IMG/VR virus record: IMGVR_UViG_3300049811_000692
Location: 1-64,000 of that record
Origin: a virus
DNA length: 64,000 nucleotides
Direction: 5' to 3' (one strand)
The position numbers were made by a program, and so were the translations under genes. The notes below the pieces were generated by a model. It had not been told where the DNA came from. It worked only from the letters and a program-made list of their open reading frames with translations, and searched no databases. Shown here one piece after another: positions 1 to 64,000 of the stretch (position 1 is its first letter; the number at the start of each line of letters is the position of its first letter).

Positions 1-2
1 TC

Positions 3-359
3 CGCCGCCGGCTCGAGCTGACCTCGAACCCAGACCTGCTCGGCTTCGTGGTGCTGTTCAACGAGGCCGGCCAGCCGATCCGCTACGATGCGGTGCGCGG
101 CAAGGTGACCTCGGGGGGCAAGCGGCTCACCGAGCCCGACCGGCTGGTGACGGTGGGCAACGGGAGCGGCGGCACGAACATGGCCGTGCGGCAGGCGCCC
201 TCGGACGAGGGGACCTGGGGGAGCAGCGCGCCCTACATCTACTACTGGACCACGAACGGCGAGTACGTGCAGTGGTCGGGCGCCTACCTCTACTCCGACC
301 GGCCGATCCGCCTGCGCGTGGAGCCCATCGTCATCACCACGGTGACGGAGGGGCGGTGA
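3..359 (+). CDS. Conserved phage hypothetical protein, 5'-truncated by the window edge
   Basis: Frame is open from base 3 (RRRLELTSNPDLLGFVVLFN...). Contains GKVTSGGKRLT...APSDEGTWGSS..YIYYWTT.GEYVQWSG.YLYSD. Stop overlaps the next ATG (TGATG). Confidence 0.75.
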   Translation, partial: RRRLELTSNPDLLGFVVLFNEAGQPIRYDAVRGKVTSGGKRLTEPDRLVTVGNGSGGTNMAVRQAPSDEGTWGSSAPYIYYWTTNGEYVQWSGAYLYSDRPIRLRVEPIVITTVTEGR

Positions 360-649
360 TGGATCGCTACCTGCAGGAGGCCTTCGAGGCCTCCTGTCGT
401 GCCGCGTGCTGCCCGCGCGGCTGCGATGCCGACATGCTGCCCTGTGGGGCGGTCGAGAGATATGGGGAGACCGTGAAGCGGGCGATCAAGGCGTTCCTGA
501 TCACCCTGCCGCCGGTCGGGACCGTGAAGGAGGACATGAACCCGTTCCCTCCGGGGATGCGCGAGGTCCGCACCTCGCCCTACGCCATCTCCACCTACTG
601 GAGCCCGACCGTGGTGGCTCAGGCCCTCAACGGCGAGGACGTGTCGTGA
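359..649 (+). CDS. Hypothetical protein (Cys-rich N-terminus)
   Basis: ATG coupled to the upstream stop, GGAGG upstream, typical codon usage. Confidence 0.65.
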   Translation: MDRYLQEAFEASCRAACCPRGCDADMLPCGAVERYGETVKRAIKAFLITLPPVGTVKEDMNPFPPGMREVRTSPYAISTYWSPTVVAQALNGEDVS

Positions 650-924
650 AGCCGCCCGCCATCACCCCGGCCCAACGGGCGGTTCTCCAGCGCGCGGCCG
701 ACAACGGCGGGATCATCGAGATTGGCGGGCTGGACGGCGACACGGCCCGCCGGGACGTCATCTGGCGCCTCTACGAAGCGAACATGCTCTCTTACGTCGC
801 GCCGCGTCAGGGTGGCGGGCAGCCCTGGCGGCTCACGGAGGCGGGCCGCGCAGCGCTGGCGATACAACGGCCCGTCAAGACGGCGGAGAAGCGAAGCGGT
901 GATGATTCTCATCCCGTTTCCTGA
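646..924 (+). CDS. Hypothetical protein, winged-helix-like
   Basis: GTGA overlap start; ITPAQRAVL...WRLTEAGRAAL pattern typical of small wHTH proteins. Confidence 0.6.
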   Translation: MKPPAITPAQRAVLQRAADNGGIIEIGGLDGDTARRDVIWRLYEANMLSYVAPRQGGGQPWRLTEAGRAALAIQRPVKTAEKRSGDDSHPVS

Positions 925-1351
925 AGAGCCACGCGACCCGCTCTTGGCCGAGATCATCGCGGGGATGGAGCGGAAGACCATCACGGACATGACCGCCTAC
1001 AGCGCCCGCGTCCGCTTCCTCATGAGGAAGGCGGCGAAGGAGGCGATGCGGGTCGAGCCGAACGACGTGACGCTCATGACCGAGTGGGGCGTCGTCGGGC
1101 CTGGCTTCAGCACAAAGGGAGCGGGCTTGAACTGGTCCCTCGGCATCGGGCGCGACGCACCAGAGGACGAGGAACTGATGGGGTGGTGCGACCCCTATCG
1201 CCATGGTCTCGATCTGCTCCGCGCCCGGGCGACGAAGGACTACGGCCGCGCCGACGAGATCCGCGCGGCGATCATTGCCTACTACCACGCGGAGGTTCGG
1301 CTGGTTCCCGAGGGCCTCCTCATCACGACAGCAGAGAAGGGATTCTACTGA
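902..1351 (+). CDS. Hypothetical protein with C-terminal segment resembling the CysRS anticodon-binding domain
   Basis: LLRARATKDYGRADEIRAAI...VRLVPEG resembles the CysRS C-terminal R..AR..KD[WFY]..AD.IR..L....L.D.P.G pattern. Confidence 0.6.
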   Translation: MILIPFPEEPRDPLLAEIIAGMERKTITDMTAYSARVRFLMRKAAKEAMRVEPNDVTLMTEWGVVGPGFSTKGAGLNWSLGIGRDAPEDEELMGWCDPYRHGLDLLRARATKDYGRADEIRAAIIAYYHAEVRLVPEGLLITTAEKGFY

Positions 1352-1869
1352 TGAGTGAGTATCGCCCCGCCCCCGGCTCGCGCTGGCGGCACCACAGCGG
1401 AGCGTTCTACGAGGTCGTGCTGATCGCCAATCTGCCTAACAGCGAGCGCTACCCGGAGACGGTGGTCTATCGCGGGGAGAACGGCCAGACCTGGGCGCGA
1501 CCGCTCTCCGACTGGCACCGCTCGATGACGCGCATCGAGCCGCCCAAGCCGGCGCCGCGGCCCGCGCCCAAGCCGCGGAGCCGGCGCGACGATGATCCCG
1601 ACCCGGCCACGGTCGCGCGCGAGATGACGGATCGGGAGCGCGAGCTGATCCTGCAGCTGCCCGACGTGACCGGCATCGGCTTCGATGACCGCATGCTGAT
1701 GGGGTACGGCACGGGCGGCAGGAGGGTGTGGAGCCGGCTGGTGCAGTCCCCCTGGGGCTGGGCCGTCCACGACAAGCCCTGGGCGCTCACCGAGCTCGGC
1801 ATCCTCGTCCAGCACGAGGTCAGGCTGATGCGGGCGGCCGCGGCGGTGGAAGGGGCGCCCCATGGCTGA
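1351..1869 (+). CDS. DUF1653-like protein with C-terminal extension
   Basis: PGSRWRHHSGAFYEVV..AN.....ETVVYR...GQTWARPLSDW. Confidence 0.7.
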   Translation: MSEYRPAPGSRWRHHSGAFYEVVLIANLPNSERYPETVVYRGENGQTWARPLSDWHRSMTRIEPPKPAPRPAPKPRSRRDDDPDPATVAREMTDRERELILQLPDVTGIGFDDRMLMGYGTGGRRVWSRLVQSPWGWAVHDKPWALTELGILVQHEVRLMRAAAAVEGAPHG

Positions 1870-2686
1870 GACGACCATCGAGTGGACCGCGACGCGCGGC
1901 CCCGACGGGACGCTGCAGCCCGGCTACACGATGAATCCGTGGACCGGATGCCTGCGCGTGTCGCCGGGGTGTGACCACTGCTACGCTGCCACCCTCTCCA
2001 ACCGCGCCCCGGGCACCTTCGGGTCCTGGGAGCCGGGCGCGGCGCGCAAGCGCACCAGCGAGGCGTACTGGAAGAAGCCGCTGTCCTGGAACCGCAAGGC
2101 CGAGCAGCTCGGCGTGCGCCTGAAGGTCTTCTGCGCCTCCATGGCCGACGTGTTCGACAACCAGGCGCCCGAGGACTGGCGGGTGGAGCTGTGGCGGCTG
2201 ATCCGGGAGACGCCGCATCTCGACTGGCTGATGTTGACGAAGCGGCCCCAGAACATCCGCAAGATGCTCCCGCAGGAGGTGGACTTCGGGCGGGCGGCGT
2301 GGGGGAGGGGCGGGCCCTGGCCGAACGTCTGGCTCGGCACGACGGTTGAGAATCAGGAGGAGGCGGATCGGCGCATCCCGCACTTGCTGGCCGTGCCGGC
2401 GCGCGTGCGCTTCCTGAGCTGCGAGCCGCTGCTCGAGCGGGTGGTGATCCGCGAGCATTGGCTGGTACGGCACCACCCCCAGAGCGCCCGCGTGGACTAT
2501 GTGATTTGCGGCGGCGAGAGCGGCGCCGGCGCGCGGCCCATGCACCTCGACTGGGCGCGGAGCCTGCGCGACCAGTGCGCGGCCGCAGGCGTGCCGTTCT
2601 TCATGAAGCAGATGGGCGGGCCGGTGAAGGCGAGGATGCCGCCCATCCCCGAGGATCTGATGGTGCGCGAGATGCCCTGTGCGTGA
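1862..2686 (+). CDS. Phage Gp37/Gp68 family (DUF5131) radical-SAM-like protein
   Basis: TTIEWT, NPWTGCLRVSPGCDHCYA (CX6CX2C), VFCASMADVF, LTKRP, NVWLGTTVENQ, RFLSCEPLL, VICGGESG..ARPM, PFFMKQ. Confidence 0.93.
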   Translation: MAETTIEWTATRGPDGTLQPGYTMNPWTGCLRVSPGCDHCYAATLSNRAPGTFGSWEPGAARKRTSEAYWKKPLSWNRKAEQLGVRLKVFCASMADVFDNQAPEDWRVELWRLIRETPHLDWLMLTKRPQNIRKMLPQEVDFGRAAWGRGGPWPNVWLGTTVENQEEADRRIPHLLAVPARVRFLSCEPLLERVVIREHWLVRHHPQSARVDYVICGGESGAGARPMHLDWARSLRDQCAAAGVPFFMKQMGGPVKARMPPIPEDLMVREMPCA

Positions 2687-2921
2687 CCCGAGCTACCTGA
2701 CCGGCCTGCGCCTCGTTGCCGACCCCACCATGCTTGATCGGGTGCAGCACTCCCGCTCGCCGAGTCGGGCGAAGCGGCGCGCGAAGCTCGGGCACCCGCA
2801 GCACACCCGCCTCGTCCCGTCTGGCCAGGTGCGGATCGGCGCGGGGATGCTGGTGGCGCACTCGAAGACGCTCGCCGAGCTGCGAGCCGAGGTGGAGAGG
2901 AGGGTGAAGCCCCATGCCTGA
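2679..2921 (+). CDS. Hypothetical protein
   Basis: Overlapping start/stop with neighbours; HSRSPSRAKRR...HPQH. Confidence 0.6.
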   Translation: MRDPSYLTGLRLVADPTMLDRVQHSRSPSRAKRRAKLGHPQHTRLVPSGQVRIGAGMLVAHSKTLAELRAEVERRVKPHA

Positions 2922-3147
2922 CCTCCTGCGCCTGCTCGGTCTGCCGCGACGGAAGATCGTTCGCATCGTGATCACCTACCGCTTCCCCGGCGCGCAGGAG
3001 GGAGAGAGGGATGAGGCGCGCACGGCCATGGTGCGCGTCTCACGCTGGCCCTGGCTGCGGGCGCACTGGGAGGCTGTGCTGGACCGCCCGAAGTGGATGC
3101 CGACCGCGGATCGCATCACGCTGACGATCGAGGAGGTGAAGCCGTGA
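2914..3147 (+). CDS. Hypothetical protein
   Basis: Translationally coupled small ORF with RBS. Confidence 0.6.
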   Translation: MPDLLRLLGLPRRKIVRIVITYRFPGAQEGERDEARTAMVRVSRWPWLRAHWEAVLDRPKWMPTADRITLTIEEVKP

Positions 3148-3440
3148 AGCACCCCCCGCTCGAGCTCGACACCGACGACTGGCGCAGCCGGTGGCTGGTG
3201 ACCGAGGGATGGGAGCGGCTGCATCGGGTGTCGAGCATCACCTGGGACCCGGATTTCCAGGGCCAGAAGATCGTCGGCCGCGGGGTGACGGTCTGCGGGA
3301 AGCGGGGCCGTCTGCAGGTGCCGGGCATTATTTCGCGCATGGGCCTGACGCGGTGCGTGCGGTGCTGCCGCATCCTCGGCATCCCGGAGGGCGAGGGCGC
3401 CCCCTTCAACGCCTTCGAGGGCGACCACAAGAACGCCTGA
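3144..3440 (+). CDS. Hypothetical protein, possible Zn-binding (H, TVCG, CVRC)
   Basis: GGAGG RBS and GTGA overlap. Confidence 0.6.
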   Translation: MKHPPLELDTDDWRSRWLVTEGWERLHRVSSITWDPDFQGQKIVGRGVTVCGKRGRLQVPGIISRMGLTRCVRCCRILGIPEGEGAPFNAFEGDHKNA

Positions 3441-3452
3441 TCCCGACGGGCC

Positions 3453-3494
3453 TTGCGTCCCCATCGCGCCCCGAGTATCACATCAGAATGTGAG
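3453..3494 (+). promoter_or_regulatory. Sigma70-like promoter TTGCGT-N17-TATCAC overlapped by palindromic operator TCACA-N6-TGTGA
   Basis: Lies in the first real intergenic gap; the 19-mer at 3476-3494 matches 62619-62637 at 18/19 positions. Confidence 0.6.
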
Positions 3495-3504
3495 AAAGGG
3501 GCTG

Positions 3505-4116
3505 ATGATGAGCGAGCAGAACGAGAGCAAGGCGCCGTGGGACGGCTTCCCGCCCGGTCGGGAGCAGGGGGGCTGGCATTTCCTGCGGCGCCGCGGACAG
3601 AGGGAGTTCACGGTGGGACACTGGAGGCCCGGCAATAATTTCCCGTGGCTGGTCGGAAGCTCCGCGTTTCGCCCAGACGAGGCGGCCGCCGTCTTCGACT
3701 ACGAGGCGCCCTGCGCCACCCCCACGCAGGTCTGGGAGCGCGAGAACGCGGCGCGCGAGGCCGGCCGCGCCGCGGTGCGGGAGGAGATCACGGCGGTCGT
3801 CGTCGCCTACGAGCAGCTCGTCCTGGGTCAGCTGCGGGACGCCCTCGCCATCGACATCACCGAGAAGTCGGGCGCGGACGCCTTCCGCGCCGGGGTGTCC
3901 TACCGGGCGATCTGGATGCTGCTCCAGAAGCTTCGCGGTGAGGGCGGGACGCCGCCCGCTTCGCAGGAGACGCCCGAGACCGAGGCCGAGCTGCGCGAGA
4001 TGATGCGCGACCCGCGGTACTGGCGCCACCGCGAGCCCGACATGGTGAAGCGGGTCTCGGAGGGCTTTCGGCGGCTGGTGGGGCGCGATGCGTCGGAGGG
4101 GGGCGCCCATGGGTGA
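3505..4116 (+). CDS. Hypothetical protein with C-terminal MMRDPRYW motif
   Basis: AAAGGGG RBS; C-terminal TEAELREMMRDPRYWRHREPDMVKRVSEGFRRL. Confidence 0.7.
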   Translation: MMSEQNESKAPWDGFPPGREQGGWHFLRRRGQREFTVGHWRPGNNFPWLVGSSAFRPDEAAAVFDYEAPCATPTQVWERENAAREAGRAAVREEITAVVVAYEQLVLGQLRDALAIDITEKSGADAFRAGVSYRAIWMLLQKLRGEGGTPPASQETPETEAELREMMRDPRYWRHREPDMVKRVSEGFRRLVGRDASEGGAHG

Positions 4117-4450
4117 TGCCATCCCCGACTGCCGGACGTGCCGGCATGCGCGCCGCGTCAGTATCATGACCCTGCTGTACGACATCAGCTGCGAGCGGCC
4201 AGAGGTGGTGGAGGGGCGCCGCCCGATGCCGCACGAACTCGGCGAGGCGGCCGCGCGCGGGAAGCGGCCGGAGCGCGTCGCCGTGTTCTGCTCGACCGCC
4301 CGGCGCGACGACATGGACCCGCCGAAGCTGGTGGTCGCCAACGCCAGGATGGTCCCGGGCCCGGCCGTCCTGCGCCCCGACCGCTGCGGCACCAAGGGCC
4401 GCTATTGGGAGCCGCGCGAGAGCTTCTGGGCCAAGTGGAGGTTCTGGTGA
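4109..4450 (+). CDS. Cys-rich hypothetical protein
   Basis: CRTCRH...C...C..AR...CG..GRYWEPR; GGAGG RBS. Confidence 0.65.
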   Translation: MGDAIPDCRTCRHARRVSIMTLLYDISCERPEVVEGRRPMPHELGEAAARGKRPERVAVFCSTARRDDMDPPKLVVANARMVPGPAVLRPDRCGTKGRYWEPRESFWAKWRFW

Positions 4451-5052
4451 GCGAGAAGGGCCAGACCCAGAAGCCCGAAGACGCGGCCAGGACCGACGCC
4501 GAGATGCGCGCGGCCTGCGAGCAGCTGGTCCATGTCCTGGCGACCGAGCCGCCCTGCACGCGCCCCTGCTCCCCGAAGCACCGCACGGTGGCCGACTCCT
4601 GCGAGTGCGCGGAGCAGGCGGCCGCGCTGCGCGCGCTGCTCGCCCGCGTGGACGCCGCCGAGGCCCGGGCGAAGGAGCTCGATCAGATCTTCGATGCGTC
4701 TTGGGCCGCGGACATGAAGGGCGTCGAGATGTGGCGCCTCGCCAACCCGGGGCGCGACCTCGTCCTGCCCAGCCGCTTCAAGCTGGTCACCTGGCTGCTC
4801 GACCAGCTGAAGGCCGAGAAGCTCCTGGCCGAGCGGCTCAAGATCGAGGTCGATGGCGCCATCGCGCGGGCGGACCGCGCCGAGGCGCGCATGGAGCAGC
4901 GGGACGAGAAGGGGCGGGAGCTGTCCGCCTTCCTGGCGGGCGCGCGCTCCATGCGCGCCTGCATCGAGGTCGCGGCCCGGGAGGCCGCGCGCAAAGAGGA
5001 GGAGCGGATTCTCGCCCTCTCCACCGCCCCCAACCAGGGATCGAAGCCGTGA
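4447..5052 (+). CDS. Hypothetical coiled-coil protein
   Basis: GTGA overlap, helical composition. Confidence 0.6.
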   Translation: MSEKGQTQKPEDAARTDAEMRAACEQLVHVLATEPPCTRPCSPKHRTVADSCECAEQAAALRALLARVDAAEARAKELDQIFDASWAADMKGVEMWRLANPGRDLVLPSRFKLVTWLLDQLKAEKLLAERLKIEVDGAIARADRAEARMEQRDEKGRELSAFLAGARSMRACIEVAAREAARKEEERILALSTAPNQGSKP

Positions 5053-5318
5053 ACACGAATGTCCCCCCCATCATCGACAAGATCGCCACCGGCGTCGCCT
5101 GGCTGGTCACCGCGCTGGTCACGCTGACCATGATCGCGGTCGGGCTGGCCATCATCGCGGCCGTCTCCTGGCCCTTCATGTCGTGGAGCTGCGACGCGCG
5201 TTATGGCAGCGTCATCGCCGGCGCCACCACCAGCTACGGCCCCATCCAAGGCTGCCAGATCGTCCTGCCCGACGGGCGGCGCATCCCGGCCGAGGCGTTC
5301 CGCGAGCCCGTGCGGTGA
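5049..5318 (+). CDS. Small membrane protein
   Basis: Hydrophobic stretch followed by SC...YGPIQGC....DGRRIP. Confidence 0.65.
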   Translation: MNTNVPPIIDKIATGVAWLVTALVTLTMIAVGLAIIAAVSWPFMSWSCDARYGSVIAGATTSYGPIQGCQIVLPDGRRIPAEAFREPVR

Positions 5319-5839
5319 GCTACCTCGGCTTCCACCGGGCGGCCAAGCTCTCGCCCTGCGGCGTCTATCGCTACAGCCTCGAGCGGGGCTGGAGCGCGCG
5401 GCCCTGGCTGACGGTCATCATGCTCAACCCGTCCACCGCCGACGCCATGGTGGACGACCCCACCATCCGCCGCTGCGTGGGCTTCGCCCAGCGGGACGAC
5501 TTCGGTGGGATCCATGTGGTGAACCGTTACGCGCTCCGCGCCACGAATCCGGCCGCGCTGCAGATCGCGCCCGACCCGGTGGGGCCGGACAACGAGAAGG
5601 CGATCCGGCACGCGGTTGGCGCAGCGCGCGCGGGCGGCGGCCTGATCCTGTGCGCCTGGGGCACGAAAGGGTCCAGCGACGTGACGGGCCTCCTGCGGCT
5701 GTTCCGCGAGGAGCGGGCGGTCGAGCTGCTCCGCTGCCTCGGCGTCACGAAGGAGGGGCACCCGCGGCACCCGCTCTACGTGCGGGGCGACCAGCCGTTC
5801 GAGCCGTGGCCGCCGCAGGCCGAGAGGGAGGCGGCGTGA
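5315..5839 (+). CDS. DUF1643 family protein
   Basis: SPCGVYRYSLER.W, IMLNPSTAD...DDPTIRRC..FA, N.YALRATNP, CAWG, CLG.TK.GHPRHPLYV. Confidence 0.92.
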   Translation: MSYLGFHRAAKLSPCGVYRYSLERGWSARPWLTVIMLNPSTADAMVDDPTIRRCVGFAQRDDFGGIHVVNRYALRATNPAALQIAPDPVGPDNEKAIRHAVGAARAGGGLILCAWGTKGSSDVTGLLRLFREERAVELLRCLGVTKEGHPRHPLYVRGDQPFEPWPPQAEREAA

Positions 5840-6099
5840 TGGTGCTCGTGTTCAAGGACGACGCCGTTGAGGCGGGGTGGCAGACCTCTCGGGGTAGGGG
5901 ATATCGCCCCATGGTCTTCCCCGCCGGCCTGCATGGGGGCGGCGAATATCCGGTGCCGGGCGAGTGCGACTACGGCAGCCCGCGACAGGCCGTGAACGTC
6001 GCGGTCTCCTATCTCATCGCGCAGAAGCGCCGGCGCCGCGCCGCCGTGCTGCGCCTCTACGCAGCCGCCCTCAAGAAGGCCGCCAGCCATGCCGGCTGA
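5839..6099 (+). CDS. Hypothetical protein
   Basis: TGATG coupling, GGAGG RBS. Confidence 0.6.
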   Translation: MVLVFKDDAVEAGWQTSRGRGYRPMVFPAGLHGGGEYPVPGECDYGSPRQAVNVAVSYLIAQKRRRRAAVLRLYAAALKKAASHAG

Positions 6100-6551
6100 G
6101 AGCATCAGCGTCGCCACCTCCATGACCGAGGAGGAGCTCGAGAAGCTCCTGCTCGAGCTTGTGAGGCGAGCGGCAACGCTCGATGCCGACTGGCGGGCGA
6201 CGCTCGCCGAGGCCGAGCGGCGCTACCCCGAGGCCGGGCGAGCGATCGCCTTCATCTACGGCGCGCGCAGCGGCCATGAGGTCGTCCCCGTGCCGACTCC
6301 GGGCGCCATCTGGACCGACAAGCAGGTCGAGATGCTGAAGGCCAGGCAGGCCGACGAGAGCCGCCACCCCTACACCTGCCCAGGCGAGCACCCGGAGTGC
6401 GCGATGATGCGCAACCTCATCCCCACGACGCACGGGTGGATCTGCGCGTGCGGCCGCTACACCCAGGACTGGTCGCACGAGACGGGCGGGCCGCGCCATG
6501 CCGGCTGAGAGCATCAGCGTCGCCACCTCCATGACCGAGGAGGAGCTCGAG
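6086..6551 (+). repeat. Perfect 57-bp direct repeat (6086-6142 and 6495-6551) covering a stop/start gene junction
   Basis: gccatgccggctgagagcatcagcgtcgccacctccatgaccgaggaggagctcgag occurs twice. Confidence 0.95.
6089..6508 (+). CDS. Hypothetical protein with C-terminal Zn-ribbon-like motif
   Basis: HPYTC...C....L.PT..GWICACG.YTQDW.H. Confidence 0.7.
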   Translation: MPAESISVATSMTEEELEKLLLELVRRAATLDADWRATLAEAERRYPEAGRAIAFIYGARSGHEVVPVPTPGAIWTDKQVEMLKARQADESRHPYTCPGEHPECAMMRNLIPTTHGWICACGRYTQDWSHETGGPRHAG

Positions 6552-7010
6552 CGCTTCACCCGCAGCCTCAGCGTGGACCATCGGCGCGCGCTCCGCGCCT
6601 TCGTGGGCGGCATCGAGCCGATCGAGAACCCGCTCTGGGTGTCGAAGTCGGTGTGGAGGGGGTGGATGGCCCGACTGAAGGTCAAGGGCCTCCTGCATCC
6701 TGCGCCGCGAGGGCAGCGGCACCGTTGCACCCCGCTCGGCCTGCGCGTTGTGGACGTGCTGCAGCGCCCCCCGCCGCCCAAGATCCCCGACTGGTTCACC
6801 GAGGCGCATCGCGAGGCGCTGCGCCAGCCCCAGGGGCTCTACCATCACTGGGAGGTGATTAGCTCGCTCGTGGCCGAGGGGCTGCTGATCCGCACCGACG
6901 GTCGCTGTGGGGGCAGCGTTCTGAACCTCCCCTGGAACGTCCGGCACATCCGCTCGGAGAGCGGTATTGCCCTGCTGAAGCTGCTGGAAAAGGAGGCGCC
7001 CCATGCGTGA
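6498..7010 (+). CDS. Hypothetical protein, possibly tandem wHTH
   Basis: First 18 aa identical to the upstream gene; LKVKGLL...TPLG and LVAEGLL...ESG patterns. Confidence 0.65.
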   Translation: MPAESISVATSMTEEELERFTRSLSVDHRRALRAFVGGIEPIENPLWVSKSVWRGWMARLKVKGLLHPAPRGQRHRCTPLGLRVVDVLQRPPPPKIPDWFTEAHREALRQPQGLYHHWEVISSLVAEGLLIRTDGRCGGSVLNLPWNVRHIRSESGIALLKLLEKEAPHA

Positions 7011-7662
7011 CATCCCCATCCTGTTCAGCGACCGCATGGTGCGGGCGCTCCTGCGCGAGGCCGAGGCGCCCGGGACAGGGAAGACCGAGACGCGGAGGCT
7101 GGCGTGGCGCGCGCCGAAGCTCCGCGGCGGCGTCGAGTGCGAGCACGGCTACGACACCTGCCCCGACTGCGACGGCCTCAAGCCGTCCTCCTGGCGAAAG
7201 GTGAAGCCGGGGGATCGGCTCTGGGTGCGCGAGACCTTCAGCGGTCCGCACGAGTACAGCGACCTGCCGCCCCGCGCGTGGTTCACCACCACCCCCATCT
7301 GGTACTGGGCGGACGGCAATCCGGCCGGCGGCGACTGGACCAAGCCGCGCCCCGGTATCCACATGCCCCACTGGGCGAGCCGCCTCACCCTCCTGGTGAA
7401 CAGCGTGCGCGTGGAGCGCCTGCAGGAGATCACGGAGGAGGGCGCGCGGGCGGAGGGCGCGATCCTGCTGCGCTCGGGCCGGATCACCGACGTGGCCGGA
7501 GGCCAGTATGGCGGGGCCGTGTGGCAGACTGCGCGGGGATGGTTCCGCGAACGCTGGAACGACCTCCACGGCCCCGGCGCATGGGACCTCAGCCCCGAGG
7601 TCTGCGTCCTGTCATTCTCGGTCGCCAAGCGGAATTTCAACCAAAGGGACGACCATGTCTGA
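7003..7662 (+). CDS. ASCH/PUA-like phage protein
   Basis: PILFS..MVRALL...KTETRR, PGDRLWVRETF, PGIHMP.WASRLTL.V..VRVERLQEITEE.ARAEG. Confidence 0.85.
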   Translation: MRDIPILFSDRMVRALLREAEAPGTGKTETRRLAWRAPKLRGGVECEHGYDTCPDCDGLKPSSWRKVKPGDRLWVRETFSGPHEYSDLPPRAWFTTTPIWYWADGNPAGGDWTKPRPGIHMPHWASRLTLLVNSVRVERLQEITEEGARAEGAILLRSGRITDVAGGQYGGAVWQTARGWFRERWNDLHGPGAWDLSPEVCVLSFSVAKRNFNQRDDHV

Positions 7663-7903
7663 CACCCACGAGAGAAGGGCGGCCTACGCCGCCTACAAGG
7701 AGCTCGAGCCCATCCTCGACAAGGTCACCGAGATGATGGTGACCTGCCCCATCGACGACCGCGGCAAGCGAGGCCTCGCCATCTTGGTCTCGGCGCACTT
7801 CTTCGGCTGCCTGCTCGCCGCGTTCCAGCTAGAACCCACCCGCGAGAACGCGCAGGAGATCGCGGGGCTGATCGTGGCTAGCATGAAGAGCGGGGCGCAC
7901 TGA
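7655..7903 (+). CDS. Hypothetical protein
   Basis: Coupled ORF with good codon usage. Confidence 0.6.
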   Translation: MSDTHERRAAYAAYKELEPILDKVTEMMVTCPIDDRGKRGLAILVSAHFFGCLLAAFQLEPTRENAQEIAGLIVASMKSGAH

Positions 7904-8130
7904 TGGGCAAGCGACTGACCGTGCGCGACTGCCTTGATCGCGCTGAGGCGGCCAAGACGGCCGCTGCGCGCGAGCACTGGTGGGATATGGCGAGGGTGGT
8001 CTGCCGCGAGGAAATCGCCGCTCAGGCGCGAGAGAGCAACCGGCGCTACCAGGCCGAGGCGTGGCCCTGGATCGTGGCCGCCGCCGTCGGCTTCTGCCTC
8101 ATCGCGGCCCTGGCGGGATTTGCGCCCTGA
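7903..8130 (+). CDS. Small protein with C-terminal membrane anchor
   Basis: WPWIVAAAVGFCLIAALAGF. Confidence 0.6.
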   Translation: MGKRLTVRDCLDRAEAAKTAAAREHWWDMARVVCREEIAAQARESNRRYQAEAWPWIVAAAVGFCLIAALAGFAP

Positions 8131-8321
8131 TGGCGGGCTGGTGGCGGCGACGCGAAGGCCGCATCTGGCCGATGTTCCTGCCGTGGATCGGCGTCGAGAC
8201 GCTCCACCCGGAAGACGTGCTGGGGTTGGGCCTGCCGGCCCGCGGCACCTGGCGCGTGCTGTCGGTCGAGTGGTTCCGGCGCGGCCTCACCCTCGCCGCC
8301 TGGAGAGCGCCTGATGCCTGA
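8130..8321 (+). CDS. Hypothetical protein
   Basis: TGATG coupling to the upstream gene. Confidence 0.45.
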   Translation: MAGWWRRREGRIWPMFLPWIGVETLHPEDVLGLGLPARGTWRVLSVEWFRRGLTLAAWRAPDA

Positions 8322-8520
8322 TCGCTACGTCTCCTGGGTCAGCGCCACCTGGCATCCGCAGGCGCTCCCTACCAGCGTCGTCCACGAGCAGGACAAGGCG
8401 CCCGTCAACACGGGCCTGCTCGACGCCCTCGGCCGGCCGCTCTACCGGGTGCCCGAGACCGTCCCCATGGGCTTCCACGCGCCACCGCCCCCTTCACAGG
8501 CACGCCCGAAGATCACATAA
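8314..8520 (+). CDS. Hypothetical protein
   Basis: V.E...PVNTGLLDALGRPLYRV.E.VPMGF. Confidence 0.6.
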   Translation: MPDRYVSWVSATWHPQALPTSVVHEQDKAPVNTGLLDALGRPLYRVPETVPMGFHAPPPPSQARPKIT

Positions 8521-8546
8521 CCATGTGGCACATCGAGGCCCGCCCC

Positions 8547-8666
8547 ATGAAGATCACGCACCTCCTCTTGATCCTGGGCGCGATCGTCGCCCTCTCGGCC
8601 ATCGGCCTCTACATCTGGATCAGCGTCATGCTCGGCTCCCCGATCAGGCCGGGCGACCTGTTCTGA
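8547..8666 (+). CDS. 39-aa single-TM peptide (not in the ORF track)
   Basis: MKITHLLLILGAIVALSAIGLYIWISVMLGSPIRPGDLF; GAGG upstream. Confidence 0.5.
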   Translation: MKITHLLLILGAIVALSAIGLYIWISVMLGSPIRPGDLF

Positions 8667-8855
8667 CCGAGCCCGCGCCCTGGCCCCAGCTCGCCGCCAG
8701 GGTGCGCCGCGCCCTCGACCAGAGCGGCGTCGAAGTCACCCTGCCCGACCACCTGGGATGGGTCACCGTCACCCAGCCAGACGGCCAGACCCTCCACGTC
8801 TCCCCCCGAATCATGGCCGAGGCGCTCGCGCTGGCCGCGCCCGCTCCATCCACCC

Positions 8856-8888
8856 CTTGACCCTCGGACCCCTCGCGCCGCCACGGTG
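8856..8888 (+). promoter_or_regulatory. Putative late promoter CTTGA-N16-GCCGCCACGGTG upstream of portal
   Basis: Same motif and spacing at 15796, 24273 and 37608; near-copy at 25759. Confidence 0.7.
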
Positions 8889-8931
8889 ATGGGGCTGGCC
8901 CGCCAGCCCCCGAGCGGTGCCGAGGAGACCA

Positions 8932-10809
8932 ATGAGCGACCAGGAGCTTTCGAGGCCGGGACCGCCAGGCGAGCCGCCGGGGACCCGCGCCGCTTCCATC
9001 CCCCGCTACCTCATCGATCGGGCCGCCCAAGGCCTGCGCGCGCTCATGCGCGGCCCCGAGCAGTTCTCGACCATCCGGGACAACGCCACCCCACCGCCGC
9101 CCACCAACCGGCCCGTCCAGCCCCCCGAAGTGCCCGCCAGCGCCACCGCCGCCTCGCCGGTCGAGGGCAGCGGCTACATGGGGCCCGGCGTCCCGCAGCG
9201 CCCCGCGATCGTCGAGTGGTCCGAGGTCGCCGGCCGCGCCTTCGACTACCAGCCCGGCATCAACCTCGACCTCAGGCCCCGCGGCACCGAAGGCATCACC
9301 TTCGAGATGCTGCGGAACCTGAGCCGCAACTACGACTTGCTCCGCCTCGCCATCGAGACCCGCAAGAACCAGCTCGCCAAGCTCGGCTGGTCCATCCTGC
9401 CCCGCCTCGACCCGGGCGAGCAGTTCCGCCGCCCAGCCGATGAGAGCTGCCGCGCCGTCGAGACGTGCCTGCGCCGCCCCGACGGGGTGAACGCCTGGCC
9501 CGAGTGGATCCGCATGATCGCCGAGGACAGCTTCGTCTGCGACGGCGTGGCCATCTTCCGGCGCCGCAACGCCGACGGGAAGCCCTACGCGCTCGAGGTC
9601 GTGGACCCGGGCACCATCAAGCTCCTCATCGACGTCACCGGCCGCCGCCCGCTGCCGCCGACGCCCGCCTACTCGCACGTCATCAAGGGCATGCCGCTCG
9701 CCCAGTACACCACGCGCGAGATGAGCTACTGGATCCGCAACCCCTCCTCGGATCGCGTGTACGGCTACGGCGAGGTCGAGCAGATCATCCGCACCGTGAT
9801 GATCGGCCTCGCCCGCATGGCCAAGCAGCTCGGGCACTACAACGGCTCGAACATCCCCGATGCCATGCTGCCCATGCCGCCTAACTGGAACCCGGCCCAG
9901 ATCGCCGAGTTCGAGCGGCACTTCCTGCAGATGATGCAGAACCCGGGGATGAAGCGGCGCGTCCACTTCATCCCGGGCGGCGTCGGCCAGCCGATCCTCA
10001 ACTCGACCGAGCAGACGCTCTTCGGGGGCTTCGACGAGTGGCTGGCGCGCATCGTCTGCTACGCCTTCTCGCTGCCGCCCTTCCCCTTCGTCCAGCAGAC
10101 GAACCGCGCCACCGCGCAAACCCAGTACGACGCCGCGCTCGAGGAGGGCCTCGCGCCCTTCCTCGCCAGCATCAAGGCGTTCATCGACCACGAGATCGCC
10201 GAGTTCTTCGGCTTCCCCGACCTCGAGCTGGTCTGGGACGACGTGCGCAAGCTCGACCCCGCCGAGCAGGCGAACCAGGACCAGGTGGACATGAAGTCCG
10301 GCCTGGCCTCGGTGGACGACGTGCGCGCCAAGCGCGGCCTCGACCCGGCCGGGCTCAGCGAGCCCCTGGTCTTCGGGGTGGGGCCGATGGGCTTCCTCTC
10401 CGTGAAGCAGATCCAGGCGATCCTCGAAGACGGCTCGAACATGCCGCCGTCCCCGGAGATGCTGGCGATGCAGCAGGCGGGGATGGGCGGGATGCCGGGC
10501 GATGACCCGCTGGCCGACGCGGACCCGGCCCTCCTCGAACAGCTTGGAATCGACCCGCAGGCCGCCGTGCAGGGCGCCGGGGTCGGGGGCGGCGCAGTGG
10601 GTCGGGGGACCGGCGCCGCCCCTTCTCTGGCCCAGATCGCGCGCACGGTGCAGACGCCGCCCGCGGTCAAGGCGCTCCTCGCCGGCATCGCCAGCCGAAC
10701 GCCCGCGGGGCCGGCCGAGGAGCCGCCCGAGAAGGCGGCGCCCATGACGGCCAAGAAGCCGCCCCCCAAGGTCGCGGCGAAGGAGGAGGAGGACGATGGC
10801 GGGGCGTGA
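8932..10809 (+). CDS. Phage portal protein
   Basis: FDYQPGIN, LRNLSRNYDLLRLAIETRK, PYALEVVDPGTIK, YGYGEVEQII, DEWLARIVCYAFS.PP, EEGLAP, VDDVRAKRGLDP; first gene of the head module. Confidence 0.9.
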   Translation: MSDQELSRPGPPGEPPGTRAASIPRYLIDRAAQGLRALMRGPEQFSTIRDNATPPPPTNRPVQPPEVPASATAASPVEGSGYMGPGVPQRPAIVEWSEVAGRAFDYQPGINLDLRPRGTEGITFEMLRNLSRNYDLLRLAIETRKNQLAKLGWSILPRLDPGEQFRRPADESCRAVETCLRRPDGVNAWPEWIRMIAEDSFVCDGVAIFRRRNADGKPYALEVVDPGTIKLLIDVTGRRPLPPTPAYSHVIKGMPLAQYTTREMSYWIRNPSSDRVYGYGEVEQIIRTVMIGLARMAKQLGHYNGSNIPDAMLPMPPNWNPAQIAEFERHFLQMMQNPGMKRRVHFIPGGVGQPILNSTEQTLFGGFDEWLARIVCYAFSLPPFPFVQQTNRATAQTQYDAALEEGLAPFLASIKAFIDHEIAEFFGFPDLELVWDDVRKLDPAEQANQDQVDMKSGLASVDDVRAKRGLDPAGLSEPLVFGVGPMGFLSVKQIQAILEDGSNMPPSPEMLAMQQAGMGGMPGDDPLADADPALLEQLGIDPQAAVQGAGVGGGAVGRGTGAAPSLAQIARTVQTPPAVKALLAGIASRTPAGPAEEPPEKAAPMTAKKPPPKVAAKEEEDDGGA

Positions 10810-12703
10810 AGACCGGCAGCCGGCCATCCCGGCCGCGCTGGGCGCGGGGGCAGGCGTCTATGCGGGCTGGAAGGGCGCGAAGGCCCTGAACGGCGTCCGC
10901 CGTGACGTGGTGGCGGGCAACATCAAGGCGGCCCGGCGCGGGACCGAGCAGCGGGCGGCGCGCATGGCGGCGAGCGGCCAGGGCGGGCAGGTGGCCGGCC
11001 TGCGAGCCAAGGTGCGCCAGGAGGCGTTCAAGATCACGGCGCAGGCGCAGCGCAGCGCCCCGAATGGTGGGCGGGTGCTTGGGACCGTCTCGCCGGCCGC
11101 GCTGCCGAAGCTCTCGGAGGCACCCGGGCGCGCGCTGGCGGCGCGCGTGCCGCGCCTGAGCCCCTGGGCCAAGGGGGCGACGAAGGTGGGCCTGGCGGGC
11201 GCGGCCGCAGGCTGGGCCGCGTCGAAGATGGGGTGGTTCGACAAGGCGGCGGGGGCCGCGGAGCTGCGCAAGGCCTGGTCGCTCGCCAGCTGGCTGGGCG
11301 GCTCGCGGCGCATGAAGCCGCCGCCAGCCCGGCGCTCGCTCTACGCGCCCGAAGACCCGGGCTACGCCGACACGCGCCTGGCGCCCAAGGCCGTGCAGCC
11401 AGCCGGCGCGCCGGCGCAGCGGTGGAAGAAGTTCAACCGCGTGGGGGGCGGCTCCTACTGGCGCGACAGCTGGCGGGGCGACCTGCAGGAGGGGCTGCGG
11501 CAGAGGGGGCTGATGAAGGAGGCGCCGCCAGCCTCCGAAGAGGAGCGGTGGGCTCGTATCGGCGCGGGGTCAGTGGGGGGCGCGGCAGCTGGCCTGGTGG
11601 GCGGAAGCCTCGGCGCGCTGGTCGGCGAGGGCGCGGGGCAGATCAGCGAGGCTAAGCTTCGCAGTCCGACGCTCACCAAGCGCTCCCCCGGCACGCCGCT
11701 CTCCGAGGAGGAGCGCCAGCAGCGCGTGGAGGCCGCCCGGGCGCGCTGGGCGAACCACATCCCCGACGCTGACCCCGAGCCGGCACCGGCCGCGGCCGCG
11801 GCACGGGCGAAGTGGCGCCCGCCCAGCCAGCGCATCAACCAGGTCAGCCGGAAGGAGTACGCGGCCCGCAACGCCGCGGCGAAGGAACGCTGGCGCGCCA
11901 TCCAGGAGGCGAAGTTCAACGACCGCGAGGCGCGCCGCGCGAAGCTCGCCGCCGGCGAGGAGGCGCCCCCCGACAAGGGGAAGGTGTACTTTGACCCCAC
12001 CACCCGCCCCGAGCAGCCGGCCGAGCCGCGCCCGCAGGGCCGGGGCTGGACCGGGGCACGCCTCGGTGTCGGCCGCGGCGTGAAGACCGCCACCTGGCCG
12101 GGCAGCCGGGCCTGGGACGTGCAGGACGGGAAGCTGGTCGCCTACGAGACGCCCGAGAAGGGCCCGGGCCGCACCTACCGCACCTGGAAGGTGACGCCCC
12201 TCAAGCCGAAGGACATGCCCGACGCCGAGTACATCGCGATCGGCCGCAAGGCGGTCGCGCAGATGGAGGGCTGGAAGGGGCCGATCTTCGAGGACATCGT
12301 CCGGACGGACAGCTTCCGGGACAAGCCCGTGATGCCGGCCGACCCCGACCCGCGGGTGGTCCGCATCGCCTGGAACCACGCGCGCCAGATGGCGCTGAAC
12401 AACGTGATGCTCCAGCGCGTCGAGGGAGACTTCTCCTTCAACCCGCGGGTGCGCGAGCAGCTGCGGGGCTACGAGGGTCTGGTGCGGGACCTGACCTACC
12501 GGCTGACCGGCCGGCTGCGGCACGAGACGCCCGAGACTTGGGCACGCTTCCGGGCCGAGTTCGGCCAGGAGAAGGCCGATGGGGCGGTGTACCTCAAGGA
12601 CACGAAGGGCGGCTTCAAGGCGGGCGAGAAGCGCAAGGCCGGGCAGCGCCACGCGGTCCTGGTGAAGCGGGCAGGGGGTGCCGATGCCGCGGCTTCTCGA
12701 TGA
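10796..12703 (+). CDS. Putative internal head cargo polyprotein 1 (cationic Gly/Ala-helix modules plus unknown globular domain)
   Basis: GGAGG RBS; modules separated by ELRK, GLMK and TLTK; leader LSEEERQQRVEAARARW at 11699-11749. Confidence 0.7.
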   Translation: MAGREDRQPAIPAALGAGAGVYAGWKGAKALNGVRRDVVAGNIKAARRGTEQRAARMAASGQGGQVAGLRAKVRQEAFKITAQAQRSAPNGGRVLGTVSPAALPKLSEAPGRALAARVPRLSPWAKGATKVGLAGAAAGWAASKMGWFDKAAGAAELRKAWSLASWLGGSRRMKPPPARRSLYAPEDPGYADTRLAPKAVQPAGAPAQRWKKFNRVGGGSYWRDSWRGDLQEGLRQRGLMKEAPPASEEERWARIGAGSVGGAAAGLVGGSLGALVGEGAGQISEAKLRSPTLTKRSPGTPLSEEERQQRVEAARARWANHIPDADPEPAPAAAAARAKWRPPSQRINQVSRKEYAARNAAAKERWRAIQEAKFNDREARRAKLAAGEEAPPDKGKVYFDPTTRPEQPAEPRPQGRGWTGARLGVGRGVKTATWPGSRAWDVQDGKLVAYETPEKGPGRTYRTWKVTPLKPKDMPDAEYIAIGRKAVAQMEGWKGPIFEDIVRTDSFRDKPVMPADPDPRVVRIAWNHARQMALNNVMLQRVEGDFSFNPRVREQLRGYEGLVRDLTYRLTGRLRHETPETWARFRAEFGQEKADGAVYLKDTKGGFKAGEKRKAGQRHAVLVKRAGGADAAASR

Positions 12704-12875
12704 GCGCCGCGCGCGGGCCGAGGCCATGTGGGGCACCTACCTCGCGCGGGTGATCGTAGGCGCGGTGGCGGGGGCGCTGGTGGTGTTCGGCCTGGGGGTG
12801 ACGATCGCCTACTGGCGGGCGCACGGGCGCTTCGGGAGCCAGGCCGACATCCTGAACTGGCTCTTCGGGCTGTGA
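12684..12875 (+). CDS. Small single-TM membrane protein
   Basis: VIVGAVAGALVVFGLGVTIAYW; fills the gap and overlaps the next GTG start. Confidence 0.6.
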   Translation: MPRLLDERRARAEAMWGTYLARVIVGAVAGALVVFGLGVTIAYWRAHGRFGSQADILNWLFGL

Positions 12876-15715
12876 GCGGGACGCTGACGGAGGCCGAGCG
12901 CCAGCAGCGCGTCGAGGCGGCGAAGGCCAGGTGGAGGAAGTGGCGCGAGCGCGGCGCCGCGGCCGTGGGTGCCGGGCTGGGGGCGTGGGGTGGCGCGGAA
13001 CTCGCGGGCCGGGCGGTCGAGATCGGCGCCCAGGCTGGTTTGGAAGGGGGGCGATCCCAGGCCAGCGCGGCCCTTGCCGTGGCCGAGCGGCGGGTGCGCC
13101 GTCATGCCCGCAAGGCGGGCCGGCAGATCGAGAACGCCGCCTACGAGTGGCCCATGGGGGCCTACTACCGGTTCAGCGGACGGGCGCAGCGCCTGGCCCA
13201 GAAGGATGCGGCGCGGCTCTCAGGCATCCACCCGAGCGCCACGCGCGCGACGCGCCGGCAGCCGCGACGGGAGCATAGCGAGGCCGACCTGGCGCGCCGG
13301 GCCGACATCTTGACCGGCCGAAGCCCCGAGCTGCCCTCGGGCCGCGACTATGCGCGGACGAGGGCGCGCCTCAAGGAGGTGGCGGCGCTCGAGGAGCTGG
13401 TGGCGCGCTGGCCGCAGCAGGCGACGGCCGAGGAGCTGCGGCGATTCCAGAGCGCGAAGGGGCCGAGCGACGCCCTGCATCGCGCTCGGCTGCGCGCGGC
13501 CGCGGCGCTCCCGAAGACCAAGCTCACCTTGGAGCGGACGGGCACCGGCATTCGGCCGGGGCGCTCCCCGACGCCGGCGCTCGAGGCGCGTCTGGCCGAT
13601 GCGCGCGCGAAGGCCGACAGCGCCACCGAGGTTCGGCTTCGGGCGGGAGAGCTCTACCGCAACCCGCCCGATCCGAAGCGCTGGAAGATCGCGGGCGAAG
13701 ATCGGCGGCCCTACCCGCAGCGCTCCCTGGGGCCGGCCGAGCAGAGGCTCTGGCAGGACCGCCCCTTCGAAGTCGGCGGGCCGCCGCCCAAGCAGCGGCG
13801 CACGCGCGCCTGGCCGACGCGGGCCGACTTCGAGACGCTGCGCGAGGAGGTGCGGGCCAGCGTGCGGCAGCGGCACGCGGCCTTCGCGAGCGCGGAGCGC
13901 GCCCGCGGCGCCGGGAAGGCCGAGGCGGCTCGCGGGGCCGGGGCGGCCACGGCAGCGCGGTGGCGACGCGCGGCCGGGAAGGCCAGGTCCGGCGCGGCGG
14001 CAGCCGGGGCCCTTGGTGGCGGCCTCCTGGCCTACGGCCTGGCCCGCGCCATGCGGCGCAAGGAGCCGGTGGAGAAGCTTGCCAAGGGGCTGACCGAGGC
14101 GCAGCGCCAGCAGCGCGTCGAGGCGGCCAAGGCGCGGTGGGCGAAAGCGAGGACCGCCACCGCCGCGCAGCGGGTGCGCGAGGCCAGGGCGCGAGGGGAG
14201 CGCCTGGTCTATCGCGGAGCGCCGACCCCCGATTGGCAGCCGACCCCACGGAAGTACGCGGGGATCTTCGTGACTCCGAGCAAGGGCTTCGCCCGAGACT
14301 ACGCCTCCCCGACCGCGGGAAGGGCCGGGTGGATCACGTCCTACGCCATGCGCAACAACCTCGACCTGATCGACCTGGGCGAGGCGGGCCGCGAGGTGAC
14401 GGCGCGAGAGCCAGACGCGCGCGGGAAGCGCTTCATTCGCCGGTCTCAGGCGCTCCTCGCCGCCGAGATCGAGCACGGCGACGCGGCCGCAAAGCGCAGG
14501 GCCATGCGCCGCGGCCTTCGCGGTGATGATGAGGTTCCCGAAAGCGCGCGGTACCGGGAGGGTGCGGCTTGGAGCAGCCACACGCTGGCCTTCCCGCACG
14601 ACGCCCACAACCTTCGCGGCCTGCGTGCCGACGGGACGCGCCTCGTCAATCTCGAGGCCGACGCGCCGTCCATCATGATCGGGGACGGCAAGCTCCTGCG
14701 TCCGCTCTACGCGCGCAGCGCTGGCTCCGACCGCAAGGTCATGCTCGCCAAGGCTGCCCCCGACGAGCCGGGCAAGTCCGCGCCCGAGCGGGTGGCCGCG
14801 CGCACCGAGAAGACGCTCGCCCGGCGCCTCGCCTCGCTCTTCCAGGCGTGGGGGGCCAAGCCCAACGACACCGGCCGCGCCGAGCAGGTCGAGGAGGCCA
14901 TCCGCGAGGCCGTCCGCAACGCCTTCGAGGACATGGGGGGCGTCATCGAACGCGAGGGCGGCCTGCAGGCGCCGCCGACCGAGCAGAACCCGACCATCGC
15001 CTTCAACTTCGACATGCGGACCCAGCGCGTCGAGCAGGGCCTCCGGGAGTACGCCTTCGGCCTGGTCCGCGCGATCAGCAACGACAGCCGCGAGGCGATC
15101 CGCACGGCGATGCTGCTCGGCGCCACCACCGGCGCCACCATCCCCGACCAGGCGCGCCTCATCCGGCAGAGCGTGGGCCTCTCGCCCGGCCAGGTGCAGT
15201 GGGTCCACTCCTTCGAGCGCCAGCTGCGCCGCCTCGATCCCAGGGCGCTCGACCGCGCGCTGCGGGACCGGCGCTTCGACCCCACCATCCGCCGCGCCAT
15301 CGAGACGGGAACGCCGCTGTCGGACGAGCAGGTGGCGAAGTACGTGGACGCCTACCGCCGCCGCACCCTGGCCTACCGGGCGACGACCATCGCGCGCACC
15401 GAGGGCATCCGGGCGACCAACATGGCGAGCGTCGCCCAGGCCCAGGCGATGATCGAGGCCGACCCGACCCTCGACGTCGAGAAGACCTGGATCACCGCCG
15501 GCGACGAGCGGGTGCGCTCGAGCCACCAGCGCCTCTCGGGACAGGTGGTGGTGGGGATGAACACGCCCTTCACGACCACGGGGGAGGACGGGCAGCCCGT
15601 CCAGATCCGCTGGCCGCACGACCCGCTCGCGCCGGCGAGCGAGACGGTGCAGTGCCGCTGCGTCCTGGGCCTGCGGATCATCCGCAAGCCCGAGGCTGGC
15701 ACGCCCCTCGCCTGA
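12872..15715 (+). CDS. MuF/SPP1 gp7-family minor head protein with N-terminal cargo modules including an ART-like domain
   Basis: C-terminal RATTIARTE...KTWITAGDERVRSSH...WPHDP...ETVQCRC (MuF); internal VYRG...GIFVT....ARDYA (ART-like). Confidence 0.85.
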   Translation: MSGTLTEAERQQRVEAAKARWRKWRERGAAAVGAGLGAWGGAELAGRAVEIGAQAGLEGGRSQASAALAVAERRVRRHARKAGRQIENAAYEWPMGAYYRFSGRAQRLAQKDAARLSGIHPSATRATRRQPRREHSEADLARRADILTGRSPELPSGRDYARTRARLKEVAALEELVARWPQQATAEELRRFQSAKGPSDALHRARLRAAAALPKTKLTLERTGTGIRPGRSPTPALEARLADARAKADSATEVRLRAGELYRNPPDPKRWKIAGEDRRPYPQRSLGPAEQRLWQDRPFEVGGPPPKQRRTRAWPTRADFETLREEVRASVRQRHAAFASAERARGAGKAEAARGAGAATAARWRRAAGKARSGAAAAGALGGGLLAYGLARAMRRKEPVEKLAKGLTEAQRQQRVEAAKARWAKARTATAAQRVREARARGERLVYRGAPTPDWQPTPRKYAGIFVTPSKGFARDYASPTAGRAGWITSYAMRNNLDLIDLGEAGREVTAREPDARGKRFIRRSQALLAAEIEHGDAAAKRRAMRRGLRGDDEVPESARYREGAAWSSHTLAFPHDAHNLRGLRADGTRLVNLEADAPSIMIGDGKLLRPLYARSAGSDRKVMLAKAAPDEPGKSAPERVAARTEKTLARRLASLFQAWGAKPNDTGRAEQVEEAIREAVRNAFEDMGGVIEREGGLQAPPTEQNPTIAFNFDMRTQRVEQGLREYAFGLVRAISNDSREAIRTAMLLGATTGATIPDQARLIRQSVGLSPGQVQWVHSFERQLRRLDPRALDRALRDRRFDPTIRRAIETGTPLSDEQVAKYVDAYRRRTLAYRATTIARTEGIRATNMASVAQAQAMIEADPTLDVEKTWITAGDERVRSSHQRLSGQVVVGMNTPFTTTGEDGQPVQIRWPHDPLAPASETVQCRCVLGLRIIRKPEAGTPLA

Positions 15716-15795
15716 GGTGACGGCAGGCGGTAGGTGGCCGGCGCGGCGAGGGGAAGATGCCCCGCGGCCCCGTCCCAATCAAGCGTGACGAGGGG

Positions 15796-15828
15796 CTTGC
15801 GCCGCCCCGGCACCATGCCGCCACGGTG
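15796..15828 (+). promoter_or_regulatory. Putative late promoter CTTGC-N16-GCCGCCACGGTG
   Basis: Intergenic, 23 nt before ATG 15852; member of the repeated motif family. Confidence 0.7.
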
Positions 15829-15851
15829 GAGGACCAGCCCGGAGCGCCTCC

Positions 15852-17564
15852 ATGAACTTCACCGACGACCACCTGGCCGCCATCCAGCAGGCGATCGCGT
15901 CGCTGCCGACGCCGCTGGATCAGAACCGCGCCCTGGTCGCGGCGACGCTCTACGCCCAGGAGGCCGACGCGGCCCTGGCGAAGGGCGAGCGGCCGCCCGA
16001 GGGTGACGCACTCCGCAAGGCGGTGAACGAGGCGGTCGAGGGGGCGCTGGCGAAGGCGGAGGACGGGGCGCCGAAGAAGCGGCGCTCGCTGGTCGGGCAG
16101 GTGGCGGTCGGCGCGGTGACCGGCGCGGCCGCGGGTGCGGCGGGCTCGACGGCCAAGAGGCTTGGGACGGCATACGGGCTTCCGGCGACGATGCGGGCCT
16201 CCACCCCGGGGCAGCGCCGCGGCGTCTCAGATCTCATCGTGACAACGCAGCTCACCTCTAGCCCGAAGCGCCATGAGCTGTGGCGGAAGGCCACGAAGAA
16301 GCTGGAAGCGGGCGGGGGAATGACGGGGCGGGAAGTGTTCACCATGCGCCACGGCGCGGCCAAGGTGATCGCGGCGCTCCCGTCTCGGCGCTCGGTGAAG
16401 TACGGCGCGGCCGCCGGCGCGGCGGCGGGCGCGGGCATCTACGTGGGCAAGCGGCTCTTCGGGGGCAGCAAGGCCGAGAAGGCGGCGGCGGGCGGGGCGC
16501 TGGCGAAGGGGGAGGACGGGGCGCCGAAGAAGCGGCGCTCGCTGGTCGGGCAAGTGGCGGTCGGCGCGGCGACCGGCGCGGCCGCGGGTGCGGCGGGCTC
16601 GACGGCCAAGCGGCTCGCGGTGTCGCAAGGCCTTCCGGCCATTTCGATGCGCGGTAGCTCCAGGGACGAGCGCCGCGCGCTGTCTTCGATACTCTCGGCA
16701 GGGCAAGTTCTGAGCAGCCCGCTTCGCCACAAGGTCTGGATGGCTAGCACCGAAGACCTTCTGGCACGCGGCCAGTACGAGGCGCGCGACAGGGTGGCAA
16801 ATGTCATCGCGGCCCTGCCGTCTCGGCGCTCGGTGAAGTACGGCGCGGCCGCCGGCGCGGCGGCGGGCGCGGGCATCTACGTGGGCAAGCGGATCTTCGG
16901 AGGGCGCAGCGCCGAAAAGGCGGCGGCGGGCGGGGCGCTGGCGAAGGCCCTCTCCTCCCTCCCGCTCGCCCAGCGCGAGCACGCCATCGACCTGATCGAG
17001 GCCGGGCGCGAGGAGACGCTGAAGAAGATGTTCCCGGGCGTCCTCGCCGCGGCGAAGGGCCTGTGGACGGCGGCGAACGTCGCCGGCACCGGCATGGCCG
17101 TCCGCGACCTCTGGCGCGCCGGAAGCGCGGCCGCGGGCCGCATGGCCGGCTCTGCCGCAGGCGCGGCGCGCGGCGCGGCCATGGGCGCCTCCCGCGCCGG
17201 GCGCGCGGGCTACGCCGGTATCCGGGCCGGCATGCGCGGCTCGCCCCGCGTGTACTCGGCCGCCAAGGGGAAGTGGGGCGCGCGCGGCTTCGACGCCGGC
17301 GCCAAGCTGCGTGGGGCGGGCAACTTCGCCATGGCCCACGGCGGGCGCGCGGCCTCCGAGGCGGCCGAGGGTGTGGTGAGCCGCTACGGCCCCCGCGCCA
17401 TGCGCGCCGGCCAGGCGGCTCTCTCGAACCGGGGCGTGCAGATCGGCGCGGCAGGCGTGGCCGCCGGCGGCGTGGGGTCGAGCATGGGCTACCAGTCGGG
17501 CCGCCAGGACGAGCGGAACTCCAACCCCTTCATCCGCAACCAGCAGCGCCGCAAGGCCGTCTGA
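15852..17564 (+). CDS. Putative head cargo polyprotein 2 with tandem duplicated modules
   Basis: Acidic leader with ALAK/ALRK sites, two homologous modules and a third Gly/Ala/Arg-rich module. Confidence 0.75.
   Translation: MNFTDDHLAAIQQAIASLPTPLDQNRALVAATLYAQEADAALAKGERPPEGDALRKAVNEAVEGALAKAEDGAPKKRRSLVGQVAVGAVTGAAAGAAGSTAKRLGTAYGLPATMRASTPGQRRGVSDLIVTTQLTSSPKRHELWRKATKKLEAGGGMTGREVFTMRHGAAKVIAALPSRRSVKYGAAAGAAAGAGIYVGKRLFGGSKAEKAAAGGALAKGEDGAPKKRRSLVGQVAVGAATGAAAGAAGSTAKRLAVSQGLPAISMRGSSRDERRALSSILSAGQVLSSPLRHKVWMASTEDLLARGQYEARDRVANVIAALPSRRSVKYGAAAGAAAGAGIYVGKRIFGGRSAEKAAAGGALAKALSSLPLAQREHAIDLIEAGREETLKKMFPGVLAAAKGLWTAANVAGTGMAVRDLWRAGSAAAGRMAGSAAGAARGAAMGASRAGRAGYAGIRAGMRGSPRVYSAAKGKWGARGFDAGAKLRGAGNFAMAHGGRAASEAAEGVVSRYGPRAMRAGQAALSNRGVQIGAAGVAAGGVGSSMGYQSGRQDERNSNPFIRNQQRRKAV
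16041..16947 (+). repeat. Tandem duplication with near-identical flanks and diverged cores
   Basis: 16041-16157 vs 16494-16610 (117 bp, 3 mismatches); 16380-16454 vs 16818-16892 (75 bp identical). Confidence 0.92.
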
Positions 17565-17576
17565 GGAGACGCGCAG

Positions 17577-18671
17577 ATGATCACCCTCCCCCTGGCGAAG
17601 GTCGATGTCGAGCGCCGCCTGATCATCGCCCGCGCCGCGGCCGAAGAGCCCGACCGCTCGGGCGAGGTCATGGACTGGGCGACGGCCAAGCCCGAGTTCG
17701 AGCGCTGGTCGCGCAGCTTCGAGCTGGCGACCTCCCACCTCGGCCCGGACGCCATGTCCAAGGGCAACATCCGCCTCCAGCACGACCCGAAGCGCGTGGT
17801 GGGCAAGGTGGTGGAGCTGAAGCTCGACGACGACGCTCGCGCGGCCGACGTGGTCTGCAAGGTGGTGGACGATCAGGCGTGGCGGCTCTGCCAGGAGGGC
17901 TGCATCACCGGCCTCTCGATCGGCGGGTCCTACGGCAACAAGTGGACCGACGCGGCGACGGGCCTGAAGAAGTACACGCCGAAGATCACCGAGATCTCGC
18001 TGGTGGACAACCCGTGCATCCCGAGTGCCCGGATCGTCGAGCTGGTGAAGGCCGACGGCGCAGTGGAGGAGCTCCACCTGACCGGGCGCCCGCGCTCCTT
18101 CGACGAGGTGCTGAGCGAGACCCCGCCCGACTTCGAGGCGGCGCTGGCGAAGGTCGCGGCCGAGACGCCGGCCGACTTCGAGATGGCGCTGGCGAAGCGG
18201 ACGAAGGGGGCGCCGCTCTCGGAAAAGGAGCGGGAGCAGCGGCGCAACGCCGCGCGGCGGAAATCGGTGGTCTCAGGCGCGGTCGCCGGCACCGTGTACG
18301 GCGCGCTGGGAGGCCTCTTCGGCGCCAAGGCCGCGGCGCGGGCGCTGGAAGAGAAGATCGAGCGACGCCTCGCAGTCCCCCGGCGCGCCTCCGAGAAGGC
18401 GACCGACGGCATCACGATCGCGCAGCGCAAGATTGAGCAATACGACGACGGCATTCGCAGCACGCCCCACGGGAAGACCGTGGAGAACCTCAAGATCGCC
18501 GCGCTCCGGGCTGCCCGCGCAGAGGCCGACGCTAAGGCCACGAAGATTAGGCGCGTCCTACGGCCTGTGCAGTTCGTGGGGCGGCACGGCACCAAGATCG
18601 GCGCGGCGGTCGGCGCGGCGGCCGGCGCGGGTTTGGGTTACGCGGCGCACCGCCGGAAGGCACAGAAGTGA
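17577..18671 (+). CDS. Prohead maturation protease (HK97 gp4/XkdF-like) fused to a C-terminal cargo module
   Basis: PLAKVD..RRL...A..E.PDRSGE, NIRLQH (His), G.ITGLSIGG (Ser), EISLVDNPC.P; C-terminal ~160 aa cationic module. Confidence 0.88.
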   Translation: MITLPLAKVDVERRLIIARAAAEEPDRSGEVMDWATAKPEFERWSRSFELATSHLGPDAMSKGNIRLQHDPKRVVGKVVELKLDDDARAADVVCKVVDDQAWRLCQEGCITGLSIGGSYGNKWTDAATGLKKYTPKITEISLVDNPCIPSARIVELVKADGAVEELHLTGRPRSFDEVLSETPPDFEAALAKVAAETPADFEMALAKRTKGAPLSEKEREQRRNAARRKSVVSGAVAGTVYGALGGLFGAKAAARALEEKIERRLAVPRRASEKATDGITIAQRKIEQYDDGIRSTPHGKTVENLKIAALRAARAEADAKATKIRRVLRPVQFVGRHGTKIGAAVGAAAGAGLGYAAHRRKAQK

Positions 18672-19327
18672 TGCGCCTGGCCAAGCGCCAGTCCGGCGCC
18701 CCCCTCTCCGAGGCCGAGCGCCAGCAGCGCCGCGAGGCGGCCCGCGCGCGCTGGGCGGAAGCGGCCCGGGTGGGCGGCGGCGCCCTGGCGGCGGGTGCGC
18801 TGGGGTGGAGCGCGCCGAGCGCCCTGCTCGCGCCCCGCTCCCCCACCAAGGCCGAGGCCCGCAAGGTCTGGAAGACGGAGATGCGCGGCGTCGCCGGCGC
18901 CCTGAAGCGCGAAGGGGCCGACATCCATGAGCGCGCGGCCATCATGCGCGGCGTCGGCCGGTCCGTGATGCGGGACGTCATGGAAAGGCTGCGCCCGGTC
19001 GGGAACCGGCGCGCGCAGGCCGCGGCCGCGGTCGCCACAGGCCTGCTCGGCGGCGCCCTGGCGGCGCGTGGCGCGCGCCTCACCCAGTCGCGCCCCGCCC
19101 CCGACGCCCCAGGCGCCGTCGCCCATCAGCGCCGCGAGCGCGAGAACAAGGTCGCCCAGGCGTCCATGACCGGGAGCCTGACCGGCCTCGGCATCTACGG
19201 GGGCGTGCGGTCCGCGCTGGCCGGCATGGGCCGCCGCCCGCTCGCTCCCCATCCGGCCTTCGTCGCCGCCGCGGCCACCGGCGTCGGCGTCCTCAACGGC
19301 CTGCGCGTTGCCCGCAAGGAGTCCTGA
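18671..19327 (+). CDS. Putative head cargo protein 3 (four Gly/Ala hydrophobic helices)
   Basis: Starts MRLAK-RQSGAPLSEAERQQRREAARARW. Confidence 0.7.
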   Translation: MRLAKRQSGAPLSEAERQQRREAARARWAEAARVGGGALAAGALGWSAPSALLAPRSPTKAEARKVWKTEMRGVAGALKREGADIHERAAIMRGVGRSVMRDVMERLRPVGNRRAQAAAAVATGLLGGALAARGARLTQSRPAPDAPGAVAHQRRERENKVAQASMTGSLTGLGIYGGVRSALAGMGRRPLAPHPAFVAAAATGVGVLNGLRVARKES

Positions 19328-22300
19328 TGCCCAAGCCGCGCTTCACGCCGGACCTCATCACCGAGCTGCGCCACCTCGTCATCGCCCACAACGAGGCGGG
19401 GCATGAGCGCGTTCGGCTCGAGGAGCTGAAGAAGGCCTACGCCTCGAACCATCGCGGGCGGAACGGCCATGAGAGCGCCATGGGCGGCGTGCGCAAGCTC
19501 CTGCTCAGGAAGGCCGACGAGTACCCGCGCGACCAGAAGGGGCGCTTCACCTTCGGCCAGCGCAGGGCGTGGGGCGATGCTGCCTCGCCCGAGCAGCACC
19601 AGCAGCTCCGCGAGGACAACGCCGGCTACGCAGCCTTCCAGAACGCGGTGATCCCGGAGACGCGGGGCACGCAGCTGCTTCCCTCGCTCCTGGGCGCGGC
19701 GGGCATTGTCGAGGGCGCGGTGCGCGGTGCGACCACCGGGCCGACCTGGCGCCGCAACGCGCCGAGCAAGACGATCCGCTTCATGACGGCGCCGCTGTAC
19801 GGGCTGCCGTTCGAGAGCGTGCAGCGCGTCCGGCGCGGCATCAACAGCGGCTTCGATGCCGTCGCGACGGCGGGGGAGGCGGTCACGCTGGCGCCGTCGC
19901 GCTGGCTGGTCCGCCGCGGCGCGGCTGAGAGGGCGAAGATCAAGGCGCAGCCCGCGCCCACGACGCTGGCCGGGAAGATCGGCCGCCAGGAGAAGCTGCT
20001 GCGCACCGGCGCCCAGCACCGGGTCGCCGCCGGCGCCGCGGGGGCGCTGCTCTACGGCGTGCCGGCGGCGATGCTCTATGCGGCGGGCGGGCGGGTGGTC
20101 GGCCCCTACTACGACGCGATCAAGGGCGGGCGCACGATCGAGAAGATGCACGGCGGCGACCCGACGGCGCGGGCGCTGCTGCAGAAGGCCATGGGGCCGC
20201 AGATGCTCTTCGCGAAGGCGGGGCAGATCGCGCAGCGCTTCGCCAGCGCGGCGCAGGCGGGGGCGCGCGCGGCGCGGGCCTCGGGCATTCGCCGCGGCGC
20301 GGCCGCGCTCATGCCGCAGCGCCCCTTCATCCGGGCCGAGCGCCTGACGGCGCAGCTGCGCGGCCGGGTCGGCAAGCTCGGGGTGCGGCGCCCCGGCCTC
20401 TACGCGGCAGGCGGCGCGGCGCTCGGCGCAGCGGGCGCGGCCGGCGCGGCCTACGGCGGCACGAAGCTCGCCGAGCGCGTGTACTACCGCGACAAGGAGG
20501 GGCAGTTCACCTCCAAGGACAAGGCGGTCATCACGGGGGCGGCGGGCGCGGCCGGCGCGCTGATCGGCGCGGCGCTAGCCGGGCGCGCGGCCGGGCGCCT
20601 CAATGCCAAGGCCCGCGAGGCGGTGATGCGCCGCTTCAAGGGCGTCTCGACGGCCTCGGGAATGATCGACGGCGAGGGGCGCAAGATCACGGTCGCCACG
20701 AAGGCGCGGCTGGACAGCGCCACGGCCGCCCTGAAGGCGCGCGGCAAGCCGCTGGCGGCCGACGAAGCCGACGCGGCGGCGCTGGCGAACACCTACGCCG
20801 ACGCGATGGTGACGCGCCTCTCCGACCCGAAGACCCCGCGCAACGCCATCGCCGAGCGCGTGGAGCGCATGGCCGGAAGCGCCCACGTCCAGCGGAAGTT
20901 CACCTCGCCGTCCTACCAGGGGACGGTCAGCACCATCCGCGACGCGGCGAAGAAGCGCCTGGATGCCCGGATCGCCCAGCTCCAGGAGCCCTGGGAGAGC
21001 TGGTACCGCAGCCAGCTGGTCGAGGCAGGGCGCGCGCGGGCGCAGCAGCGCCTTCGCACCACGGCGGCCAAGGTGAAGGGGGGCGGCTTCTGGGATGGGG
21101 CGCCGAACGCGGGCGCGCTGCGCGCGGAGACGCTGAAGAAGTTCCCGGCGCGGGACGGCGCCTACACCCTCGACCAGGTGGCCGACTTCCTCGAGCAGAA
21201 GGGGGCCAAGGTCCAGGCCGCGGCGCTCAGGGCCGACGCCTCGGCCCTAGCAACGGCGACCAAGGACTTCGACGAGCAGCTGGGGCGCGCGATCGGCGCG
21301 CGGGACAAGGCGCGCGCGCAGGCCGACCGCCTGACGCGGGCCGCGGCCAAGGCCGAGGAGAAGTTCAAGGCCGCGCAGACCGCCTCGCTCGACGTGCCGC
21401 GCGGCGAGAAAGTGCCGGCGCCGAGGCTCGAGGCGAAGGCGCTGGGCGACGAGGTGTGGGGCGAGGTCACGCAGGTGATCGGCAACCCCGACGCATCGGC
21501 GCCGGCGAAGTCGGTGACGTTGAACCCCACGATCGTCGATGCGCTCAAGAACGCGGCACAGACCTCCAGCGCCAAGGCGGCCGCGGCCGAGGCTGCCCTG
21601 GCGCGGCCGGCCATCGGGGAGACGGCGGGCGATCACGCGAGGCGCATCCGCAGCGCGCTCGGGGACGACTTCAAGGAGGGCCTGCCGCGGCCGCGCAACC
21701 CATTCGGCTCGGGCGCGGACGGCTTCCTGCCGATGCGCCCGACCCCGGAGGACGTGACGAAGGAGATCGCGGCCGAGACGGCGCGCGACATCGCGAAGCT
21801 CCACGACGAGATCGTGGCCGAGGCGGTGAAGGTGGGCGAGAAGGCGGGACGCGCGGCGCGCGCGATGCCGGCGGCGATGCGGCTGCTCGAGGCGCGGCCG
21901 AGCGCGGCGCGGGCGGCGGTCGGCGCCGTGGCGGGGGCGGTGGGGAGCCGCACGACGGCGGCGCGGCGCGAGCTGCGCAACATCGTGGCCCAGATGCGTC
22001 GCGACGTGGACGTGGACCTGGCGGGGCGGCCGCAGAAGATCCTCGACGCGGCCGAGCGCGCGGGCGCGAAGGTGGCCGACGTGTTCGCGGGGAAGAAGGG
22101 CGCGGACGGGAAGCGCGCGGGCGGCGTGGGGCGCTGGCTGTGGCAGCGCAAGGGCCTCATCGCGCTCAGCCCGGTGGCGGGCGCGGTCGGCCTCGACCTG
22201 GGCTCGGACGGGAAGATCAATCTCGACTGGGCGCGGATGAAGGCCGCGGCGCAGGACCCGAAGCAGGCGGCGCTGACCGCGCTGACGGACACCCACAAGA

Positions 22301-24186
22301 AGGGCGGGGCCTACTTCCGCCTGATGAACGCGGCCACTGCCGACGAGGCGGTGATCACGGGCGTCACCATGAAGACGAAGGACGGGCGGCATCTCTTCGT
22401 GAGCGGCGTGGTCGAGCAGACGGGCAAGCCGAACGTCTCGATCACGCCGGGCTCGCCGGTCGAAGACGTGGAGAAGCGCTTCCGGAAGGAGGGCGGCGGG
22501 GGCCAGGGGAACCAGGACCAGAGCCGGCGCCTGGGCAACGCCGACGTCCTGAAGCGCGCCGAGGACGCGGCCAACAAGCTCGCCGGCAACCTCAAGCAGG
22601 AGGACGTTGGGGGCGAGAAGTTCCGACACCTCAACCTCTCGGGCCTCTCGGGGGGGCAGAAGGACGAGGCCGAGAAGGCAGCGAGCGCGCTGAAGGGCGA
22701 CCTCAACAACGCCTCGGCGAAGTTCGCGAGCGGCCAGCCCAACGCCGAGCAGACCTACGGGCTCCTTGGCTCGGTGCTGTCCGGCCCCGGGCGCCTGCTG
22801 TCCGCGCAGGAGAAGGTGGACTTCGCCCTCAAGGCCTTCGGGGCCAAGGGCAAGGAGGCGCGCGACGGGCTGGGCGGCAACGCCACGGCGCAGTCGGTGA
22901 ACGACGCCATCGTCAAGCTGGTGCGCGAGGCCCCGAACCCGGGGAACGACGGCGACGCGACGCGCCTGCGCCGGGCGGCGCGCCTGCTCGGGCAGCACCT
23001 CAAGACGCAGGTGCCGCTCTCCAACTACGAGGAGATCGACGCGGCGATCAGCGCGAAGCCCCGCTCGGGCGGGGGCGGCGGGCAGCCGCGCCAGGAGGGG
23101 CAGCGCCAGGGCGAGCCGCGCGCGGAGCGGGCCGCGGCCGCGCCAGAGCCCGCCCAGGCGCAGCGCTCGGGCGCCGCCCCCGAGCTGCGCGAGGAGCAGC
23201 GGCTCGATGTCGGGCCAGGCCGCAAGTACTCGGTCCTCTACCCGGCCAAGAACCCGGATCGCTGGTCGGACGACGACTGGATCAAGGTCACCGCCCGGGA
23301 GATCGAGGTCCAGGCGCGCGAGATCCTCAACGACGCTGCGACGCCGCGGGGCCAGAAGTGGGAGCAGCTGGCCAACACGGCGGACAACAACCTGCGCGCC
23401 TCGGTGGCCGGGCTGTGGTCGGCCTACCGGGACCTCATCAACCGCAACTACCCCGACGCCTCGGAGCGGGACCAGCGGCGTGCGTTGCAGCTCTACGTGA
23501 TGCAGCTCGTCGGGGAGCAGGCGGGCGGGGTGGAGTTCGAGCCGCTGCGATTCCGCCCCGTCGAAAAGGCGACCCGCGCCGGGACGCTCCGCAAGGACGC
23601 GGGGGGCGCGCTGCGCCGCCCCTGGGACGAGGCGAAGATCCGGCGCAACCCGGGCGGCAGCGACCAGGGCGGCGAGTTCGCCTCCAAGGGCGGCGCGGCG
23701 TCGCATGCGGGCGCGGGCGCGAAGCTGCCGGGCAAGGCAGAGAAGGAGGAGCGGGGCTTCTTCGAGCCGGTGCGGTTCGGCGCCACGGTCGGTGGCGTGC
23801 TGGGCGGGCAGGCGGCCTGGGAGCTGATCAGCCGCTACGCCCCCAAGGTGAAGGGCGGCCTGTCGGCGAAGTCGGGCCGATTCGTGGTGACGATGCTGGC
23901 CTCGATGGCGGGCGGCGCCGCGGCCAGCAAGGCGGGCGAGCGCCTGGGCGCGATGACCTACGAGCGCCGCGGCCAGCGTGCGCCGACGCCCTACGAGGAG
24001 CCCGAGCGCCCGGGCGGCGAGGAGGCGGCGCGGGCGGCCGGCGCGATGATCGGCTCCTTCGCGGGCGCGGCGGCGCGCTCGGTCCCGGGCGGCGTCCTGC
24101 TGGGCGGCGCCGGTCAGCTGGGCGGTGAGGAGCTGATGGCGGCAGCCTACCGGGTCGCGAAGAACCGCTTCGGGATGTTCGCGTGA
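19327..24186 (+). CDS. Large (1619 aa) putative internal virion/ejection polyprotein
   Basis: Long ORF with strong codon bias between protease and scaffold; three R..(.)G[RQE]F motifs, Gly-zipper helices, L-x-K linkers. Confidence 0.75.
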   Translation: MPKPRFTPDLITELRHLVIAHNEAGHERVRLEELKKAYASNHRGRNGHESAMGGVRKLLLRKADEYPRDQKGRFTFGQRRAWGDAASPEQHQQLREDNAGYAAFQNAVIPETRGTQLLPSLLGAAGIVEGAVRGATTGPTWRRNAPSKTIRFMTAPLYGLPFESVQRVRRGINSGFDAVATAGEAVTLAPSRWLVRRGAAERAKIKAQPAPTTLAGKIGRQEKLLRTGAQHRVAAGAAGALLYGVPAAMLYAAGGRVVGPYYDAIKGGRTIEKMHGGDPTARALLQKAMGPQMLFAKAGQIAQRFASAAQAGARAARASGIRRGAAALMPQRPFIRAERLTAQLRGRVGKLGVRRPGLYAAGGAALGAAGAAGAAYGGTKLAERVYYRDKEGQFTSKDKAVITGAAGAAGALIGAALAGRAAGRLNAKAREAVMRRFKGVSTASGMIDGEGRKITVATKARLDSATAALKARGKPLAADEADAAALANTYADAMVTRLSDPKTPRNAIAERVERMAGSAHVQRKFTSPSYQGTVSTIRDAAKKRLDARIAQLQEPWESWYRSQLVEAGRARAQQRLRTTAAKVKGGGFWDGAPNAGALRAETLKKFPARDGAYTLDQVADFLEQKGAKVQAAALRADASALATATKDFDEQLGRAIGARDKARAQADRLTRAAAKAEEKFKAAQTASLDVPRGEKVPAPRLEAKALGDEVWGEVTQVIGNPDASAPAKSVTLNPTIVDALKNAAQTSSAKAAAAEAALARPAIGETAGDHARRIRSALGDDFKEGLPRPRNPFGSGADGFLPMRPTPEDVTKEIAAETARDIAKLHDEIVAEAVKVGEKAGRAARAMPAAMRLLEARPSAARAAVGAVAGAVGSRTTAARRELRNIVAQMRRDVDVDLAGRPQKILDAAERAGAKVADVFAGKKGADGKRAGGVGRWLWQRKGLIALSPVAGAVGLDLGSDGKINLDWARMKAAAQDPKQAALTALTDTHKKGGAYFRLMNAATADEAVITGVTMKTKDGRHLFVSGVVEQTGKPNVSITPGSPVEDVEKRFRKEGGGGQGNQDQSRRLGNADVLKRAEDAANKLAGNLKQEDVGGEKFRHLNLSGLSGGQKDEAEKAASALKGDLNNASAKFASGQPNAEQTYGLLGSVLSGPGRLLSAQEKVDFALKAFGAKGKEARDGLGGNATAQSVNDAIVKLVREAPNPGNDGDATRLRRAARLLGQHLKTQVPLSNYEEIDAAISAKPRSGGGGGQPRQEGQRQGEPRAERAAAAPEPAQAQRSGAAPELREEQRLDVGPGRKYSVLYPAKNPDRWSDDDWIKVTAREIEVQAREILNDAATPRGQKWEQLANTADNNLRASVAGLWSAYRDLINRNYPDASERDQRRALQLYVMQLVGEQAGGVEFEPLRFRPVEKATRAGTLRKDAGGALRRPWDEAKIRRNPGGSDQGGEFASKGGAASHAGAGAKLPGKAEKEERGFFEPVRFGATVGGVLGGQAAWELISRYAPKVKGGLSAKSGRFVVTMLASMAGGAAASKAGERLGAMTYERRGQRAPTPYEEPERPGGEEAARAAGAMIGSFAGAAARSVPGGVLLGGAGQLGGEELMAAAYRVAKNRFGMFA

Positions 24187-24272
24187 CCTTCGTCCAGTCC
24201 GGCGGGGCCTTCTCTGGGCTGACCGCCACCGACCTGGCGGTGCCGCGCGAGCGATGGCGGCGGCTGAGGGCA

Positions 24273-24305
24273 CTTGCGCGAAAGCCCCGTCGTGCCGCCA
24301 CGGTG
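24273..24305 (+). promoter_or_regulatory. Putative late promoter CTTGC-N16-GCCGCCACGGTG
   Basis: Upstream of the scaffold ATG at 24354. Confidence 0.7.
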
Positions 24306-24353
24306 AAGGAGCAACTCCTGAAGAGCGGGCCCGAGGCCCTGGAGAGGATCGAG

Positions 24354-25628
24354 ATGACCCAGTTCGAGCAGATGGTCGAGGCGCTCAAGACCAGCGTCAC
24401 CGAGATCGCCGCGGCCAACCGCGCGGATCGGGACAGCGCGCTGAACAAGAGCGTGGACCAGTTCGCGGAGCGCGTGGGCGGGCTCTTCGAGGAGGGCACC
24501 CAGCAGCTCCGCAAGAGCGCCCTGGTGCAGCCCAGCGAAGCCGAGGCGGTCGCCTATCTGGGGCGGCTGGTGTTCAACTTGGCCGACGGCATCAAGGCGG
24601 TGGAGGGCGGCCAGACGATCGCCATCGAGGGCGGGAGCCCGCCGTCGGAGGGGACGATGGAGCTGCTGAAGGCGGCGACGGACCTCGCCTATGCCGGTGT
24701 GCAGCTGCTCGCGGCCGAGCAGGCGGCGCCCATCGAGCGCGAGGAGGAGGCCGAGGGCCTCGGTCTGGCGAAGGTGGCGTTCGAGGGGGGCGAAGTGCTG
24801 GTGAAGCACGCGCTCTCCGAGGACGGCATGTCGTTCCTGGGCGATCCCGAGGTCGCAACCGTCGAGGGGATCGAGGCCGCGGCCCACGCGCTGATGACGC
24901 TCGGCGTGGACGTCTCCCCGCTCCTCAAGGCGGCCGGCGAGGACGAGGAGGAGTTCGAGGGCGAGGAGGGCGAGCAGCCCGAGGGCGAGGAGGGCGAGGA
25001 GCCGGAGGCGCCCGAGGGCGAGGAGGGCGAGGAGGGCGAGGAGGGCGAGGGCCCGGAGGGTGACGATCCGCTGACCAGCCTCGCGCAGCTCGGCATCGCG
25101 ACGCTCACCACCGCGGCCTCGCTGCGGGAGGCGGCCGAGGCCGAGGGCGCGACGGCCGAGGAGCTGGCCGAGGTCGATCGGATCGCGCAGCTGGGCGCGG
25201 CCATTGCGGTGACGGCCGACAAGATCCTCGGCAGCGCCGGCCAGGAGGAGGGCGCGGAGGGCGAGGAGCCGGCTGAGAGCGAGGAGGAGATGGCGCTCTC
25301 GGCGCGCATCCGCGACCTCGCCAAGCAGGCGCGCACCTACGTGCTCTCGACGACGCCGAAGGACGAGCTGGCGAAGGCGGCGGGCGGCGAGCTCGTGAAG
25401 GCGGCTGCGCCGGAGGCCGAGAAGCCCGAGCTGAAGAAGGAGGCGCCGGCGCCCGAGCCGAAGGCGCCGGTCCTGAAGACGGTGGCGGTCGAGAAGGCGG
25501 CGGACGGCAACCCGCTCGGCGGCGAGGAGACCGAGGCCCAGAAGGTCGAGCGGCTGGCGAAGATGGGGCCCGAGGCGGCGCGCCTCGAGCTCATCAAGGA
25601 GGCCATGCGCCACCAGGTTCCCGTGTAG
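24354..25628 (+). CDS. Capsid scaffolding protein
   Basis: Very acidic, helical, EGE repeats, directly before the MCP; GGAGAGG RBS before ATG 24354; many L-x-K sites. Confidence 0.75.
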   Translation: MTQFEQMVEALKTSVTEIAAANRADRDSALNKSVDQFAERVGGLFEEGTQQLRKSALVQPSEAEAVAYLGRLVFNLADGIKAVEGGQTIAIEGGSPPSEGTMELLKAATDLAYAGVQLLAAEQAAPIEREEEAEGLGLAKVAFEGGEVLVKHALSEDGMSFLGDPEVATVEGIEAAAHALMTLGVDVSPLLKAAGEDEEEFEGEEGEQPEGEEGEEPEAPEGEEGEEGEEGEGPEGDDPLTSLAQLGIATLTTAASLREAAEAEGATAEELAEVDRIAQLGAAIAVTADKILGSAGQEEGAEGEEPAESEEEMALSARIRDLAKQARTYVLSTTPKDELAKAAGGELVKAAAPEAEKPELKKEAPAPEPKAPVLKTVAVEKAADGNPLGGEETEAQKVERLAKMGPEAARLELIKEAMRHQVPV

Positions 25629-25660
25629 GCTGCGCAGTCCGATCCCCGGAGGAGCGGCCT

Positions 25661-25693
25661 AAGGCCCGGCGCGATGGTCGTGCCGGGCCTTTT
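25661..25693 (+). terminator. Intrinsic terminator-like hairpin
   Basis: aaggcccggcgcga-tgg-tcgtgccgggcctt ending in TTTT. Confidence 0.65.
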
Positions 25694-25715
25694 CCATGTG
25701 CCGCAATCACATAGG

Positions 25716-25786
25716 GATGGACAAACCACAGAATCGCTGAAAGCGACGAAGGTAGGGCCTTGAGAGGCCGCGGCCTGGAGCCGCCT
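25716..25786 (+). promoter_or_regulatory. MCP upstream elements: GATGGACA-N8-AATCGCTGAAA and CTTGA-N16-GCCGCCT
   Basis: First element is shared with the tail tube upstream region (30020-30046); second matches the late promoter motif. Confidence 0.6.
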
Positions 25787-25853
25787 TCGACCCGTTCCGT
25801 TTCCTCGTGGGTCGCGAGGACGAGCCCCCCGAGAGGGGCGCGGAACGCGCGAG

Positions 25854-27383
25854 ATGGAAGACGTGAACCCGGCGGACTCGCTCCGCCTGATCAAGGAGGC
25901 GGTCGCGGCCGGCATGGCCGGGAACGACGACCTCCAGAAGACCTTCGTCCAGAGCAACAGCCAGCTCACCGGCCTGACCGCCTTCTCCCTGGAGGCGCCG
26001 GCCAAGACTTACGTCCCGATTGTCACCCCGTTCAGGAACAAACTCCCACGAGTGACGGGTGGTGTCGGAATCCGGGCCAATTGGCGGGCAGTCGTAGGAT
26101 ACAACTCCTCCGGCGCACGTGCGGTCGTTTCGGAAGGGAATCGTGGCCAGATCCAGTCCGTGGCGGTCAAGGAGTACTTCGCGGACTTCCGCACGATCGG
26201 CATCGACAGCTACGTGACGGAGGAGGCGCGCCTCGCCGCCCAGGGCTTCGACGACGTCCTCGCCCGCGCGGTCCAGGCCAACCTCGGCGCCCTGATGATC
26301 CAGGAGGAGCGCTTCCTGCTCGGCGGCCACGGCACCTACGCCCTGCCGCAGCCGGCCGCGCCGGTCCTGGTCGCCAAGACCACGGGCGGCACCCTGCCGA
26401 CCACCACGACCTACCATGTGCGCGTCTGCGCGCTGACGCTCGACGGCTACATGACCGGATCGGCGACGATGGAGACCCAGGGTCTCATCACGCGCCAGAC
26501 GGCAAACGGCGTGACCGACACCTTCGGCGGCGGCTTCTCCCGCGCGTCCAACGCGGCCTCGGCCGCCACCACCTCGGCGACCGCCAGCATCGAGATGAGC
26601 GTGACGCCCGTCCCGGGCGCCATCGGCTACGCCTGGTACGTCGGCTCCACCAACGCCGGCGACAACATGTACCTCCAGGCGATCACGCCGATCGCGTCCT
26701 GGGTGCTGACGGCGCCGCCGGTGACCTCGCCGGCCGCGCGCCAGCTCGGCCTCGACCTCGTCTCCAACGACCGTTCGGCGAACCAGCTGGTCTTCGACGG
26801 GTTCATCGCCCAGGTCGCGGCGTCGGGCTCGGGCGCCCTGTGGCGGAACATGGCCAACAACGCGTCCAACCCGGCGAAGGGCACGCCCCTGACCAGCGAC
26901 GGCGCGGGCGGCATCGTCGAGATCGACGAGGTGCTCGAGTGGTACTGGAACAACCACCGCCTCTCGCCGACCTGCATCTGGGCGAGCGGCAACGTGGTGA
27001 ACAGCTTCCGCAAGCTCGGCCTGCTCGGGACCAGCTCGTCCACGCAGCGATTCACCTTCAACACCGACCAGCGCAACATCCTGATGAGCGGCAAGGTGCG
27101 CGGCTACACCAACCCGTTCGGGATGTCGGGCGCGGGCGAGGAAGTGCCCATCCGGCAGCACCCGAACCTGCCGCCGGGGATGATCTTCTTCGAGACGGAC
27201 TCGCTCCCGTACTCGATGCCGGGGGTCACCGATGTCGCGCGAGTGCTGTGCCGACGCGACTACTACCAGTTGAATTACCCCCAGACGCGCCGCACTTTCG
27301 AGTACGGCGTGTACGCGGACGAACTGCTGCAGGTGTATTTCCCGCCCGCGAACGCGGTTCTCGCCAACATCGGCGTCGCCTGA
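25854..27383 (+). CDS. Major capsid protein with inserted beta-sandwich domain
   Basis: GLTAFSLEAPAK...P..TPFRN.LPR, VSEGNRG, MIQEE..LLGG, FDG, HPNLPPG, RRDYYQ..YP...R.FEYGVY.DE.L; position after scaffold. Confidence 0.88.
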   Translation: MEDVNPADSLRLIKEAVAAGMAGNDDLQKTFVQSNSQLTGLTAFSLEAPAKTYVPIVTPFRNKLPRVTGGVGIRANWRAVVGYNSSGARAVVSEGNRGQIQSVAVKEYFADFRTIGIDSYVTEEARLAAQGFDDVLARAVQANLGALMIQEERFLLGGHGTYALPQPAAPVLVAKTTGGTLPTTTTYHVRVCALTLDGYMTGSATMETQGLITRQTANGVTDTFGGGFSRASNAASAATTSATASIEMSVTPVPGAIGYAWYVGSTNAGDNMYLQAITPIASWVLTAPPVTSPAARQLGLDLVSNDRSANQLVFDGFIAQVAASGSGALWRNMANNASNPAKGTPLTSDGAGGIVEIDEVLEWYWNNHRLSPTCIWASGNVVNSFRKLGLLGTSSSTQRFTFNTDQRNILMSGKVRGYTNPFGMSGAGEEVPIRQHPNLPPGMIFFETDSLPYSMPGVTDVARVLCRRDYYQLNYPQTRRTFEYGVYADELLQVYFPPANAVLANIGVA

Positions 27384-27390
27384 TGCTTGT

Positions 27391-27412
27391 GACGGGGGCG
27401 AAAGCCCCCGTC
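27391..27412 (+). terminator. Hairpin after MCP (terminator or mRNA stabiliser)
   Basis: gacgggggc-GAAA-gcccccgtc; weak U-tract. Confidence 0.6.
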
Positions 27413-27442
27413 CTTCCCCCAACCATTACTTGCGAGGATTGC

Positions 27443-27730
27443 ATGGCACGCTTCAAGTTGGCCCCGGACGTCTGCGGCGTCGGCCTCGAAGACGGCTTCT
27501 TCCCGGTGGACGAGTATGGGGTCGTCGAGATCCCCGATCACCTGGTCCCCACGCTCCAGGAGAGCGGCATCCAGGCCGATCCGGTGGTGGACCTGCCTTC
27601 GGTCGAGCCGGTCGCGCCGACCAAGGGCGGCAAGGGCGGCAAGGGCGGCAAGGGCGGCACGACCGACGCCACCGGCACCGAGACCGGCGGCACCGAGGCC
27701 GGCGGCACCGAGACCGGCGGCACCCAGTAA
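27443..27730 (+). CDS. Small head-associated protein with (KGG)4 and GTE[TA]G repeats
   Basis: GAGG RBS; 9-bp and 15-bp tandem repeats at 27622-27725. Confidence 0.7.
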   Translation: MARFKLAPDVCGVGLEDGFFPVDEYGVVEIPDHLVPTLQESGIQADPVVDLPSVEPVAPTKGGKGGKGGKGGTTDATGTETGGTEAGGTETGGTQ

Positions 27731-27747
27731 CGGGCGCCGCGTGAGCC

Positions 27748-28278
27748 GTGCCGCTCTCCCCCTACATCACCCTGGGCGATCTGCGCGCCTACCTGGGCGA
27801 CCGCGACACCCTGACCGACCTGGAGGCGACCGGGGCAATCTCGAGTGCTTCCAGCATGATCGAGCGCTACACCGGCCGCGACTTCGGGCCGGGCACCCGC
27901 GTCGAAGCATGGGCCGCCACCGGCTCCACCGCGTACTTCCCGCGCGCCACCCCCATCGCGTCGCTCATCTACCTGTTCGTCGATGGGGCCGCCGTCGCCG
28001 GCCGTATCGCCGTGGGACGAACCGCGATCTGCCGGGAAGACAAGCTCCCCTTCACCGGCGAGGTCGAGGTCACCTACTCCACCCTCGTCGCCGTCCCCGA
28101 TGACGTGAAGCTGGCCACCTGCATCACCGCGCAGGCCATCCTCGACAGCCCGGCCATGGACAAGAACCTGACCGCCATGCCGGGCAGCATGGGCGGCGCC
28201 TACGACGGCCCCGGCCCCGGGGCGCTGCCGCGCTCCGCGCGCTCCATCCTCGACCCCCTCATCCGCTGGTCCCCCTGA
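27748..28278 (+). CDS. Head-tail connector (gp6/gp15-like adaptor)
   Basis: YITL.DLRAYLG, AS.MIE.YTGRDF, VPDDVKLA, LP..ARSILDP. Confidence 0.8.
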   Translation: MPLSPYITLGDLRAYLGDRDTLTDLEATGAISSASSMIERYTGRDFGPGTRVEAWAATGSTAYFPRATPIASLIYLFVDGAAVAGRIAVGRTAICREDKLPFTGEVEVTYSTLVAVPDDVKLATCITAQAILDSPAMDKNLTAMPGSMGGAYDGPGPGALPRSARSILDPLIRWSP

Positions 28279-28280
28279 CC

Positions 28281-28892
28281 ATGGAAGCGCGCGTCGCCTG
28301 GGACCGCACCCAGTACGCCAACATGGTCAAGCGCGACGGCGTGCGCCTCACGCTGCGCCACGTCACCCGCACCGGAGGCCCCACAGGACTCGCCAATCCG
28401 GCCACCGTGGTGGGCGCGGTCATCGACGGCCTCCACGAGGTCGGCGCCCCGGCGCTCGCGCTCCGCGGCACGACGCTGCGCGGGCGCTTCCTGGCCGGCG
28501 ACATGATCCAGATCGGCTCCGTGCTCGCCGCCGTCGCAGCGCCCGGCGCCTCCGACGACGGCCGGAACCGCATCACCCTGCCGCTGCAGACAGGCCTCAC
28601 GGCGCCCCTCGCCGACGGCATCGCCGTCAGCGCCTTCTTCTGGGGGGCGGATCGGCGCACCTGGGGAATCGTGCGCAGCTTCCCGACGCGCCTGATCGAC
28701 GGCCAGAACATCCTGGCCTCCGACCAGCAGGTGACGCTCGCCGCGCGGCACTGCCCGGTGCCGCCGACCGTCAACGACCAAGTCCTCATCGGCTGGAACG
28801 GCGGGCCGCCCGAAGCCTGGCGCATCATGGACGTCGAGCCGGTGCGCTCTGGCCTCACCGACGTGGCCTACTACGTCCAGGCGCGCCGCTGA
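28281..28892 (+). CDS. Putative head closure protein with inserted domain
   Basis: Position; IDGQNILASD, WRIMDVEPV..G...AYYVQARR. Confidence 0.65.
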   Translation: MEARVAWDRTQYANMVKRDGVRLTLRHVTRTGGPTGLANPATVVGAVIDGLHEVGAPALALRGTTLRGRFLAGDMIQIGSVLAAVAAPGASDDGRNRITLPLQTGLTAPLADGIAVSAFFWGADRRTWGIVRSFPTRLIDGQNILASDQQVTLAARHCPVPPTVNDQVLIGWNGGPPEAWRIMDVEPVRSGLTDVAYYVQARR

Positions 28893-29389
28893 TGGCCGAC
28901 GACTTCGACGTGCAGGTCGGCCAGTGGGTGCGGCGGGCCCGCGAGAACGCCCGCATCGCCTTCGTCGCGATCGGCTTCGAGGCACTCTCCCGCGTGAAGG
29001 AGCTCACCCCGGTCCGCACGGGCTGGCTGCGCTCCAACTGGCAGATCCAGCGCGAAGGCGAGGCCGTCCCCGTCCAGCGCAGCGCCATCCCGACCGATCC
29101 CGTCGAGGCCCAGCGTCTCCTCGACCAGCTGAAGGCCGAGGCCGAGGAGGGCCGCTCGCCGGCCGCGCTCGCCGAGGCCGCAGCCCAGGCGCAGCTGGGC
29201 GAGAAGCTGCGCATCGTGAACCCCGTTATCTACGCCCGCGCCGTCGAGTACGGCCGCGAGATCGAACGCAAGGACGGCGGCATCACCACGACCACCGCCG
29301 CCGGCATGGCGGCCCAGACCGCGCTCGAGATCCCCGAGATGGCGCGCGCCATCGTGGACGCCATCCGCCAGGGCCGGAGCCGCGTATGA
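28892..29389 (+). CDS. HK97 gp10-family neck protein
   Basis: TPVRTGWLRSNW...NPVIYARAVEYG. Confidence 0.8.
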   Translation: MADDFDVQVGQWVRRARENARIAFVAIGFEALSRVKELTPVRTGWLRSNWQIQREGEAVPVQRSAIPTDPVEAQRLLDQLKAEAEEGRSPAALAEAAAQAQLGEKLRIVNPVIYARAVEYGREIERKDGGITTTTAAGMAAQTALEIPEMARAIVDAIRQGRSRV

Positions 29390-29805
29390 GCGACGCCCTC
29401 CTCACCATCCAGGAGCTCATCGAGACGCACCAGCAGGCGCTCGCCGCCGAGCCGGAGGTCCACTGGGAAGGACGGGCCTATGAGCCGCGCCCGGGCGTGC
29501 CGTGGGTCCAGGTGCAGATGATCGGGCGCGTCCGCGCGCCGATGGCGCTCGGCGTCGCCACGCCGCACCTGTGGCGCGGCCAGCTCATGATCGCCGTGAA
29601 GCACCCGGCCGACACCGGCGACCTGCGCGCCGCCTACGCGCGCGCCGGTGTGGTCGCAGCCCATTGGAAGCGCGGCACGACGCTCGGCACCCCGCCGCTC
29701 GTGGTCGTCGTCCAGGAGACCTCCCTGCCCCCCGCCTACACCTCGGGCGGCTTCATCACCCAGCCGGTCATCGCCGCCTGGTTCACGCAGGAGCACCCCC
29801 CGTGA
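29386..29805 (+). CDS. Tail terminator-like protein
   Basis: Position; V.WE...YEP...PWV.V, GQLMI.V..P...G, HWKRGT. Confidence 0.7.
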   Translation: MSDALLTIQELIETHQQALAAEPEVHWEGRAYEPRPGVPWVQVQMIGRVRAPMALGVATPHLWRGQLMIAVKHPADTGDLRAAYARAGVVAAHWKRGTTLGTPPLVVVVQETSLPPAYTSGGFITQPVIAAWFTQEHPP

Positions 29806-30044
29806 TCGTCATGGTCCAGCACTTCTTCTCCCACACGAATCCCGGCCGCGAGACGTGGGACTTCTACGAGGGCGAGACCCTCGATCCGGCCACGCTCGAG
29901 CAGCGCGGCGCGACCGAGCTGGTCAAGGAGTGGATTGAGCGCGGCCGCCTCGCGGAGGTCGAGGCGCCGGCGGCCAGCGGCGGCCCGGCCGCCTTTGAGG
30001 CGGCGGAGGGCATCGCCGCGATGGACAGCCCCGAAAATCGCTGA
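29802..30044 (+). CDS. Small hypothetical protein
   Basis: Coupled ORF immediately before the tail tube gene. Confidence 0.6.
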   Translation: MIVMVQHFFSHTNPGRETWDFYEGETLDPATLEQRGATELVKEWIERGRLAEVEAPAASGGPAAFEAAEGIAAMDSPENR

Positions 30045-30096
30045 AACGCCAGAGAGAGGCGGCTTGGCCGCGTCCTGAAGAGAGGGATACCCACGC

Positions 30097-31314
30097 ATGT
30101 CCGGCACCGTCGGCTCCGGCCTCAATCGCCGCCTCAGCATCGGGCGCCAGACCGCCCTCAAGACCCGCGCGCCGGCCGGCTCCGGCAAGCAGCTGCGCCG
30201 CATCCAGATGGCGCCGAACATGATCATCGACGCCTTCTCGAGCCAGGAGATCCTGCCCTCGCAGATGGAGCGCACGAGCCGCGCCGGCATGGGCCGCGGC
30301 CAGATCGCCTACCAGGGCGAGATGGCGCCCGGTTCCCAGACCGAGTTCTGGGAAGGGATGATGCGCCGCCAGTTCGCGGCGGTGACCGTCGCCCCGGTCA
30401 GCAACGTCACCGCGGCCGCGGGCCCGCCCGGCACCTTCACCCGCGCGGCGGGCAGCTGGATCACGGATGGCCTGCGCGTCGGCATGGTGATCCGCATGAC
30501 GGGCTGGACCAGCACCGGCGTGAACAACAACGGCCGCAACTACCGCATCCTCACCCTGACGGCCACGGTCATGACCGTCTCGGGCGTGGGCAACGAGGCG
30601 GTGGCGGCGCGCATCGAGACCGGCCCCGTCACCGTCTCCGTGGTCGGCAAGGTGAACTTCCTGCCCCCGACCGGCCAGGTGCTCCCCTACTTCACGGTCG
30701 AGGACTGGCAGCCCGACCTCGCGGTGCCGACCGGCGAGGTGTTCGAGGACTGCCGCGTCCAGCAGCTCGCCATCTCGCTGCCGCCCACGGGCATGGCGCA
30801 GTTCGCGGCCCAGATGGCGGCCCGCGAGTCCGCGCTCATCACGTCCGCGCACTTCACCTCCCCCGCGGCGCCGGCCAACACGGCCTCGCTCGCCGGCGTG
30901 CAGGGCTCGCTGCGCCTCAACGGCGCGGACGTGGCCACCATCACGCAGCTGCAGCTGCAGATGCAGGCCCCGATCCAGGCCGACCCGTCCGTCGGCGCGA
31001 ACCGCGCGGCGGACATCCTGGTGGGCCCGGTGCAGATCCGCGCCTCGGTCACGGCCTACCTGACCGACTTCGCGATGTTCACGGCCAACCGCGCGGAGAG
31101 CGAGTTCGAGGTCATCGTGTACCTGCCGACCACGCCGGCCATCAACGCGGACTTCATGTGCATCACCATGCCGCGCGTGAAGGTCATGACGCCGCAGCGC
31201 CAGGACAGCCCGCTCGCCATCACCCAGTCCTTCCAGCTCTTCGTGCTGGAGAACACGGTGACGACCGGTGGCCTCGAGGCCACCAACCTGATGATCCAGG
31301 ACAGCACGATCTAA
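30097..31314 (+). CDS. Major tail tube protein
   Basis: Position before chaperone/TMP; LRR, SQEI, GE..PG, YFTVE, G.LRLNG, ITMPRVK; beta-rich, strong codon bias. Confidence 0.85.
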   Translation: MSGTVGSGLNRRLSIGRQTALKTRAPAGSGKQLRRIQMAPNMIIDAFSSQEILPSQMERTSRAGMGRGQIAYQGEMAPGSQTEFWEGMMRRQFAAVTVAPVSNVTAAAGPPGTFTRAAGSWITDGLRVGMVIRMTGWTSTGVNNNGRNYRILTLTATVMTVSGVGNEAVAARIETGPVTVSVVGKVNFLPPTGQVLPYFTVEDWQPDLAVPTGEVFEDCRVQQLAISLPPTGMAQFAAQMAARESALITSAHFTSPAAPANTASLAGVQGSLRLNGADVATITQLQLQMQAPIQADPSVGANRAADILVGPVQIRASVTAYLTDFAMFTANRAESEFEVIVYLPTTPAINADFMCITMPRVKVMTPQRQDSPLAITQSFQLFVLENTVTTGGLEATNLMIQDSTI

Positions 31315-31337
31315 CCCCAGCAGGAGAGCAACCCCCG

Positions 31338-31793
31338 ATGCTCGAACTCAACACGCTCGACGTTCTGGCCGGTTCCGAGGAGGGGCGGTGGTGCTACCCC
31401 CGCCATCCGAGGACCGGCGTCGAGATCATGGACGCCCAGGGCCAGCGCTGGGGCTTCAAGCTGGTCGGCCGCCACGCGGCCGTCGCCCGCGACGCGGTGC
31501 GGCGCATGAACGACGAGCGCGCGGCCATTGAGGGCCAGGGCCGCCTCATCGGCGAGGCCGAAGCGCAGCGCATGAACGCCGAGTTCCTGGCGGCATGCAC
31601 CAAGGCCTGGACGCCGATGAAGCTCGATGGGGCCGACTTCGTCTTCACCCACGAGAACGCTGTGAAGTTCTTCGGCGACTCGCGCTTCCGGTGGGTGGAG
31701 GGCCAGCTCAGGGCCTTCATCATGGACGACGGGCATTTTTTTCCCGACTCGCCCTCCAAGTCCGCCACTGGGCCGAGCGGCGCTTCAAGCTAG
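31338..31793 (+). CDS. Tail assembly chaperone (lambda gpG-like)
   Basis: HPRTG, LAACT..W, FT.ENA; ends just after a slippery T7 run. Confidence 0.8.
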   Translation: MLELNTLDVLAGSEEGRWCYPRHPRTGVEIMDAQGQRWGFKLVGRHAAVARDAVRRMNDERAAIEGQGRLIGEAEAQRMNAEFLAACTKAWTPMKLDGADFVFTHENAVKFFGDSRFRWVEGQLRAFIMDDGHFFPDSPSKSATGPSGASS

Positions 31794-32107
31794 ACGCGCC
31801 GGCCGAGGGCGGCGGGCGGCTGCGCGACCACCTGCAGGCCGCGCGCGCCGCGGGCGCCAAGGTGCCGGAGCTTGATGTGGGGCCGCCTCCGGCGGTCCTG
31901 CATTTCGTGCTCGGCGTCTTCTACGAGCTCTCGGCCAGCCGGCCCTACGTCCAACACATCCCCCGCCCGATTCCGCCATCCGAGCTTCAGGCGTGGGGCG
32001 CCATGAACGGCTACCGGCTGCGCCCCTGGGAGGTCGAGATGATCGGCATCCTCGATATGGCCTGGCTGGCCGCCATGTCGCCGACCCCAGGAGCGCGGAC
32101 CATCTGA
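31736..32107 (+). CDS. -1 frameshift extension of the chaperone (gpGT-like), slippery site T-TTT-TTT at 31736-31742
   Basis: The -1 frame continues RLRDHL...PELD...F.ELS..R...PI..SE..AW...L.PWEV..I..LD with no own start. Confidence 0.8.
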   Translation, partial: FFSRLALQVRHWAERRFKLDAPAEGGGRLRDHLQAARAAGAKVPELDVGPPPAVLHFVLGVFYELSASRPYVQHIPRPIPPSELQAWGAMNGYRLRPWEVEMIGILDMAWLAAMSPTPGARTI

Positions 32108-32147
32108 TGGCTGGCGTGGCGGCACGGGATGTCGCCAGCCTGGACCC

Positions 32148-35100
32148 ATGATCCAGGAAGCCGCCGCCCTTTCCTTCACGATCGACAGCTCCCAGGCCGC
32201 CAAGGCCGGCGAGGCGCTGGACCAGCTCACCAAGCAGGCGGGGCTCAGCGCCACCAGCACGAAGGAGCTCGCGGCGCAGGCGCGGGACAGCCAGCTCGCC
32301 CTCCAGCAGTTCGCCCAGCAGGCGACGCTGGTCGAGGCGGGGCTGCGCCAGGCCGGCGGCGGGATCGATTACCTGGTGCAGCGCGTGCAGGTGCTCACCC
32401 GCGAGATGGGGCTGTTCCAGGCCACGTCGCGGGACATGCAGGTCGCGCTCAACCAGCTCGCCGCGGCGGGGCAGCTGTTCGGCACCACGGCGGGTGGCAT
32501 CGAGGCCTTCGCGCGGGTGAGCCGCACGGTCGGGCAGAACTCGATCGAGATGACGCAGTCGCTCCAGCGCATCACCCAGGCGCTCGACGGCGTGACGCTC
32601 TCGGGCCAGCGAGCACGCTCGGTGCTGGAGAACTACGGCGTGCAGGTGGAGGGGCGGCCGACTGAGGACGCGGCCGACATCCTCAAGGAGTACGTGGCGG
32701 CGCGGCGCCGCTTCCAGCCCGACTCGCGGCGCAACGAGGACGACTGGGCGGTCCTCGGCCCGGTGAGCATCGAGACGCTCGCGGCGATGAACCAGCCGGC
32801 CTTCCGCTCGATCGAGCAGGAGCGGCGGTCCATGGAGGACAGCGTCGCGACGCGGCGCGTCCTGGCGCAGCAGGAGGCCACGGCGTCCCGCGAGGCGCGG
32901 ACCGGCGTGCGCGCGCAGCAGTACGACGACCTCGCCCAGGAGTTCTACCGCGGCGGCATGGAGCGGTTCCTGCCGGGCTACCGCCCCACGCGCGAGGAGC
33001 TCGAGCGGCGCGCCGAGGCGCCGAACGCGCAGCCGCGCAGCCAGGCCTACACCTTCGAGCAGCGGGCGGACGGCACGGTGGGGACGCGGCGGGACAGCCG
33101 GGCGTCGCGCTACCTCGACGCGGAGGGGCGGCCGCTCACCGGGCCTGAGTACGAGGCGGCGGTGCGCGCGGGGCAGGAGGTTCAGCGCAACCCCGAGTTC
33201 GACATGATGAACCGGGTGATGCAGCCCTTCCGCGAGATGGGGGCGGCGTTCCGCTGGCTCGCCGACCCGCGCTTCGCGGAGAACCAGCGCGAGATCCGGT
33301 CGCGGTTCAATGAGGCGGCGCAGCGGGCCGGCGAAGGGACGGCCGAGGATGTGTGGGCCTTTGCGAGCGGCGAGATGTGGAGCCGCAGCTTCGGCGACAT
33401 GGGCCGCAACCTGCGGGGCAACTACGTGCCCGCGCCGGGCGCGCCGGCGCGCGAGACGTCCTACCGGACAGGTGACCTGCTTCAGCAGACCCGCATCATG
33501 GAGTCGCAGATCGGCCAGTCGCCGATGGAGCTGGCGAACCGGAGCTTCCTGCTTCAGGCGGCGCGGAGCTTCGGGAACATCAACCTGGAGGGCGCCGAAA
33601 CCCTCTCGGCAGAGCAGCTCCTCGCGCGCTTCCCAGACGAGGCCGGCCCGGGGGCGGTAGGCGGCCTCTCGCCGCGCGAGGTGGTCCGGCGCAACCGGGC
33701 GGCGCGCGACAACGCGGCCGTCGCCGACAACGACCGCGCGCGCGACGACCGCGACCTCATGCGCCGCGCGCAGATGGGGCAGATCACCCCGGCCGATCTC
33801 CCGCGCCGCACCGTCACCATTGGCGCCACCGACACCCAGGAGGAGATCAGCCTCGAATCGCTGGGCTTCACCGAGACGTCGAGCGCCCAGGCCCGCCAGC
33901 GCCTCCAGCAGCTCGCCCAGGCGGTGCTGCGCGTGCGCGCCACCATCGAGACCGAGGGCAAGCAGGTCGAGGAGCTGCTCAAGACCCTGGCCGAGGTGGA
34001 TCGCCAGCGCGAGGCCGAGATCGGCCTGCAGGTCGAGGGCACCACGCGCCGGATGGACTTCCGCGAGCGCATGCGTTCGACCCTGACGGACGCCTCGCCC
34101 GGCCGGCAGTTCGAGAACCTCTACCAGTCCACGCGGGCGACGGTGCTGGAGGAGACGGGCAGCCCGATCCTTGCCAACACCCGGGCGCTGGAGGCGCTGA
34201 CCGAGGCCGTCATCCAGATGGAGCGGCTCTACAACCGCATGATCGAGGAGACGCGCCAGGACACGCGCCAGTCGGCCGGCTGGACCAACTTCCTCCTGGG
34301 CGGCCCGCGCCCGGCCTTCGAGGGGACGGACGACCCGAACGACGTGCTGGCGCGCTACGGCGGCGGGGCGGGCGGCCGCGGCGGACCACCGCTCACCGAT
34401 GGCGGGACCGCGGCGGCACCCACCGGTGCGCGCCGGCAGGCGGGCCAGGAGATCGCCGCCGAGCTGCAGGGCTACGGCGTGCCTCGCACGATGGCGGTGG
34501 CCATGGTCGCCCAGGTCGATGTCGAGAGCAGCTTCAACCCGCGCGCGGTGGGCGACAACGGGGCCTCCTACGGCCTCCTCCAGTGGCAGGGCGAACGTCG
34601 CCGCCGCTTCGAGCAGGTGGTCGGCGGCCCCATCGAGCGCAGCACCCGCAGTCAGCAGGTGCAGTTCCTCGCCTATGAGGCGGGCTACCCCGACGCCATC
34701 CCCGGCGCGCCGCCCTCCACCGAGGCGCGCAACACCGAGTCCGCTCGGCGGGAAACGGTGCCGGATCGCGCGGCCGCCGCGCTCAGCCGCGACTTCGTGC
34801 GCCCGTTTAAGGTCTATGAGGAGCAGGTGACCCGCGGCCGCCGGGCGAACGCCTGGAACACGGTGATCCCCGACGAAGGGGCGGACCCTGCGCGCGTCGG
34901 CCCCGTCAACCTCGTCGTGCGCCTGCCCGGCGAGGTCGAGCCGCGCGAGCGGCTGGGCCGCGAGGCGGGGGTGGCGCTTCCCCTGCCGCCGCCGCCGCGG
35001 CCGCCCGCGGCGGGACCCGGCCAGCAGCTCCGGGAGCGATGGGAGGAATCGAACTTCGGCCCGATGGCCGACCGGCAGGAGGCGCAGGATCCGGCGACGG

Positions 35101-37604
35101 TGCCCCCGTCGCGCCGGCCCATGAGCTTCGGAGAGTTCCTGTCGCTCGGCATCCGGACCTCGCCGCGGCCGGCGGCCGCCGCGCCCCCGACGCCGCTCTC
35201 TTCGCTCCTGCCGGGCTTCATCGGCTCGGCGGCGGCGGCGACGCTCGACGGGGGAGAGCCCATCGTCATCGCGCGCGGCCCCGCGCCCCGCCCCGCGCCG
35301 CCGGTCCCGACCTTCCCGCGGCTCGAGCCGGCGCCGCGTCCGGCCGACACGCTGATCGCGCCACCTCCGCCCCCGGCGCCGCCGCGCCCCGCGCCGCCCG
35401 TGGCCGCGCAGCCGAGCGGCGGCGCGCTTCTGGACCGCCTCGGGCTCGACATGGGGGTGCCGGTGCTGGCGACGCCCGCAGGCCCGCCGCCGACGCTGCC
35501 GCTCACCCTCCCGGGGCTCCCGCCCCAGCCGCGCCGCTCGGTGGCGGCCGACCCCGGCGTGCGGCCGAACAGCCCGCTCCTCGCCGATCTCCGAGGCGTC
35601 GCCCCGGCGGCGCCGCCGCCCCCGCCCGCGCTGACCCCGAGCATGGACCCGCCGGCGCGCCGGGATACGGGCGTGCCGCCCGTCGCCTGGCCCTCGCTCA
35701 CGTCGCCGGCCGCGCTGCCCGTGCCGCCACCGCCCGCCCCGGCGCCCCGCGCCCCGGACCCGCTGTTCGATTCTCGGTCCTGGTCGCCTCCCGCCCCGGT
35801 GCCCGCGACGCCGATCGTCACCCCCGAAGCGGTGGCCCTGCCGCAACGCGGCGGCTGGACCTCCATGACGCGGCCGGCGCCGATCCCGAACAACACGCCC
35901 TTCGATCAAGGGTTGGACCGCCAGGCCGCGCAGCTGGGCGCCGCGCGCGCCCTGGATGCGGCACAGCAGGCCGAGGCGCAGGCGCAGGAGCGGACCCGCC
36001 GCTTCGAGCAGTCGATCCAGCTCGACCTGCCAGAGACGCCGCTGCGGATCGGACGCTTCGAGCCCCCAGGCCGCTACCGCGCGACGCGACCCAACGCGGT
36101 CGGCGTGCCCGAGATCGAGATCGTCCAGCCGCGCCAGGGCCGACCGCTGGGACCTCAGTCGGGCGACGTGACCGAGCTGCCCCCGGAGCGCGCCGTTGGG
36201 CGAGGCGGCGGCGGCGCGCCGGCACGCCCGAGCTACGACTTCGCCGCGGTCGAGGAGTTCGTGCGCTCGGGCCGCCCCGTCAGCCGCGACCGCCTGGCCG
36301 ACTACGAGCTGCAGCGCCGCGTCGGCGGCCAGGTTCAGGCGGTGGCCGGACTGACCGGCGAGCAGCGCGAGGGTCTGTTCGCCGAACGCCTTCAGCAGGA
36401 GGCGGCCCGCTCGCTGGAAGCCTTCGTGCAGCAGCTCGTCCGGGGCAACGCGGCTCAGGAGGACGCGATCAAGGTCATCGGCGCGCGCAGCGAGGCCGAG
36501 CGCGAGGCGATGACGGCGACCAACCAGGCGCGCCAGCAGGCCGAGACGCTGCGCGCCAACGCCCGCGCGCTGCCTGAAGGGAGCGCCGCGCGCGGGGCGC
36601 TGGAGGCCGCGGCCGGGGATCTCGAGCCGCGCGCACGCCGCCAGGTGTTCAACCGCCAGATCGCCCGCGCGGACGCGCGGATCGGCGAGCAGGAAGAAGA
36701 CCTGCAGGACGCCCGGGCGCTCGGGGATGCGTGGTTCATGACCAACACCGAGCGAGCGCGCCTCGCTGGGCGGCTGGGGGCGCGCCGGCAGGCCGAGCGG
36801 ACCATCATCGCCGGCGAGGACGACGGGGCGCGCGGGCAGCGCATCCTGCGCGCCGAGGAGGTGGCGGGCGCGCGCTCGGCCATGGACGAGCTCGAGCGGC
36901 AAAACCGGCTGGTCCGCGACTCCTTCCTCGACATCAACAGCGCCGCCGGCGCGGCGCTCAGCCAGATCATCGTGCGGGGCGGGAACGCCAAGCAGGTGAT
37001 GGCGGCGGTCCTGGCCGACTTCGCCTCCATGGGCATCCGCCGCGCCACCGCCTCGCTCGGCGAGGAGGCATTCTCGGCCATCGGCAAGCTGATCACCGGC
37101 CGCAGCGCAGATGGGCCGGCGCGAGGCGGCTTCGACGGCAGCGTCGCCTCCGCGGCGGCCGTCGCGGGCGGCGCGACCGAGAGCGCGGCCAGCGGCGCGA
37201 CCAGCCTGATCGGCACCGCGCTTTCCAGCATCGGCAGCCTCTTCGGCTTCGCGCAGGGTGGCGTGATCCGCCCCATGGCCCAGGGGGACATCCTCTTCGC
37301 GCCGACCTACAAGGCGATGGCCAACGGCGACACGGCGCTCATGGCCGAGGCCGGCCCCGAGGCGGTGCTGCCCCTGCGCCGAGACGCGAACGGCAACCTC
37401 GGCGTGGTCGCCGCCGGCGGCGGCGGCGGCGGGAACGTCATCAACATCACCGTCCAGGGCGGCAGCCGCGGCCCGGCGCAGGACCGCGAGCAGGCCGCCG
37501 CGATCGCCGACGCGGTGACCCGCGCGCTTGATGAGCGCCAGCGCCAGACCATGTTCGAGGAGATGCGGGTGGGGGGCATGTTCAACCCGCTCCATGGCGG
37601 GTGA
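32148..37604 (+). CDS. Tape measure protein with phage-tail lysozyme domain
   Basis: N-terminal LSFTIDSSQ; ESSFNPRAVGDNG.SYGLLQW.G.R (about 34450-34830); C-terminal FAQGG...MAEAGPEAVLPL.R...G.LGV. Confidence 0.9.
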   Translation: MIQEAAALSFTIDSSQAAKAGEALDQLTKQAGLSATSTKELAAQARDSQLALQQFAQQATLVEAGLRQAGGGIDYLVQRVQVLTREMGLFQATSRDMQVALNQLAAAGQLFGTTAGGIEAFARVSRTVGQNSIEMTQSLQRITQALDGVTLSGQRARSVLENYGVQVEGRPTEDAADILKEYVAARRRFQPDSRRNEDDWAVLGPVSIETLAAMNQPAFRSIEQERRSMEDSVATRRVLAQQEATASREARTGVRAQQYDDLAQEFYRGGMERFLPGYRPTREELERRAEAPNAQPRSQAYTFEQRADGTVGTRRDSRASRYLDAEGRPLTGPEYEAAVRAGQEVQRNPEFDMMNRVMQPFREMGAAFRWLADPRFAENQREIRSRFNEAAQRAGEGTAEDVWAFASGEMWSRSFGDMGRNLRGNYVPAPGAPARETSYRTGDLLQQTRIMESQIGQSPMELANRSFLLQAARSFGNINLEGAETLSAEQLLARFPDEAGPGAVGGLSPREVVRRNRAARDNAAVADNDRARDDRDLMRRAQMGQITPADLPRRTVTIGATDTQEEISLESLGFTETSSAQARQRLQQLAQAVLRVRATIETEGKQVEELLKTLAEVDRQREAEIGLQVEGTTRRMDFRERMRSTLTDASPGRQFENLYQSTRATVLEETGSPILANTRALEALTEAVIQMERLYNRMIEETRQDTRQSAGWTNFLLGGPRPAFEGTDDPNDVLARYGGGAGGRGGPPLTDGGTAAAPTGARRQAGQEIAAELQGYGVPRTMAVAMVAQVDVESSFNPRAVGDNGASYGLLQWQGERRRRFEQVVGGPIERSTRSQQVQFLAYEAGYPDAIPGAPPSTEARNTESARRETVPDRAAAALSRDFVRPFKVYEEQVTRGRRANAWNTVIPDEGADPARVGPVNLVVRLPGEVEPRERLGREAGVALPLPPPPRPPAAGPGQQLRERWEESNFGPMADRQEAQDPATVPPSRRPMSFGEFLSLGIRTSPRPAAAAPPTPLSSLLPGFIGSAAAATLDGGEPIVIARGPAPRPAPPVPTFPRLEPAPRPADTLIAPPPPPAPPRPAPPVAAQPSGGALLDRLGLDMGVPVLATPAGPPPTLPLTLPGLPPQPRRSVAADPGVRPNSPLLADLRGVAPAAPPPPPALTPSMDPPARRDTGVPPVAWPSLTSPAALPVPPPPAPAPRAPDPLFDSRSWSPPAPVPATPIVTPEAVALPQRGGWTSMTRPAPIPNNTPFDQGLDRQAAQLGAARALDAAQQAEAQAQERTRRFEQSIQLDLPETPLRIGRFEPPGRYRATRPNAVGVPEIEIVQPRQGRPLGPQSGDVTELPPERAVGRGGGGAPARPSYDFAAVEEFVRSGRPVSRDRLADYELQRRVGGQVQAVAGLTGEQREGLFAERLQQEAARSLEAFVQQLVRGNAAQEDAIKVIGARSEAEREAMTATNQARQQAETLRANARALPEGSAARGALEAAAGDLEPRARRQVFNRQIARADARIGEQEEDLQDARALGDAWFMTNTERARLAGRLGARRQAERTIIAGEDDGARGQRILRAEEVAGARSAMDELERQNRLVRDSFLDINSAAGAALSQIIVRGGNAKQVMAAVLADFASMGIRRATASLGEEAFSAIGKLITGRSADGPARGGFDGSVASAAAVAGGATESAASGATSLIGTALSSIGSLFGFAQGGVIRPMAQGDILFAPTYKAMANGDTALMAEAGPEAVLPLRRDANGNLGVVAAGGGGGGNVINITVQGGSRGPAQDREQAAAIADAVTRALDERQRQTMFEEMRVGGMFNPLHGG

Positions 37605-37607
37605 GCG

Positions 37608-37640
37608 CTTGACCAAGCGGCGCCTCGCGCCGCCATCGTG
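37608..37640 (+). promoter_or_regulatory. Putative late promoter CTTGA-N16-GCCGCCATCGTG
   Basis: Intergenic between TMP and gpM-like gene. Confidence 0.65.
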
Positions 37641-37670
37641 GGGTGACCCCATGGAAGCGGCCAAGCCCCG

Positions 37671-38108
37671 ATGACCGTCTCGACCAACGGCGGCCTCGTC
37701 ACCATCAGCGGCGACGGGGTCGCCACCTGGACCGGCAACACCCCCATCACCATCGGTGGCCAGCCGGTCTGGACGCCGCCGGTCGCGCCCGACCCGCCCG
37801 TGATGATGGACGAGACTCCGGCAGCGAACCGCTTCTCCTTCGGAGACGGCTACAGCCAGGACGCGCCCCGCGGCCTCAACTCGATCCCGTCCAAGGTCAC
37901 GATCTCGTTCTCGAACCTCTACACCTCGGACAAGGACGCCATCCTCCAGTTCCTTCGCGCACGGAAGGGCGTCGAGCCGTTCTGGTGGCAGCAGCCGAAC
38001 GAGCAGATGCGGCGCTGGGTCTCGCCCTCCTGGAACGTCGAGCAGCAGGGCTGGGATCGCTGGCGCGTCACCGCGCGCATCGAGCGCAGCGTGAAGCCGG
38101 GCACCTGA
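37671..38108 (+). CDS. Minor tail protein (lambda gpM-like, distal tail)
   Basis: FGDGYSQ....GLN, FL.ARKG...F.W..P. Confidence 0.88.
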   Translation: MTVSTNGGLVTISGDGVATWTGNTPITIGGQPVWTPPVAPDPPVMMDETPAANRFSFGDGYSQDAPRGLNSIPSKVTISFSNLYTSDKDAILQFLRARKGVEPFWWQQPNEQMRRWVSPSWNVEQQGWDRWRVTARIERSVKPGT

Positions 38109-38109
38109 C

Positions 38110-39381
38110 ATGGTCGTCTATCGCAACCGGCGGGCCCAGGAGCTCGCGGCCGAGGAGCTGATCGACCTCTACGAGCTCGACGCGAGCAAGTACGGGGGCG
38201 GGCTGCGCTACTGGACCGCCGGCCCGATGGGCGAGGGCGCGCTGAACCTGTGCTGGAACGCGCAGACGAATGTCTCGGCGGCGGGGTGGTCGGCGAACGG
38301 GACGCCCGCCTACTTCGGCCCGGCCCGCCTCGATTCGATCGGCTCCAGCTACGTCTTCCAGCCGGGCAACCTTGCGGCGCGGTGGTCCTCCATCCCCGCC
38401 GACGTGTTCTACCGCGCGAGCTGGCTCGAGGAGACCAACATCGCGCCCGGGATGTGGGCGCAGGCGAGTGCCTTCGTGGCCGTCCACCGGGCCCGCATTC
38501 GCGTGACCATCGAGTTCCTCCAGGGCGGCTCGGTCATCCAGACGGCGAGCTCCCCCATCCTGCGATGGCCGAACAACGGCATGGGCACCAATTTCACTGA
38601 GCTGCGGCTGTACACGCCGCTCTTCGTGGAGGCGGTCGCCCCGGCGGGCGCCGAGAAGGTGCGCTTCTGCGTCGAGGTGAGCGGCCCAAACGCCGGCTCG
38701 GTGGGCACCAACTCCTACGCCTGGTTCACGCAGCCGGTCTTCGCGATCACGCCCATGCAGGTGAAGCGCGCCCTGGCCTTCACGCCGGGCACGAAAGGCA
38801 GCCAGGTCCGCTTCAACGGCATCACCTATCAGCCCGTGCCGGTGCGGCTCGAGGGGCTCCAGAAGCGCGGCCGCGGCCCCGTCCCGCGCCTCACCGTCGT
38901 GGTGCCGGACGTGGACAAGCTGATGACCATGCTGCTCGCCACTTACGGCAACCTGCTCGGCTGCAAGATCACCCGCCGCCAGGTGTTCCGCTCGGCGCTC
39001 GACGACGGCGAGAACGCCGACCCGACCGACTTCTTCGGGCCCGAGATCTTCTACATCGACCGGATCGTGCGCCACTCGCCCGGCCAGGAGGTCGTCATCG
39101 AGTGCGCCTCGCCCCTCGACATTCAGGGGACGATGCTGCCGGGGCGGCAGATGGTCCGCGACGTGTGCAGCCACACCTACCGGCTCTGGAACGGCGCGAC
39201 CTTCGCCTATGGCTCCTGCCCCTACGCCGGCGGGGCCATGTTCCGCGCCGACAACTCCGTGACGGGGTCGGTCGCGGAGGACCGCTGCGCCAAGAGCCTC
39301 AACGCCTGCCGGCTGCGCTTCGGGACGTCGGCGCCGCTGCCGTTCCGCGGCTTCCCCGGCATGGGACGGAGCCGCCTCTGA
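38110..39381 (+). CDS. Minor tail protein L (lambda gpL-like) with inserted domain
   Basis: IDLYELD, G..Y...P, F.IDR, ASPLD......P.RQ, C..YR, CPY.G, D.C.K.L..C.LRFG...LPF.GFPG. Confidence 0.88.
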   Translation: MVVYRNRRAQELAAEELIDLYELDASKYGGGLRYWTAGPMGEGALNLCWNAQTNVSAAGWSANGTPAYFGPARLDSIGSSYVFQPGNLAARWSSIPADVFYRASWLEETNIAPGMWAQASAFVAVHRARIRVTIEFLQGGSVIQTASSPILRWPNNGMGTNFTELRLYTPLFVEAVAPAGAEKVRFCVEVSGPNAGSVGTNSYAWFTQPVFAITPMQVKRALAFTPGTKGSQVRFNGITYQPVPVRLEGLQKRGRGPVPRLTVVVPDVDKLMTMLLATYGNLLGCKITRRQVFRSALDDGENADPTDFFGPEIFYIDRIVRHSPGQEVVIECASPLDIQGTMLPGRQMVRDVCSHTYRLWNGATFAYGSCPYAGGAMFRADNSVTGSVAEDRCAKSLNACRLRFGTSAPLPFRGFPGMGRSRL

Positions 39382-40115
39382 TGTTCGACCGCGCCATCAT
39401 CGACGCCATCAAGGAGCACGCCGCATCCAGCCTGGACCGGGAGGTCTGCGGGCTGGTGACGGCCGCGGGCTACGAGCCGCAGGAGAACCGCCACCCCGAG
39501 CCGGAGATGAACTTCGAGATGGGGCGGGAGGCGGCGGAGCGGATCGCCGCCGGCGAGGTGCTGGCCGTGGTCCACAGCCACACCGAGCGCGGCTACGACC
39601 ACCCTTCGATCATGGACCAGGAGCAGGCGCTCGCCATGGCCGTGCCGTGGGGCCTGTGCATCATCCGCGGCGGCACGCCATCGGAGCCGTTCTTCTGGGG
39701 CGAAGGCGTCCCGCCGCAGCCCTTCCTCCCGCGCGATTTCCGGTGGGGGCCAGAGGGCACCGATGGCCGCGGCGACTGCTTCGCCCTGGTGCGCGCCTGG
39801 TATGCCGCGCGGCGAGGCCTGGTGATCCCCGATGTGCCGCGCGACGAGACCTGGGAGAGCGAAATGCCGGATGCCTACGTGCTGGGCTGGCAGCGCGCGG
39901 GCTTCCAGCGAGTTCCGATCACCGACCTGCAGCCGGGCGACGGGGTGCTCATGGCCATCAACAGCCGGCGCGCCGCCCCGAACCACGCGGGCATCTACCT
40001 CGGGGACGAGATGATCCTCCACCACCTGCTCAACCGCCTGGCCGAGCGGACGCCAATCGGCTTCCTGCACCGCTCGATCGTCGCGTGCCTGCGTCCGCCG
40101 GAGGTCGCCCCATGA
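39381..40115 (+). CDS. Tail assembly protein K (JAB + NlpC/P60)
   Basis: EVCGL, VVHSH......PS..D, DCFALVR.WY, PGD, NHAGIYLG...ILHH. Confidence 0.92.
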   Translation: MFDRAIIDAIKEHAASSLDREVCGLVTAAGYEPQENRHPEPEMNFEMGREAAERIAAGEVLAVVHSHTERGYDHPSIMDQEQALAMAVPWGLCIIRGGTPSEPFFWGEGVPPQPFLPRDFRWGPEGTDGRGDCFALVRAWYAARRGLVIPDVPRDETWESEMPDAYVLGWQRAGFQRVPITDLQPGDGVLMAINSRRAAPNHAGIYLGDEMILHHLLNRLAERTPIGFLHRSIVACLRPPEVAP

Positions 40116-40867
40116 ACACGATCTGCCTCCATGGCGCGCTGCGGAAGCGCTACGGCGCCTCGTTCACGCTCGACGTGAAGACGCCGGCCGAGGCCGTGCG
40201 GGCGCTCGGGGTCCAGCTTCCGGGCTTCCTCGATGCCATCCGGGCGGGCGCGTGGCGCGTGGTGCGCGGCCCCCTGCGCGGCGGGCGCCGGCTGACGCCC
40301 GGCGAGCTCAACGTGAACCTCGGGGGCGAGATGCACATCCTGGCGGCGCCCAAGGGGGCGGGCGGGCGCGGGACGGGCAAGGTGGTGCTGGGGACCGTCC
40401 TGCTGGTCGCGGCGGTGGCGCTGGTCGCGCTGGCGCCGGTGGGCGCTGCGGCCGTCACCGGCGCGGCAGCCGCGGAGGTCGGCGCCATCAGCGGCGCGGG
40501 CCTTGGCACCAGCATCGGCTTCGGGATTGGCGCGGTCTCGGCGGGCAAGATCGCGCTCTTCGGGGCCGCGATGGTCTTCGCCGGCGTCTCCCAGATGCTC
40601 GCGCCGGCCCCCAAGCCGCCGCAGGCCATGGGCCCGTCGCAGCGCGACGAGGGCAGCTACCTCTTCAGCGGCGCGGGCAACACCGGCGTGCAGGGCGGGC
40701 CAGTGCCGCTCCTGTTCGGCAAGACGGTCTGCGGCGGCAAGCTCGTCTCCATGTCGGTGGACGTGGTGGACATCGGCCAGGCGCCGCCCGACGCGCCGGC
40801 CAGCCCGGTCACCGGCGTGGCGTACGGCAGCACCGTGTACGTCCCCTACGAGTACAACGGGGCGTAG
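40112..40867 (+). CDS. Tail assembly protein I
   Basis: I.LHG.L..RYG, TPAEAVRAL, GVSQMLAP.P, SYLFSG..N...QG.PVPL.FG. Confidence 0.9.
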   Translation: MNTICLHGALRKRYGASFTLDVKTPAEAVRALGVQLPGFLDAIRAGAWRVVRGPLRGGRRLTPGELNVNLGGEMHILAAPKGAGGRGTGKVVLGTVLLVAAVALVALAPVGAAAVTGAAAAEVGAISGAGLGTSIGFGIGAVSAGKIALFGAAMVFAGVSQMLAPAPKPPQAMGPSQRDEGSYLFSGAGNTGVQGGPVPLLFGKTVCGGKLVSMSVDVVDIGQAPPDAPASPVTGVAYGSTVYVPYEYNGA

Positions 40868-40870
40868 CCG

Positions 40871-43800
40871 GTGGACGGTCCTCCTCCCATCGTGCGCGGC
40901 GAGGGCGGCAAGAAGTCCGCCCCGGTCGTCACGCCGCCGCCCGTCGAGGCCCCGAACAGCCTGCGCGCGCGCTCGCGGATCCGGGCGCTCTTCGCGCTGA
41001 GCGAGGGGCCCATCGCCGGCTTTTCGAACGTGCTGCGCCAGATCTATCTCGACGGCGTCCCGCTGGTGGACGCGAACGGCAAGACGAACTTCGAGGGCGT
41101 GACGGTCGAGACCCGCAACGGGGACGCGACGCAGCCGCCCTTCAACGACTTCCCGGTGGCGGAAGACACCTTCGCGGTCAGCGTGAAGGTCGAGCAGGCC
41201 GCGACGCCGCCGGTCCGGACGCTCGACTGCACGGCCCGCGACCGCATCCGCGTCATCGTCCAGGTGAGCGCGCTCTACCTGATGGACGACAAGGGGAACA
41301 TCGGCACCAACCGCGTCGAGTGGGCGCTCGACTGGCGCATCGCCGGCGGCGGAGGCTGGGTCCAGCTTCACGCCGGCGCGATCGACGGCAAGTGCATGTC
41401 GCCCTACCAGCGCGCGGTCACGCTGCCGGTGCCCCACAACGGGATGATCGAGCTCCGGCTGAGGCGGGTGTCTCCGGACCCGGCCGACAGCAAGAACCAG
41501 AGCGAACTGTTCTGGGTCAGCTACGCCTCGATCCTCGACCAGAAGCTCACCTACCCCGGCACGGCGCTGGTCGCGATCGGCTTCGACGCGACGAACCAGG
41601 GCGGCACCATGCCGCAGGTCACCTTCGAGCCGGATGGCGGAATCCTGTGCGAGGTGCCGGTCAACTACAACCCAGCGACCAGGGTCTATACCGGCATGTG
41701 GGACGGGACCTTCAAGAAGGCCTGGACCGACAACCCCGCCTGGATCTTCTGGACGCTCGCGACCAACCCGGACTGGGGCGGTGGAGCGGCTCTCTCGGCG
41801 GGCCTGACGTCGCCGGCGGCGGCCTACTCCGCGGCCACCGGGCTGGTGGACAAGTGGGCCCTCTACACGATCGGCCAGTACTGCGACGAGTTGGTTCCGA
41901 ACGGCCTTGGCGGAACGGAACCGCGCTACCGGTTCAACGCCTGGATCGATCGCGCTGACGAGGCGTACCGGGTGCTGCAGGCCATCGCCGGCGTCTTCCG
42001 CGCGATGGTGTATTGGGGCCGCGGCCAGATCGTGCCCGTGGCGGACATGCCCCGGAACCCGGTCAAGCTGGTCAGCAAGGTCAACGTCATCAACGGCGCG
42101 TTCGAGTACTCCGTCGCCTCCCTGCGGGCGCGGCACTCGGTCGTGCGGGTCCGCTGGCGCGATCCCGCGCTCCAGTACCGCGAGAACGTCGCGGTGGTGG
42201 AGGACGCGGACATGATGGCCGAGATCGGCGTCCGGCCGATCGATTACGAGGCGCTCGGCTGCACCTCGCTCGCCCAGGCGATCCGCATGGGCAAGTGGGT
42301 GCTCTACACGGAGAAGTACGAGAGCGGGTTGCTGACCTACCGGGCCGCGCTCGACCACATCACGGTCGCGCCCGGCGAGGTGATTGCGGTCCAAGACGAG
42401 GACCGGGCCGGCGTCGCCTTCTCCGGGCGCTTGGCGCGCAGCCGCCTCTCTACGACCTACGTTCAGCTGGATCGCCCTGTGACCCTGGTTGGCGGCCAGA
42501 CCTACAGCCTGCGGATCGTGTACGAGGACGGGACGCTGAGCGCGCTCCTGCCCATCACCACGCCCGCCAGCACGACGGACACGCTGACCCTGGGGACGGC
42601 GCTGGCGCAGAATGTCCTGCCCGAGGCGGTGTGGATGATCTACGCCTCGAACATCGAGCCCGAGACCTATCAGGTCGTCCACATCGAGGAGCAGCAGGAC
42701 GGCTCCTTCGAGGTGTCGGCGCTGCGGCACCACGCCGGCAAGTTCAACTACATCGAGCTGGGCTGGGCGCTGCCGGGGCGCCCAGAGACGATGTACCCGA
42801 CGAACGTCGGGGCGATGAGCTCGCCGACCAACCTCGTCATCCGCGAGTACCTCACGGGCGTGGGCGGCACGCCGCTGGTGCGGGTGGTGTTCTCCTGGTC
42901 CTTCGTCACCGACCCGCGGGTGGTGGCCTTCGAGGCGCGCTGGATCAAGGGCGGGATCGTCTCGCCGGTGCAGACCGTCACCGAGACGAGCGTCGAGTTC
43001 GCGGACCTGGTGCCCGGCACCTACAGCTTCCAGGTGCGCGCGCTGGGCGGGGCCGGCAACGCCTCGGCGTGGGTGACGCTGGACAACCAGGCGGTGGACG
43101 GCCAGGCCGACCCACCGGCGCCGCCCAGCGCTCTGCAGCTCCTCTCCGGCATCCGTAACGTGCAGGTGAACTGGACCCGGCCGGCCGGGCTCTACACCCG
43201 CAACTTCGAGGTCTGGGCGGCGACGACCGGCTTCAACAACCTGGCGAACGACGCGACCACGAACATCGGCTCGGCGCCGGCGTTCGGGGCGTTCTCCAAG
43301 ATCGGGGACACGGACGGCACGAGCTTCGTCCACGCCGACCTGCTGCCGTCGCACGTCTGGTGGTACATGGTCCGGACGATCGACGTCTTCGGCCAGTGGA
43401 GCACCTTCGTCGGCCCGGCCGGCGTGCGGACCTCGCAGCTGGTGGCGGCGGACATCCGCGACGGCATCATCAACACCGCGAAGTTCGCCTCGAGCATCAG
43501 CCCCGTGGGGCTGGTGACGTCGGGCGGCGTTCCGGCGTCGAAGGCCGAGGACGTGATCTACCACACGCCCACGAACCGGCTGTACCGCTGGGACGTGGGC
43601 GCCGCGGCCTACGTGGCGGTGGTGCGGACGTCGGAGCTCGACGGCGCGCTGGCGGCGACGAACTTCCCGACCGGCCTGCGCCCCGTCGAGGTCGTATCCT
43701 CGCTCCCCTCGACGGGCAACTTCGAGGGCCGGGTGGTGATGCTGACCACCGACGACAAGCTCTACCGGCACAACGGGACGGCCTGGATCTCGACCGTGGC

Positions 43801-45868
43801 CGCAGCGGACGTGTCGGGGGCGCTGGCGGCCGGCAACTTCCCGAACAGCCTGCGCCCGGTCGAGGTGGTGGCGACGCTCCCGGCAAGCGGGAACTTCGCG
43901 GGGCGCATGGCGTTCCTGACGACGGACAACAAGCTGTACCGGCACAACGGGACGGCCTGGATCGCGTCGCTGGCGGCGACGGACCTGACCGGGTCCATCA
44001 CCTCCACCCAGATCACGGACGGGGCGATCTCGACGCCCAAGCTCGCCGCCGGCGCGGTGACGGCGAGCGAGCTCGCCGCGAACGCGGTGACGGCCAACAA
44101 GATCCTGGCGGGCGCCGTCTCGGCGGCCGCCATCGCGGCCGGCGCCATCTCGGCCAGCAAGCTGGTGGTCGGGGACACCTCGAACATCTTCCCCGACTTC
44201 GATGCGATCGATCCGGGCTTCTGGGCCGGGCCACACAGCTTCGTGGGGCAGACCAGCGCGGCCTTCGGACGCCAGGCGCTCGTCATCCCCTTCAACGCGA
44301 GCACGATCGCTAGCGACTCCGGCTACATCCAGGTCGAGCCCGGAGCCGAATACCGGGTGGAGATGGGGCTGGCCTGCGAGGTGGCCGGCGCCTTGGCGAC
44401 GGGCCAGGTGGTCTGGTTCTCCATGAATGGGTCTGGTGTGCTGACCTACCTCTCGGCGGACACCTTCGCGTCGAGCGACGTGACGGCCGCGGCCCGCTAC
44501 GGGGCCAACGTGGTGGCGCCGGCGACGGCCCGCCGGGCGGTGATCCGCCTGACCCGCTGGTCAGGGGGCACGGGCGGGGTGACCGGCGGCGGCGTGGTGA
44601 TGCGGCGTCGGGCGACGGGAAGCCTAATCGTGGACGGCGCGATCACGGCCGCGAAGATCGCGACCGACGCGGTCGAGGCGGCGAAGATCCAAGCCGATGC
44701 GGTGACGGCGACGAAGATCGCCGCGGGCGCGGTGACGGCCGACAAGATCGCAGCGAACTCCATCGTGGCGTCCAAGGTGATGATCGGGGACACCTCGAAC
44801 GTGTTCCCCGACTACGACTGCGAGGACAGCAGCTTTTGGACCGGCGACCACACCTTCGCGACCATGGGGATCGCCAGCTATGGGCGCCGCGAACTGCGCA
44901 TCCCGATGGGGGCGAGCGACACCCAGTCGTTGAGCGGCTACTTCATGGTGGAGCCCAGCACGTCCTACTGGATCGAGGGCGCGCTGCGCTGCGACACCGC
45001 GGGCGACACCGTCACCTTGGTGATCGAGTGGTACACGCTGACGGGCGGCGGCGTGCCCTCCTACAGCTCCGAGACCGTGATCGGGACGAGCACCTCGACC
45101 AGTTGGAGTAGGCCGGGCCTGGCGGTGACGTCAGGCTCCAGCATCCGGCGCGCACGCATCCGGTTCCGCCGCACGGCGGGCGGCACGTCCCAGGTGCGCT
45201 GCGGCGGCGTGATGATCCGCCGCCGGGCCATCGGCAACCTGATCGTGGACGGGTCGATCACGGCCGAGAAAATCGCGGCCAACGCCATCACGGCCAACGA
45301 GATTGCGGCCAACGCCATCACGGCGAGCGAGCTGGCGGCCGACTCGGTGGTCTTTGGGAAGGTGGCGGCGGGGGCGATCAAGAGCGCCCAGATCGCTACG
45401 GGCGAGATCCGAGCCACGCATATGGCGTCGGAGACGATCCTGACCCAGACGGGGCAGATCGCGGACCTGATCGTCGCGGAGGCGAAGATCCAGGGAGAGG
45501 CGGTCTCACACGTTTTTCAGGCAACGCAAATATTTGACCCGCCCTGGTATAACATCAGCTGGGCGCACATCCTTTCCGCCCGCTTTTACAGCAATAGTGC
45601 CAGAACAGGTCTCTTGGCTTGTTTTTACCGAGTTGGGAAAAACGGGTCGGCGAGCATCGGGCATTCCATCAATTGCTGGGTAACGCCCGATTCGGGCGGC
45701 GGCGGCATGGTCGCCGAGGCCGGGGGGGACATTTGGTTTGAAACGGCGGTGACGACGGGCTTTGTCTATGTGCCGCCGGGGTGGTTCACCTTGAACATCT
45801 ACGTTTCAAGTGGCGCGAACGCAGCATTTCACCGCGTCCACCCTGTCCTGTTTTTGAGGTCCCGATGA
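40871..45868 (+). CDS. Central tail fibre / host specificity protein J
   Basis: LSEGPI.G, VP.NYNP.TR.Y.G.WDGTFK.AWTDNPAW, DKWALY.IGQYCDE.V, EPR; Fn3 domains and IT..KIA..A.TA repeats. Confidence 0.93.
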   Translation: MDGPPPIVRGEGGKKSAPVVTPPPVEAPNSLRARSRIRALFALSEGPIAGFSNVLRQIYLDGVPLVDANGKTNFEGVTVETRNGDATQPPFNDFPVAEDTFAVSVKVEQAATPPVRTLDCTARDRIRVIVQVSALYLMDDKGNIGTNRVEWALDWRIAGGGGWVQLHAGAIDGKCMSPYQRAVTLPVPHNGMIELRLRRVSPDPADSKNQSELFWVSYASILDQKLTYPGTALVAIGFDATNQGGTMPQVTFEPDGGILCEVPVNYNPATRVYTGMWDGTFKKAWTDNPAWIFWTLATNPDWGGGAALSAGLTSPAAAYSAATGLVDKWALYTIGQYCDELVPNGLGGTEPRYRFNAWIDRADEAYRVLQAIAGVFRAMVYWGRGQIVPVADMPRNPVKLVSKVNVINGAFEYSVASLRARHSVVRVRWRDPALQYRENVAVVEDADMMAEIGVRPIDYEALGCTSLAQAIRMGKWVLYTEKYESGLLTYRAALDHITVAPGEVIAVQDEDRAGVAFSGRLARSRLSTTYVQLDRPVTLVGGQTYSLRIVYEDGTLSALLPITTPASTTDTLTLGTALAQNVLPEAVWMIYASNIEPETYQVVHIEEQQDGSFEVSALRHHAGKFNYIELGWALPGRPETMYPTNVGAMSSPTNLVIREYLTGVGGTPLVRVVFSWSFVTDPRVVAFEARWIKGGIVSPVQTVTETSVEFADLVPGTYSFQVRALGGAGNASAWVTLDNQAVDGQADPPAPPSALQLLSGIRNVQVNWTRPAGLYTRNFEVWAATTGFNNLANDATTNIGSAPAFGAFSKIGDTDGTSFVHADLLPSHVWWYMVRTIDVFGQWSTFVGPAGVRTSQLVAADIRDGIINTAKFASSISPVGLVTSGGVPASKAEDVIYHTPTNRLYRWDVGAAAYVAVVRTSELDGALAATNFPTGLRPVEVVSSLPSTGNFEGRVVMLTTDDKLYRHNGTAWISTVAAADVSGALAAGNFPNSLRPVEVVATLPASGNFAGRMAFLTTDNKLYRHNGTAWIASLAATDLTGSITSTQITDGAISTPKLAAGAVTASELAANAVTANKILAGAVSAAAIAAGAISASKLVVGDTSNIFPDFDAIDPGFWAGPHSFVGQTSAAFGRQALVIPFNASTIASDSGYIQVEPGAEYRVEMGLACEVAGALATGQVVWFSMNGSGVLTYLSADTFASSDVTAAARYGANVVAPATARRAVIRLTRWSGGTGGVTGGGVVMRRRATGSLIVDGAITAAKIATDAVEAAKIQADAVTATKIAAGAVTADKIAANSIVASKVMIGDTSNVFPDYDCEDSSFWTGDHTFATMGIASYGRRELRIPMGASDTQSLSGYFMVEPSTSYWIEGALRCDTAGDTVTLVIEWYTLTGGGVPSYSSETVIGTSTSTSWSRPGLAVTSGSSIRRARIRFRRTAGGTSQVRCGGVMIRRRAIGNLIVDGSITAEKIAANAITANEIAANAITASELAADSVVFGKVAAGAIKSAQIATGEIRATHMASETILTQTGQIADLIVAEAKIQGEAVSHVFQATQIFDPPWYNISWAHILSARFYSNSARTGLLACFYRVGKNGSASIGHSINCWVTPDSGGGGMVAEAGGDIWFETAVTTGFVYVPPGWFTLNIYVSSGANAAFHRVHPVLFLRSR

Positions 45869-46275
45869 AGGTATGGACGGCGTTTCCGGTGGGCGGGGGA
45901 TTGGCAAGGTGGAAAGCCTTTTCTCCCGTGGCGGACTGCCCCGACCCGGCACCGGAAGCTGGTGTGGAGCTGGTCGAGGGCGACTACCCGAGCGAGACGC
46001 ACTACCGCACAGCCGGCGGCGACATCCTCCCGCGCGGCGCCATCCTCGGCGCCCTTCCCCCAACGGTGGCGGCCGACGGGATCGAGGAGGTCGTCATGGC
46101 GGGCCTGCCGATGCCCTGCGAGCTCACCGTGGAGGACCCGAACAAGCAGATGACCCAGGCCACAGTCACCGGCGGCACGGTGACTCTCACCTTCGCGCTG
46201 GCCGGCACATGGACGATCTGGGTGGAGGCGCCGCCCGAGTACCAGACCTGGAAGGGGACGATCCTTGCGACTTGA
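45865..46275 (+). CDS. Tail fibre-associated protein
   Basis: ATGA coupling to J; ADG.E.V...GLP..C, LTF...G.W.I. Confidence 0.7.
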   Translation: MKVWTAFPVGGGLARWKAFSPVADCPDPAPEAGVELVEGDYPSETHYRTAGGDILPRGAILGALPPTVAADGIEEVVMAGLPMPCELTVEDPNKQMTQATVTGGTVTLTFALAGTWTIWVEAPPEYQTWKGTILAT

Positions 46276-46675
46276 TCTTGGCCCGGCCCTGGCGGCCGTG
46301 AAGGCTGAGGCGCTGGCGCGGGTGGACGCCGAGGCCGAAGAGGCCCGCCGGGCCTGGATCACGCTCGGGGCCGGGCAGGCCATGGAGTACATGGCCACCG
46401 AGGCCGACGCGCGGGCCTACCAAGCGGCGCGCGCGGCCAGCGCCCCGGCAGATCCCATCGGGTCATGGCCCTGGCTCGAAGCGGAGCAGGCGGCGCGGGG
46501 CGGCGCGATGCCGCTTGGCGATATCGCCGACGAGGTGGTCGCGAACGCGAATGGGTGGACGGCGGCGGGCGCCGCCATCAAGGCGCTCCGGCGCGGCCGC
46601 AAGCTGCAGATCGAGTCCGCCGCGACCATCACGGCCGTGCGCGCGGCATTCCCGATCCCCTGGCCGGCGCCTTGA
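46265..46675 (+). CDS. Tail fibre assembly-like protein
   Basis: A..AR...IT...GQAMEY....A.A, P.L.AE, W......I...R...K..I. Confidence 0.7.
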   Translation: MRLDLGPALAAVKAEALARVDAEAEEARRAWITLGAGQAMEYMATEADARAYQAARAASAPADPIGSWPWLEAEQAARGGAMPLGDIADEVVANANGWTAAGAAIKALRRGRKLQIESAATITAVRAAFPIPWPAP

Positions 46676-46733
46676 GCCTTGCGTGGCGCTCAAAGGGGTC
46701 GCCACACATGAGGTGCAGCAGGAGAGTGGCCGC

Positions 46734-47081
46734 ATGGGAAAAATGCATCCGCAGGACCGAGAGCGGGCGCGCTACGTGCTGTCGCAGTCGTTCTCGACGC
46801 CGAGCACCAAGAGCAACGCCCAGGTGATGGAGGGGACGCTCTGGTTCTTCGTTGCGGGAACCTTCGCTGGGGAGATCAGCGTCGAGGGGTCGCTGGACGG
46901 AGGCGTGACCTGGGCTCCGGTCCTTGCTGACAGCGCGGGGTCGCGTCTGGCGCTTTCCGAAACCGGAATGCTGTCCATTCCTTCCCCGGAAGCGGCAACC
47001 CTCATGCGCCTTGGAACAAGCGCCTCCTTCTCAGGAACCGCGCTCGCGCGCCTGTCCGGGGGGTGGGCGCCGGCGCCATGA
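46734..47081 (+). CDS. Small beta-sandwich virion protein
   Basis: AGGAGA RBS; V.GTF.G.I.VE.SLDGG.TW. Confidence 0.65.
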   Translation: MGKMHPQDRERARYVLSQSFSTPSTKSNAQVMEGTLWFFVAGTFAGEISVEGSLDGGVTWAPVLADSAGSRLALSETGMLSIPSPEAATLMRLGTSASFSGTALARLSGGWAPAP

Positions 47082-49051
47082 GCGCAACGATGGGCCGGGC
47101 CTTTACGGGTGTCACTCCTGGTGTCCTGCAGTGGCAGAACCGCGCCCTGCCCTTGCCGCCCCAGGCGTTCGATCGCCGGGCGGGCGATCCTGAATACCAA
47201 GGACAACAGGCGGCGCTCTCCAAGTGGATCGCCGCGCTCGATGGCGACTACCGCCACGGCCATCTGCCGCGCGGCCTGTACCGCCTGAGCGGCGCCGAGC
47301 AGATCACGAAGGTCGTTGGAAACGCCATCAGCATCCAGGGCGACGGCCGCGGCCGGTCGATCATCTGGGCCGACGACACCTTCACGGGCGTCATGCTGCA
47401 TTTCGAGGACATCTGGTGGGCCAGCGACCAATCGCGCGCCCCGTCCGGCGTGGTCCCCAGCCCTGGCCAGTACGCGGCCAACAACTGGTCCTACCAGCTC
47501 AATCAGGCGTGGCAGGGGCGCCTCGCGCTCCGGGATTTCTCCCTGGTCGGGAGCATCGTGAACCGCGCAACGGGCGCCATTGCCGCGCCGCGCCAGCACG
47601 GGATCCAGTTCACGGATCGAATCGACCACGCGCAACTCATCGGCCTTGACCTCCTCAACATGGCCGGCAGCGGCATCCGGCAGGTGACAGGCCCCGGCTT
47701 GGGCGCGGCCGGCCTTCGTGAGTGCCAGGTCGAGCGGTTGATGTTCCGGCACTGCGGGTGGGGGCAGGAGTTCCCGGCCTTCGACCTCAATTTCACCGGC
47801 ACCGGCGGCAGCCAGGGTAATTACTACCGCATCAGGGGTAGCGAATGGGCCAACTGCCACGGGACGCACATCCGCATCAGAAACGAAGGCAACGGGAGCG
47901 CTGGCGCGACGCGCATCATTGATTTTCTGGACCTCACGTCGCATGGCGAAAGTAGCTGGAACCCCGCGGGGGCCGGATACGACGCCTCGATCCCGTTGCC
48001 GGGCGGCTCCCGCTGGCACCTGATCGACATACTGGGCCACGTCGATACTGTCCATTTTCGCGGCGTGAGAACAACACACTCCCTTGACGGGCACTTCATC
48101 TATCATATCGGCGCCGTCAACGGAAAAACGCCATTTGAAATCTTCATCACCGAGTCCTTCAATGAAGGAGCCGGAACAAATCTACTATGGGTCGAGCACG
48201 GCTACGAAATCGTCGCGGATTTCTACGAAACAGCGGGCGGCCTAATTCGCGTCGGGAGCGGCGTAACGGGGGCCGTTACTCTTCGCGGCCCAGCCCACGA
48301 TAAGTTGAACGTCGATATCGCGGAGCCGGTTAGGCACCTAGTCTCCATGGCGGGGTCGAGCCCGCGCACGAACCTCCCGCTCCGCGTCGCGCATGTGGAT
48401 AGTCGCCACGCGAGGAGCGAGGGGTCCGCCTTGACCATCGGCCGCGCCAGCGTCCTGCAATACGCCAGAACCCTCGGCACGGGTGCGACAACCAACTTCG
48501 CGTTCACGGACGATTCACTCGTAGGCCAGAACGTGATCGCCGGCACACAAGCGGGCGAAGCCATCCGGCTTGAGGCCGGCACGATGGCGCTCATCGCCTA
48601 CCATGTGCTCGCCATCGGGGTGACGACCATCCGGGCAGAGTGGCGAGGCGTGGTGCTCGCGCACCGCCTCACCAACGCGGCCAGCCTGACGATCATCGGC
48701 GGCGCCGGCGCGTCGATCCCACCCGACACATCGGATACGGCTCCCGGGGCCTCTGCCCGCCTCGCCATCGCGGCGGACACGGTTCAGGGTGGGGTGCAGT
48801 TCACCGCGACGCAGGCGTCCACCATCAACTGGCACCTTCGGGCCGAGGTAATCACGATCGGTCAGGTGGTGGCGGGCAACCTGGGCGTTGCCCAGGCGCT
48901 CCTTGAGCAGGCCGCCGCCGGCCCGATTGCCGAGCTGGCCACGTCCCGCGTGCGCGGCTTCTTCGCGGATGACGCGGCTGCGGGCGCGGCGGGCGTGACC
49001 AGCGGCCAGCGCTTCATCCTCGCTACAGGCAAGCTCGCGGTGAAGACATGA
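47078..49051 (+). CDS. Tail spike / depolymerase-like beta-helix protein
   Basis: LPRGLYRL, ISIQGDG.G.S.I, LRDFSL.G, HGI.F (pectate-lyase-like start); lower GC. Confidence 0.65.
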   Translation: MSATMGRAFTGVTPGVLQWQNRALPLPPQAFDRRAGDPEYQGQQAALSKWIAALDGDYRHGHLPRGLYRLSGAEQITKVVGNAISIQGDGRGRSIIWADDTFTGVMLHFEDIWWASDQSRAPSGVVPSPGQYAANNWSYQLNQAWQGRLALRDFSLVGSIVNRATGAIAAPRQHGIQFTDRIDHAQLIGLDLLNMAGSGIRQVTGPGLGAAGLRECQVERLMFRHCGWGQEFPAFDLNFTGTGGSQGNYYRIRGSEWANCHGTHIRIRNEGNGSAGATRIIDFLDLTSHGESSWNPAGAGYDASIPLPGGSRWHLIDILGHVDTVHFRGVRTTHSLDGHFIYHIGAVNGKTPFEIFITESFNEGAGTNLLWVEHGYEIVADFYETAGGLIRVGSGVTGAVTLRGPAHDKLNVDIAEPVRHLVSMAGSSPRTNLPLRVAHVDSRHARSEGSALTIGRASVLQYARTLGTGATTNFAFTDDSLVGQNVIAGTQAGEAIRLEAGTMALIAYHVLAIGVTTIRAEWRGVVLAHRLTNAASLTIIGGAGASIPPDTSDTAPGASARLAIAADTVQGGVQFTATQASTINWHLRAEVITIGQVVAGNLGVAQALLEQAAAGPIAELATSRVRGFFADDAAAGAAGVTSGQRFILATGKLAVKT

Positions 49052-50975
49052 TGGCGCTCACCCCCGTTACGCCGGCCGGCGTTCGCCGCACCCCGAACCT
49101 CGGCAGCTTCTACTCGCTTCCCAGCGGGGCGGGCCCCCGTATTCTGTCGCCGACCGATTGGATTGACCTCATCATCTGCTGGGGACAGTCCAACATGGGG
49201 AACGGCGGGTGGCCGGGGAACCCAAACAGCGACCTGGCCTTTGAGCCCTACCCGGGACGGCTGCTCTGCCTCGATAGAAGCGAGCTTCACGCCGTCCAGG
49301 GAGACGAAGGGTCGAACTTCCTGGACCCCGCCGAAATCCTGGCGTTCCGCTCTCTCCTTGATCGTGCCGGCGAGCCGATCTTCCAGAGCATGGCGATCGC
49401 CGTGGCCTACGCCGACATCTGCGAGGCGCGTCGCCAGCCGTGGCCGGCGACCGTGATCCTCACCGTGACGCAGCCCGGGACCGCCCTCAATCACCACCTC
49501 CCAGCCTCGATCCCGGGGAGCAACGCGGACGGGGTGCGGAACTCCACAAACCTCCTCAACGGGGTCCGCGCGGTGGTGAACCTCGCCGCGAAGCATGGCA
49601 TGCGCGTTCGCGCGCGCTCGATCGGCTCGCGGGGCGAGGGGCGCGTGCAGGCGCCCATCCTCTTGGCCGACTACGGCGCCACTCTTTCCGCCTACGGCGC
49701 GTGGCAGGATGCCGAGGTGCGGGCGATCACGCGACAGCCGAACCCGCTGCGGATCGGCATACTGCAGACCGGCCAGCCGCGGAGCAGCGCGGCCGTCGCG
49801 GATGTCGCATCCGTGATGCAGCAGCAGGCCGCCCTTGTGCGGGCAGAACCCGCTAGGTGGTTCATGATGGCGCCGCTCTATGCCTCGACCCTGCGCGGCT
49901 CCGCGGCCAACTCCCACCCGGCGCCGGCGGGCCGGAAAATGGGCGCGGCGGCCGCCGGCGTGGCGCTTGCCGTAGAGGCCGCCGGCGGCACCTGGAATGA
50001 CCTCTCGATCGACGCCATCCGGCCGGTCAGCTCCACCGTCCTGCGCGCCTTCGTCCGCTTCCCGCCGGGCGTCACGCCCACCCTCGCGCTCGACACCACC
50101 TGGCAGGCGGCGAGGCGGGGCTGCCGACCCTCATCCGGCACTACCTCCGGGCCGAGGGAATCGACCTCGCGCAGCGCACGACGCCGATCGAGCAGCAGAT
50201 GGCTCCGGCGCTCGACGCCGAAATCCTTGCCGACCCCGAGCTATCCTTCTGGGTCCGCGCGGACGCGGCGAATGTGGTGGAGACGGTGGGGCCGGTCGTG
50301 CACCAGTGGCGCGACCGCCGGCCGGGCAATGCGGTCGTGTTCACCCAGGCGGCCGCCGGGCGCCGAGGCGCGCCCGTCATCTCCTTGGTAGGCACCGAGC
50401 GCGCCGTGCGCTGCGTCTCAGCCACCAGCCACAGGTGGGATGAGGTCACCCCGACCGACACGCGGCAGCCCTTCACGTTCGCGCTCCTCGCCCGCGTCGC
50501 GTCCAACGTGCTCACGACCACGTTCTTGCTGGGCAAGGCGACCGTGGGTGGGAGCTCGCAAGACACCACCGGCATCGTCATCCACGACTCGAGCGGCGTC
50601 CCGACGCTGCGGCTTCGGCATGGTAGCGGCTCGGCCGGCACCGTCGCCGATTTCGCACCCTTCACGCGGAACGAATGGAGCCTCATCGTCTTCTCGGGTG
50701 ATGGCTCGGGCGGCATGCGGATGCGCTACAACGGCCGCCCGTGCTGCGCGCTGCGCCCGACCGCGTGGGATTTGACCGCGACCATCCCGGCCAGCACGCC
50801 CTTCTCGCTCGGATCGCAGAGCGTCTCGGCCAACGCCTTCTCGGCAGACGCCGACATCGCGGCCGTCATGGGCTGGCGCGGGACGGACCTTCTTCGCCCC
50901 GCTGGACTCGCGAAGGTGCGGCGCCTGGAGGCGTATTTCGCCCGGGTCTATGGGGTGCCGATCAAGAGCTTGTAG
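49048..50975 (+). pseudogene. SGNH-like esterase plus LamG-like tail-associated coding region with a frame break near 50105-50112
   Basis: IICWGQSNM motif; coding signal leaves the 49048 frame after DTTWQA and resumes in the -1 frame (GEAGLPTLIRHYL...FWVRAD...V.QWRD...LEAYFARVYGV). Confidence 0.6.
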
Positions 50976-51076
50976 GCGAGCCGCACCTTCGCCATGAGCC
51001 TTGCGCACCGAAAGATGTGGCCGCCACACCGATAGGGGCGGGCATCACGCCTGCATGACATGCATGGAGGCGCCCC

Positions 51077-51514
51077 GTGGCCAACCTGACCGACTGGACC
51101 GAGAACAACTTCCTCGACTTCCTTCTTCGCGGGCAGGCCTGGACCTTGCCGGCGGATCTGCACATCGGGCTCTTCACCGTGGCGCCGACGGACGCGGGCG
51201 GCGGCACCGAAGTCACCGGCGGGTCCTACGCGCGCGTGGCCATCACGCGGTCGCTGGCGAACTGGGCGGGCACGCAGTCGGCCGGCAGCACCACCGCCTC
51301 GACCGGCACCGGCGGCCAGACCTCGAACAACGGCACCGTGACCTTCGCGGCCCCCACGGCGAACTGGGGCACCGTCGTCGCGATCGGCGTCTTCACGGCT
51401 TCGTCCGGCGGCAACCTCGTCTTCTGGGCGCCGCTCGGCACGTCGAAGACCATCAACAGCGGCGACCAGGCCCCGGTCATCTCGGCGGGTCAGCTCACGC
51501 TCACCATCGCGTAA
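51077..51514 (+). CDS. Conserved minor tail/fibre-base protein
   Basis: EN..LD..LRG, L.IGLFT..P.D.G.GTEV.GGSYARV, TF..PTANWGTV, GGNL, KTI.SGD. Confidence 0.8.
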   Translation: MANLTDWTENNFLDFLLRGQAWTLPADLHIGLFTVAPTDAGGGTEVTGGSYARVAITRSLANWAGTQSAGSTTASTGTGGQTSNNGTVTFAAPTANWGTVVAIGVFTASSGGNLVFWAPLGTSKTINSGDQAPVISAGQLTLTIA

Positions 51515-51524
51515 GGCGCGCGCC

Positions 51525-52007
51525 ATGGAATGGGCTGCTCTTCCAGAGCCGAAGCGCCAGGCGCTTCTGGCCCGCCTCGCGGAGCCCGACGTGGCGGGAC
51601 TTCCCGAGTGGGCCGCGGCGGCGGCGTTGAACGCGCCCGACGCAGGGTTGCCGACGGCGCGCGTGCATGTCGCCACCAGCGACGTCTATGGGCACTTGCT
51701 GACGACCGGCGAGTGGCCACCGATCATCATGGCGGCCGAGGCGGGGGGCGGCGCACAGGAAGCGGTTCGGGGGCTCTGCATCCTGGTTCGCGACACCCTG
51801 CAGATGACCTCCCAGCTCGAGACGGGGAAGCCAGAGCGGTACGCGGCGGTGGTGCAGGTGCTTGCCGGCCTCAAGGCAGCGAGCCTCATTTCGGCCAGCA
51901 CAGAGACGGCGCTGCTGGCGCTGGCGGAGGCGCCCCAGTCCTGGGCGCAGGCGAACGGCATCGTCGTGACCGACCAGCTGGTGGGCGCGGCTCGGGGAGG
52001 CATCTGA
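51525..52007 (+). CDS. Hypothetical protein
   Basis: Clean ORF within the fibre operon; AAALNA...SWA..NG....V..AR. Confidence 0.7.
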   Translation: MEWAALPEPKRQALLARLAEPDVAGLPEWAAAAALNAPDAGLPTARVHVATSDVYGHLLTTGEWPPIIMAAEAGGGAQEAVRGLCILVRDTLQMTSQLETGKPERYAAVVQVLAGLKAASLISASTETALLALAEAPQSWAQANGIVVTDQLVGAARGGI

Positions 52008-52008
52008 C

Positions 52009-52440
52009 ATGGCCCAATCCCAGTGGGGCGCGCCCGCCGCCGAGACGAACATCGCCGGCACGGCGCTGAACGGCTTGATCGCGGGCACGACCAGCCTCCC
52101 CATGGAGTTCGAGAACGGCACGGGCCGCATCATCAACGCGCGCCTTCGCCTGGTGCTCGGCTCCATCACCCCGGCCGTGGGCGGCACCGTGGTGCTCCGC
52201 CTGGTGAATTGGGATGCGGCCAACAGCGTGTGGGAGGACTACAGCGCCCTGAGCGGCCATCACGAGTCCTACGCGATCGCGCTCATCCCCTCGGTCGGCG
52301 CGATCAAGCGCGCCATCCTCCCCATGGTGCGTATCTACCCGTGGAGGGTGGGCTTCGTGCTGACGAACAGCAGCGGCGTGAACCTCGCGGCGAGCGGGAA
52401 CGGCCTCTTCCTGAGCACCTTCCCCGAAGAGATGACCTAG
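52009..52440 (+). CDS. Small beta-sandwich virion protein
   Basis: GGAGG RBS; LNGL..G, I.P......L.N..G..LAASGN. Confidence 0.7.
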   Translation: MAQSQWGAPAAETNIAGTALNGLIAGTTSLPMEFENGTGRIINARLRLVLGSITPAVGGTVVLRLVNWDAANSVWEDYSALSGHHESYAIALIPSVGAIKRAILPMVRIYPWRVGFVLTNSSGVNLAASGNGLFLSTFPEEMT

Positions 52441-52446
52441 CCCCCC

Positions 52447-53256
52447 ATGCCGCGCGGCTTGAACCCACAGGACGACGCCCGCATCCAGGGGCGTCTGTGG
52501 ACCCCTGGCGCGGCCTTTCCTGACGTGGCCGCGTGGCACAGCGCGCTCAATATCGACCGCGCCACCATCACAAACTCCAAGTGGGCGGGGCTTGATAATC
52601 TGGCGGGGCATGCTCGCCTAGTACACACGGCCGATATTTCCCGGCCTCCCCTGGCCACCAATGCGCGGGGCCAGCCCATCATCAATCTTCCGGCTCACGG
52701 CACCTGGCTCTACCACGAGTCCCAGGTTCCGCTGCAAAGTTCCTTTTCTGTTTCGCTCTTGTTCCGCGCCGGCGCTGGTTCCGGCTCAAATGCGCGAGTT
52801 CTGGGCTTCGTGGGCAATTCGGCCGACATGGACTATAACCAAGCGAGCGCGATGGGACTGATCTATCGCAACTCGGCAACCACGTATGGTCTTTACTACA
52901 ACAATGGCGCGGTGGACCTGACATACACCCATGCGGATGGGTGGGGGATCATTACCGTGGAGGCGAGCGTGGCCGCCAATACGATCCGCGTCTTCTCGCG
53001 CGGCGCGGAGGTCGGGTCACGCTCCTGGAACGGGGGCAGCATCGGAGCCGGGCACTTCATTCTGGGGGCCTACCGCATCTCTTCGGCGACGGCGGAGGTG
53101 ATCGGCGAATACGGGGAGATGGTCGCGGTGCGGGGCGAGGCCGGGCGCCGACACCGTGAGCGCGTCGAGGGATACATGGCGTGGAGGTGGGGTGTCGCAG
53201 ACACGATGGCGGCCACACACCCGTACCGGACCCGCCCGCCCCTCCTCGGGGTGTGA
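52447..53256 (+). CDS. LamG/lectin-like putative receptor-binding protein
   Basis: GRLWTP N-terminus, low-GC core, C-terminal VEGYMAWRWG......HPYR..PP. Confidence 0.7.
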   Translation: MPRGLNPQDDARIQGRLWTPGAAFPDVAAWHSALNIDRATITNSKWAGLDNLAGHARLVHTADISRPPLATNARGQPIINLPAHGTWLYHESQVPLQSSFSVSLLFRAGAGSGSNARVLGFVGNSADMDYNQASAMGLIYRNSATTYGLYYNNGAVDLTYTHADGWGIITVEASVAANTIRVFSRGAEVGSRSWNGGSIGAGHFILGAYRISSATAEVIGEYGEMVAVRGEAGRRHRERVEGYMAWRWGVADTMAATHPYRTRPPLLGV

Positions 53257-53259
53257 CGC

Positions 53260-54399
53260 ATGACGCTCCGCCTTCGCTTCCCCACCCTCTTCTTCCCCTC
53301 ATCTGGCGCCGTCATCGAGCTGGCTGGCGCCGCGACCGCCTCGGGCGTCGCCGCCGGCGTCGTCCGCCCTGGTGCGCGGCTTGCTGGCGCCGCGACCGCC
53401 TCGGGCGTCGCCGCCGGTAATCTCCGGCCCGGCTCGCAGCTCGCGGGCGCCGCAACCGCGTCGGGCGTCGCCACCGGCGCCGTCCGGCCTGGTGCGCGGC
53501 TGGCTGGCGCCGGGACGGCCTCGGGTATCGCCGCAGGTGCCGTCCGGCCCGGCGCGCAGCTCGCGGGCGCCGCCGTCGCCGCGGCCAGCGCCACCGGCGA
53601 CCTGGCCGCGGGCCAGGCCGACCTCGCTGGCGCCGCGACCGCCTCGGGCGTCGCCACCGGCGTCGTCAGGCCTGGCGCGCGCCTTGCGGGCGCGGCCATC
53701 GCCGCTGCCAGCGCGACCGGCGATCTCGTCTCGACTCAGGCGGCCCTCGCCGGCGCCGCAACCGCCTCGGGCGTCGCCACCGGCGCGCTTCGCCCCGGCG
53801 CGCGGCTCGCGGGCGCCGCGACCAGCGCCGGCACGGCGGCGGGGCAGCTCCTCACGACGCCGGCCGGCTTGGCCGGCACCGCCACAGGATCCGGCGTCGC
53901 CGCAGGTGAGCTGCGCCCGGGCGTGCGCCTGGCCGGCGCGGCCGCCGCCACCGCGGTCGCGGACAGCGAAGTCCAGGTTGGGGCGCGCCTTGCCGCCACC
54001 GCCGCGGCCAGTGGCGTGGCCGCCGGCTCGCTCGCGGGTGTGGGCGCGCAGATGGCGGCCGCGGCGACCGCGACCGGCGTCGCCGCCGGCACGCTGCGCC
54101 GAGGCGTCGCGCTCGAGGGGGCTGCCACCGGCAGCGGGATCGCGGCCGGGTCCGTGCGAGTCGGTGTGCGGCTCGATGCCGAGGCCCTGGCGGCGCTGCA
54201 GGCGCTCGGGAACCTCCGCTCCGGCGCGCGCCTGGCCGGCGCCGCCACCGGCACGGCGACGGGCTTCTGCTCCTGGGGCCTCATCCCCCCGCCGCCTGAG
54301 ATCTGGCTCAACCCGCACGTCACGCTGGCGCCGGCCGCCACCGTGCGGACAGAACAGAAGAGGGCCGCGCTCGTCAGCGTTCGCCTCGAGGCTAGGTAG
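53260..54399 (+). CDS. Ala/Gly-rich fibre-shaft protein with ~20-aa repeats
   Basis: About 16 copies of LAGAATASGVA.G..RPGAR; 60-bp period from about 53319 to 54265. Confidence 0.8.
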   Translation: MTLRLRFPTLFFPSSGAVIELAGAATASGVAAGVVRPGARLAGAATASGVAAGNLRPGSQLAGAATASGVATGAVRPGARLAGAGTASGIAAGAVRPGAQLAGAAVAAASATGDLAAGQADLAGAATASGVATGVVRPGARLAGAAIAAASATGDLVSTQAALAGAATASGVATGALRPGARLAGAATSAGTAAGQLLTTPAGLAGTATGSGVAAGELRPGVRLAGAAAATAVADSEVQVGARLAATAAASGVAAGSLAGVGAQMAAAATATGVAAGTLRRGVALEGAATGSGIAAGSVRVGVRLDAEALAALQALGNLRSGARLAGAATGTATGFCSWGLIPPPPEIWLNPHVTLAPAATVRTEQKRAALVSVRLEAR

Positions 54400-54407
54400 G
54401 AGCGAAG

Positions 54408-54683
54408 ATGATCGTCGGAGACACCATGCGAGTGCGGGTCGCCTTCCTCGACCAGGAAGGCCGCGCCATGGCGGCCTCGGGAATCGAGGTCCGGGTGAAG
54501 CCGCCGGCGGGCGGCGCGCAGATCTATCCGGCCGAGAGCCTGTCGCAGCCCGAGCCCGGAGTCGTTGTGTTCGACGTCGTGGCCCTGACGGCAGGGACCT
54601 ACGTGGCGCGCGCGAGCTGCACAGGCCCCGTGGCGGCGGCCGTCGAGACTTCGTGGGAGGTCGCCGCGTCGGCAGTCCTATGA
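54408..54683 (+). CDS. Small Ig-like virion protein
   Basis: AGGAG RBS; GDT.R.RV.F.D, V.PP.G, AGTY. Confidence 0.65.
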   Translation: MIVGDTMRVRVAFLDQEGRAMAASGIEVRVKPPAGGAQIYPAESLSQPEPGVVVFDVVALTAGTYVARASCTGPVAAAVETSWEVAASAVL

Positions 54684-54742
54684 CCGCCCTGGACAACCAG
54701 GGCGGGCATACCGCCAAGCTCCTGAGAGAGCAGGAGCCATCC

Positions 54743-55012
54743 ATGGGGGAGTACGATCGCGAGTTGGGCAAGATCACGGGGCGGCTCGATGCCATCGACG
54801 CCCACCTCCGTGACGTGCTCGACGAGCTGCGCCGGGAGCGCGAAGCGCGGGTGGCGACGGCCCAGCGGCTCGCGGCCCTGGAGGCGAGCGGGAAGCTCAG
54901 CGGCGGCGGCGGCGCGCCGGGCGCGGGGCACACGGTCGTCGGCGCGGTGCTGATCCTGCTCGGCGCCGGCGTGGCGTGGATCACGAAGTTCTTGGTGGCG
55001 GGAGCTGGATGA
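54743..55012 (+). CDS. Coiled-coil plus C-terminal TM protein (lysis-region type)
   Basis: AGGAG RBS; RL.ALE followed by a hydrophobic helix. Confidence 0.65.
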   Translation: MGEYDRELGKITGRLDAIDAHLRDVLDELRREREARVATAQRLAALEASGKLSGGGGAPGAGHTVVGAVLILLGAGVAWITKFLVAGAG

Positions 55013-55260
55013 TGCTGGACATTCTGATGCGCGAGCTGGGGCGGATGACCCGGGAGCAGAGCACCTGGACGGGTGTGGCGCTGCTCGCGATCATCATGCT
55101 GCTGCTCAAGGTGGTCTGGGGCGTGTCGGGCGACGAGGTGGCCCGCGAGGTGGCGGGCTTCGCCGCGGCGCTGGGAGGCCTCGCCGGCCTCGCCAAGATC
55201 ATCCTGCCCGACCGGGCCGCCCCGCCGCCCCAGAACGAAAAACCCCCCACCGCCGGTTAG
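55009..55260 (+). CDS. Putative holin (2 TM)
   Basis: E.STW.G.ALL...I.LPD; dual Met start; last late gene. Confidence 0.6.
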   Translation: MMLDILMRELGRMTREQSTWTGVALLAIIMLLLKVVWGVSGDEVAREVAGFAAALGGLAGLAKIILPDRAAPPPQNEKPPTAG

Positions 55261-55272
55261 GGCGATGGGGGG
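55238..55272 (-). terminator. Intrinsic terminator at the convergence of late and leftward genes
   Basis: A5 tract then ccccccaccgcc-ggttag-ggcgatgggggg. Confidence 0.65.
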
Positions 55273-55279
55273 GGTGGGC

Positions 55280-55930
55280 TCAGGAGGCCTTTCGGCGTCC
55301 TGCTAGAACGTCGAGCCGCGCGATGGCGGAATCGACCTTCTTGATGAGGGCGTCCCTCTTGCCGAGGAACTCCTTGGAGAGCGCCTCGAGCTCGGTCTTG
55401 AGGGCGGTCACTTCGGCGCGCATGCCGGCGACCTCGGGATCCACGCGGATCGGCCCGTAGGCCGCCTCGCGGATCGTCGCGACCCAGGACCAGGGGAGGT
55501 TGAGTTCCCCGCCGATCTTCTGGTCGCTGTAGCCATCCAAGTAGCAGCCGGCGTCGTCGTCGAAGACGGCGTCGAGCTTCTGCCGGATTTGGAGGCGCTG
55601 CGCGCCGGATGGATTCCGCTCGGCGGGCGGGTTGGTGTTGGCGGCCACGGGGGCCTCCTCAGTTAGGGGTTGTGTGGAAGGTGCTGCGTCACCGTGCGCG
55701 CGGAGAGCGCGGGCGGCTTGGCAGGCTGGGCAGCGGGCGTCGGAGGCGCGATTGGGGTGGGCAAGCCACCCTTGCTTCACGGCCTTCTTCGCCATGGTCT
55801 CGGGGTTCATGGGCCCGTAAGGGATCCGAACATCGAGGGTTGTCCCGCAATCGTTGCAGGTGAAACGAGCGATGGGCACGAACCGCCCACCGTCCGCCTG
55901 GACGCTGCCCTTCTCAAAGCCAAGGGCCAT
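55280..55930 (-). CDS. Hypothetical protein (CxxC/CxxC, HTH-like, coiled coil)
   Basis: CNDCG...CPAC; Y..GYSD..I..EL.LP..WV..IRE..YGP. Confidence 0.75.
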   Translation of the reverse strand: MALGFEKGSVQADGGRFVPIARFTCNDCGTTLDVRIPYGPMNPETMAKKAVKQGWLAHPNRASDARCPACQAARALRAHGDAAPSTQPLTEEAPVAANTNPPAERNPSGAQRLQIRQKLDAVFDDDAGCYLDGYSDQKIGGELNLPWSWVATIREAAYGPIRVDPEVAGMRAEVTALKTELEALSKEFLGKRDALIKKVDSAIARLDVLAGRRKAS

Positions 55931-55975
55931 GTGAGAGGGCTCCATGTTGCCGGGCCAATTCCCGGACAACGGCCC

Positions 55976-56004
55976 ATTATACCACACTTAAATGTGATTG
56001 ACAC
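55976..56004 (-). promoter_or_regulatory. Leftward promoter GTGTCA-N17-TATAAT with CACA-N6-TGTG operator in the spacer
   Basis: Perfect -10 with extended TG in an AT-rich gap of a GC-rich genome. Confidence 0.7.
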
Positions 56005-56011
56005 ACATCAA

Positions 56012-56212
56012 TCAGCGCGCCCGCCGGGGCGGCGGGGTCGTCGCCACGCAGGCCGCCGGGAACCAGAGGCGGTCGCGGGCGAGGGTCAGCTCGACCGCCT
56101 GATGGGCCGCGAGGCAGCTCTCGGCCGCGGTCTCCCGGACCTGGCACTCGAGGCGCACCCCGCTGGCAGGGGGCTGGCAGACGTAGAAGAGGAGGACGAA
56201 GACGGCTGTCAT
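56012..56212 (-). CDS. Small exported Cys-containing protein
   Basis: MTAVFVLLFYVC...C...SC...C. Confidence 0.55.
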   Translation of the reverse strand: MTAVFVLLFYVCQPPASGVRLECQVRETAAESCLAAHQAVELTLARDRLWFPAACVATTPPPRRAR

Positions 56213-56281
56213 TGGGCGACCCCACCACACATCTCGATGTGCGTAAAGTCAGGGAAGGGAATCGGCGGGGCGCCGGATCGA

Positions 56282-56433
<152 letters not shown>

Positions 56434-57484
56434 CTTCCGCCGCCACCCGCGCCTCGGCCGCCCGCTCGAACTGCTCGGGCGTGAAGCGGACGTACCGCCG
56501 GCGCATCTGGGGCGTCTTGTGGCCCCCGTGGCTGCTCAGCCCGATCTCATCCGCCCCCGAATCCGCCAGCTCCGTCAGCCCGGTCGCCCGCAGGTCCCGG
56601 AACTGCAGGTCGTCCGGCACGCCAGCCGCCTTGGCGACCTCCCGGAAGACGTGTCGGAAGTGGTCCTGGCGCCAGGGGCGCTTCGTCGCCTCGCAGATCA
56701 CGACCTGCACGCCCGTCCGGGGCGTCGCAGCGAGCGCGGCGGCGAGGTCGGGGTAGGCGCCGGCCACCAAGGGGATGACCTCGCCCGTCTTGCGGGTCCC
56801 CACCTGGCGCTGGTCGAGCGCGGTCCACGTCAGGCCGATCACGTCGCCCTGGCGCAGGGTCGCCCGCCAGGAGAGCAGCACCGCCAGCGCCATGCTCGGC
56901 CAGCCCATCTCCCGCGCCGCGGCGATCACCGCCTCGATCTGCTCGGCGCTCCAGCGCTGCTTGCGGGAGGCGATGCCCTGAAGCTCCATCCGGGCCCAGG
57001 GGTTGTCCCGCCGGTCCACATGGTCCCGCCGGCCGCCCCAGTTCCACACCCGCCGCGCGTACCGGCAGGCGTAGTGCGCGGTTGCCTTCCCGTGGTCGAG
57101 GCACAGGGCCTCGTACAGCCGATCCGCGTGGCGCGGCTTGAGGGCGCCCGCCGGGAAGCCGCCCAGCGCCACGCCCCCGACCGGCAGGCCGCATAGCAGC
57201 CGGCCCAGCCACAGGTAGTCCTTCTTCGTGGAGGGGGCGAGGCGCCCGAATCGCTCATCCTGCTCGAACAGCGTGAACAGCCAGCGCACCGAGCCCGGTG
57301 CCGGCCCTTGGCCCTTCTGCAGCTCTGCGTTGATCTGCCGCGCCAGCGCCCAGGCGACCGTCTGATCGGCGCCGAGCGCCCGAGGCTTCATCTGGCCCCG
57401 GAGCTGCCGGGGCGGCTCCCAGAACCAGCGGCCCTTCCTCTGGATGGTGTGGGGTGGGCGGTCGGTCTCGCTCATCGGTCCCCC

Positions 57485-57730
57485 TCAGCGGAGGCCGAGC
57501 GCCCGATCCAGGAGGCGCTCGGCGCCCTCCACGGTAGCCCCGGGACCATGGGGGGTGTCCAGGGCACGCTCCACTGCCGCCCGGCTCCAGCGCGCCCGGA
57601 GGTCGTCAGGAGACACCCCCCAGAGCGGCATTGGGAGCTGCCCCTCCTGCATGCGCGCATGCAGCTCCTTCGCCGTCACCTGGAGGTGCCGGAGCAGCTG
57701 CGCGCGCGTGAAGGTGCCGGGTGTCTCCAT
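57485..57730 (-). CDS. xis: Putative excisionase (AlpA-like HTH)
   Basis: Small ORF directly upstream of int; G.LP.P...RW.R..V...LD. Confidence 0.65.
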   Translation of the reverse strand: METPGTFTRAQLLRHLQVTAKELHARMQEGQLPMPLWGVSPDDLRARWSRAAVERALDTPHGPGATVEGAERLLDRALGLR

Positions 57731-58323
57731 CAGGCCGAGAGCTGGAACACCAGATCGAGCGGCAGGGGCTCGTCGCCGCTGTACCTCATGCCCATGCGCC
57801 GAGGTCGGGGCACGACCCGTTCCGCCTCCCGCGCCAGATCGGCGGCGGCCCGCCAGGACGAGATGGTGTTCGTCTTGGCGTGCTCCGCGCAAAACAGCCG
57901 CCGCGGCGACCCCGTGGGGGCGTCGCAGTACCGCTGGTAGAGCGGGTCGCGCCGCCCCGCCTCGCCCCACAGAGGATGCCGGCAGCAGCCCTCGCCGCGC
58001 GTGGCGATGGCCGTCGGCGCGCGCGGCGGCGGCGAAGCGAGCGGCGGGGGCGCGGTAGGCCCCCGGGCCGCCGGCGCCGTCCGCGCGGGCGCCCTTGTGG
58101 CGGCGTTGGCGCCTTGCTCGCGCCCCTTCCGGCGCAGCGTTCCCCGGATGTGGCCCTTGAACTGCCCGCGGCACGGGAGGCCAAGCCGCCGCGCGCGGCC
58201 GGCCACCGTTCCGGGGGAGATGCCCATCGCCAGACCGATGGTCGTGATCGTGTGCGAGGGATCGTTCCACAGCCTGGCGAAGCGATCGATCATCTCCGCC
58301 GGCCAGGGCTTCGGCGCGCCCAT
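57730..58323 (-). CDS. GcrA-family regulator
   Basis: W..E....F..LW.....I...MGIS..TV.GRARRLGL; C-terminal CR.PLW....YC.....FC.EH. Confidence 0.8.
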   Translation of the reverse strand: MGAPKPWPAEMIDRFARLWNDPSHTITTIGLAMGISPGTVAGRARRLGLPCRGQFKGHIRGTLRRKGREQGANAATRAPARTAPAARGPTAPPPLASPPPRAPTAIATRGEGCCRHPLWGEAGRRDPLYQRYCDAPTGSPRRLFCAEHAKTNTISSWRAAADLAREAERVVPRPRRMGMRYSGDEPLPLDLVFQLSA

Positions 58324-59294
58324 CAGCGCAGCGGCGAGGGGGCCGTGCCGTGGAAGATCGGCGTCGTCTCGCCGACCGTCTCCCGGACCACTCGCACCAC
58401 GTCCGCGAAGGCCGCCTTGAGGGTGAGGTCCGGCCGGTGCAGGAGCGGCGCGAAGAACAGCCCGCCTCCCTGGGCCCGGAAGCGCAGCCGCACCGCGATG
58501 GTGAAGGGCGGCGCCCCCTCAAACACGGGGATGGCCAGGAGGAAGGCCCGCGGGATGCGAACCAGATCCTTGCCGCCGAGCTTGTTGGTGTAGGTCGCCT
58601 CCTCCTCGCCGGTCGAGAGGTTGGTCTTGCCGCCGTAGGTCTGGTCGGACGTCACCTCGAGATCGGCCGCCAGCTGGCGCAGCTGGGCGTGGTCCGCGAA
58701 GGCGACGGCGCCCACCGCCTGCAGGGTGACCTTCAGGCGCTCGGCCTCGTCGGCGCTCGGGGCGAAGATGTCGGCGTAGCGGTCCTCGATCAGCGCAGCG
58801 AAGGTGGCCTGCCCCACGTACTGGCCCGAGGCCTTCGTCCAGAACTGCCAGCTCTCGGAGAGGGTGAGGGGCAGGAACGCGCGGTACTCCTGCCAGCGCG
58901 GGCCGATCGAGTCGAGCTCGGCGAGGTCGGCGCCGGACGGCGCGTGGTCGATGATCGCCGTGAGGCCGGGCTTGCCCTCGTCCGTGTAGATCACGCTGTC
59001 CTCGTCGCGCTGCCGCACCACCCAGGCCGCGAAGCAGGCCGGGTTGTGCAGCACCGTCGTGCCGCGCATGGCGTCGGGGGCCAGGCCGGCCTTCTCGATC
59101 TCGGCGGTGACGTTCTTCACCTGCTGGTCGGCGCGCGCGACCAGGAAGCTTGCGTTGTCCACCTGCATGAAGCGCGGCGCCATGTGGCGCTCCGCGAAAG
59201 CGAGGGTCGCCTTCACGGCCAGGGGCGCCTGATCGGCCAGGGCGCCGCTGGTGTCGTCCTCGTTGAGGGGCTCGGTGACGTCGGTGGTGTTCAT
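58323..59294 (-). CDS. DUF2303 (YfdQ) family protein
   Basis: RGT..L....F, AIIDH, S..W..W, Q..FA.LIED, IP..F.L.IPVF.G, RLRFR. Confidence 0.85.
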   Translation of the reverse strand: MNTTDVTEPLNEDDTSGALADQAPLAVKATLAFAERHMAPRFMQVDNASFLVARADQQVKNVTAEIEKAGLAPDAMRGTTVLHNPACFAAWVVRQRDEDSVIYTDEGKPGLTAIIDHAPSGADLAELDSIGPRWQEYRAFLPLTLSESWQFWTKASGQYVGQATFAALIEDRYADIFAPSADEAERLKVTLQAVGAVAFADHAQLRQLAADLEVTSDQTYGGKTNLSTGEEEATYTNKLGGKDLVRIPRAFLLAIPVFEGAPPFTIAVRLRFRAQGGGLFFAPLLHRPDLTLKAAFADVVRVVRETVGETTPIFHGTAPSPLR

Positions 59295-59331
59295 GCTGCT
59301 CTCTCTGGGTTGAGGGGGTGAGGGACGGCGC

Positions 59332-59676
59332 TCAGCCGCCGTCCACGATGCGGGCGCGCTGCGTCGCCTCGACCACGCGCAGCTCCATCTCGGTCTGGCG
59401 CGGGTCCTTGCGGGTGAGGTTGTTGTCCGGCGTCGCGTACATGATCGTCGCCGCCGGCGTGATCTTCGGGGTCTTCACGTCGATGTCCGTGCCGACCTCG
59501 ATCGCACCCGAGCGCTTCGCGAGCGTGAGGGTGAGCTTGATCTTGGCGACCGGCGCCTTGGCGGTTCGGCCGTCCGCGTTCTCGACGGAGGCGACCGCCT
59601 CGGTCAGCGAGTCGTTGAGGCGCCCGAGCACCTCGCCGTAGCCGAGCTCGCGCAGGAAAGTGACGAAGTCAGGCAT
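59332..59676 (-). CDS. YfdP-like protein (partner of DUF2303)
   Basis: I.LTLTL, K.PK....TIMYATPDNNLTR.DPRQ.EM.L. Confidence 0.75.
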   Translation of the reverse strand: MPDFVTFLRELGYGEVLGRLNDSLTEAVASVENADGRTAKAPVAKIKLTLTLAKRSGAIEVGTDIDVKTPKITPAATIMYATPDNNLTRKDPRQTEMELRVVEATQRARIVDGG

Positions 59677-59986
59677 CGCTCCACTCCAAAATGGCCCTCA
59701 TGGCCGGGTTGATGGACACGCACACACGCGCGTGGCGGCGACGGGAGGCGCAAATCCAGGCGCCCTCCGCGAGGCAGAACGGCGTCTCGCCCAGGATGAG
59801 CGTCCGCTCGGGCGCCCCCCGCGTGCGGATCCGGAAGACCATGAGCTTCGGGTCCAGCTCATCGAGCCGCTCGAACTGCATGTCGTGCTGCTGGCCGCCC
59901 GCGCGGTAGGACATGCGGTGCCCGGGCTTGATCGCCTGGCACTTCCAGCCGTGCTGCGGGGGCGAGGGAGGGCGCCGGTCAGTCAC
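59669..59986 (-). CDS. Hypothetical protein
   Basis: Coupled ORF in the leftward operon. Confidence 0.55.
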   Translation of the reverse strand: MTDRRPPSPPQHGWKCQAIKPGHRMSYRAGGQQHDMQFERLDELDPKLMVFRIRTRGAPERTLILGETPFCLAEGAWICASRRRHARVCVSINPAMRAILEWSDA

Positions 59987-60179
59987 GGCTCATCGCGATC
60001 GTCTTGGCGCGGAAGGCCTCGCGGGCCTCCTTCAGCATGCGGTCGAGGATCTCGCCCGGCACGCCCGCCACGGCGGCGCGCTCGGCCGCGGCCACCATGG
60101 AGCGCCGGCACGACAGGATCGCGCGCGACAGGCGCCCCTGCTCGCTCTCGCGGATCGAGAGCTCCTGCATCGGCCCCAT
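59979..60179 (-). CDS. Hypothetical protein
   Basis: TGATG coupling, GGGAG RBS. Confidence 0.55.
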   Translation of the reverse strand: MGPMQELSIRESEQGRLSRAILSCRRSMVAAAERAAVAGVPGEILDRMLKEAREAFRAKTIAMSRD

Positions 60180-60541
60180 CAGACGCGGCTCCCTTGGCGC
60201 TGGTTGGCCTGGAAGGTCCGCCACACCTCGATCCGGAGCTCGTGGTAGCGGCGCATGTGCTGCAGCGTGACCTTGCGCGTGATGGCCTCCTCCCGGGCTT
60301 TCAGCGCGCGCTCGTAGGCGGCGCTGGTGAGGCCCTCGGCCTCGCGCCGGTCCTGCGAGCGCTCCTCGGAGGTCAGGACCACCGAGGCGCGGACGCGCCG
60401 CAGGTTGTCCTCGGCCGTCTCGACCAGGGCGACGGCGCGCGCCGCCTCCTCGGCGGTGGAGAGCAGGTACTCGAGGCTCTCCTCCACGTCCTGCTCGTCC
60501 ACGGCGTCGCGGATGACGCGGCCCGGCTGGTCACGCGGCAT
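60179..60541 (-). CDS. Coiled-coil recombination-module protein
   Basis: REAE.L.S..Y...IEVWRT.QAN.R; immediately after ERF. Confidence 0.7.
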   Translation of the reverse strand: MPRDQPGRVIRDAVDEQDVEESLEYLLSTAEEAARAVALVETAEDNLRRVRASVVLTSEERSQDRREAEGLTSAAYERALKAREEAITRKVTLQHMRRYHELRIEVWRTFQANQRQGSRV

Positions 60542-61319
60542 CGGGCACCTCCGGCCACGTCACGCCCTCGATCGCCGGCGGGGCATCGCCCACCAGCGCG
60601 ACGTAGGAATCGAAGACGCTCCCGATGTGGACGTCCGACATGACCTGCAGCCACGCAGCGCGCTTTCGGAGCGCCTCCTCGGCCTTCTCCGCCTCACGCA
60701 TCTCCAGGCGGAGCTTCTGGACCATCTCGTGCGGCCGCGGCTCTGCCTTCTCGGCCTCGGGCGCCGCGTCGGCGGCCCCGGCCGGCTCGGGTGCGACGGC
60801 CCGGGCGCGCGGCTTGACGACCTTGGGCTTGCTGGCCTGGGCCGCGCGCGCGATGCCCCCATCGTCCTCCTCGTCCTGTGGCGCGAGGCCCAGGAAGAGC
60901 GCCAGGCCGTAGCGGCGCATGTAGGTCAGGCGCGAGCCGGCCACCTGGGGGTCGGGATCGACCGGCAGCGCGAAGGGCAGCGCCCCGCAGCGCCACTGGC
61001 CGCTCTCGACGTGGGTGAGGCGGGTGACCATCAGGCCGGTGCGCTGGCCGACGATCAGCACGTCCTGCTCGAGCAGCAGGCCCTCCGCGACGAGTGCCGG
61101 CTCGACGGCGGTCAGGTGTGCGGTCAGGTCGGCGTAGCGGTAGGTCCCCTGGGGCGCGCCCGTCTGGTCGTCGATCGAGACGCCGACGGCGCCACGCCGG
61201 ATCGGCTGGAACGCCGCCTTCGCCCGCATGAGGGCGGGGAGCAGCTTCTCCTGCTCGCGGCTCTGGCGCTGCCCGAAGTCAGACAGCGGCAGGGTCATCG
61301 GGAGGAAGGCCTCAGACAT
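60531..61319 (-). CDS. erf: ERF-family single-strand annealing protein
   Basis: YRYADL, GL...Q, TRLTH.ESGQW, DPQ..GS..TYMRRY.L...LGLA...EDDG. Confidence 0.9.
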   Translation of the reverse strand: MSEAFLPMTLPLSDFGQRQSREQEKLLPALMRAKAAFQPIRRGAVGVSIDDQTGAPQGTYRYADLTAHLTAVEPALVAEGLLLEQDVLIVGQRTGLMVTRLTHVESGQWRCGALPFALPVDPDPQVAGSRLTYMRRYGLALFLGLAPQDEEDDGGIARAAQASKPKVVKPRARAVAPEPAGAADAAPEAEKAEPRPHEMVQKLRLEMREAEKAEEALRKRAAWLQVMSDVHIGSVFDSYVALVGDAPPAIEGVTWPEVPDAA

Positions 61320-61677
61320 GGCCGTTGCCCCCGAACAGCGGGGCGGTGGCCGTGCCGCGCGGGAGCGGGCGGCTCCGGTCGTTCGGCCGCGCCTTCAGCC
61401 CGAGGGTGGAGGTCGCCCGGTAGTAGATCGAGGCGTGGGAGCGCCCGAGGATGCGGGCGATCTCCTCGATCGGCTTCTCCTCGCCCCACAGCTTGGCGAG
61501 CAGCTCGTCATCCGCAGGCAGGAAGTGCCGGCGGGTGGCGGGCGGGGGCCTGGGGGCGGCGGCCTCGGTCTCGGCGGCGAGGATCTGCAGCGCCATGCGC
61601 AGCCCCTTCGCGACATCGGCGTGGCCGAGCTCCTCGGACGTCTCGGCGGCGAGGCGGATCTTCTCGCTGGCCTGCAT
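61312..61677 (-). CDS. Small HTH protein (GcrA/Myb-like)
   Basis: DDELL.KLW......EIA..LGRS..SI..RA...LGL. Confidence 0.7.
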   Translation of the reverse strand: MQASEKIRLAAETSEELGHADVAKGLRMALQILAAETEAAAPRPPPATRRHFLPADDELLAKLWGEEKPIEEIARILGRSHASIYYRATSTLGLKARPNDRSRPLPRGTATAPLFGGNGHV

Positions 61678-62579
61678 CAGGCGGCCTCCTCTGTCGCGGC
61701 CTTCAAGGGCCGCACGGTGATCGCGTTGCTCTTGGAGGCCGTGACTTCGACGCCGTGGCCGTAGGCGCGCTTGATGCCCTCGGGGAGCAGGCCCTTCAGC
61801 TCGCCGTGCGCCTGATCGTAGGCCTCCTTCATGGGGAGCGCCTCGAGGAAGCGCCCGGCTGCATCGGCCCAGGCGTTGCTCAGCGCCATGTCCTGCTCGC
61901 CCTGGCGCACCGGCACGACCTTGATGGTGCGCTTGGCGAGCGCCACAGGCTCGGTGCGCTCGCCCGACTGGACCGAGGCCCAGAACGCCTCCTCGGCGCG
62001 GATCAGGTCGGCGAGCAGGTCGAGATCCTGGCCGACCTCGAACACCTCGAAGCGCAGCGTCCCGAAGAGGACGCACAGGTAGGCGACCTCGGCCTTGGCG
62101 CAGTGCATCTCGTGCTGGAGCTGCGCGGCGCCGTACTTGTCCACGACCTCCTGGTCCTTGGTCCAGGCGTTGACGTGCTTCGCCTGCAGCACTGCGCGGC
62201 GGCCCTTGCCGTCGTCGTCGAGCCAGCCGTCGAGGGTGGCCGCCATCCAGGGGCGCCGGGTGTCGCGCACCCGCTCGCCGCGGCGGGTGACGGTCCAGCC
62301 GTTCTGCTTGGCGCCCCAGGCGAGGATGAAGGCCTCGGTCCAGAGGCCGAGCTGGACGTAGATCAGGTTCGACAGGTCGTCGGGCTCGCGCTCGCCGCGC
62401 TTCACGGCGCGGAGCTTGCCGACCTCCTTGGGGTCGCCCTTGTAGATCACCGTGGCGTCGGAGCCGCCGATGAAGTTCCGCCGAGCGAGGATGTCTTCGG
62501 GCGTCAGGCCGAAGAGGGGGAGCCGCGCGAGCTTGCCGTCATCCGTGAAGCCGAGAGCGCGACAGGTTGCTGGGTCCAT
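61677..62579 (-). CDS. YqaJ/lambda-exonuclease family recombination nuclease
   Basis: RR.FIGGSDA, WMAATLDG, LQAKH, QLQH.M, E..FW..V. Confidence 0.88.
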   Translation of the reverse strand: MDPATCRALGFTDDGKLARLPLFGLTPEDILARRNFIGGSDATVIYKGDPKEVGKLRAVKRGEREPDDLSNLIYVQLGLWTEAFILAWGAKQNGWTVTRRGERVRDTRRPWMAATLDGWLDDDGKGRRAVLQAKHVNAWTKDQEVVDKYGAAQLQHEMHCAKAEVAYLCVLFGTLRFEVFEVGQDLDLLADLIRAEEAFWASVQSGERTEPVALAKRTIKVVPVRQGEQDMALSNAWADAAGRFLEALPMKEAYDQAHGELKGLLPEGIKRAYGHGVEVTASKSNAITVRPLKAATEEAA

Positions 62580-62614
62580 CGTGGACACCTCTGTGAGGGG
62601 GTGGCGATGACCGG

Positions 62615-62642
62615 TGTTTATCACAGCAGAATGTGAGCGCAA
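62615..62642 (-). promoter_or_regulatory. Leftward early promoter (-35 TTGCGC) with operator TCACA-N6-TGTGA between -35 and -10
   Basis: Minus strand TTGCGC-tcacattctgctgtga-TAAACA upstream of the recombination operon. Confidence 0.65.
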
Positions 62643-62707
62643 CCCCATTTCCGAGGGCGGGCGCGAGTTTCCCGCGCGCGCGTTGTGAAGGGTGTTGTGA
62701 TGGAGAT

Positions 62708-62868
62708 TCCTTCCTCTTCTCTCCTCTCCTCTCCTCTCCGTCGGTGATCGATCACCGACATGTCGGTGATCCAACACCGACCGCTCGGTGTTCGCTCGGT
62801 GTTCTGTCGGTGCTCAAACACCGATTTTTTCGCATGATTTGGAGAACAAGCCATTGAAACGACAAAAA
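62708..62868. repeat. Origin-like region: (CTCCT)n tract, eight phased TCGGTG/CACCGA boxes and an AT-rich flank
   Basis: Boxes start at 62741, 62753, 62763, 62775, 62785, 62796, 62807 and 62819. Confidence 0.7.
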
Positions 62869-62890
62869 CCCCGCCGGTTTCCCGGCGGGG
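62864..62890 (-). terminator. Intrinsic terminator (leftward)
   Basis: A5 then ccccgccgg-tttc-ccggcgggg. Confidence 0.75.
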
Positions 62891-63155
62891 GCCTTGTCAA
62901 AGCACCAGCGCTCCAATGGCGCCGCTGAGGGTCATCCCCAAAAAAACGGCGCCGGCAGCGAGGGCCAGGAGGGCCATCCACTGCCGAGCCGCCTCGGGCA
63001 CCGCGCCAAGCAACGCGCGGGCCGCGGAGCGCGGCGCCTGAGGAAATCGGGACGCCCGCCACAAGATCATGGGGAGTTGCCTTTCTGTCTTTCGCCCCGG
63101 CCTGGGGCGCAGCGGGCCGGCGCACCTGCGCCGGCAAGCCGACCGACCCAGCGGG

Positions 63156-63764
63156 TCAGTCGGGGAGCTCGATGTCGCCCCACGCTTCGGGGCCTTCTTC
63201 GTGAACCTCGATGCTGTCGCGATCGATGTCGAAGGAGGCCTCGTCGATCTGGCGGCAGACGTTGTGGAGCATCATCTCGAGCAGCTGCTCGGTGAAGGCC
63301 GGATTTGTGCGGATGGCGTCAAGGACGCGACGCTCGGCCTCCTTCTCGGAGAAGGCGCGCACCAGCACGAAGGCTTCCGGCTGGAAGCCATCGTCGGCCA
63401 TCACGCGCACCGTGTAGGGGATGCGAAGGTCGTCCTCGTCATCTTCAGCGCCGGCACCCTCGAACGGGTCCGTGCCGTCGCCCCCGATCCCGTCCTTGCG
63501 GGCGATCGCGGAGATGTCGTGCAGGTGGACCGAGGGGCCGATGAAGCTCTGCATCGAATGCCCCTCGAGCCGAGGGTCGTGCGAGGCGACGTAGTGCAGG
63601 ACCGCCTCGTCCGCGCGCTGGTAGCGCACGACGAGCGGCTGCGGAGACAGCACGCACGCCAGGGCGGCGAGCGTGCCGGCCGGGCAGGCGTTACGGAGGT
63701 AGGACTGGTATGAGCAGCTTCTCCCCGTCGCCGTGACCCGGTCGTAGTAGGTGACCATCAGCAT
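63156..63764 (-). CDS. Hypothetical acidic protein
   Basis: 202-aa ORF with good codon usage and a purine-rich RBS. Confidence 0.65.
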   Translation of the reverse strand: MLMVTYYDRVTATGRSCSYQSYLRNACPAGTLAALACVLSPQPLVVRYQRADEAVLHYVASHDPRLEGHSMQSFIGPSVHLHDISAIARKDGIGGDGTDPFEGAGAEDDEDDLRIPYTVRVMADDGFQPEAFVLVRAFSEKEAERRVLDAIRTNPAFTEQLLEMMLHNVCRQIDEASFDIDRDSIEVHEEGPEAWGDIELPD

Positions 63765-63837
63765 GGCGGATGGGTCTCTTCGGCCCCGGGCAGGGGGCCG
63801 CGACTGGCCGCCCCAGGGTGGGGCGGCGGAACCCGGC

Positions 63838-63999
63838 TCACGCCGGGCTGGAGGGCTTCTTCAGCGCCTCCCGCAGCTTCTCGCCGCGCAGGATGGTGGT
63901 GGAGCCCGGCAGGATCCCCTCGAAGGGCACGGGATGGGGCGGGAACTCGCCCGGGCGGTCCTTGTAGGCCGACCGAATCAGGTCGCCGAGCTCGTTCAT
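63838..63999 (-). CDS. Hypothetical protein, may extend past the window edge
   Basis: MNELGDLIRSAYKDRPGEFPPHPVPFEGILPGSTTILRGEKLREALKKPSSPA*. Confidence 0.45.
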   Translation of the reverse strand: MNELGDLIRSAYKDRPGEFPPHPVPFEGILPGSTTILRGEKLREALKKPSSPA

Positions 64000-64000
64000 G

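Follow-up and report, generated by a model that had tools for sequence, protein, structure and literature searches.

The six genes (g1-g6) that separate the portal and scaffold genes of this temperate siphovirus probably encode an enlarged 'cargo bay' of the head: basic internal proteins that would be cut at L-x-K sites by the S78-type prohead protease and ejected with the DNA. These proteins are punctuated by joints that run in the order L-x-K site, short leader (type A or B) and Gly/Ala helix. Each joint is most likely a point at which the capsid protease cuts inside the head, because the array sites are of the type that crowds the scaffold and stands ahead of the mature major capsid protein (MCP) and because the known S78 cut in HK97 is also hydrophobic-x-Lys. 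The initial annotation presented the locus as a candidate new system, which is too strong, since polyvalent MuF/ART proteins are an established concept, as are internal head proteins matured by a protease.

The window (the whole stretch of 64,000 nucleotides analysed) encodes a lambda-like tail, an integrase and an 1818-aa tape measure protein, in agreement with the earlier assignment as a temperate siphovirus. All six array genes proposed are real (GC3 0.90-0.96), although g5 is short, and together they place 13 kb of extra genes between the portal and the scaffold.

8917-10809, + strand: portal, 630 aa, upstream boundary of the array (Pfam Phage_portal, 5e-16; phrog_2662, 4e-54)
10796-12703, + strand: g1, 635 aa
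12728-15715, + strand: g2, 995 aa
15852-17564, + strand: g3, 570 aa
17577-18671, + strand: g4, HK97-type (S78) prohead protease
18668-19327, + strand: g5, 219 aa, basic
19327-24186, + strand: g6, giant protein of 1619 aa
24183-25628, + strand: g7, putative scaffold, 481 aa, outside the interval first annotated and used here as the reference substrate
25854-27383, + strand: MCP, 509 aa (phrog_13692, 3e-106)

An ORF at 25760-27730 was rejected as an Arg/Pro-rich wrong-frame read across the MCP. The assignment of g7 as a putative scaffold is based on its position, charge and N-terminal homology; it contains an (E-E-G)n tract. The array products are strongly basic, with approximate net charges of +49 (g1), +67 (g2), +48 (g3), +13 (g4), +23 (g5) and +81 (g6), compared with -51 for the scaffold. 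Searches of Pfam, PHROGs and PDB sequences with g1, g3, g5, g6 and their pieces produced no match.

Peptidase_S78 (PF04586) is recognized in g4 at 25.4 bits, above the cut-off of 21, with the domain covering residues 1 to about 190; phrog_9427 matches at 1.8e-10. The g4 segments LQHDPKRVVGK and GLSIGGS align by eye with FNHKTWELPVGK and GMSVGFS of HK97 gp4, which contain the catalytic His and Ser. Both motifs, G(L/M)S(I/V)G as well as H..(V/P)VGK, are kept in the five ~100-kb relatives compared (G001-G005). The PLAK site reported near the protease N-terminus is found at residue 8, and the protease does carry a module of its own: two ETP.DFE.ALAK linkers (K192 and K207, with ALAK at 18141-18152 and 18186-18197) are followed by leader B (18219-18263, + strand) and a C-terminal two-helix module. 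In G004 and G005 the protease is the N-terminal part of proteins of 1273 and 1570 aa, respectively. In the MCP, LIK14 and the previously noted DLQK29 (25929-25940) precede the conserved core; K29 hardly varies, and 26 homologues show a doubled ALAK..LQK pattern. The known HK97 cut (K103/S104) reads TFNK/S, i.e. F-N-K/S (PMC10275583), and the HK97 delta domain holds five further [LIV]-x-K.

Within the scaffold, 15 of the 25 lysines lie in [LIVMF]-x-K, where 5.6 would be expected (p=6e-5), close to the first estimate of about 14 of about 22. The scaffolds of the five relatives are likewise saturated with L-x-K (six clade scaffolds in all). Enrichment of L-x-K over chance holds for the scaffold and for extended and doubled sites, but not for the bare [LIVMF]-x-K motif in g1-g6, where observed and expected counts are approximately equal. 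Extended sites were modelled with leave-one-out PWMs trained on the scaffolds of the other phages (five related phages), using shuffles as the null. These models find 9-15 matches per phage array where 1.4-2.6 are expected, approximately five- to eightfold over shuffles in each phage, and nearly no matches in portals, tail or early proteins; the scan of the window's portal gave none. Five matches fall in g3 (0.3 expected), whereas g6 taken as a whole is unenriched (1 match versus about 0.8-1.4 expected). Doubled sites number 7 in the window (1.6 expected), 19 in the relatives (6.5 expected) and 0 in portals. The site strings quoted in the initial annotation are all present in the genes named. 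Many intra-window similarities disappear under composition correction, and uncorrected intra-window BLAST was set aside as mostly low-complexity noise, with the exception of leader B. The tape measure protein has two scaffold-type sites, which were treated as chance.

Leader type A follows the pattern [FW]-D-E-x-x-H-[PR]-R-x3-4-G-[RKQ]-F and type B the pattern PLSE-x-ERQQR-x-EAA-x-ARW. Directly after L-x-K or Met1 stand 15 of 17 type A leaders (null 2.7) and seven of nine type B leaders (null 1.4). A leader also stands at the true N-terminus of g5, probably of g2, and of the related proteins P0125 and P0129, consistent with cutting that exposes the leader as a free N-terminus. Some copies of leader A have no Lys site ahead of them, namely those at residue 457 of G004 and residue 475 of G005; in the giants such copies lie between two helices. 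A literature search for the leader motifs and phage head polyproteins gave no description. The joints and modules of the array are arranged as follows.

11237-11272, + strand: g1, doubled site FDK..ELRK159, FDKAAGAAELRK
11669-11680, + strand: g1, site TLTK295
11702-11749, + strand: g1, leader B
about 12128-12670, + strand: g1, conserved C-terminal domain, ending in VLVK624
12887-12934, + strand: g2, first leader B, then Gly/Ala helix, Arg-rich core and Gly/Ala helix
14069-14086, + strand: g2, VEKLAK453
14093-14140, + strand: g2, second leader B
about 14159-14752, + strand: g2, candidate ART-fold domain, ending in MLAK675 (MLAK at 14741-14752)
14753-15712, + strand: g2, MuF domain, C-terminus
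16056-16508 and 16509-16946, + strand: g3, tandem modules, each of Gly/Ala helix, variable core and Gly/Ala helix
16473-16508 and 16911-16946, + strand: g3, module-end site AEKAAAGGALAK, twice
18707-18754, + strand: g5 start, MMRLAK6 and then leader B, followed by three Gly/Ala helices
19498-19548, + strand: g6, LLLRK62 and then leader A, conserved
20137-20187, + strand: g6, IEKMH..LLQK287, conserved
20482-20508, + strand: g6, YYRDKEGQF flanked by two Gly/Ala helices, conserved
23560-23679, + strand: g6, VEK..TLRK1423 and then WDE..GGEF, conserved (site VEKATRAGTLRK at 23560-23595)

As initially described, Gly/Ala helices, which are uncharged, stand on both sides of Arg-rich cores. In g3, residues 44-68 contain three LxK sites, and Gly, Ala and Arg abound in the tail; comparison of its two modules shows 93-100% DNA identity in the flanks and 23-63% in the cores. 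A diversity-generating mechanism for these cores was considered and set aside, with no reverse transcriptase among the window genes scanned. The g6 protein has a Gly/Ala-rich C-terminus. Every ~100-kb relative has an orthologue of g6 (1500-1650 aa) in front of the scaffold, with conserved ends and a divergent middle, and the g6 sites are kept in P0132, P0133 and G001-G005. The C-terminal domain of g1 is kept in G001-G004 and in P0126/P0129; L-x-K is absent from its N-terminal border, while its C-terminal end carries a site. Its AF2 model (pLDDT 73) has a confident core, for which Foldseek found no match in the PDB or BFVD and a wide VIA search gave only ties below Z 5.

The start of g2 is probably at 12872, because leader B is then N-terminal; this alternative start was taken from P0124. 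A g2 HSP to P0125 stops exactly at LAK in both proteins. The MuF assignment made at the outset is upheld by PF04233 (Phage_Mu_F, 9e-11; 42.9 bits versus a cut-off of 29.6) and phrog_3517 (2e-60), in the second gene after the portal. The ART-like domain is partly borne out, with a modest fold-level resemblance from AF2 and Foldseek but not from Pfam ART profiles: the segment (g2 residues about 478-675) matches no Pfam family at E<=5, and its five homologues match no ART family. The sole sequence-level link is a lead in the ESM Atlas, at 0.89, to a cluster with PF18760 in 24% of its members. The alignment is too shallow to give a good structure model, as an exhaustive HMMER search with the segment found only six proteins, and the AF2 model is of low confidence (pLDDT 61.6, core strands 70-85). 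Nearly all of its Foldseek matches in the PDB are nevertheless ART folds (MbcT, ParT, RES, PARP1 and the cholera, pertussis and diphtheria toxins), at TM-scores of 0.2-0.36 and with only one at E<0.001. The top match is a cyanophage A4 pre-ejectosome chain (9k3a_B, E=7e-4). The family-invariant motif YRGAP places Arg at the position of the ART-PolyVal strand-1 His; at the strand-2 position most homologues have the Tyr, where the window copy has Phe (IFVTPS), and no acidic residue is invariant among the six sequences. Next to the portal, g2 joins a possible ART fold (from a low-confidence model) to MuF, a pair that points to head-internal or ejected proteins, and the relative P0127 combines InPase and an ART-like domain in one protein. 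No recognized effector domain is present in g1, g3, g5 or g6.

Site positions are conserved at domain borders in the five ~100-kb relatives, the MCPs of which are 45-52% identical to that of the window, and at least one flank of each such position is unrelated or unalignable. Thus, L-[AG]-K precedes MuF in 5/5 phages, F..L.K follows the catalytic domain of the protease in 5/5 phages, and site positions near both ends of the giant protein are kept across relatives. The comparison of related phages for module swapping that had been proposed shows modules rearranged between clade members, with array modules reordered in P0126 (encoded on a 101,850-bp contig that belongs to the clade), P0127 and P0129 and the same joints retained.

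These observations suggest a scheme in which g1-g6 would co-assemble inside the prohead with the acidic scaffold and g4 would cut after [L/M]-x-Lys, doubled sites serving to excise a short spacer. The same cut would shred the scaffold and trim about 29 residues from the capsid protein. Sites in the array proteins are sparse and lie at module borders, so that modules would be released, each piece starting with leader A or B and continuing into a hydrophobic Gly/Ala helix. The predicted pieces comprise MuF, the ART-fold domain, the conserved C-terminal domain of g1, helix-core-helix hairpins and one piece of ~1,130 aa (g6 residues 288-1423), the last at odds with the small products first proposed. 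Scaffold fragments would then exit, and the basic pieces would remain behind with the DNA, which they probably accompany out of the capsid. Membrane-active, DNA-condensing or anti-defence roles for the modules are guesses; what is observed is their strongly positive charge.

An expanded scaffolding core, in which the extra proteins build or size the ~100-kb capsid with the giant as a ruler and are then degraded at L-x-K and expelled, with nothing delivered, is unlikely. The big array is found in ~100-kb members while small relatives in the MCP family are compact, the 1500-1650-aa giant with its conserved termini and divergent middle always directly precedes the scaffold, and protease sites are common to scaffold and array proteins, all as this explanation would have it. 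However, the array proteins are strongly basic and the scaffold acidic, cutting at sparse border sites would yield large folded pieces and not small peptides, and MuF and ART-fold domains typically belong to head proteins that are kept or ejected (PMC5512222). The portal-to-MCP distance across MCP relatives is moreover graded from about 1 to 22 kb (in small relatives, portal, protease-scaffold and MCP lie within about 1-5 kb), without steps matching capsid size, and module content is shuffled among close relatives, which would be unusual for a size-determining structure.

It is quite improbable that the L-x-K site, leader and Gly/Ala helix together form a docking motif that binds scaffold, portal or shell and recruits intact, uncleaved proteins. 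The L-x-K element by itself crowds the scaffold and stands ahead of the MCP core, with no leader behind it, its context agrees with that of the known HK97 cut, and leaders also stand at true N-termini. Docking would nevertheless account for the joint conservation of leader and helix with the Lys site and for the leaders A that lack one in the giants, and most head proteins (42) of phage SPN3US are not cleaved by the prohead protease (PMC10052503). A compositional artefact, in which Ala/Leu/Lys-rich helical low complexity yields chance L-x-K and the modules are over-read, agrees with the bare motif counts and with the similarities lost on composition correction but is highly improbable and largely refuted by the extended-motif, doubled-site and leader-association tests, which all exceed shuffles, and by site positions kept across phages of 45-52% MCP identity with at least one flank unalignable.

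The proposed cutting of head cargo has a parallel in the IPI-III/Alt system of T4 (gp21), where basic proteins and an ADP-ribosyltransferase enter the prohead core with the scaffold, as is proposed for the basic array proteins with their candidate ART-fold domain, and a short hydrophobic-x-charged site (L/I-x-E) is common to scaffold, capsid protein and cargo. The T4 cargo is kept with the DNA and injected (PMC5512222), a fate that the array proteins would share. The two differ in the protease (S78/HK97-type here, gp21 family in T4), in P1 (Lys here, Glu in T4) and in the use of multi-module polyproteins by a temperate siphovirus rather than single small proteins. In T4 the cut falls behind the targeting peptide, which is lost, whereas the array leader follows the proposed cut and would be retained by the product. 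Since the leaders come after the Lys site and have no further site behind them, the array lacks the hallmark of T4-type CTS cargo and the analogy is one of mechanism only. Head-internal proteins with multiple protease motifs, some cut repeatedly, are also found in phiKZ and SPN3US (gp175, gp245), which are jumbo myoviruses that package and eject a large protein mass (PMC10052503). The identified gp245 cuts in SPN3US all remove N-terminal propeptides, save for protease self-cleavage (PMC10052503). Pfam, PHROG and PDB sequence searches detected no homology between array proteins and phiKZ/SPN3US proteins. To our knowledge, a repeated joint of leader and Gly/Ala helix has no counterpart in these giant phages.

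Polyvalent proteins combine several unrelated domains in one polypeptide, encoded beside the portal gene, with MuF denoting head association. Their most frequent payload is ART, at times in multiple copies, and peptidases have been proposed to process them (Iyer et al. 2017; PMC5512222). Both g2 (candidate ART-fold and MuF) and P0127 (InPase and ART-like) would fit this pattern. There, however, processing is attributed to internal peptidase domains, whereas here a separate prohead protease and defined punctuation would be used; most modules here are non-enzymatic Gly/Ala-helix hairpins and basic cores, and the ART-like domain differs from ART-PolyVal in having no PF18760 match and Arg in place of the strand-1 His. 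The HK97 gp4/gp5 delta-domain pair belongs to the same protease family (Pfam S78), with its F-N-K/S cut and several [LIV]-x-K in the scaffolding domain. The HK97 protease is known to act on the scaffolding domain of the capsid protein and on itself, without separate cargo proteins, whereas here some 4,400 aa of additional protein sequence carry such sites. The ejection proteins of podoviruses (T7 gp14-16; A4 gp26-29) are large, basic and stored in the capsid, and contact DNA through Arg and Lys. The best structural match of the ART-like model is from the A4 pre-ejectosome (9k3a_B; PMC12002296), but the array shows no sequence homology to podovirus ejection proteins and no lytic domain was found. 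With a long lambda-like tail and its 1818-aa tape measure, a capsid-derived channel should be unneeded, unlike in podoviruses.

A wider possibility, doubtful at present, is that the joint (hydrophobic-x-Lys cut site, leader and Gly/Ala helix) is a portable cut-and-load cassette of HK97-type capsids and that recombination at joints trades payloads. Any domain behind a joint would then be recruited to the prohead, freed by the S78 protease and delivered to the next host. Such a cassette would account for a portal-to-MCP gap that varies from 1 to 22 kb, for proteases that continue into more than 1,000 aa of cargo, for the shuffling of polyproteins and for the g3 modules, in which the flanks are nearly identical but the cores have been exchanged. 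If the joints are true cut-and-load signals, they would constitute a readable code for predicting capsid-carried, DNA-delivered proteins across many HK97-type phages, for which the present alternative is virion proteomics, one phage at a time. They would likewise open a pool of fast-evolving uncharacterized delivered proteins (a candidate ART-fold enzyme, the g1-type conserved domain and Gly/Ala-helix hairpins) that could act in host takeover, defence evasion or DNA condensation. They would also be a natural cargo-loading code of tailed-phage capsids, comparable to encapsulin loading peptides, and a simple tag for putting foreign proteins into phage capsids.

The phages compared define a clade of ~100-kb temperate siphoviruses without a cultured member, in which about 13% of the genome would be head cargo. 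Among 50,697 GenBank phages, megablast with the region and tblastn with g6 and g1 gave no match; the MCP alone reaches isolates, distant Brevundimonas phages at 41%. Among these cultured relatives, phages Polewnik and Strzyga have EGLAK39/STFAQS in the MCP, a fusion of protease and scaffold with many hydrophobic-x-K, and MAK, LEK and LTK in the stretch from portal to MuF. Single-protein queries found no related loci in IMG/VR, but alignment of the MCP did find 577 relatives there, the closest of which (P0005-P0009) are 60-68% identical in the MCP. The hosts of the clade are probably Acetobacteraceae-like.

The source virus record is 105,428 bp long with a G+C content of ∼72%. Its head module is organized as follows, the scaffold role of g7 being our own reading.

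8917–10809, + strand: portal
10796–12703, + strand: g1, 635 aa
12728–15715, + strand: g2, 995 aa, C-terminus MuF
15852–17564, + strand: g3, 570 aa
17577–18671, + strand: g4, 364 aa, S78 (HK97-type) prohead protease
18668–19327, + strand: g5, 219 aa
19327–24186, + strand: g6, 1619 aa
24183–25628, + strand: g7, putative scaffold, acidic, 481 aa
25854–27383, + strand: major capsid protein (MCP), phrog_13692

GC3 is 0.90–0.96 for all of these reading frames, which are thus taken as real genes. Downstream lies a lambda-like tail with gpL-like and gpJ-like proteins and an 1818-residue tape measure protein (32148–37604), implying a very long tail. Together with an integrase (56390–57475), this tail bears out the label of temperate siphovirus given in the initial annotation. 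Named MCP relatives come from Rhodovarius and Falsiroseomonas, both Acetobacteraceae.

The lysine-containing strings quoted in the initial annotation are all present in the sequence. The bare motif [LIVMF]-x-K holds 15 of the 25 lysines of the putative scaffold versus 5.6 expected (p = 6 × 10−5), but is not enriched in g1–g6, so that one outcome named in the initial annotation as refuting its reading does occur for this crude form. The real signal is not the crude motif but an extended version of it, approximately [DEP]-[EA]-L-x-K|[ASQ], which six scaffolds of the clade have in common. When the window's own scaffold was left out and a weight matrix was built from the remaining five alone, 23 strong sites were found in the 42 genes of the window, 19 of them within g1 to MCP. 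With leave-one-out training, array proteins carry 9–15 extended sites per phage versus 1.4–2.6 in shuffles, and portals 0–1 each; doubled sites are over-represented in arrays and scaffolds, and portals have none. A chance origin of the sites is essentially excluded. Two scaffold-type sites in the tape measure protein (K29 and K612; n = 2) are regarded as chance. Imperfect 9-nt repeats at 24929–25073 encode an extremely acidic (E-E-G/E-G-E)n stretch in the middle of g7.

The MCP family comprises 577 confirmed loci in IMG/VR, most with the portal ∼1–9 kb upstream of the MCP and the protease directly before it. In five genomes of ∼90–111 kb the spacing is 11–22 kb, the ∼11 kb of G003 being a lower bound that spans the ends of a contig of 83% completeness; one of the five, with terminal repeats, is rated complete, and one is classed as a provirus. 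A giant protein of 1500–1650 residues precedes the scaffold in all four genomes whose portal–MCP stretch was read through. Neither g1 nor g6 has a counterpart in any GenBank phage.

The joints are conserved among phages whose MCPs are 45–52% identical to that of the window, with at least one flank unalignable at most borders. L-[AG]-K|[AS]-x-P lies directly before the MuF domain and F-x-x-L-x-K follows the protease catalytic domain, each in five of five cases, and [LF]-[VL]-K is kept after the g1 C-domain. The giant retains L-x-K|A near residue 62, with a leader behind it; a doubled IEK..L-x-K around residue 287; and G-x-L-x-K around residue 1423, after which comes W/F-D-E..G-G-E-F. In 26 MCP homologues a doubled ALAK..LQK stands in front of the conserved core, and K29 hardly varies.

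Two short leader motifs follow such sites. Leader A, [FW]-D-E-x-x-H-[PR]-R-x3-4-G-[RKQ]-F, is clade-wide, and two smaller relatives also carry it following their portal domain; leader B, PLSE-x-ERQQR-x-EAA-x-ARW, has five copies in four window genes and is detectable in DNA as a 77-nt repeat family. They lie at most 16 residues after [LIVMF]-x-K in 15 of 17 (A) and 7 of 9 (B) instances, against 2.7 and 1.4 for random positions, and the observed association was reached in none of 2000 randomizations. The next element is usually a Gly/Ala-rich uncharged helix. Leaders stand at the true N-termini of g5 and of the homologous proteins P0125 and P0129, and probably of g2: its longest reading frame starts at GTG 12728, but its database form, P0124 (947 aa), begins 48 codons downstream (∼12872), and with that start leader B would open the protein, as it does in g5. 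A leader-A-like YYRDKEGQF in g6 (20482–20508) and HPRDPHTGQF at the same place in the G004 and G005 giants lie between two Gly/Ala helices and lack a Lys site upstream, suggesting a role for this motif independent of any cut.

The modules recur in other orders with the same punctuation. P0126 (1563 aa, on a 101,850-bp contig) reads ART-like (ADP-ribosyltransferase-like), leader B, g1 C-domain, ART-like; P0129 contains three units of L-x-K|AFD..KH.RG..G.F, helix and ART-like segment; and P0127 combines InPase with two ART-like copies. (M/L)LAK closes the ART-like module of g2 and likewise that of P0125, where the context is unrelated, and this lysine is the last residue of their BLAST alignment in both proteins. 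The protease domain forms the N-terminus of 1273-residue (G004) and 1570-residue (G005) proteins; these are fusions of S78 protease to >1,000 residues of cargo-like sequence (joined coordinates 11246–15067 in L089 and 12324–17036 in L091), and their equivalent in the window is split into g4 and g5, in different frames.

The ART-like segment of g2 has no Pfam match and only six relatives in an exhaustive search. Structure searches with its modest AF2 model (pLDDT 61.6) return ART folds almost exclusively, tentatively predicting such a fold, and the sole significant structural match is to an ejection protein from the pre-ejectosome of cyanophage A4. The invariant YRGAP places Arg at the position of His in polyvalent-protein ARTs, and the strand-2 Tyr is Phe in the window's copy. 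The conserved g1 C-domain is confidently modelled (pLDDT 73) without a structural match to anything searched. Two tandem helix–core–helix modules in g3 (∼150 aa each, 16015–16947) have flanks (∼120 and ∼100 nt) that are 93–100% identical in DNA around ∼200-nt cores of 23–63% identity, which points either to gene conversion in the flanks or to exchange of the cores, with recombination running through the flanks.

The protease g4 exceeds the Pfam threshold for S78, and both the His motif and the Ser motif of HK97 gp4 are preserved in it. The HK97 maturation cut at K103/S104 (PMC10275583) reads T-F-N-K|S, and the HK97 delta domain contains LIQK, VSK, DLMK, ELTK and ELIK; a cut after hydrophobic-x-Lys thus fits what is seen in this family, and by analogy g4 may cut there. 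We consider it probable that the array products are head-internal, that the prohead protease cuts them at the joints and that they stay with the DNA. That the array is instead an expanded scaffolding core appears unlikely; g1–g6 are all strongly basic (+13 to +81), and the scaffold has a net charge of −51. Somewhat less likely still, the joint could be a docking motif on proteins that stay uncleaved.

The array was presented in the initial annotation as a candidate new system, but the general concept is already known from close precedents: the internal proteins and Alt of T4, the ejection proteins of phiKZ/SPN3US, and polyvalent MuF/ART proteins (PMC5512222, PMC10052503). The novelty lies in how the features combine: an S78 protease with a Lys site, leaders located downstream of the cut instead of upstream, Gly/Ala-helix joints, polyproteins of several modules that include protease-fused cargo, and a temperate siphovirus as host virus; in the literature on leader motifs and phage head polyproteins, no paper was found describing the Lys-site/leader/Gly-Ala-helix pattern.

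The cultured, distantly related Brevundimonas phage Polewnik (L001, 15589–21425) encodes a portal–MuF fusion, a protease–scaffold fusion and the MCP. MAK, LEK and LTK lie between its portal and MuF domains, hydrophobic-x-K holds 20 of the 46 lysines of the acidic protease–scaffold fusion, and the MCP carries EGLAK39|STFAQS. Polewnik is usable as a wet-lab model for protease specificity.

Follow-up and report, generated by a model that had tools for sequence, protein, structure and literature searches.

In phage T4, the capsid targeting sequence (CTS) lies before an L/I-x-E cut and is removed on maturation (PMC5694885); it is borne by IPIII, Alt and further internal proteins, which are taken up into the head and injected (PMC5694885, PMC9024508). 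In P1, the N-terminal 30-residue signal of DarB is sufficient for the capsid localisation of a reporter (PMC9024508). In the giant phages SPN3US and phiKZ, the prohead protease processes many ejection proteins at a simple motif of three residues, and the propeptides of head proteins are thought to target them into the prohead (PMC5694885). For HK97-like siphophages and for the MuF "polyvalent" effectors, cargo loading and ordering are largely unknown, and sequence-defined signals are available only for T4 and P1. Here we analyzed a 64,000-nucleotide stretch of phage DNA (positions 1 to 64,000 of IMG/VR record IMGVR_UViG_3300049811_000692, hereafter the window), in which a sequence-only reading had noticed a 17-aa motif repeated in unrelated head-module proteins and had likened it to the T4 CTS.

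The distribution of the motif was determined over the whole 105,428-bp record by a six-frame scan with a regular expression and an HMM. Exactly five copies were found, all on the + strand and all within genes of the head module, with HMM domain E-values of 2e-8 to 5e-7, the next best match having an E-value of about 1. All five coordinates in four genes given by the sequence-only reading were recovered (Table 1), as were the L-x-K contexts upstream of four copies, where the gap between L-x-K and the helix is 1 to 6 residues. The fifth copy, said to be at a protein start, is indeed there: it lies 3 residues past the true GTG start of the MuF gene, whose frame has a GC3 of 0.50 before this codon and of 0.90 after it, and the same 947-aa form is present in a public protein collection (P0014). 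Codon variation between copies had been taken as a sign of conservation at the protein level. The counts agree: where two copies have the same residue, they also have the same codon in 59% of cases (codon usage predicts 60%), and no nucleotide run common to copies exceeds 25 nt. Conservation is thus at the protein level, since synonymous sites are randomised. The segments that follow the five copies are unrelated, as claimed, all their pairwise BLASTP E-values being above 0.04. In the protease copy the final RARW is replaced by RRKS. Recent duplication was considered as the source of the copies and set aside.

Table 1. Genes of the head module and copies of the element (coordinates in the window)
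Feature	Coordinates	Strand	Remarks
Portal protein	8917..10809	+	PF04860, E 5e-16; opens head module
gp635, portal-adjacent head protein	10796..12703	+	Gly/Ala-rich N-terminal half, copy 1, conserved C-terminal domain of ~170 aa
Element copy 1	11672..11749	+	LTK site 11672-11680, linker RSPGTP (LTK-RSPGTP 11672-11698), helix 11699-11749
Small overlapping ORF, 65 aa	12678..12875	+	One strongly hydrophobic helix; GC3 0.95
MuF polyprotein, 947 aa from GTG 12872	12872..15715	+	PF04233 E 9e-11, phrog_3517 E 2e-60 (C-terminal third)
Element copy 2	12872..12934	+	Genetic N-terminus: M-S-G-T, helix 12884-12934, then Gly zipper
Element copy 3	14078..14140	+	LAK 14078-14086, G (LAK-G 14078-14089), helix 14090-14140
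gp570	15852..17564	+	Two internal repeats, 67% identical
Prohead serine protease	17577..18671	+	PF04586 E 2e-5; phrog_9427
Element copy 4	18189..18266	+	LAK-RTKGAP 18189-18215, helix 18216-18266 (RRKS-ending variant), then Gly zipper
gp219, small all-helical head protein	18668..19327	+	Start GTG 18668 or ATG 18671; overlaps protease stop
Element copy 5	18677..18754	+	LAK = protein residues 4-6; LAK-RQSGAP 18677-18703, helix 18704-18754, then Gly zipper
gp1619, giant head protein without motif	19327..24186	+	Context
Acidic scaffolding-like protein	24183..25628	+	Four LAK and three further L-x-K sites, motif after none
Major capsid protein	25854..27383	+	LIK at residues 12-14; phrog_13692

The full element reads L-x-K/R-x-P-G-x-P (the slash marks the putative cut), followed by the helix LSEAExxQRRxAA[KR]ARW. 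The helix is 17-18 residues long, with an N-cap L-S/T-E-x-E and a conserved stripe made of L0, A3, E4, Q7, R8, A11, A12, A14, R15 and W16; conserved positions span more than half of its circumference. Its net charge is about +2, acidic residues are conserved at E2, E4 and E/D10, and Q7, R8 and A11 are invariant. These invariant residues and the Ala-rich stripe suggest close helix packing, and not merely a charged surface. In gp219 the motif is modelled as a helix (AF2, H14-36, pLDDT 65-77). Over the motif, Pfam gave nothing at E<=10 save one chance-level match, the best match among PDB sequences had an E-value of 0.99, and an ESM Atlas search returned generic helix matches only. No Pfam model or solved structure covers the motif, and no description of it was found in the literature searched. 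A Tat signal peptide, which reads S/T-R-R-x-F-L-K with a hydrophobic region and an A-x-A site behind it, was considered and rejected: in 19% of copies (3 of 5 here) Val takes the place of the second Arg, F-L is replaced by A-A, and 52% of copies have no hydrophobic stretch.

The carriers and their neighbours differ widely in composition. The gp635 protein has no Pfam or PHROG match; its C-terminal domain, present in at least 18 other motif-bearing proteins, is modelled by AF2 with a pLDDT of 83, and no clear fold match was found for it, Foldseek giving nothing at E<=0.001. The best VIA-align score, Z 5.1 to PI3-kinase catalytic domains, is under the noise level of the tool. The stop of the small ORF overlaps the start of the MuF gene (GTGA). 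In the MuF polyprotein the order is copy 2, glycine zipper, about 390 aa, LAK, copy 3, an ART-like region, LAK/AAP (14744-14752) and the MuF domain; Pfam recognises only MuF in this protein, and the extra domains are on the N-terminal side of it. Each repeat of gp570 opens with LAK-GEDGAP, a basic stretch and a glycine zipper, the helix being absent. In the protease, the S78 domain occupies residues 1 to about 175, and LAK sites join it to a C-terminal module that starts with copy 4. No homologue of gp219 of similar length was found in a word-indexed protein collection. The major capsid protein is 41% identical to its homologue in Brevundimonas phage Polewnik and also matches the protein annotated as major capsid protein in Arthrobacter phage Mufasa8.

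To describe the wider distribution of the element we used an exhaustive profile search, which gave 134 protein cluster representatives at E<=1e-3. The element is also found in three other viral contigs (3-5 copies each) and in Acetobacteraceae prophages. In the 5.2-Mb Falsiroseomonas genome, the three copies all lie within 9 kb of one prophage head module, and no motif was met outside head or virion genes in either this genome (3/3) or the record studied here (5/5), in line with the restriction to head-module genes that had been proposed. The element is borne by MuF head proteins to which enzyme cargo is fused, by prohead proteases and by small head proteins. Among the 149 carriers, Pfam identifies Phage_Mu_F in 54 and a prohead protease (S78 or S78_2) in 3, and the cargo domains InPase (9), intein (7), Sigma70 (5), AAA_33 (5), Zeta toxin (2), ferritin and HopA1; InPase, Sigma70 r2/r4, AAA_33/Zeta toxin and intein domains are joined with MuF in P0010, P0012, P0016 and P0033. 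The motif, with up to three copies per protein, is common to at least 34 groups that have no detectable similarity outside it, and the peptide is conserved across records of 60% and 73% GC. One of the genomes (G002) has other families of capsid protein (phrog_1005), portal (phrog_113) and protease (S78_2). A scan of genome contigs with the 5-copy alignment found one genome, and a family-level survey in which 25 candidates per genome were scored found the motif in at least 3 of 301 genomes. The motif is absent from 22 loci found through their protease (L002-L023) and from phage Polewnik, where the head module is simpler. A tblastn search with two copies against 50,697 deposited phage genomes, in which the low-complexity filter may mask the query, gave no match, which argues only weakly for an absence of the motif from cultured phages.

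The position of the motif follows a simple rule. All 17 copies found with core-only patterns in four phages lie either 2-3 residues past Met (3 copies) or 1-8 residues past hydrophobic-x-K (14 copies). In a wide set, hydrophobic-x-K occurs at most 12 residues upstream of 134 of the 168 non-initial copies, against 9.3% at random positions, with a spacing from K to helix of exactly 6 residues in 97 of the 134 and Arg at P1' in 90, these position statistics being inflated by a search profile that took in upstream columns. Among 186 copies, 18 come directly after Met, 89 are internal, 45 retain L-x-K-R-x-P-G-x-P at an extreme N-terminus from which only 2-8 residues are removable, and 34 (about 18%) have no upstream L-x-K. 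Thirteen copies lie at the extreme C-terminus, after a Gly/Ala-rich stretch; proteins of this kind include P0039, P0048 and P0020, the last of which has no relative among the viral contigs searched. The coupling to L-x-K sites or start codons is supported; the proposal that every copy turns into an N-terminus is weakened by the copies without L-x-K and by those at the C-terminus. The same copies count against the reading favored below, as does the retention of L-x-K-R where few residues are removable: the linker could belong to a recognition unit, and not only to the cut site.

Here copy 3 and the domain behind it are internal and follow LAK; in the Falsiroseomonas prophage the homologous unit (40% identity over 97 aa) starts a gene of its own, as M-S-G-motif. 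Before the motif, a putative cut site and a start codon are interchangeable. An S78 protease is encoded within the same module as the carriers (S78_2 in G002), and L-x-K positions are conserved in G000, G001 and G003 before the MuF domain (LxK/AAP, kept in G001 and G003), near the C-terminus of the scaffold and at the N-terminus of the capsid protein. Judged from sequence, it is plausible that L-x-K is the site of the S78 prohead protease, with a hydrophobic P3 as at K103 of HK97 gp5, after which the cut is established to fall (T-F-N-K/S-L-G-S at the maturation site). This reading of L-x-K draws entirely on the positional coupling and the conserved sites; the crude frequency is not raised, hydrophobic-x-K accounting for a share of 0.18 of Lys residues in head proteins and 0.18 in the remaining proteome.

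We tentatively favor, at a little under even chances, a shared docking or assembly helix that is exposed by the HK97-type prohead protease and organises the internal head (ejection) proteins. During prohead assembly the MuF polyproteins and their enzyme cargo, the small proteins that stand alone and also the protease would enter as precursors. The protease would cut after the Lys of hydrophobic-x-Lys, with Arg next, within the Pro/Gly linker, and the released pieces would all start with the same helix, as separately encoded pieces do directly after Met. Because it lies after the cut, the helix would be retained on the mature protein. It may serve as a surface for docking or bundling between proteins, and its partner would be a receptor that all carriers share at the portal/MuF vertex, or else another carrier's copy of the helix. 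Through this contact the cargo would be kept inside the head as an ordered assembly and ejected later. Since the capsid protein, portal and protease of G002 belong to other families, it is unlikely that the receptor is part of any single capsid or portal fold. The motif is not needed for incorporation of the protease, since the proteases of G001 and G003 are without it (those of G000 and G002 carry the element). We also note, as a point against docking, that MuF polyproteins already have a portal-binding MuF domain, so that a separate targeting tag looks redundant. A bolder form of the proposal, which we consider unlikely, would make the helix the general and transferable address tag of a cargo system not yet described. 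The tag would be presented by MuF at the portal, tagged proteins (enzymes, sigma factor, protease and small membrane-active proteins) would bundle on through the Ala-striped helix, and the ordered assembly would be ejected first; the exposed N-terminal Arg could also determine, by way of the bacterial N-degron pathway, how long injected proteins last in the host.

Other readings of the same helix were weighed. Basic residues and Trp are typical of membrane interfaces, and the basic, Trp-ending helix could form, together with the glycine zipper, an N-terminal membrane-insertion unit by which ejected proteins are placed in the host envelope, where they might, for instance, form or protect the DNA conduit. 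A Gly/Ala-rich hydrophobic window ("glycine zipper") is indeed present at most 40 residues downstream of 89 of the 186 copies (48%), against 12.7% at random positions; it begins 0-1 residue past the Trp in 62 copies and lies just upstream of the motif in 25 others, and Pfam glycine-zipper models give weak matches. Half of the copies nevertheless have no such stretch, soluble enzyme domains directly follow some of them (the P-loop kinase of P0012, the sigma-70 regions of P0010, the ART-like region after copy 3), and the most conserved residues are Q and Ala rather than bulky hydrophobic ones, with more than half of the circumference conserved, so that a membrane anchor appears improbable. We think it slightly more improbable that linker and helix are a docking site of the protease, ensuring fast and ordered cleavage: the strict 6-residue spacing, the Arg at P1', the linker kept at 45 extreme N-termini and the element on the protease itself in G000 and G002 speak for such an exosite, whereas 18 copies directly after Met have no site, 34 (13 of them C-terminal) have none at all, and many L-x-K sites have no helix (scaffold, capsid protein, before the MuF domain, and gp570 with its LAK-xxxGAP).

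The sequence-only reading had also mentioned DNA tethering, by which an Arg-rich helix would bind the packaged DNA and the proteins travel along. The helix is Arg-rich and Trp-ending in the style of arginine-rich peptides, and internal head proteins of other phages are basic. Simple DNA binding is disfavored by its composition, as the net charge is only about +2, acidic residues are conserved at three positions, and Q and A are invariant; no match to any nucleic-acid-binding family was found, and we consider a tether very unlikely. Finally, the element marks the borders of modules, which have clearly been reshuffled from phage to phage, as if the junction served homologous exchange of cargo cassettes at the DNA level, the peptide being functionless. 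This is barely credible in view of the randomised synonymous sites, the short common runs and a peptide kept in spite of the difference in GC content between records.

The element provides a compact, strongly conserved and sequence-searchable handle, which marks the module borders of cargo polyproteins and predicts mature N-termini. With it, the cargo of an entire group of phages can be listed, including a sigma factor, kinases and domains that resemble pyrophosphatases and ARTs, among others. If sufficient for encapsidation, it would offer a protein-delivery tag of a second generation, one that remains attached to its cargo, and a direct route to the role of an injected sigma factor or kinase in early infection.

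Among known systems, the cargo-loading peptides of encapsulins are short and terminal, load diverse cargo into an HK97-fold shell, are usually C-terminal and bind the shell protein directly. Here the consensus is unrelated, and the motif accompanies capsid proteins of two different families, which makes a shell receptor doubtful. The proposed analogy with the T4 CTS stands for its functional side, both being short peptides that unrelated proteins of the head interior have in common, next to a site (putative here) of the prohead protease. It fails for the arrangement: the T4 signal precedes the cut and is removed, whereas the present helix comes after L-x-K and is predicted to be retained, the protease is of the S78/HK97 type, and copies also occur inside polyproteins, with only 1 of 5 in the window and 18 of 186 in the family directly at a precursor start. 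The P1 DarB signal is likewise an N-terminal signal on a large cargo protein, injected in P1, and PHROG models annotated as DarB-like also match the InPase domain of motif carriers; it concerns one protein, with no tie to a protease site and no family-wide motif described, and its function is shown for P1 and inferred here. The propeptides of SPN3US and phiKZ are removed, measure about 100 aa or more and share short identical N-termini among paralogues only, unlike a 17-aa helix that is predicted to be retained. The passages of Iyer et al. (2017) searched here discuss other peptidase domains, and neither a conserved leader helix nor processing by the phage's own HK97-type prohead protease appears in them (PMC5512222). 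The carriers are of the kind of MuF-linked polyvalent or polymorphic effectors presented there, i.e. MuF with varied enzyme domains beside portal and head genes (PMC5512222): PF04233 is found in the 947-aa protein and in 54 of the 149 carriers, and the portal, protease and capsid genes are adjacent.

The 17-residue motif L[ST]E.[EQ]R.QR..AA[RK]ARW was located in the head module of this phage (record of 105,428 bp, GC about 72%, its first 64 kb making up the window), where all genes lie on the plus strand. A six-frame regular expression and an HMM built on the five copies were run over the entire record. They recovered the five copies at the positions of the sequence-only reading (domain E-values 2e-8 to 5e-7), and no sixth copy was found in the six frames by either method, the next match having an E-value of about 1. 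The reported coupling to an L-x-K site was confirmed as well, with L-T-K or L-A-K placed 1 or 6 residues ahead of four copies: one in gp635, the second of the two in the MuF protein, one in the protease and one in gp219. The remaining copy, at the head of the MuF protein, does lie at a genuine protein start, GC3 in the MuF frame being 0.50 before GTG 12872 and 0.90 after it. This GTG overlaps the stop codon of a small ORF as GTGA. The small ORF itself opens with a basic helix that is short and has Trp at its end (LLDERRARAEAMW); next comes a Gly-rich, strongly hydrophobic helix, and the product resembles a shorter relative of the motif plus Gly zipper (a Gly/Ala-rich hydrophobic stretch near the helix). 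Among deposited phages, Polewnik and Strzyga of Brevundimonas are the closest (41% identity of the capsid protein). The head module of Polewnik is far simpler and consists of a portal, a protease-scaffold fusion and a capsid protein.

Head-module features of the window, in gene order, followed by features within genes
Feature	Position	Strand	Remarks
Portal	8917-10809	+	PF04860
gp635		+	635 aa; directly after portal
Small ORF	12678-12875	+	65 aa, GC3 0.95; overlaps gp635 end and MuF gene start
MuF-domain protein	GTG start 12872	+	after small ORF
gp570	15852-17564	+	570-aa repeat protein; after MuF protein
S78 prohead protease	17577-18671	+	after gp570
gp219		+	219 aa; after protease
gp1619		+	1619 aa; after gp219
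Acidic scaffold-like protein		+	between gp1619 and major capsid protein
Major capsid protein	25854-27383	+	last in listed order
gp635 C-terminal domain	12113-12700	+	about 170 aa
L-[AS]-K|A-A-P site before MuF domain	14744-14752	+	equivalents in records G001 and G003
Second leader-like motif in gp1619	about 19500

Using back-translated core patterns, we located further IMG/VR records with the motif: G001, a provirus of 103 kb (3 copies); G002, a complete genome of 68 kb with terminal repeats and a GC of 60% (4 copies); and G003, of 93 kb (5 copies). All 17 copies of the four phages are found near a Met or after hydrophobic-x-Lys and nowhere else: 3 are 2-3 residues past Met (MSGT-, MSQ-, MTQ-) and 14 are 1-8 residues downstream of hydrophobic-x-Lys. 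The portal, protease and capsid protein of this phage are common to G001 and G003 (43-60% identity). G002 has only the motif and the MuF domain (phrog_3517 in all four phages) in common with it; it has a capsid protein (phrog_1005), a portal (phrog_113) and a protease (S78_2) from different families, and the motif is N-terminal to the protease domain there, C-terminal here. The gene of a two-copy protein of G002, P0009 (L042:13760-15109, minus strand), comes behind those for the capsid and head completion and immediately before the tail genes, and not, as in the other phages, beside the portal. In a Falsiroseomonas genome of 5.2 Mb, the 3 significant copies all lie within 9 kb of a single prophage head module. 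The third copy of the window and the domain following it are internal after LAK, whereas the homologous Falsiroseomonas unit opens its own gene as M-S-G-motif, which indicates that the putative cut site and the start codon are interchangeable.

When 1.84 billion representatives were searched exhaustively with a profile, 134 proteins scored E<=1e-3; together with 42 from a word-indexed search they make a union of 149, on 147 of which 186 copies were counted. They are distributed as follows: 18 directly at the protein start, 45 with a site within the first 15 residues of the protein, 89 internal with a site at most 12 residues upstream, and 34 without a site, many of these preceded by a Gly/Ala-rich stretch. 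In total, 13 copies are at the extreme C-terminus. Of the 168 non-initial copies, 134 thus have an upstream site, compared with 9.3% at random positions. The rate is inflated because the search profile took in upstream columns; the 17/17 of the four phages gives a cleaner picture. The consensus reads L-A-K|R-T-P-G-x-P-L-S-E-A-E-x-x-Q-R-R-E-A-A-[KR]-A-R-W-A, with a K-to-L spacing of 6 residues in 97 copies and with Q7, R8 and A11 invariant (helix Leu = L0). As the sequence-only reading held, downstream domains are unrelated: the segments after the five copies have no detectable mutual similarity, and the 149 carriers, once the motif is masked, fall into 34 unlinked sequence groups. Their Pfam domains are Phage_Mu_F (54), InPase (9), intein (7), Sigma70 (5), AAA_33 (5), S78/S78_2 protease (3) and Zeta toxin (2), and also ferritin, HopA1 and DUF6496. 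Named sources indicate Acetobacteraceae hosts (Rhodovarius, Pseudoroseomonas, Acidiphilium, Falsiroseomonas). Among the cultured ones with a motif-bearing prophage are Rhodovarius crocodyli, whose protein P0006 is identical to that of the provirus G001, Falsiroseomonas sp. CW058 and Pseudoroseomonas globiformis.

Several carriers deserve description. P0010 and P0016 (metagenomic) are MuF polyproteins in which motif copies separate the modules; an InPase domain and the sigma-70 regions 2 and 4 are found in the N-terminal ones. The sigma factor would be packaged and presumably injected. In P0059, a relative of gp219, two motif copies flank an additional domain at the N-terminus, whose H-x-H...S-x-x-D signature looks JAB/MPN-like by eye. 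In the borderline matches P0100 and P0145, copies are in tandem and the motif ends as EAGRKGG, similar to the KGG stress-protein repeat, to which it is possibly related. The C-terminal domain of gp635 is shared by at least 18 proteins with the motif; its AF2 model is good (pLDDT 83, pTM 0.78) and gave no convincing PDB match, the top score (Z 5.1) being to PI3-kinase catalytic domains.

The L-x-K site would be a prohead-protease cut site. An S78 protease gene lies within the module, and the sequence T-F-N-K|S, where HK97 gp5 is known to be cut on maturation, fits the candidate pattern. The site is kept directly ahead of the MuF domain in this phage, G001 and G003 as L-[AS]-K|A-A-P, and in the same three is also conserved near the scaffold C-terminus and the capsid protein N-terminus; the Polewnik protease-scaffold fusion has several L-A-K sites too. 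Against a cut site counts that hydrophobic-x-K is, in bulk, no more frequent in head proteins than in the rest of the genome. A cut at L-[AS]-K|A-A-P, if made, would part the mature MuF domain from all motif-bearing pieces. The two repeats of gp570 (67% identical) each start with LAK-GEDGAP-KKRR and a Gly zipper, with the linker kept and the helix absent, which points to linker and helix being separable. P0084, P0097, P0112, P0136 and gp1619 have a second motif of leader type, [FW]-D-P-x-x-H-P-R-x-x-x-G-[RE]-F, and hydrophobic-x-K precedes it in 4/4 cases found.

Concerning the function of the helix, a mere recombination linker is scarcely credible. The variation of codons between copies was confirmed: where the residues of two copies agree, the codon agrees too in 59% of pairs (60% expected from codon usage), and the longest identical base run between any two copies is at most 25. 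The copies are old and maintained by selection on the peptide. The motif is helical in the AlphaFold model of gp219 (H14-36, pLDDT 65-77), L-S/T-E-x-E at its start forming a capping box, and the conserved residues span a broad Ala-rich stripe with Glu and Arg at the flanks. This pattern fits close packing on another helix or a groove better than a DNA- or lipid-binding surface; DNA tethering, one of the roles first proposed, appears very improbable. That the helix anchors ejected glycine-zipper proteins in a juxtamembrane position is unlikely, if less so: 48% of copies have a Gly/Ala-rich zipper in the 40 residues downstream (12.7% of random positions do), and in 62 copies it begins right after the Trp.

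The helix is unlikely to have its receptor on any single shell fold, because the motif occurs alongside two unrelated capsid protein families and two portal families. The remaining partner candidates are the MuF domain, the protease, or homotypic bundling. A role of the helix as a protease exosite seems rather improbable. Given these candidates and the packing pattern, we therefore favour, tentatively and at somewhat short of even chances, a docking or assembly helix shared by internal head (ejection) proteins.

In Pfam, the PDB and the literature library searched, nothing was found that covers the 27-aa element (site, linker and helix). By the usage of Iyer et al. (PMC5512222), the carriers are MuF-linked polyvalent proteins. 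The closest functional analogues are the T4 capsid targeting sequence and the N-terminal signal of P1 DarB (PMC5694885, PMC9024508). The T4 analogy of the sequence-only reading holds in part: the element may function like that signal, but is not of its kind, since the T4 signal stands before the cut and is removed on maturation, and the element, relative to its putative cut, does neither.
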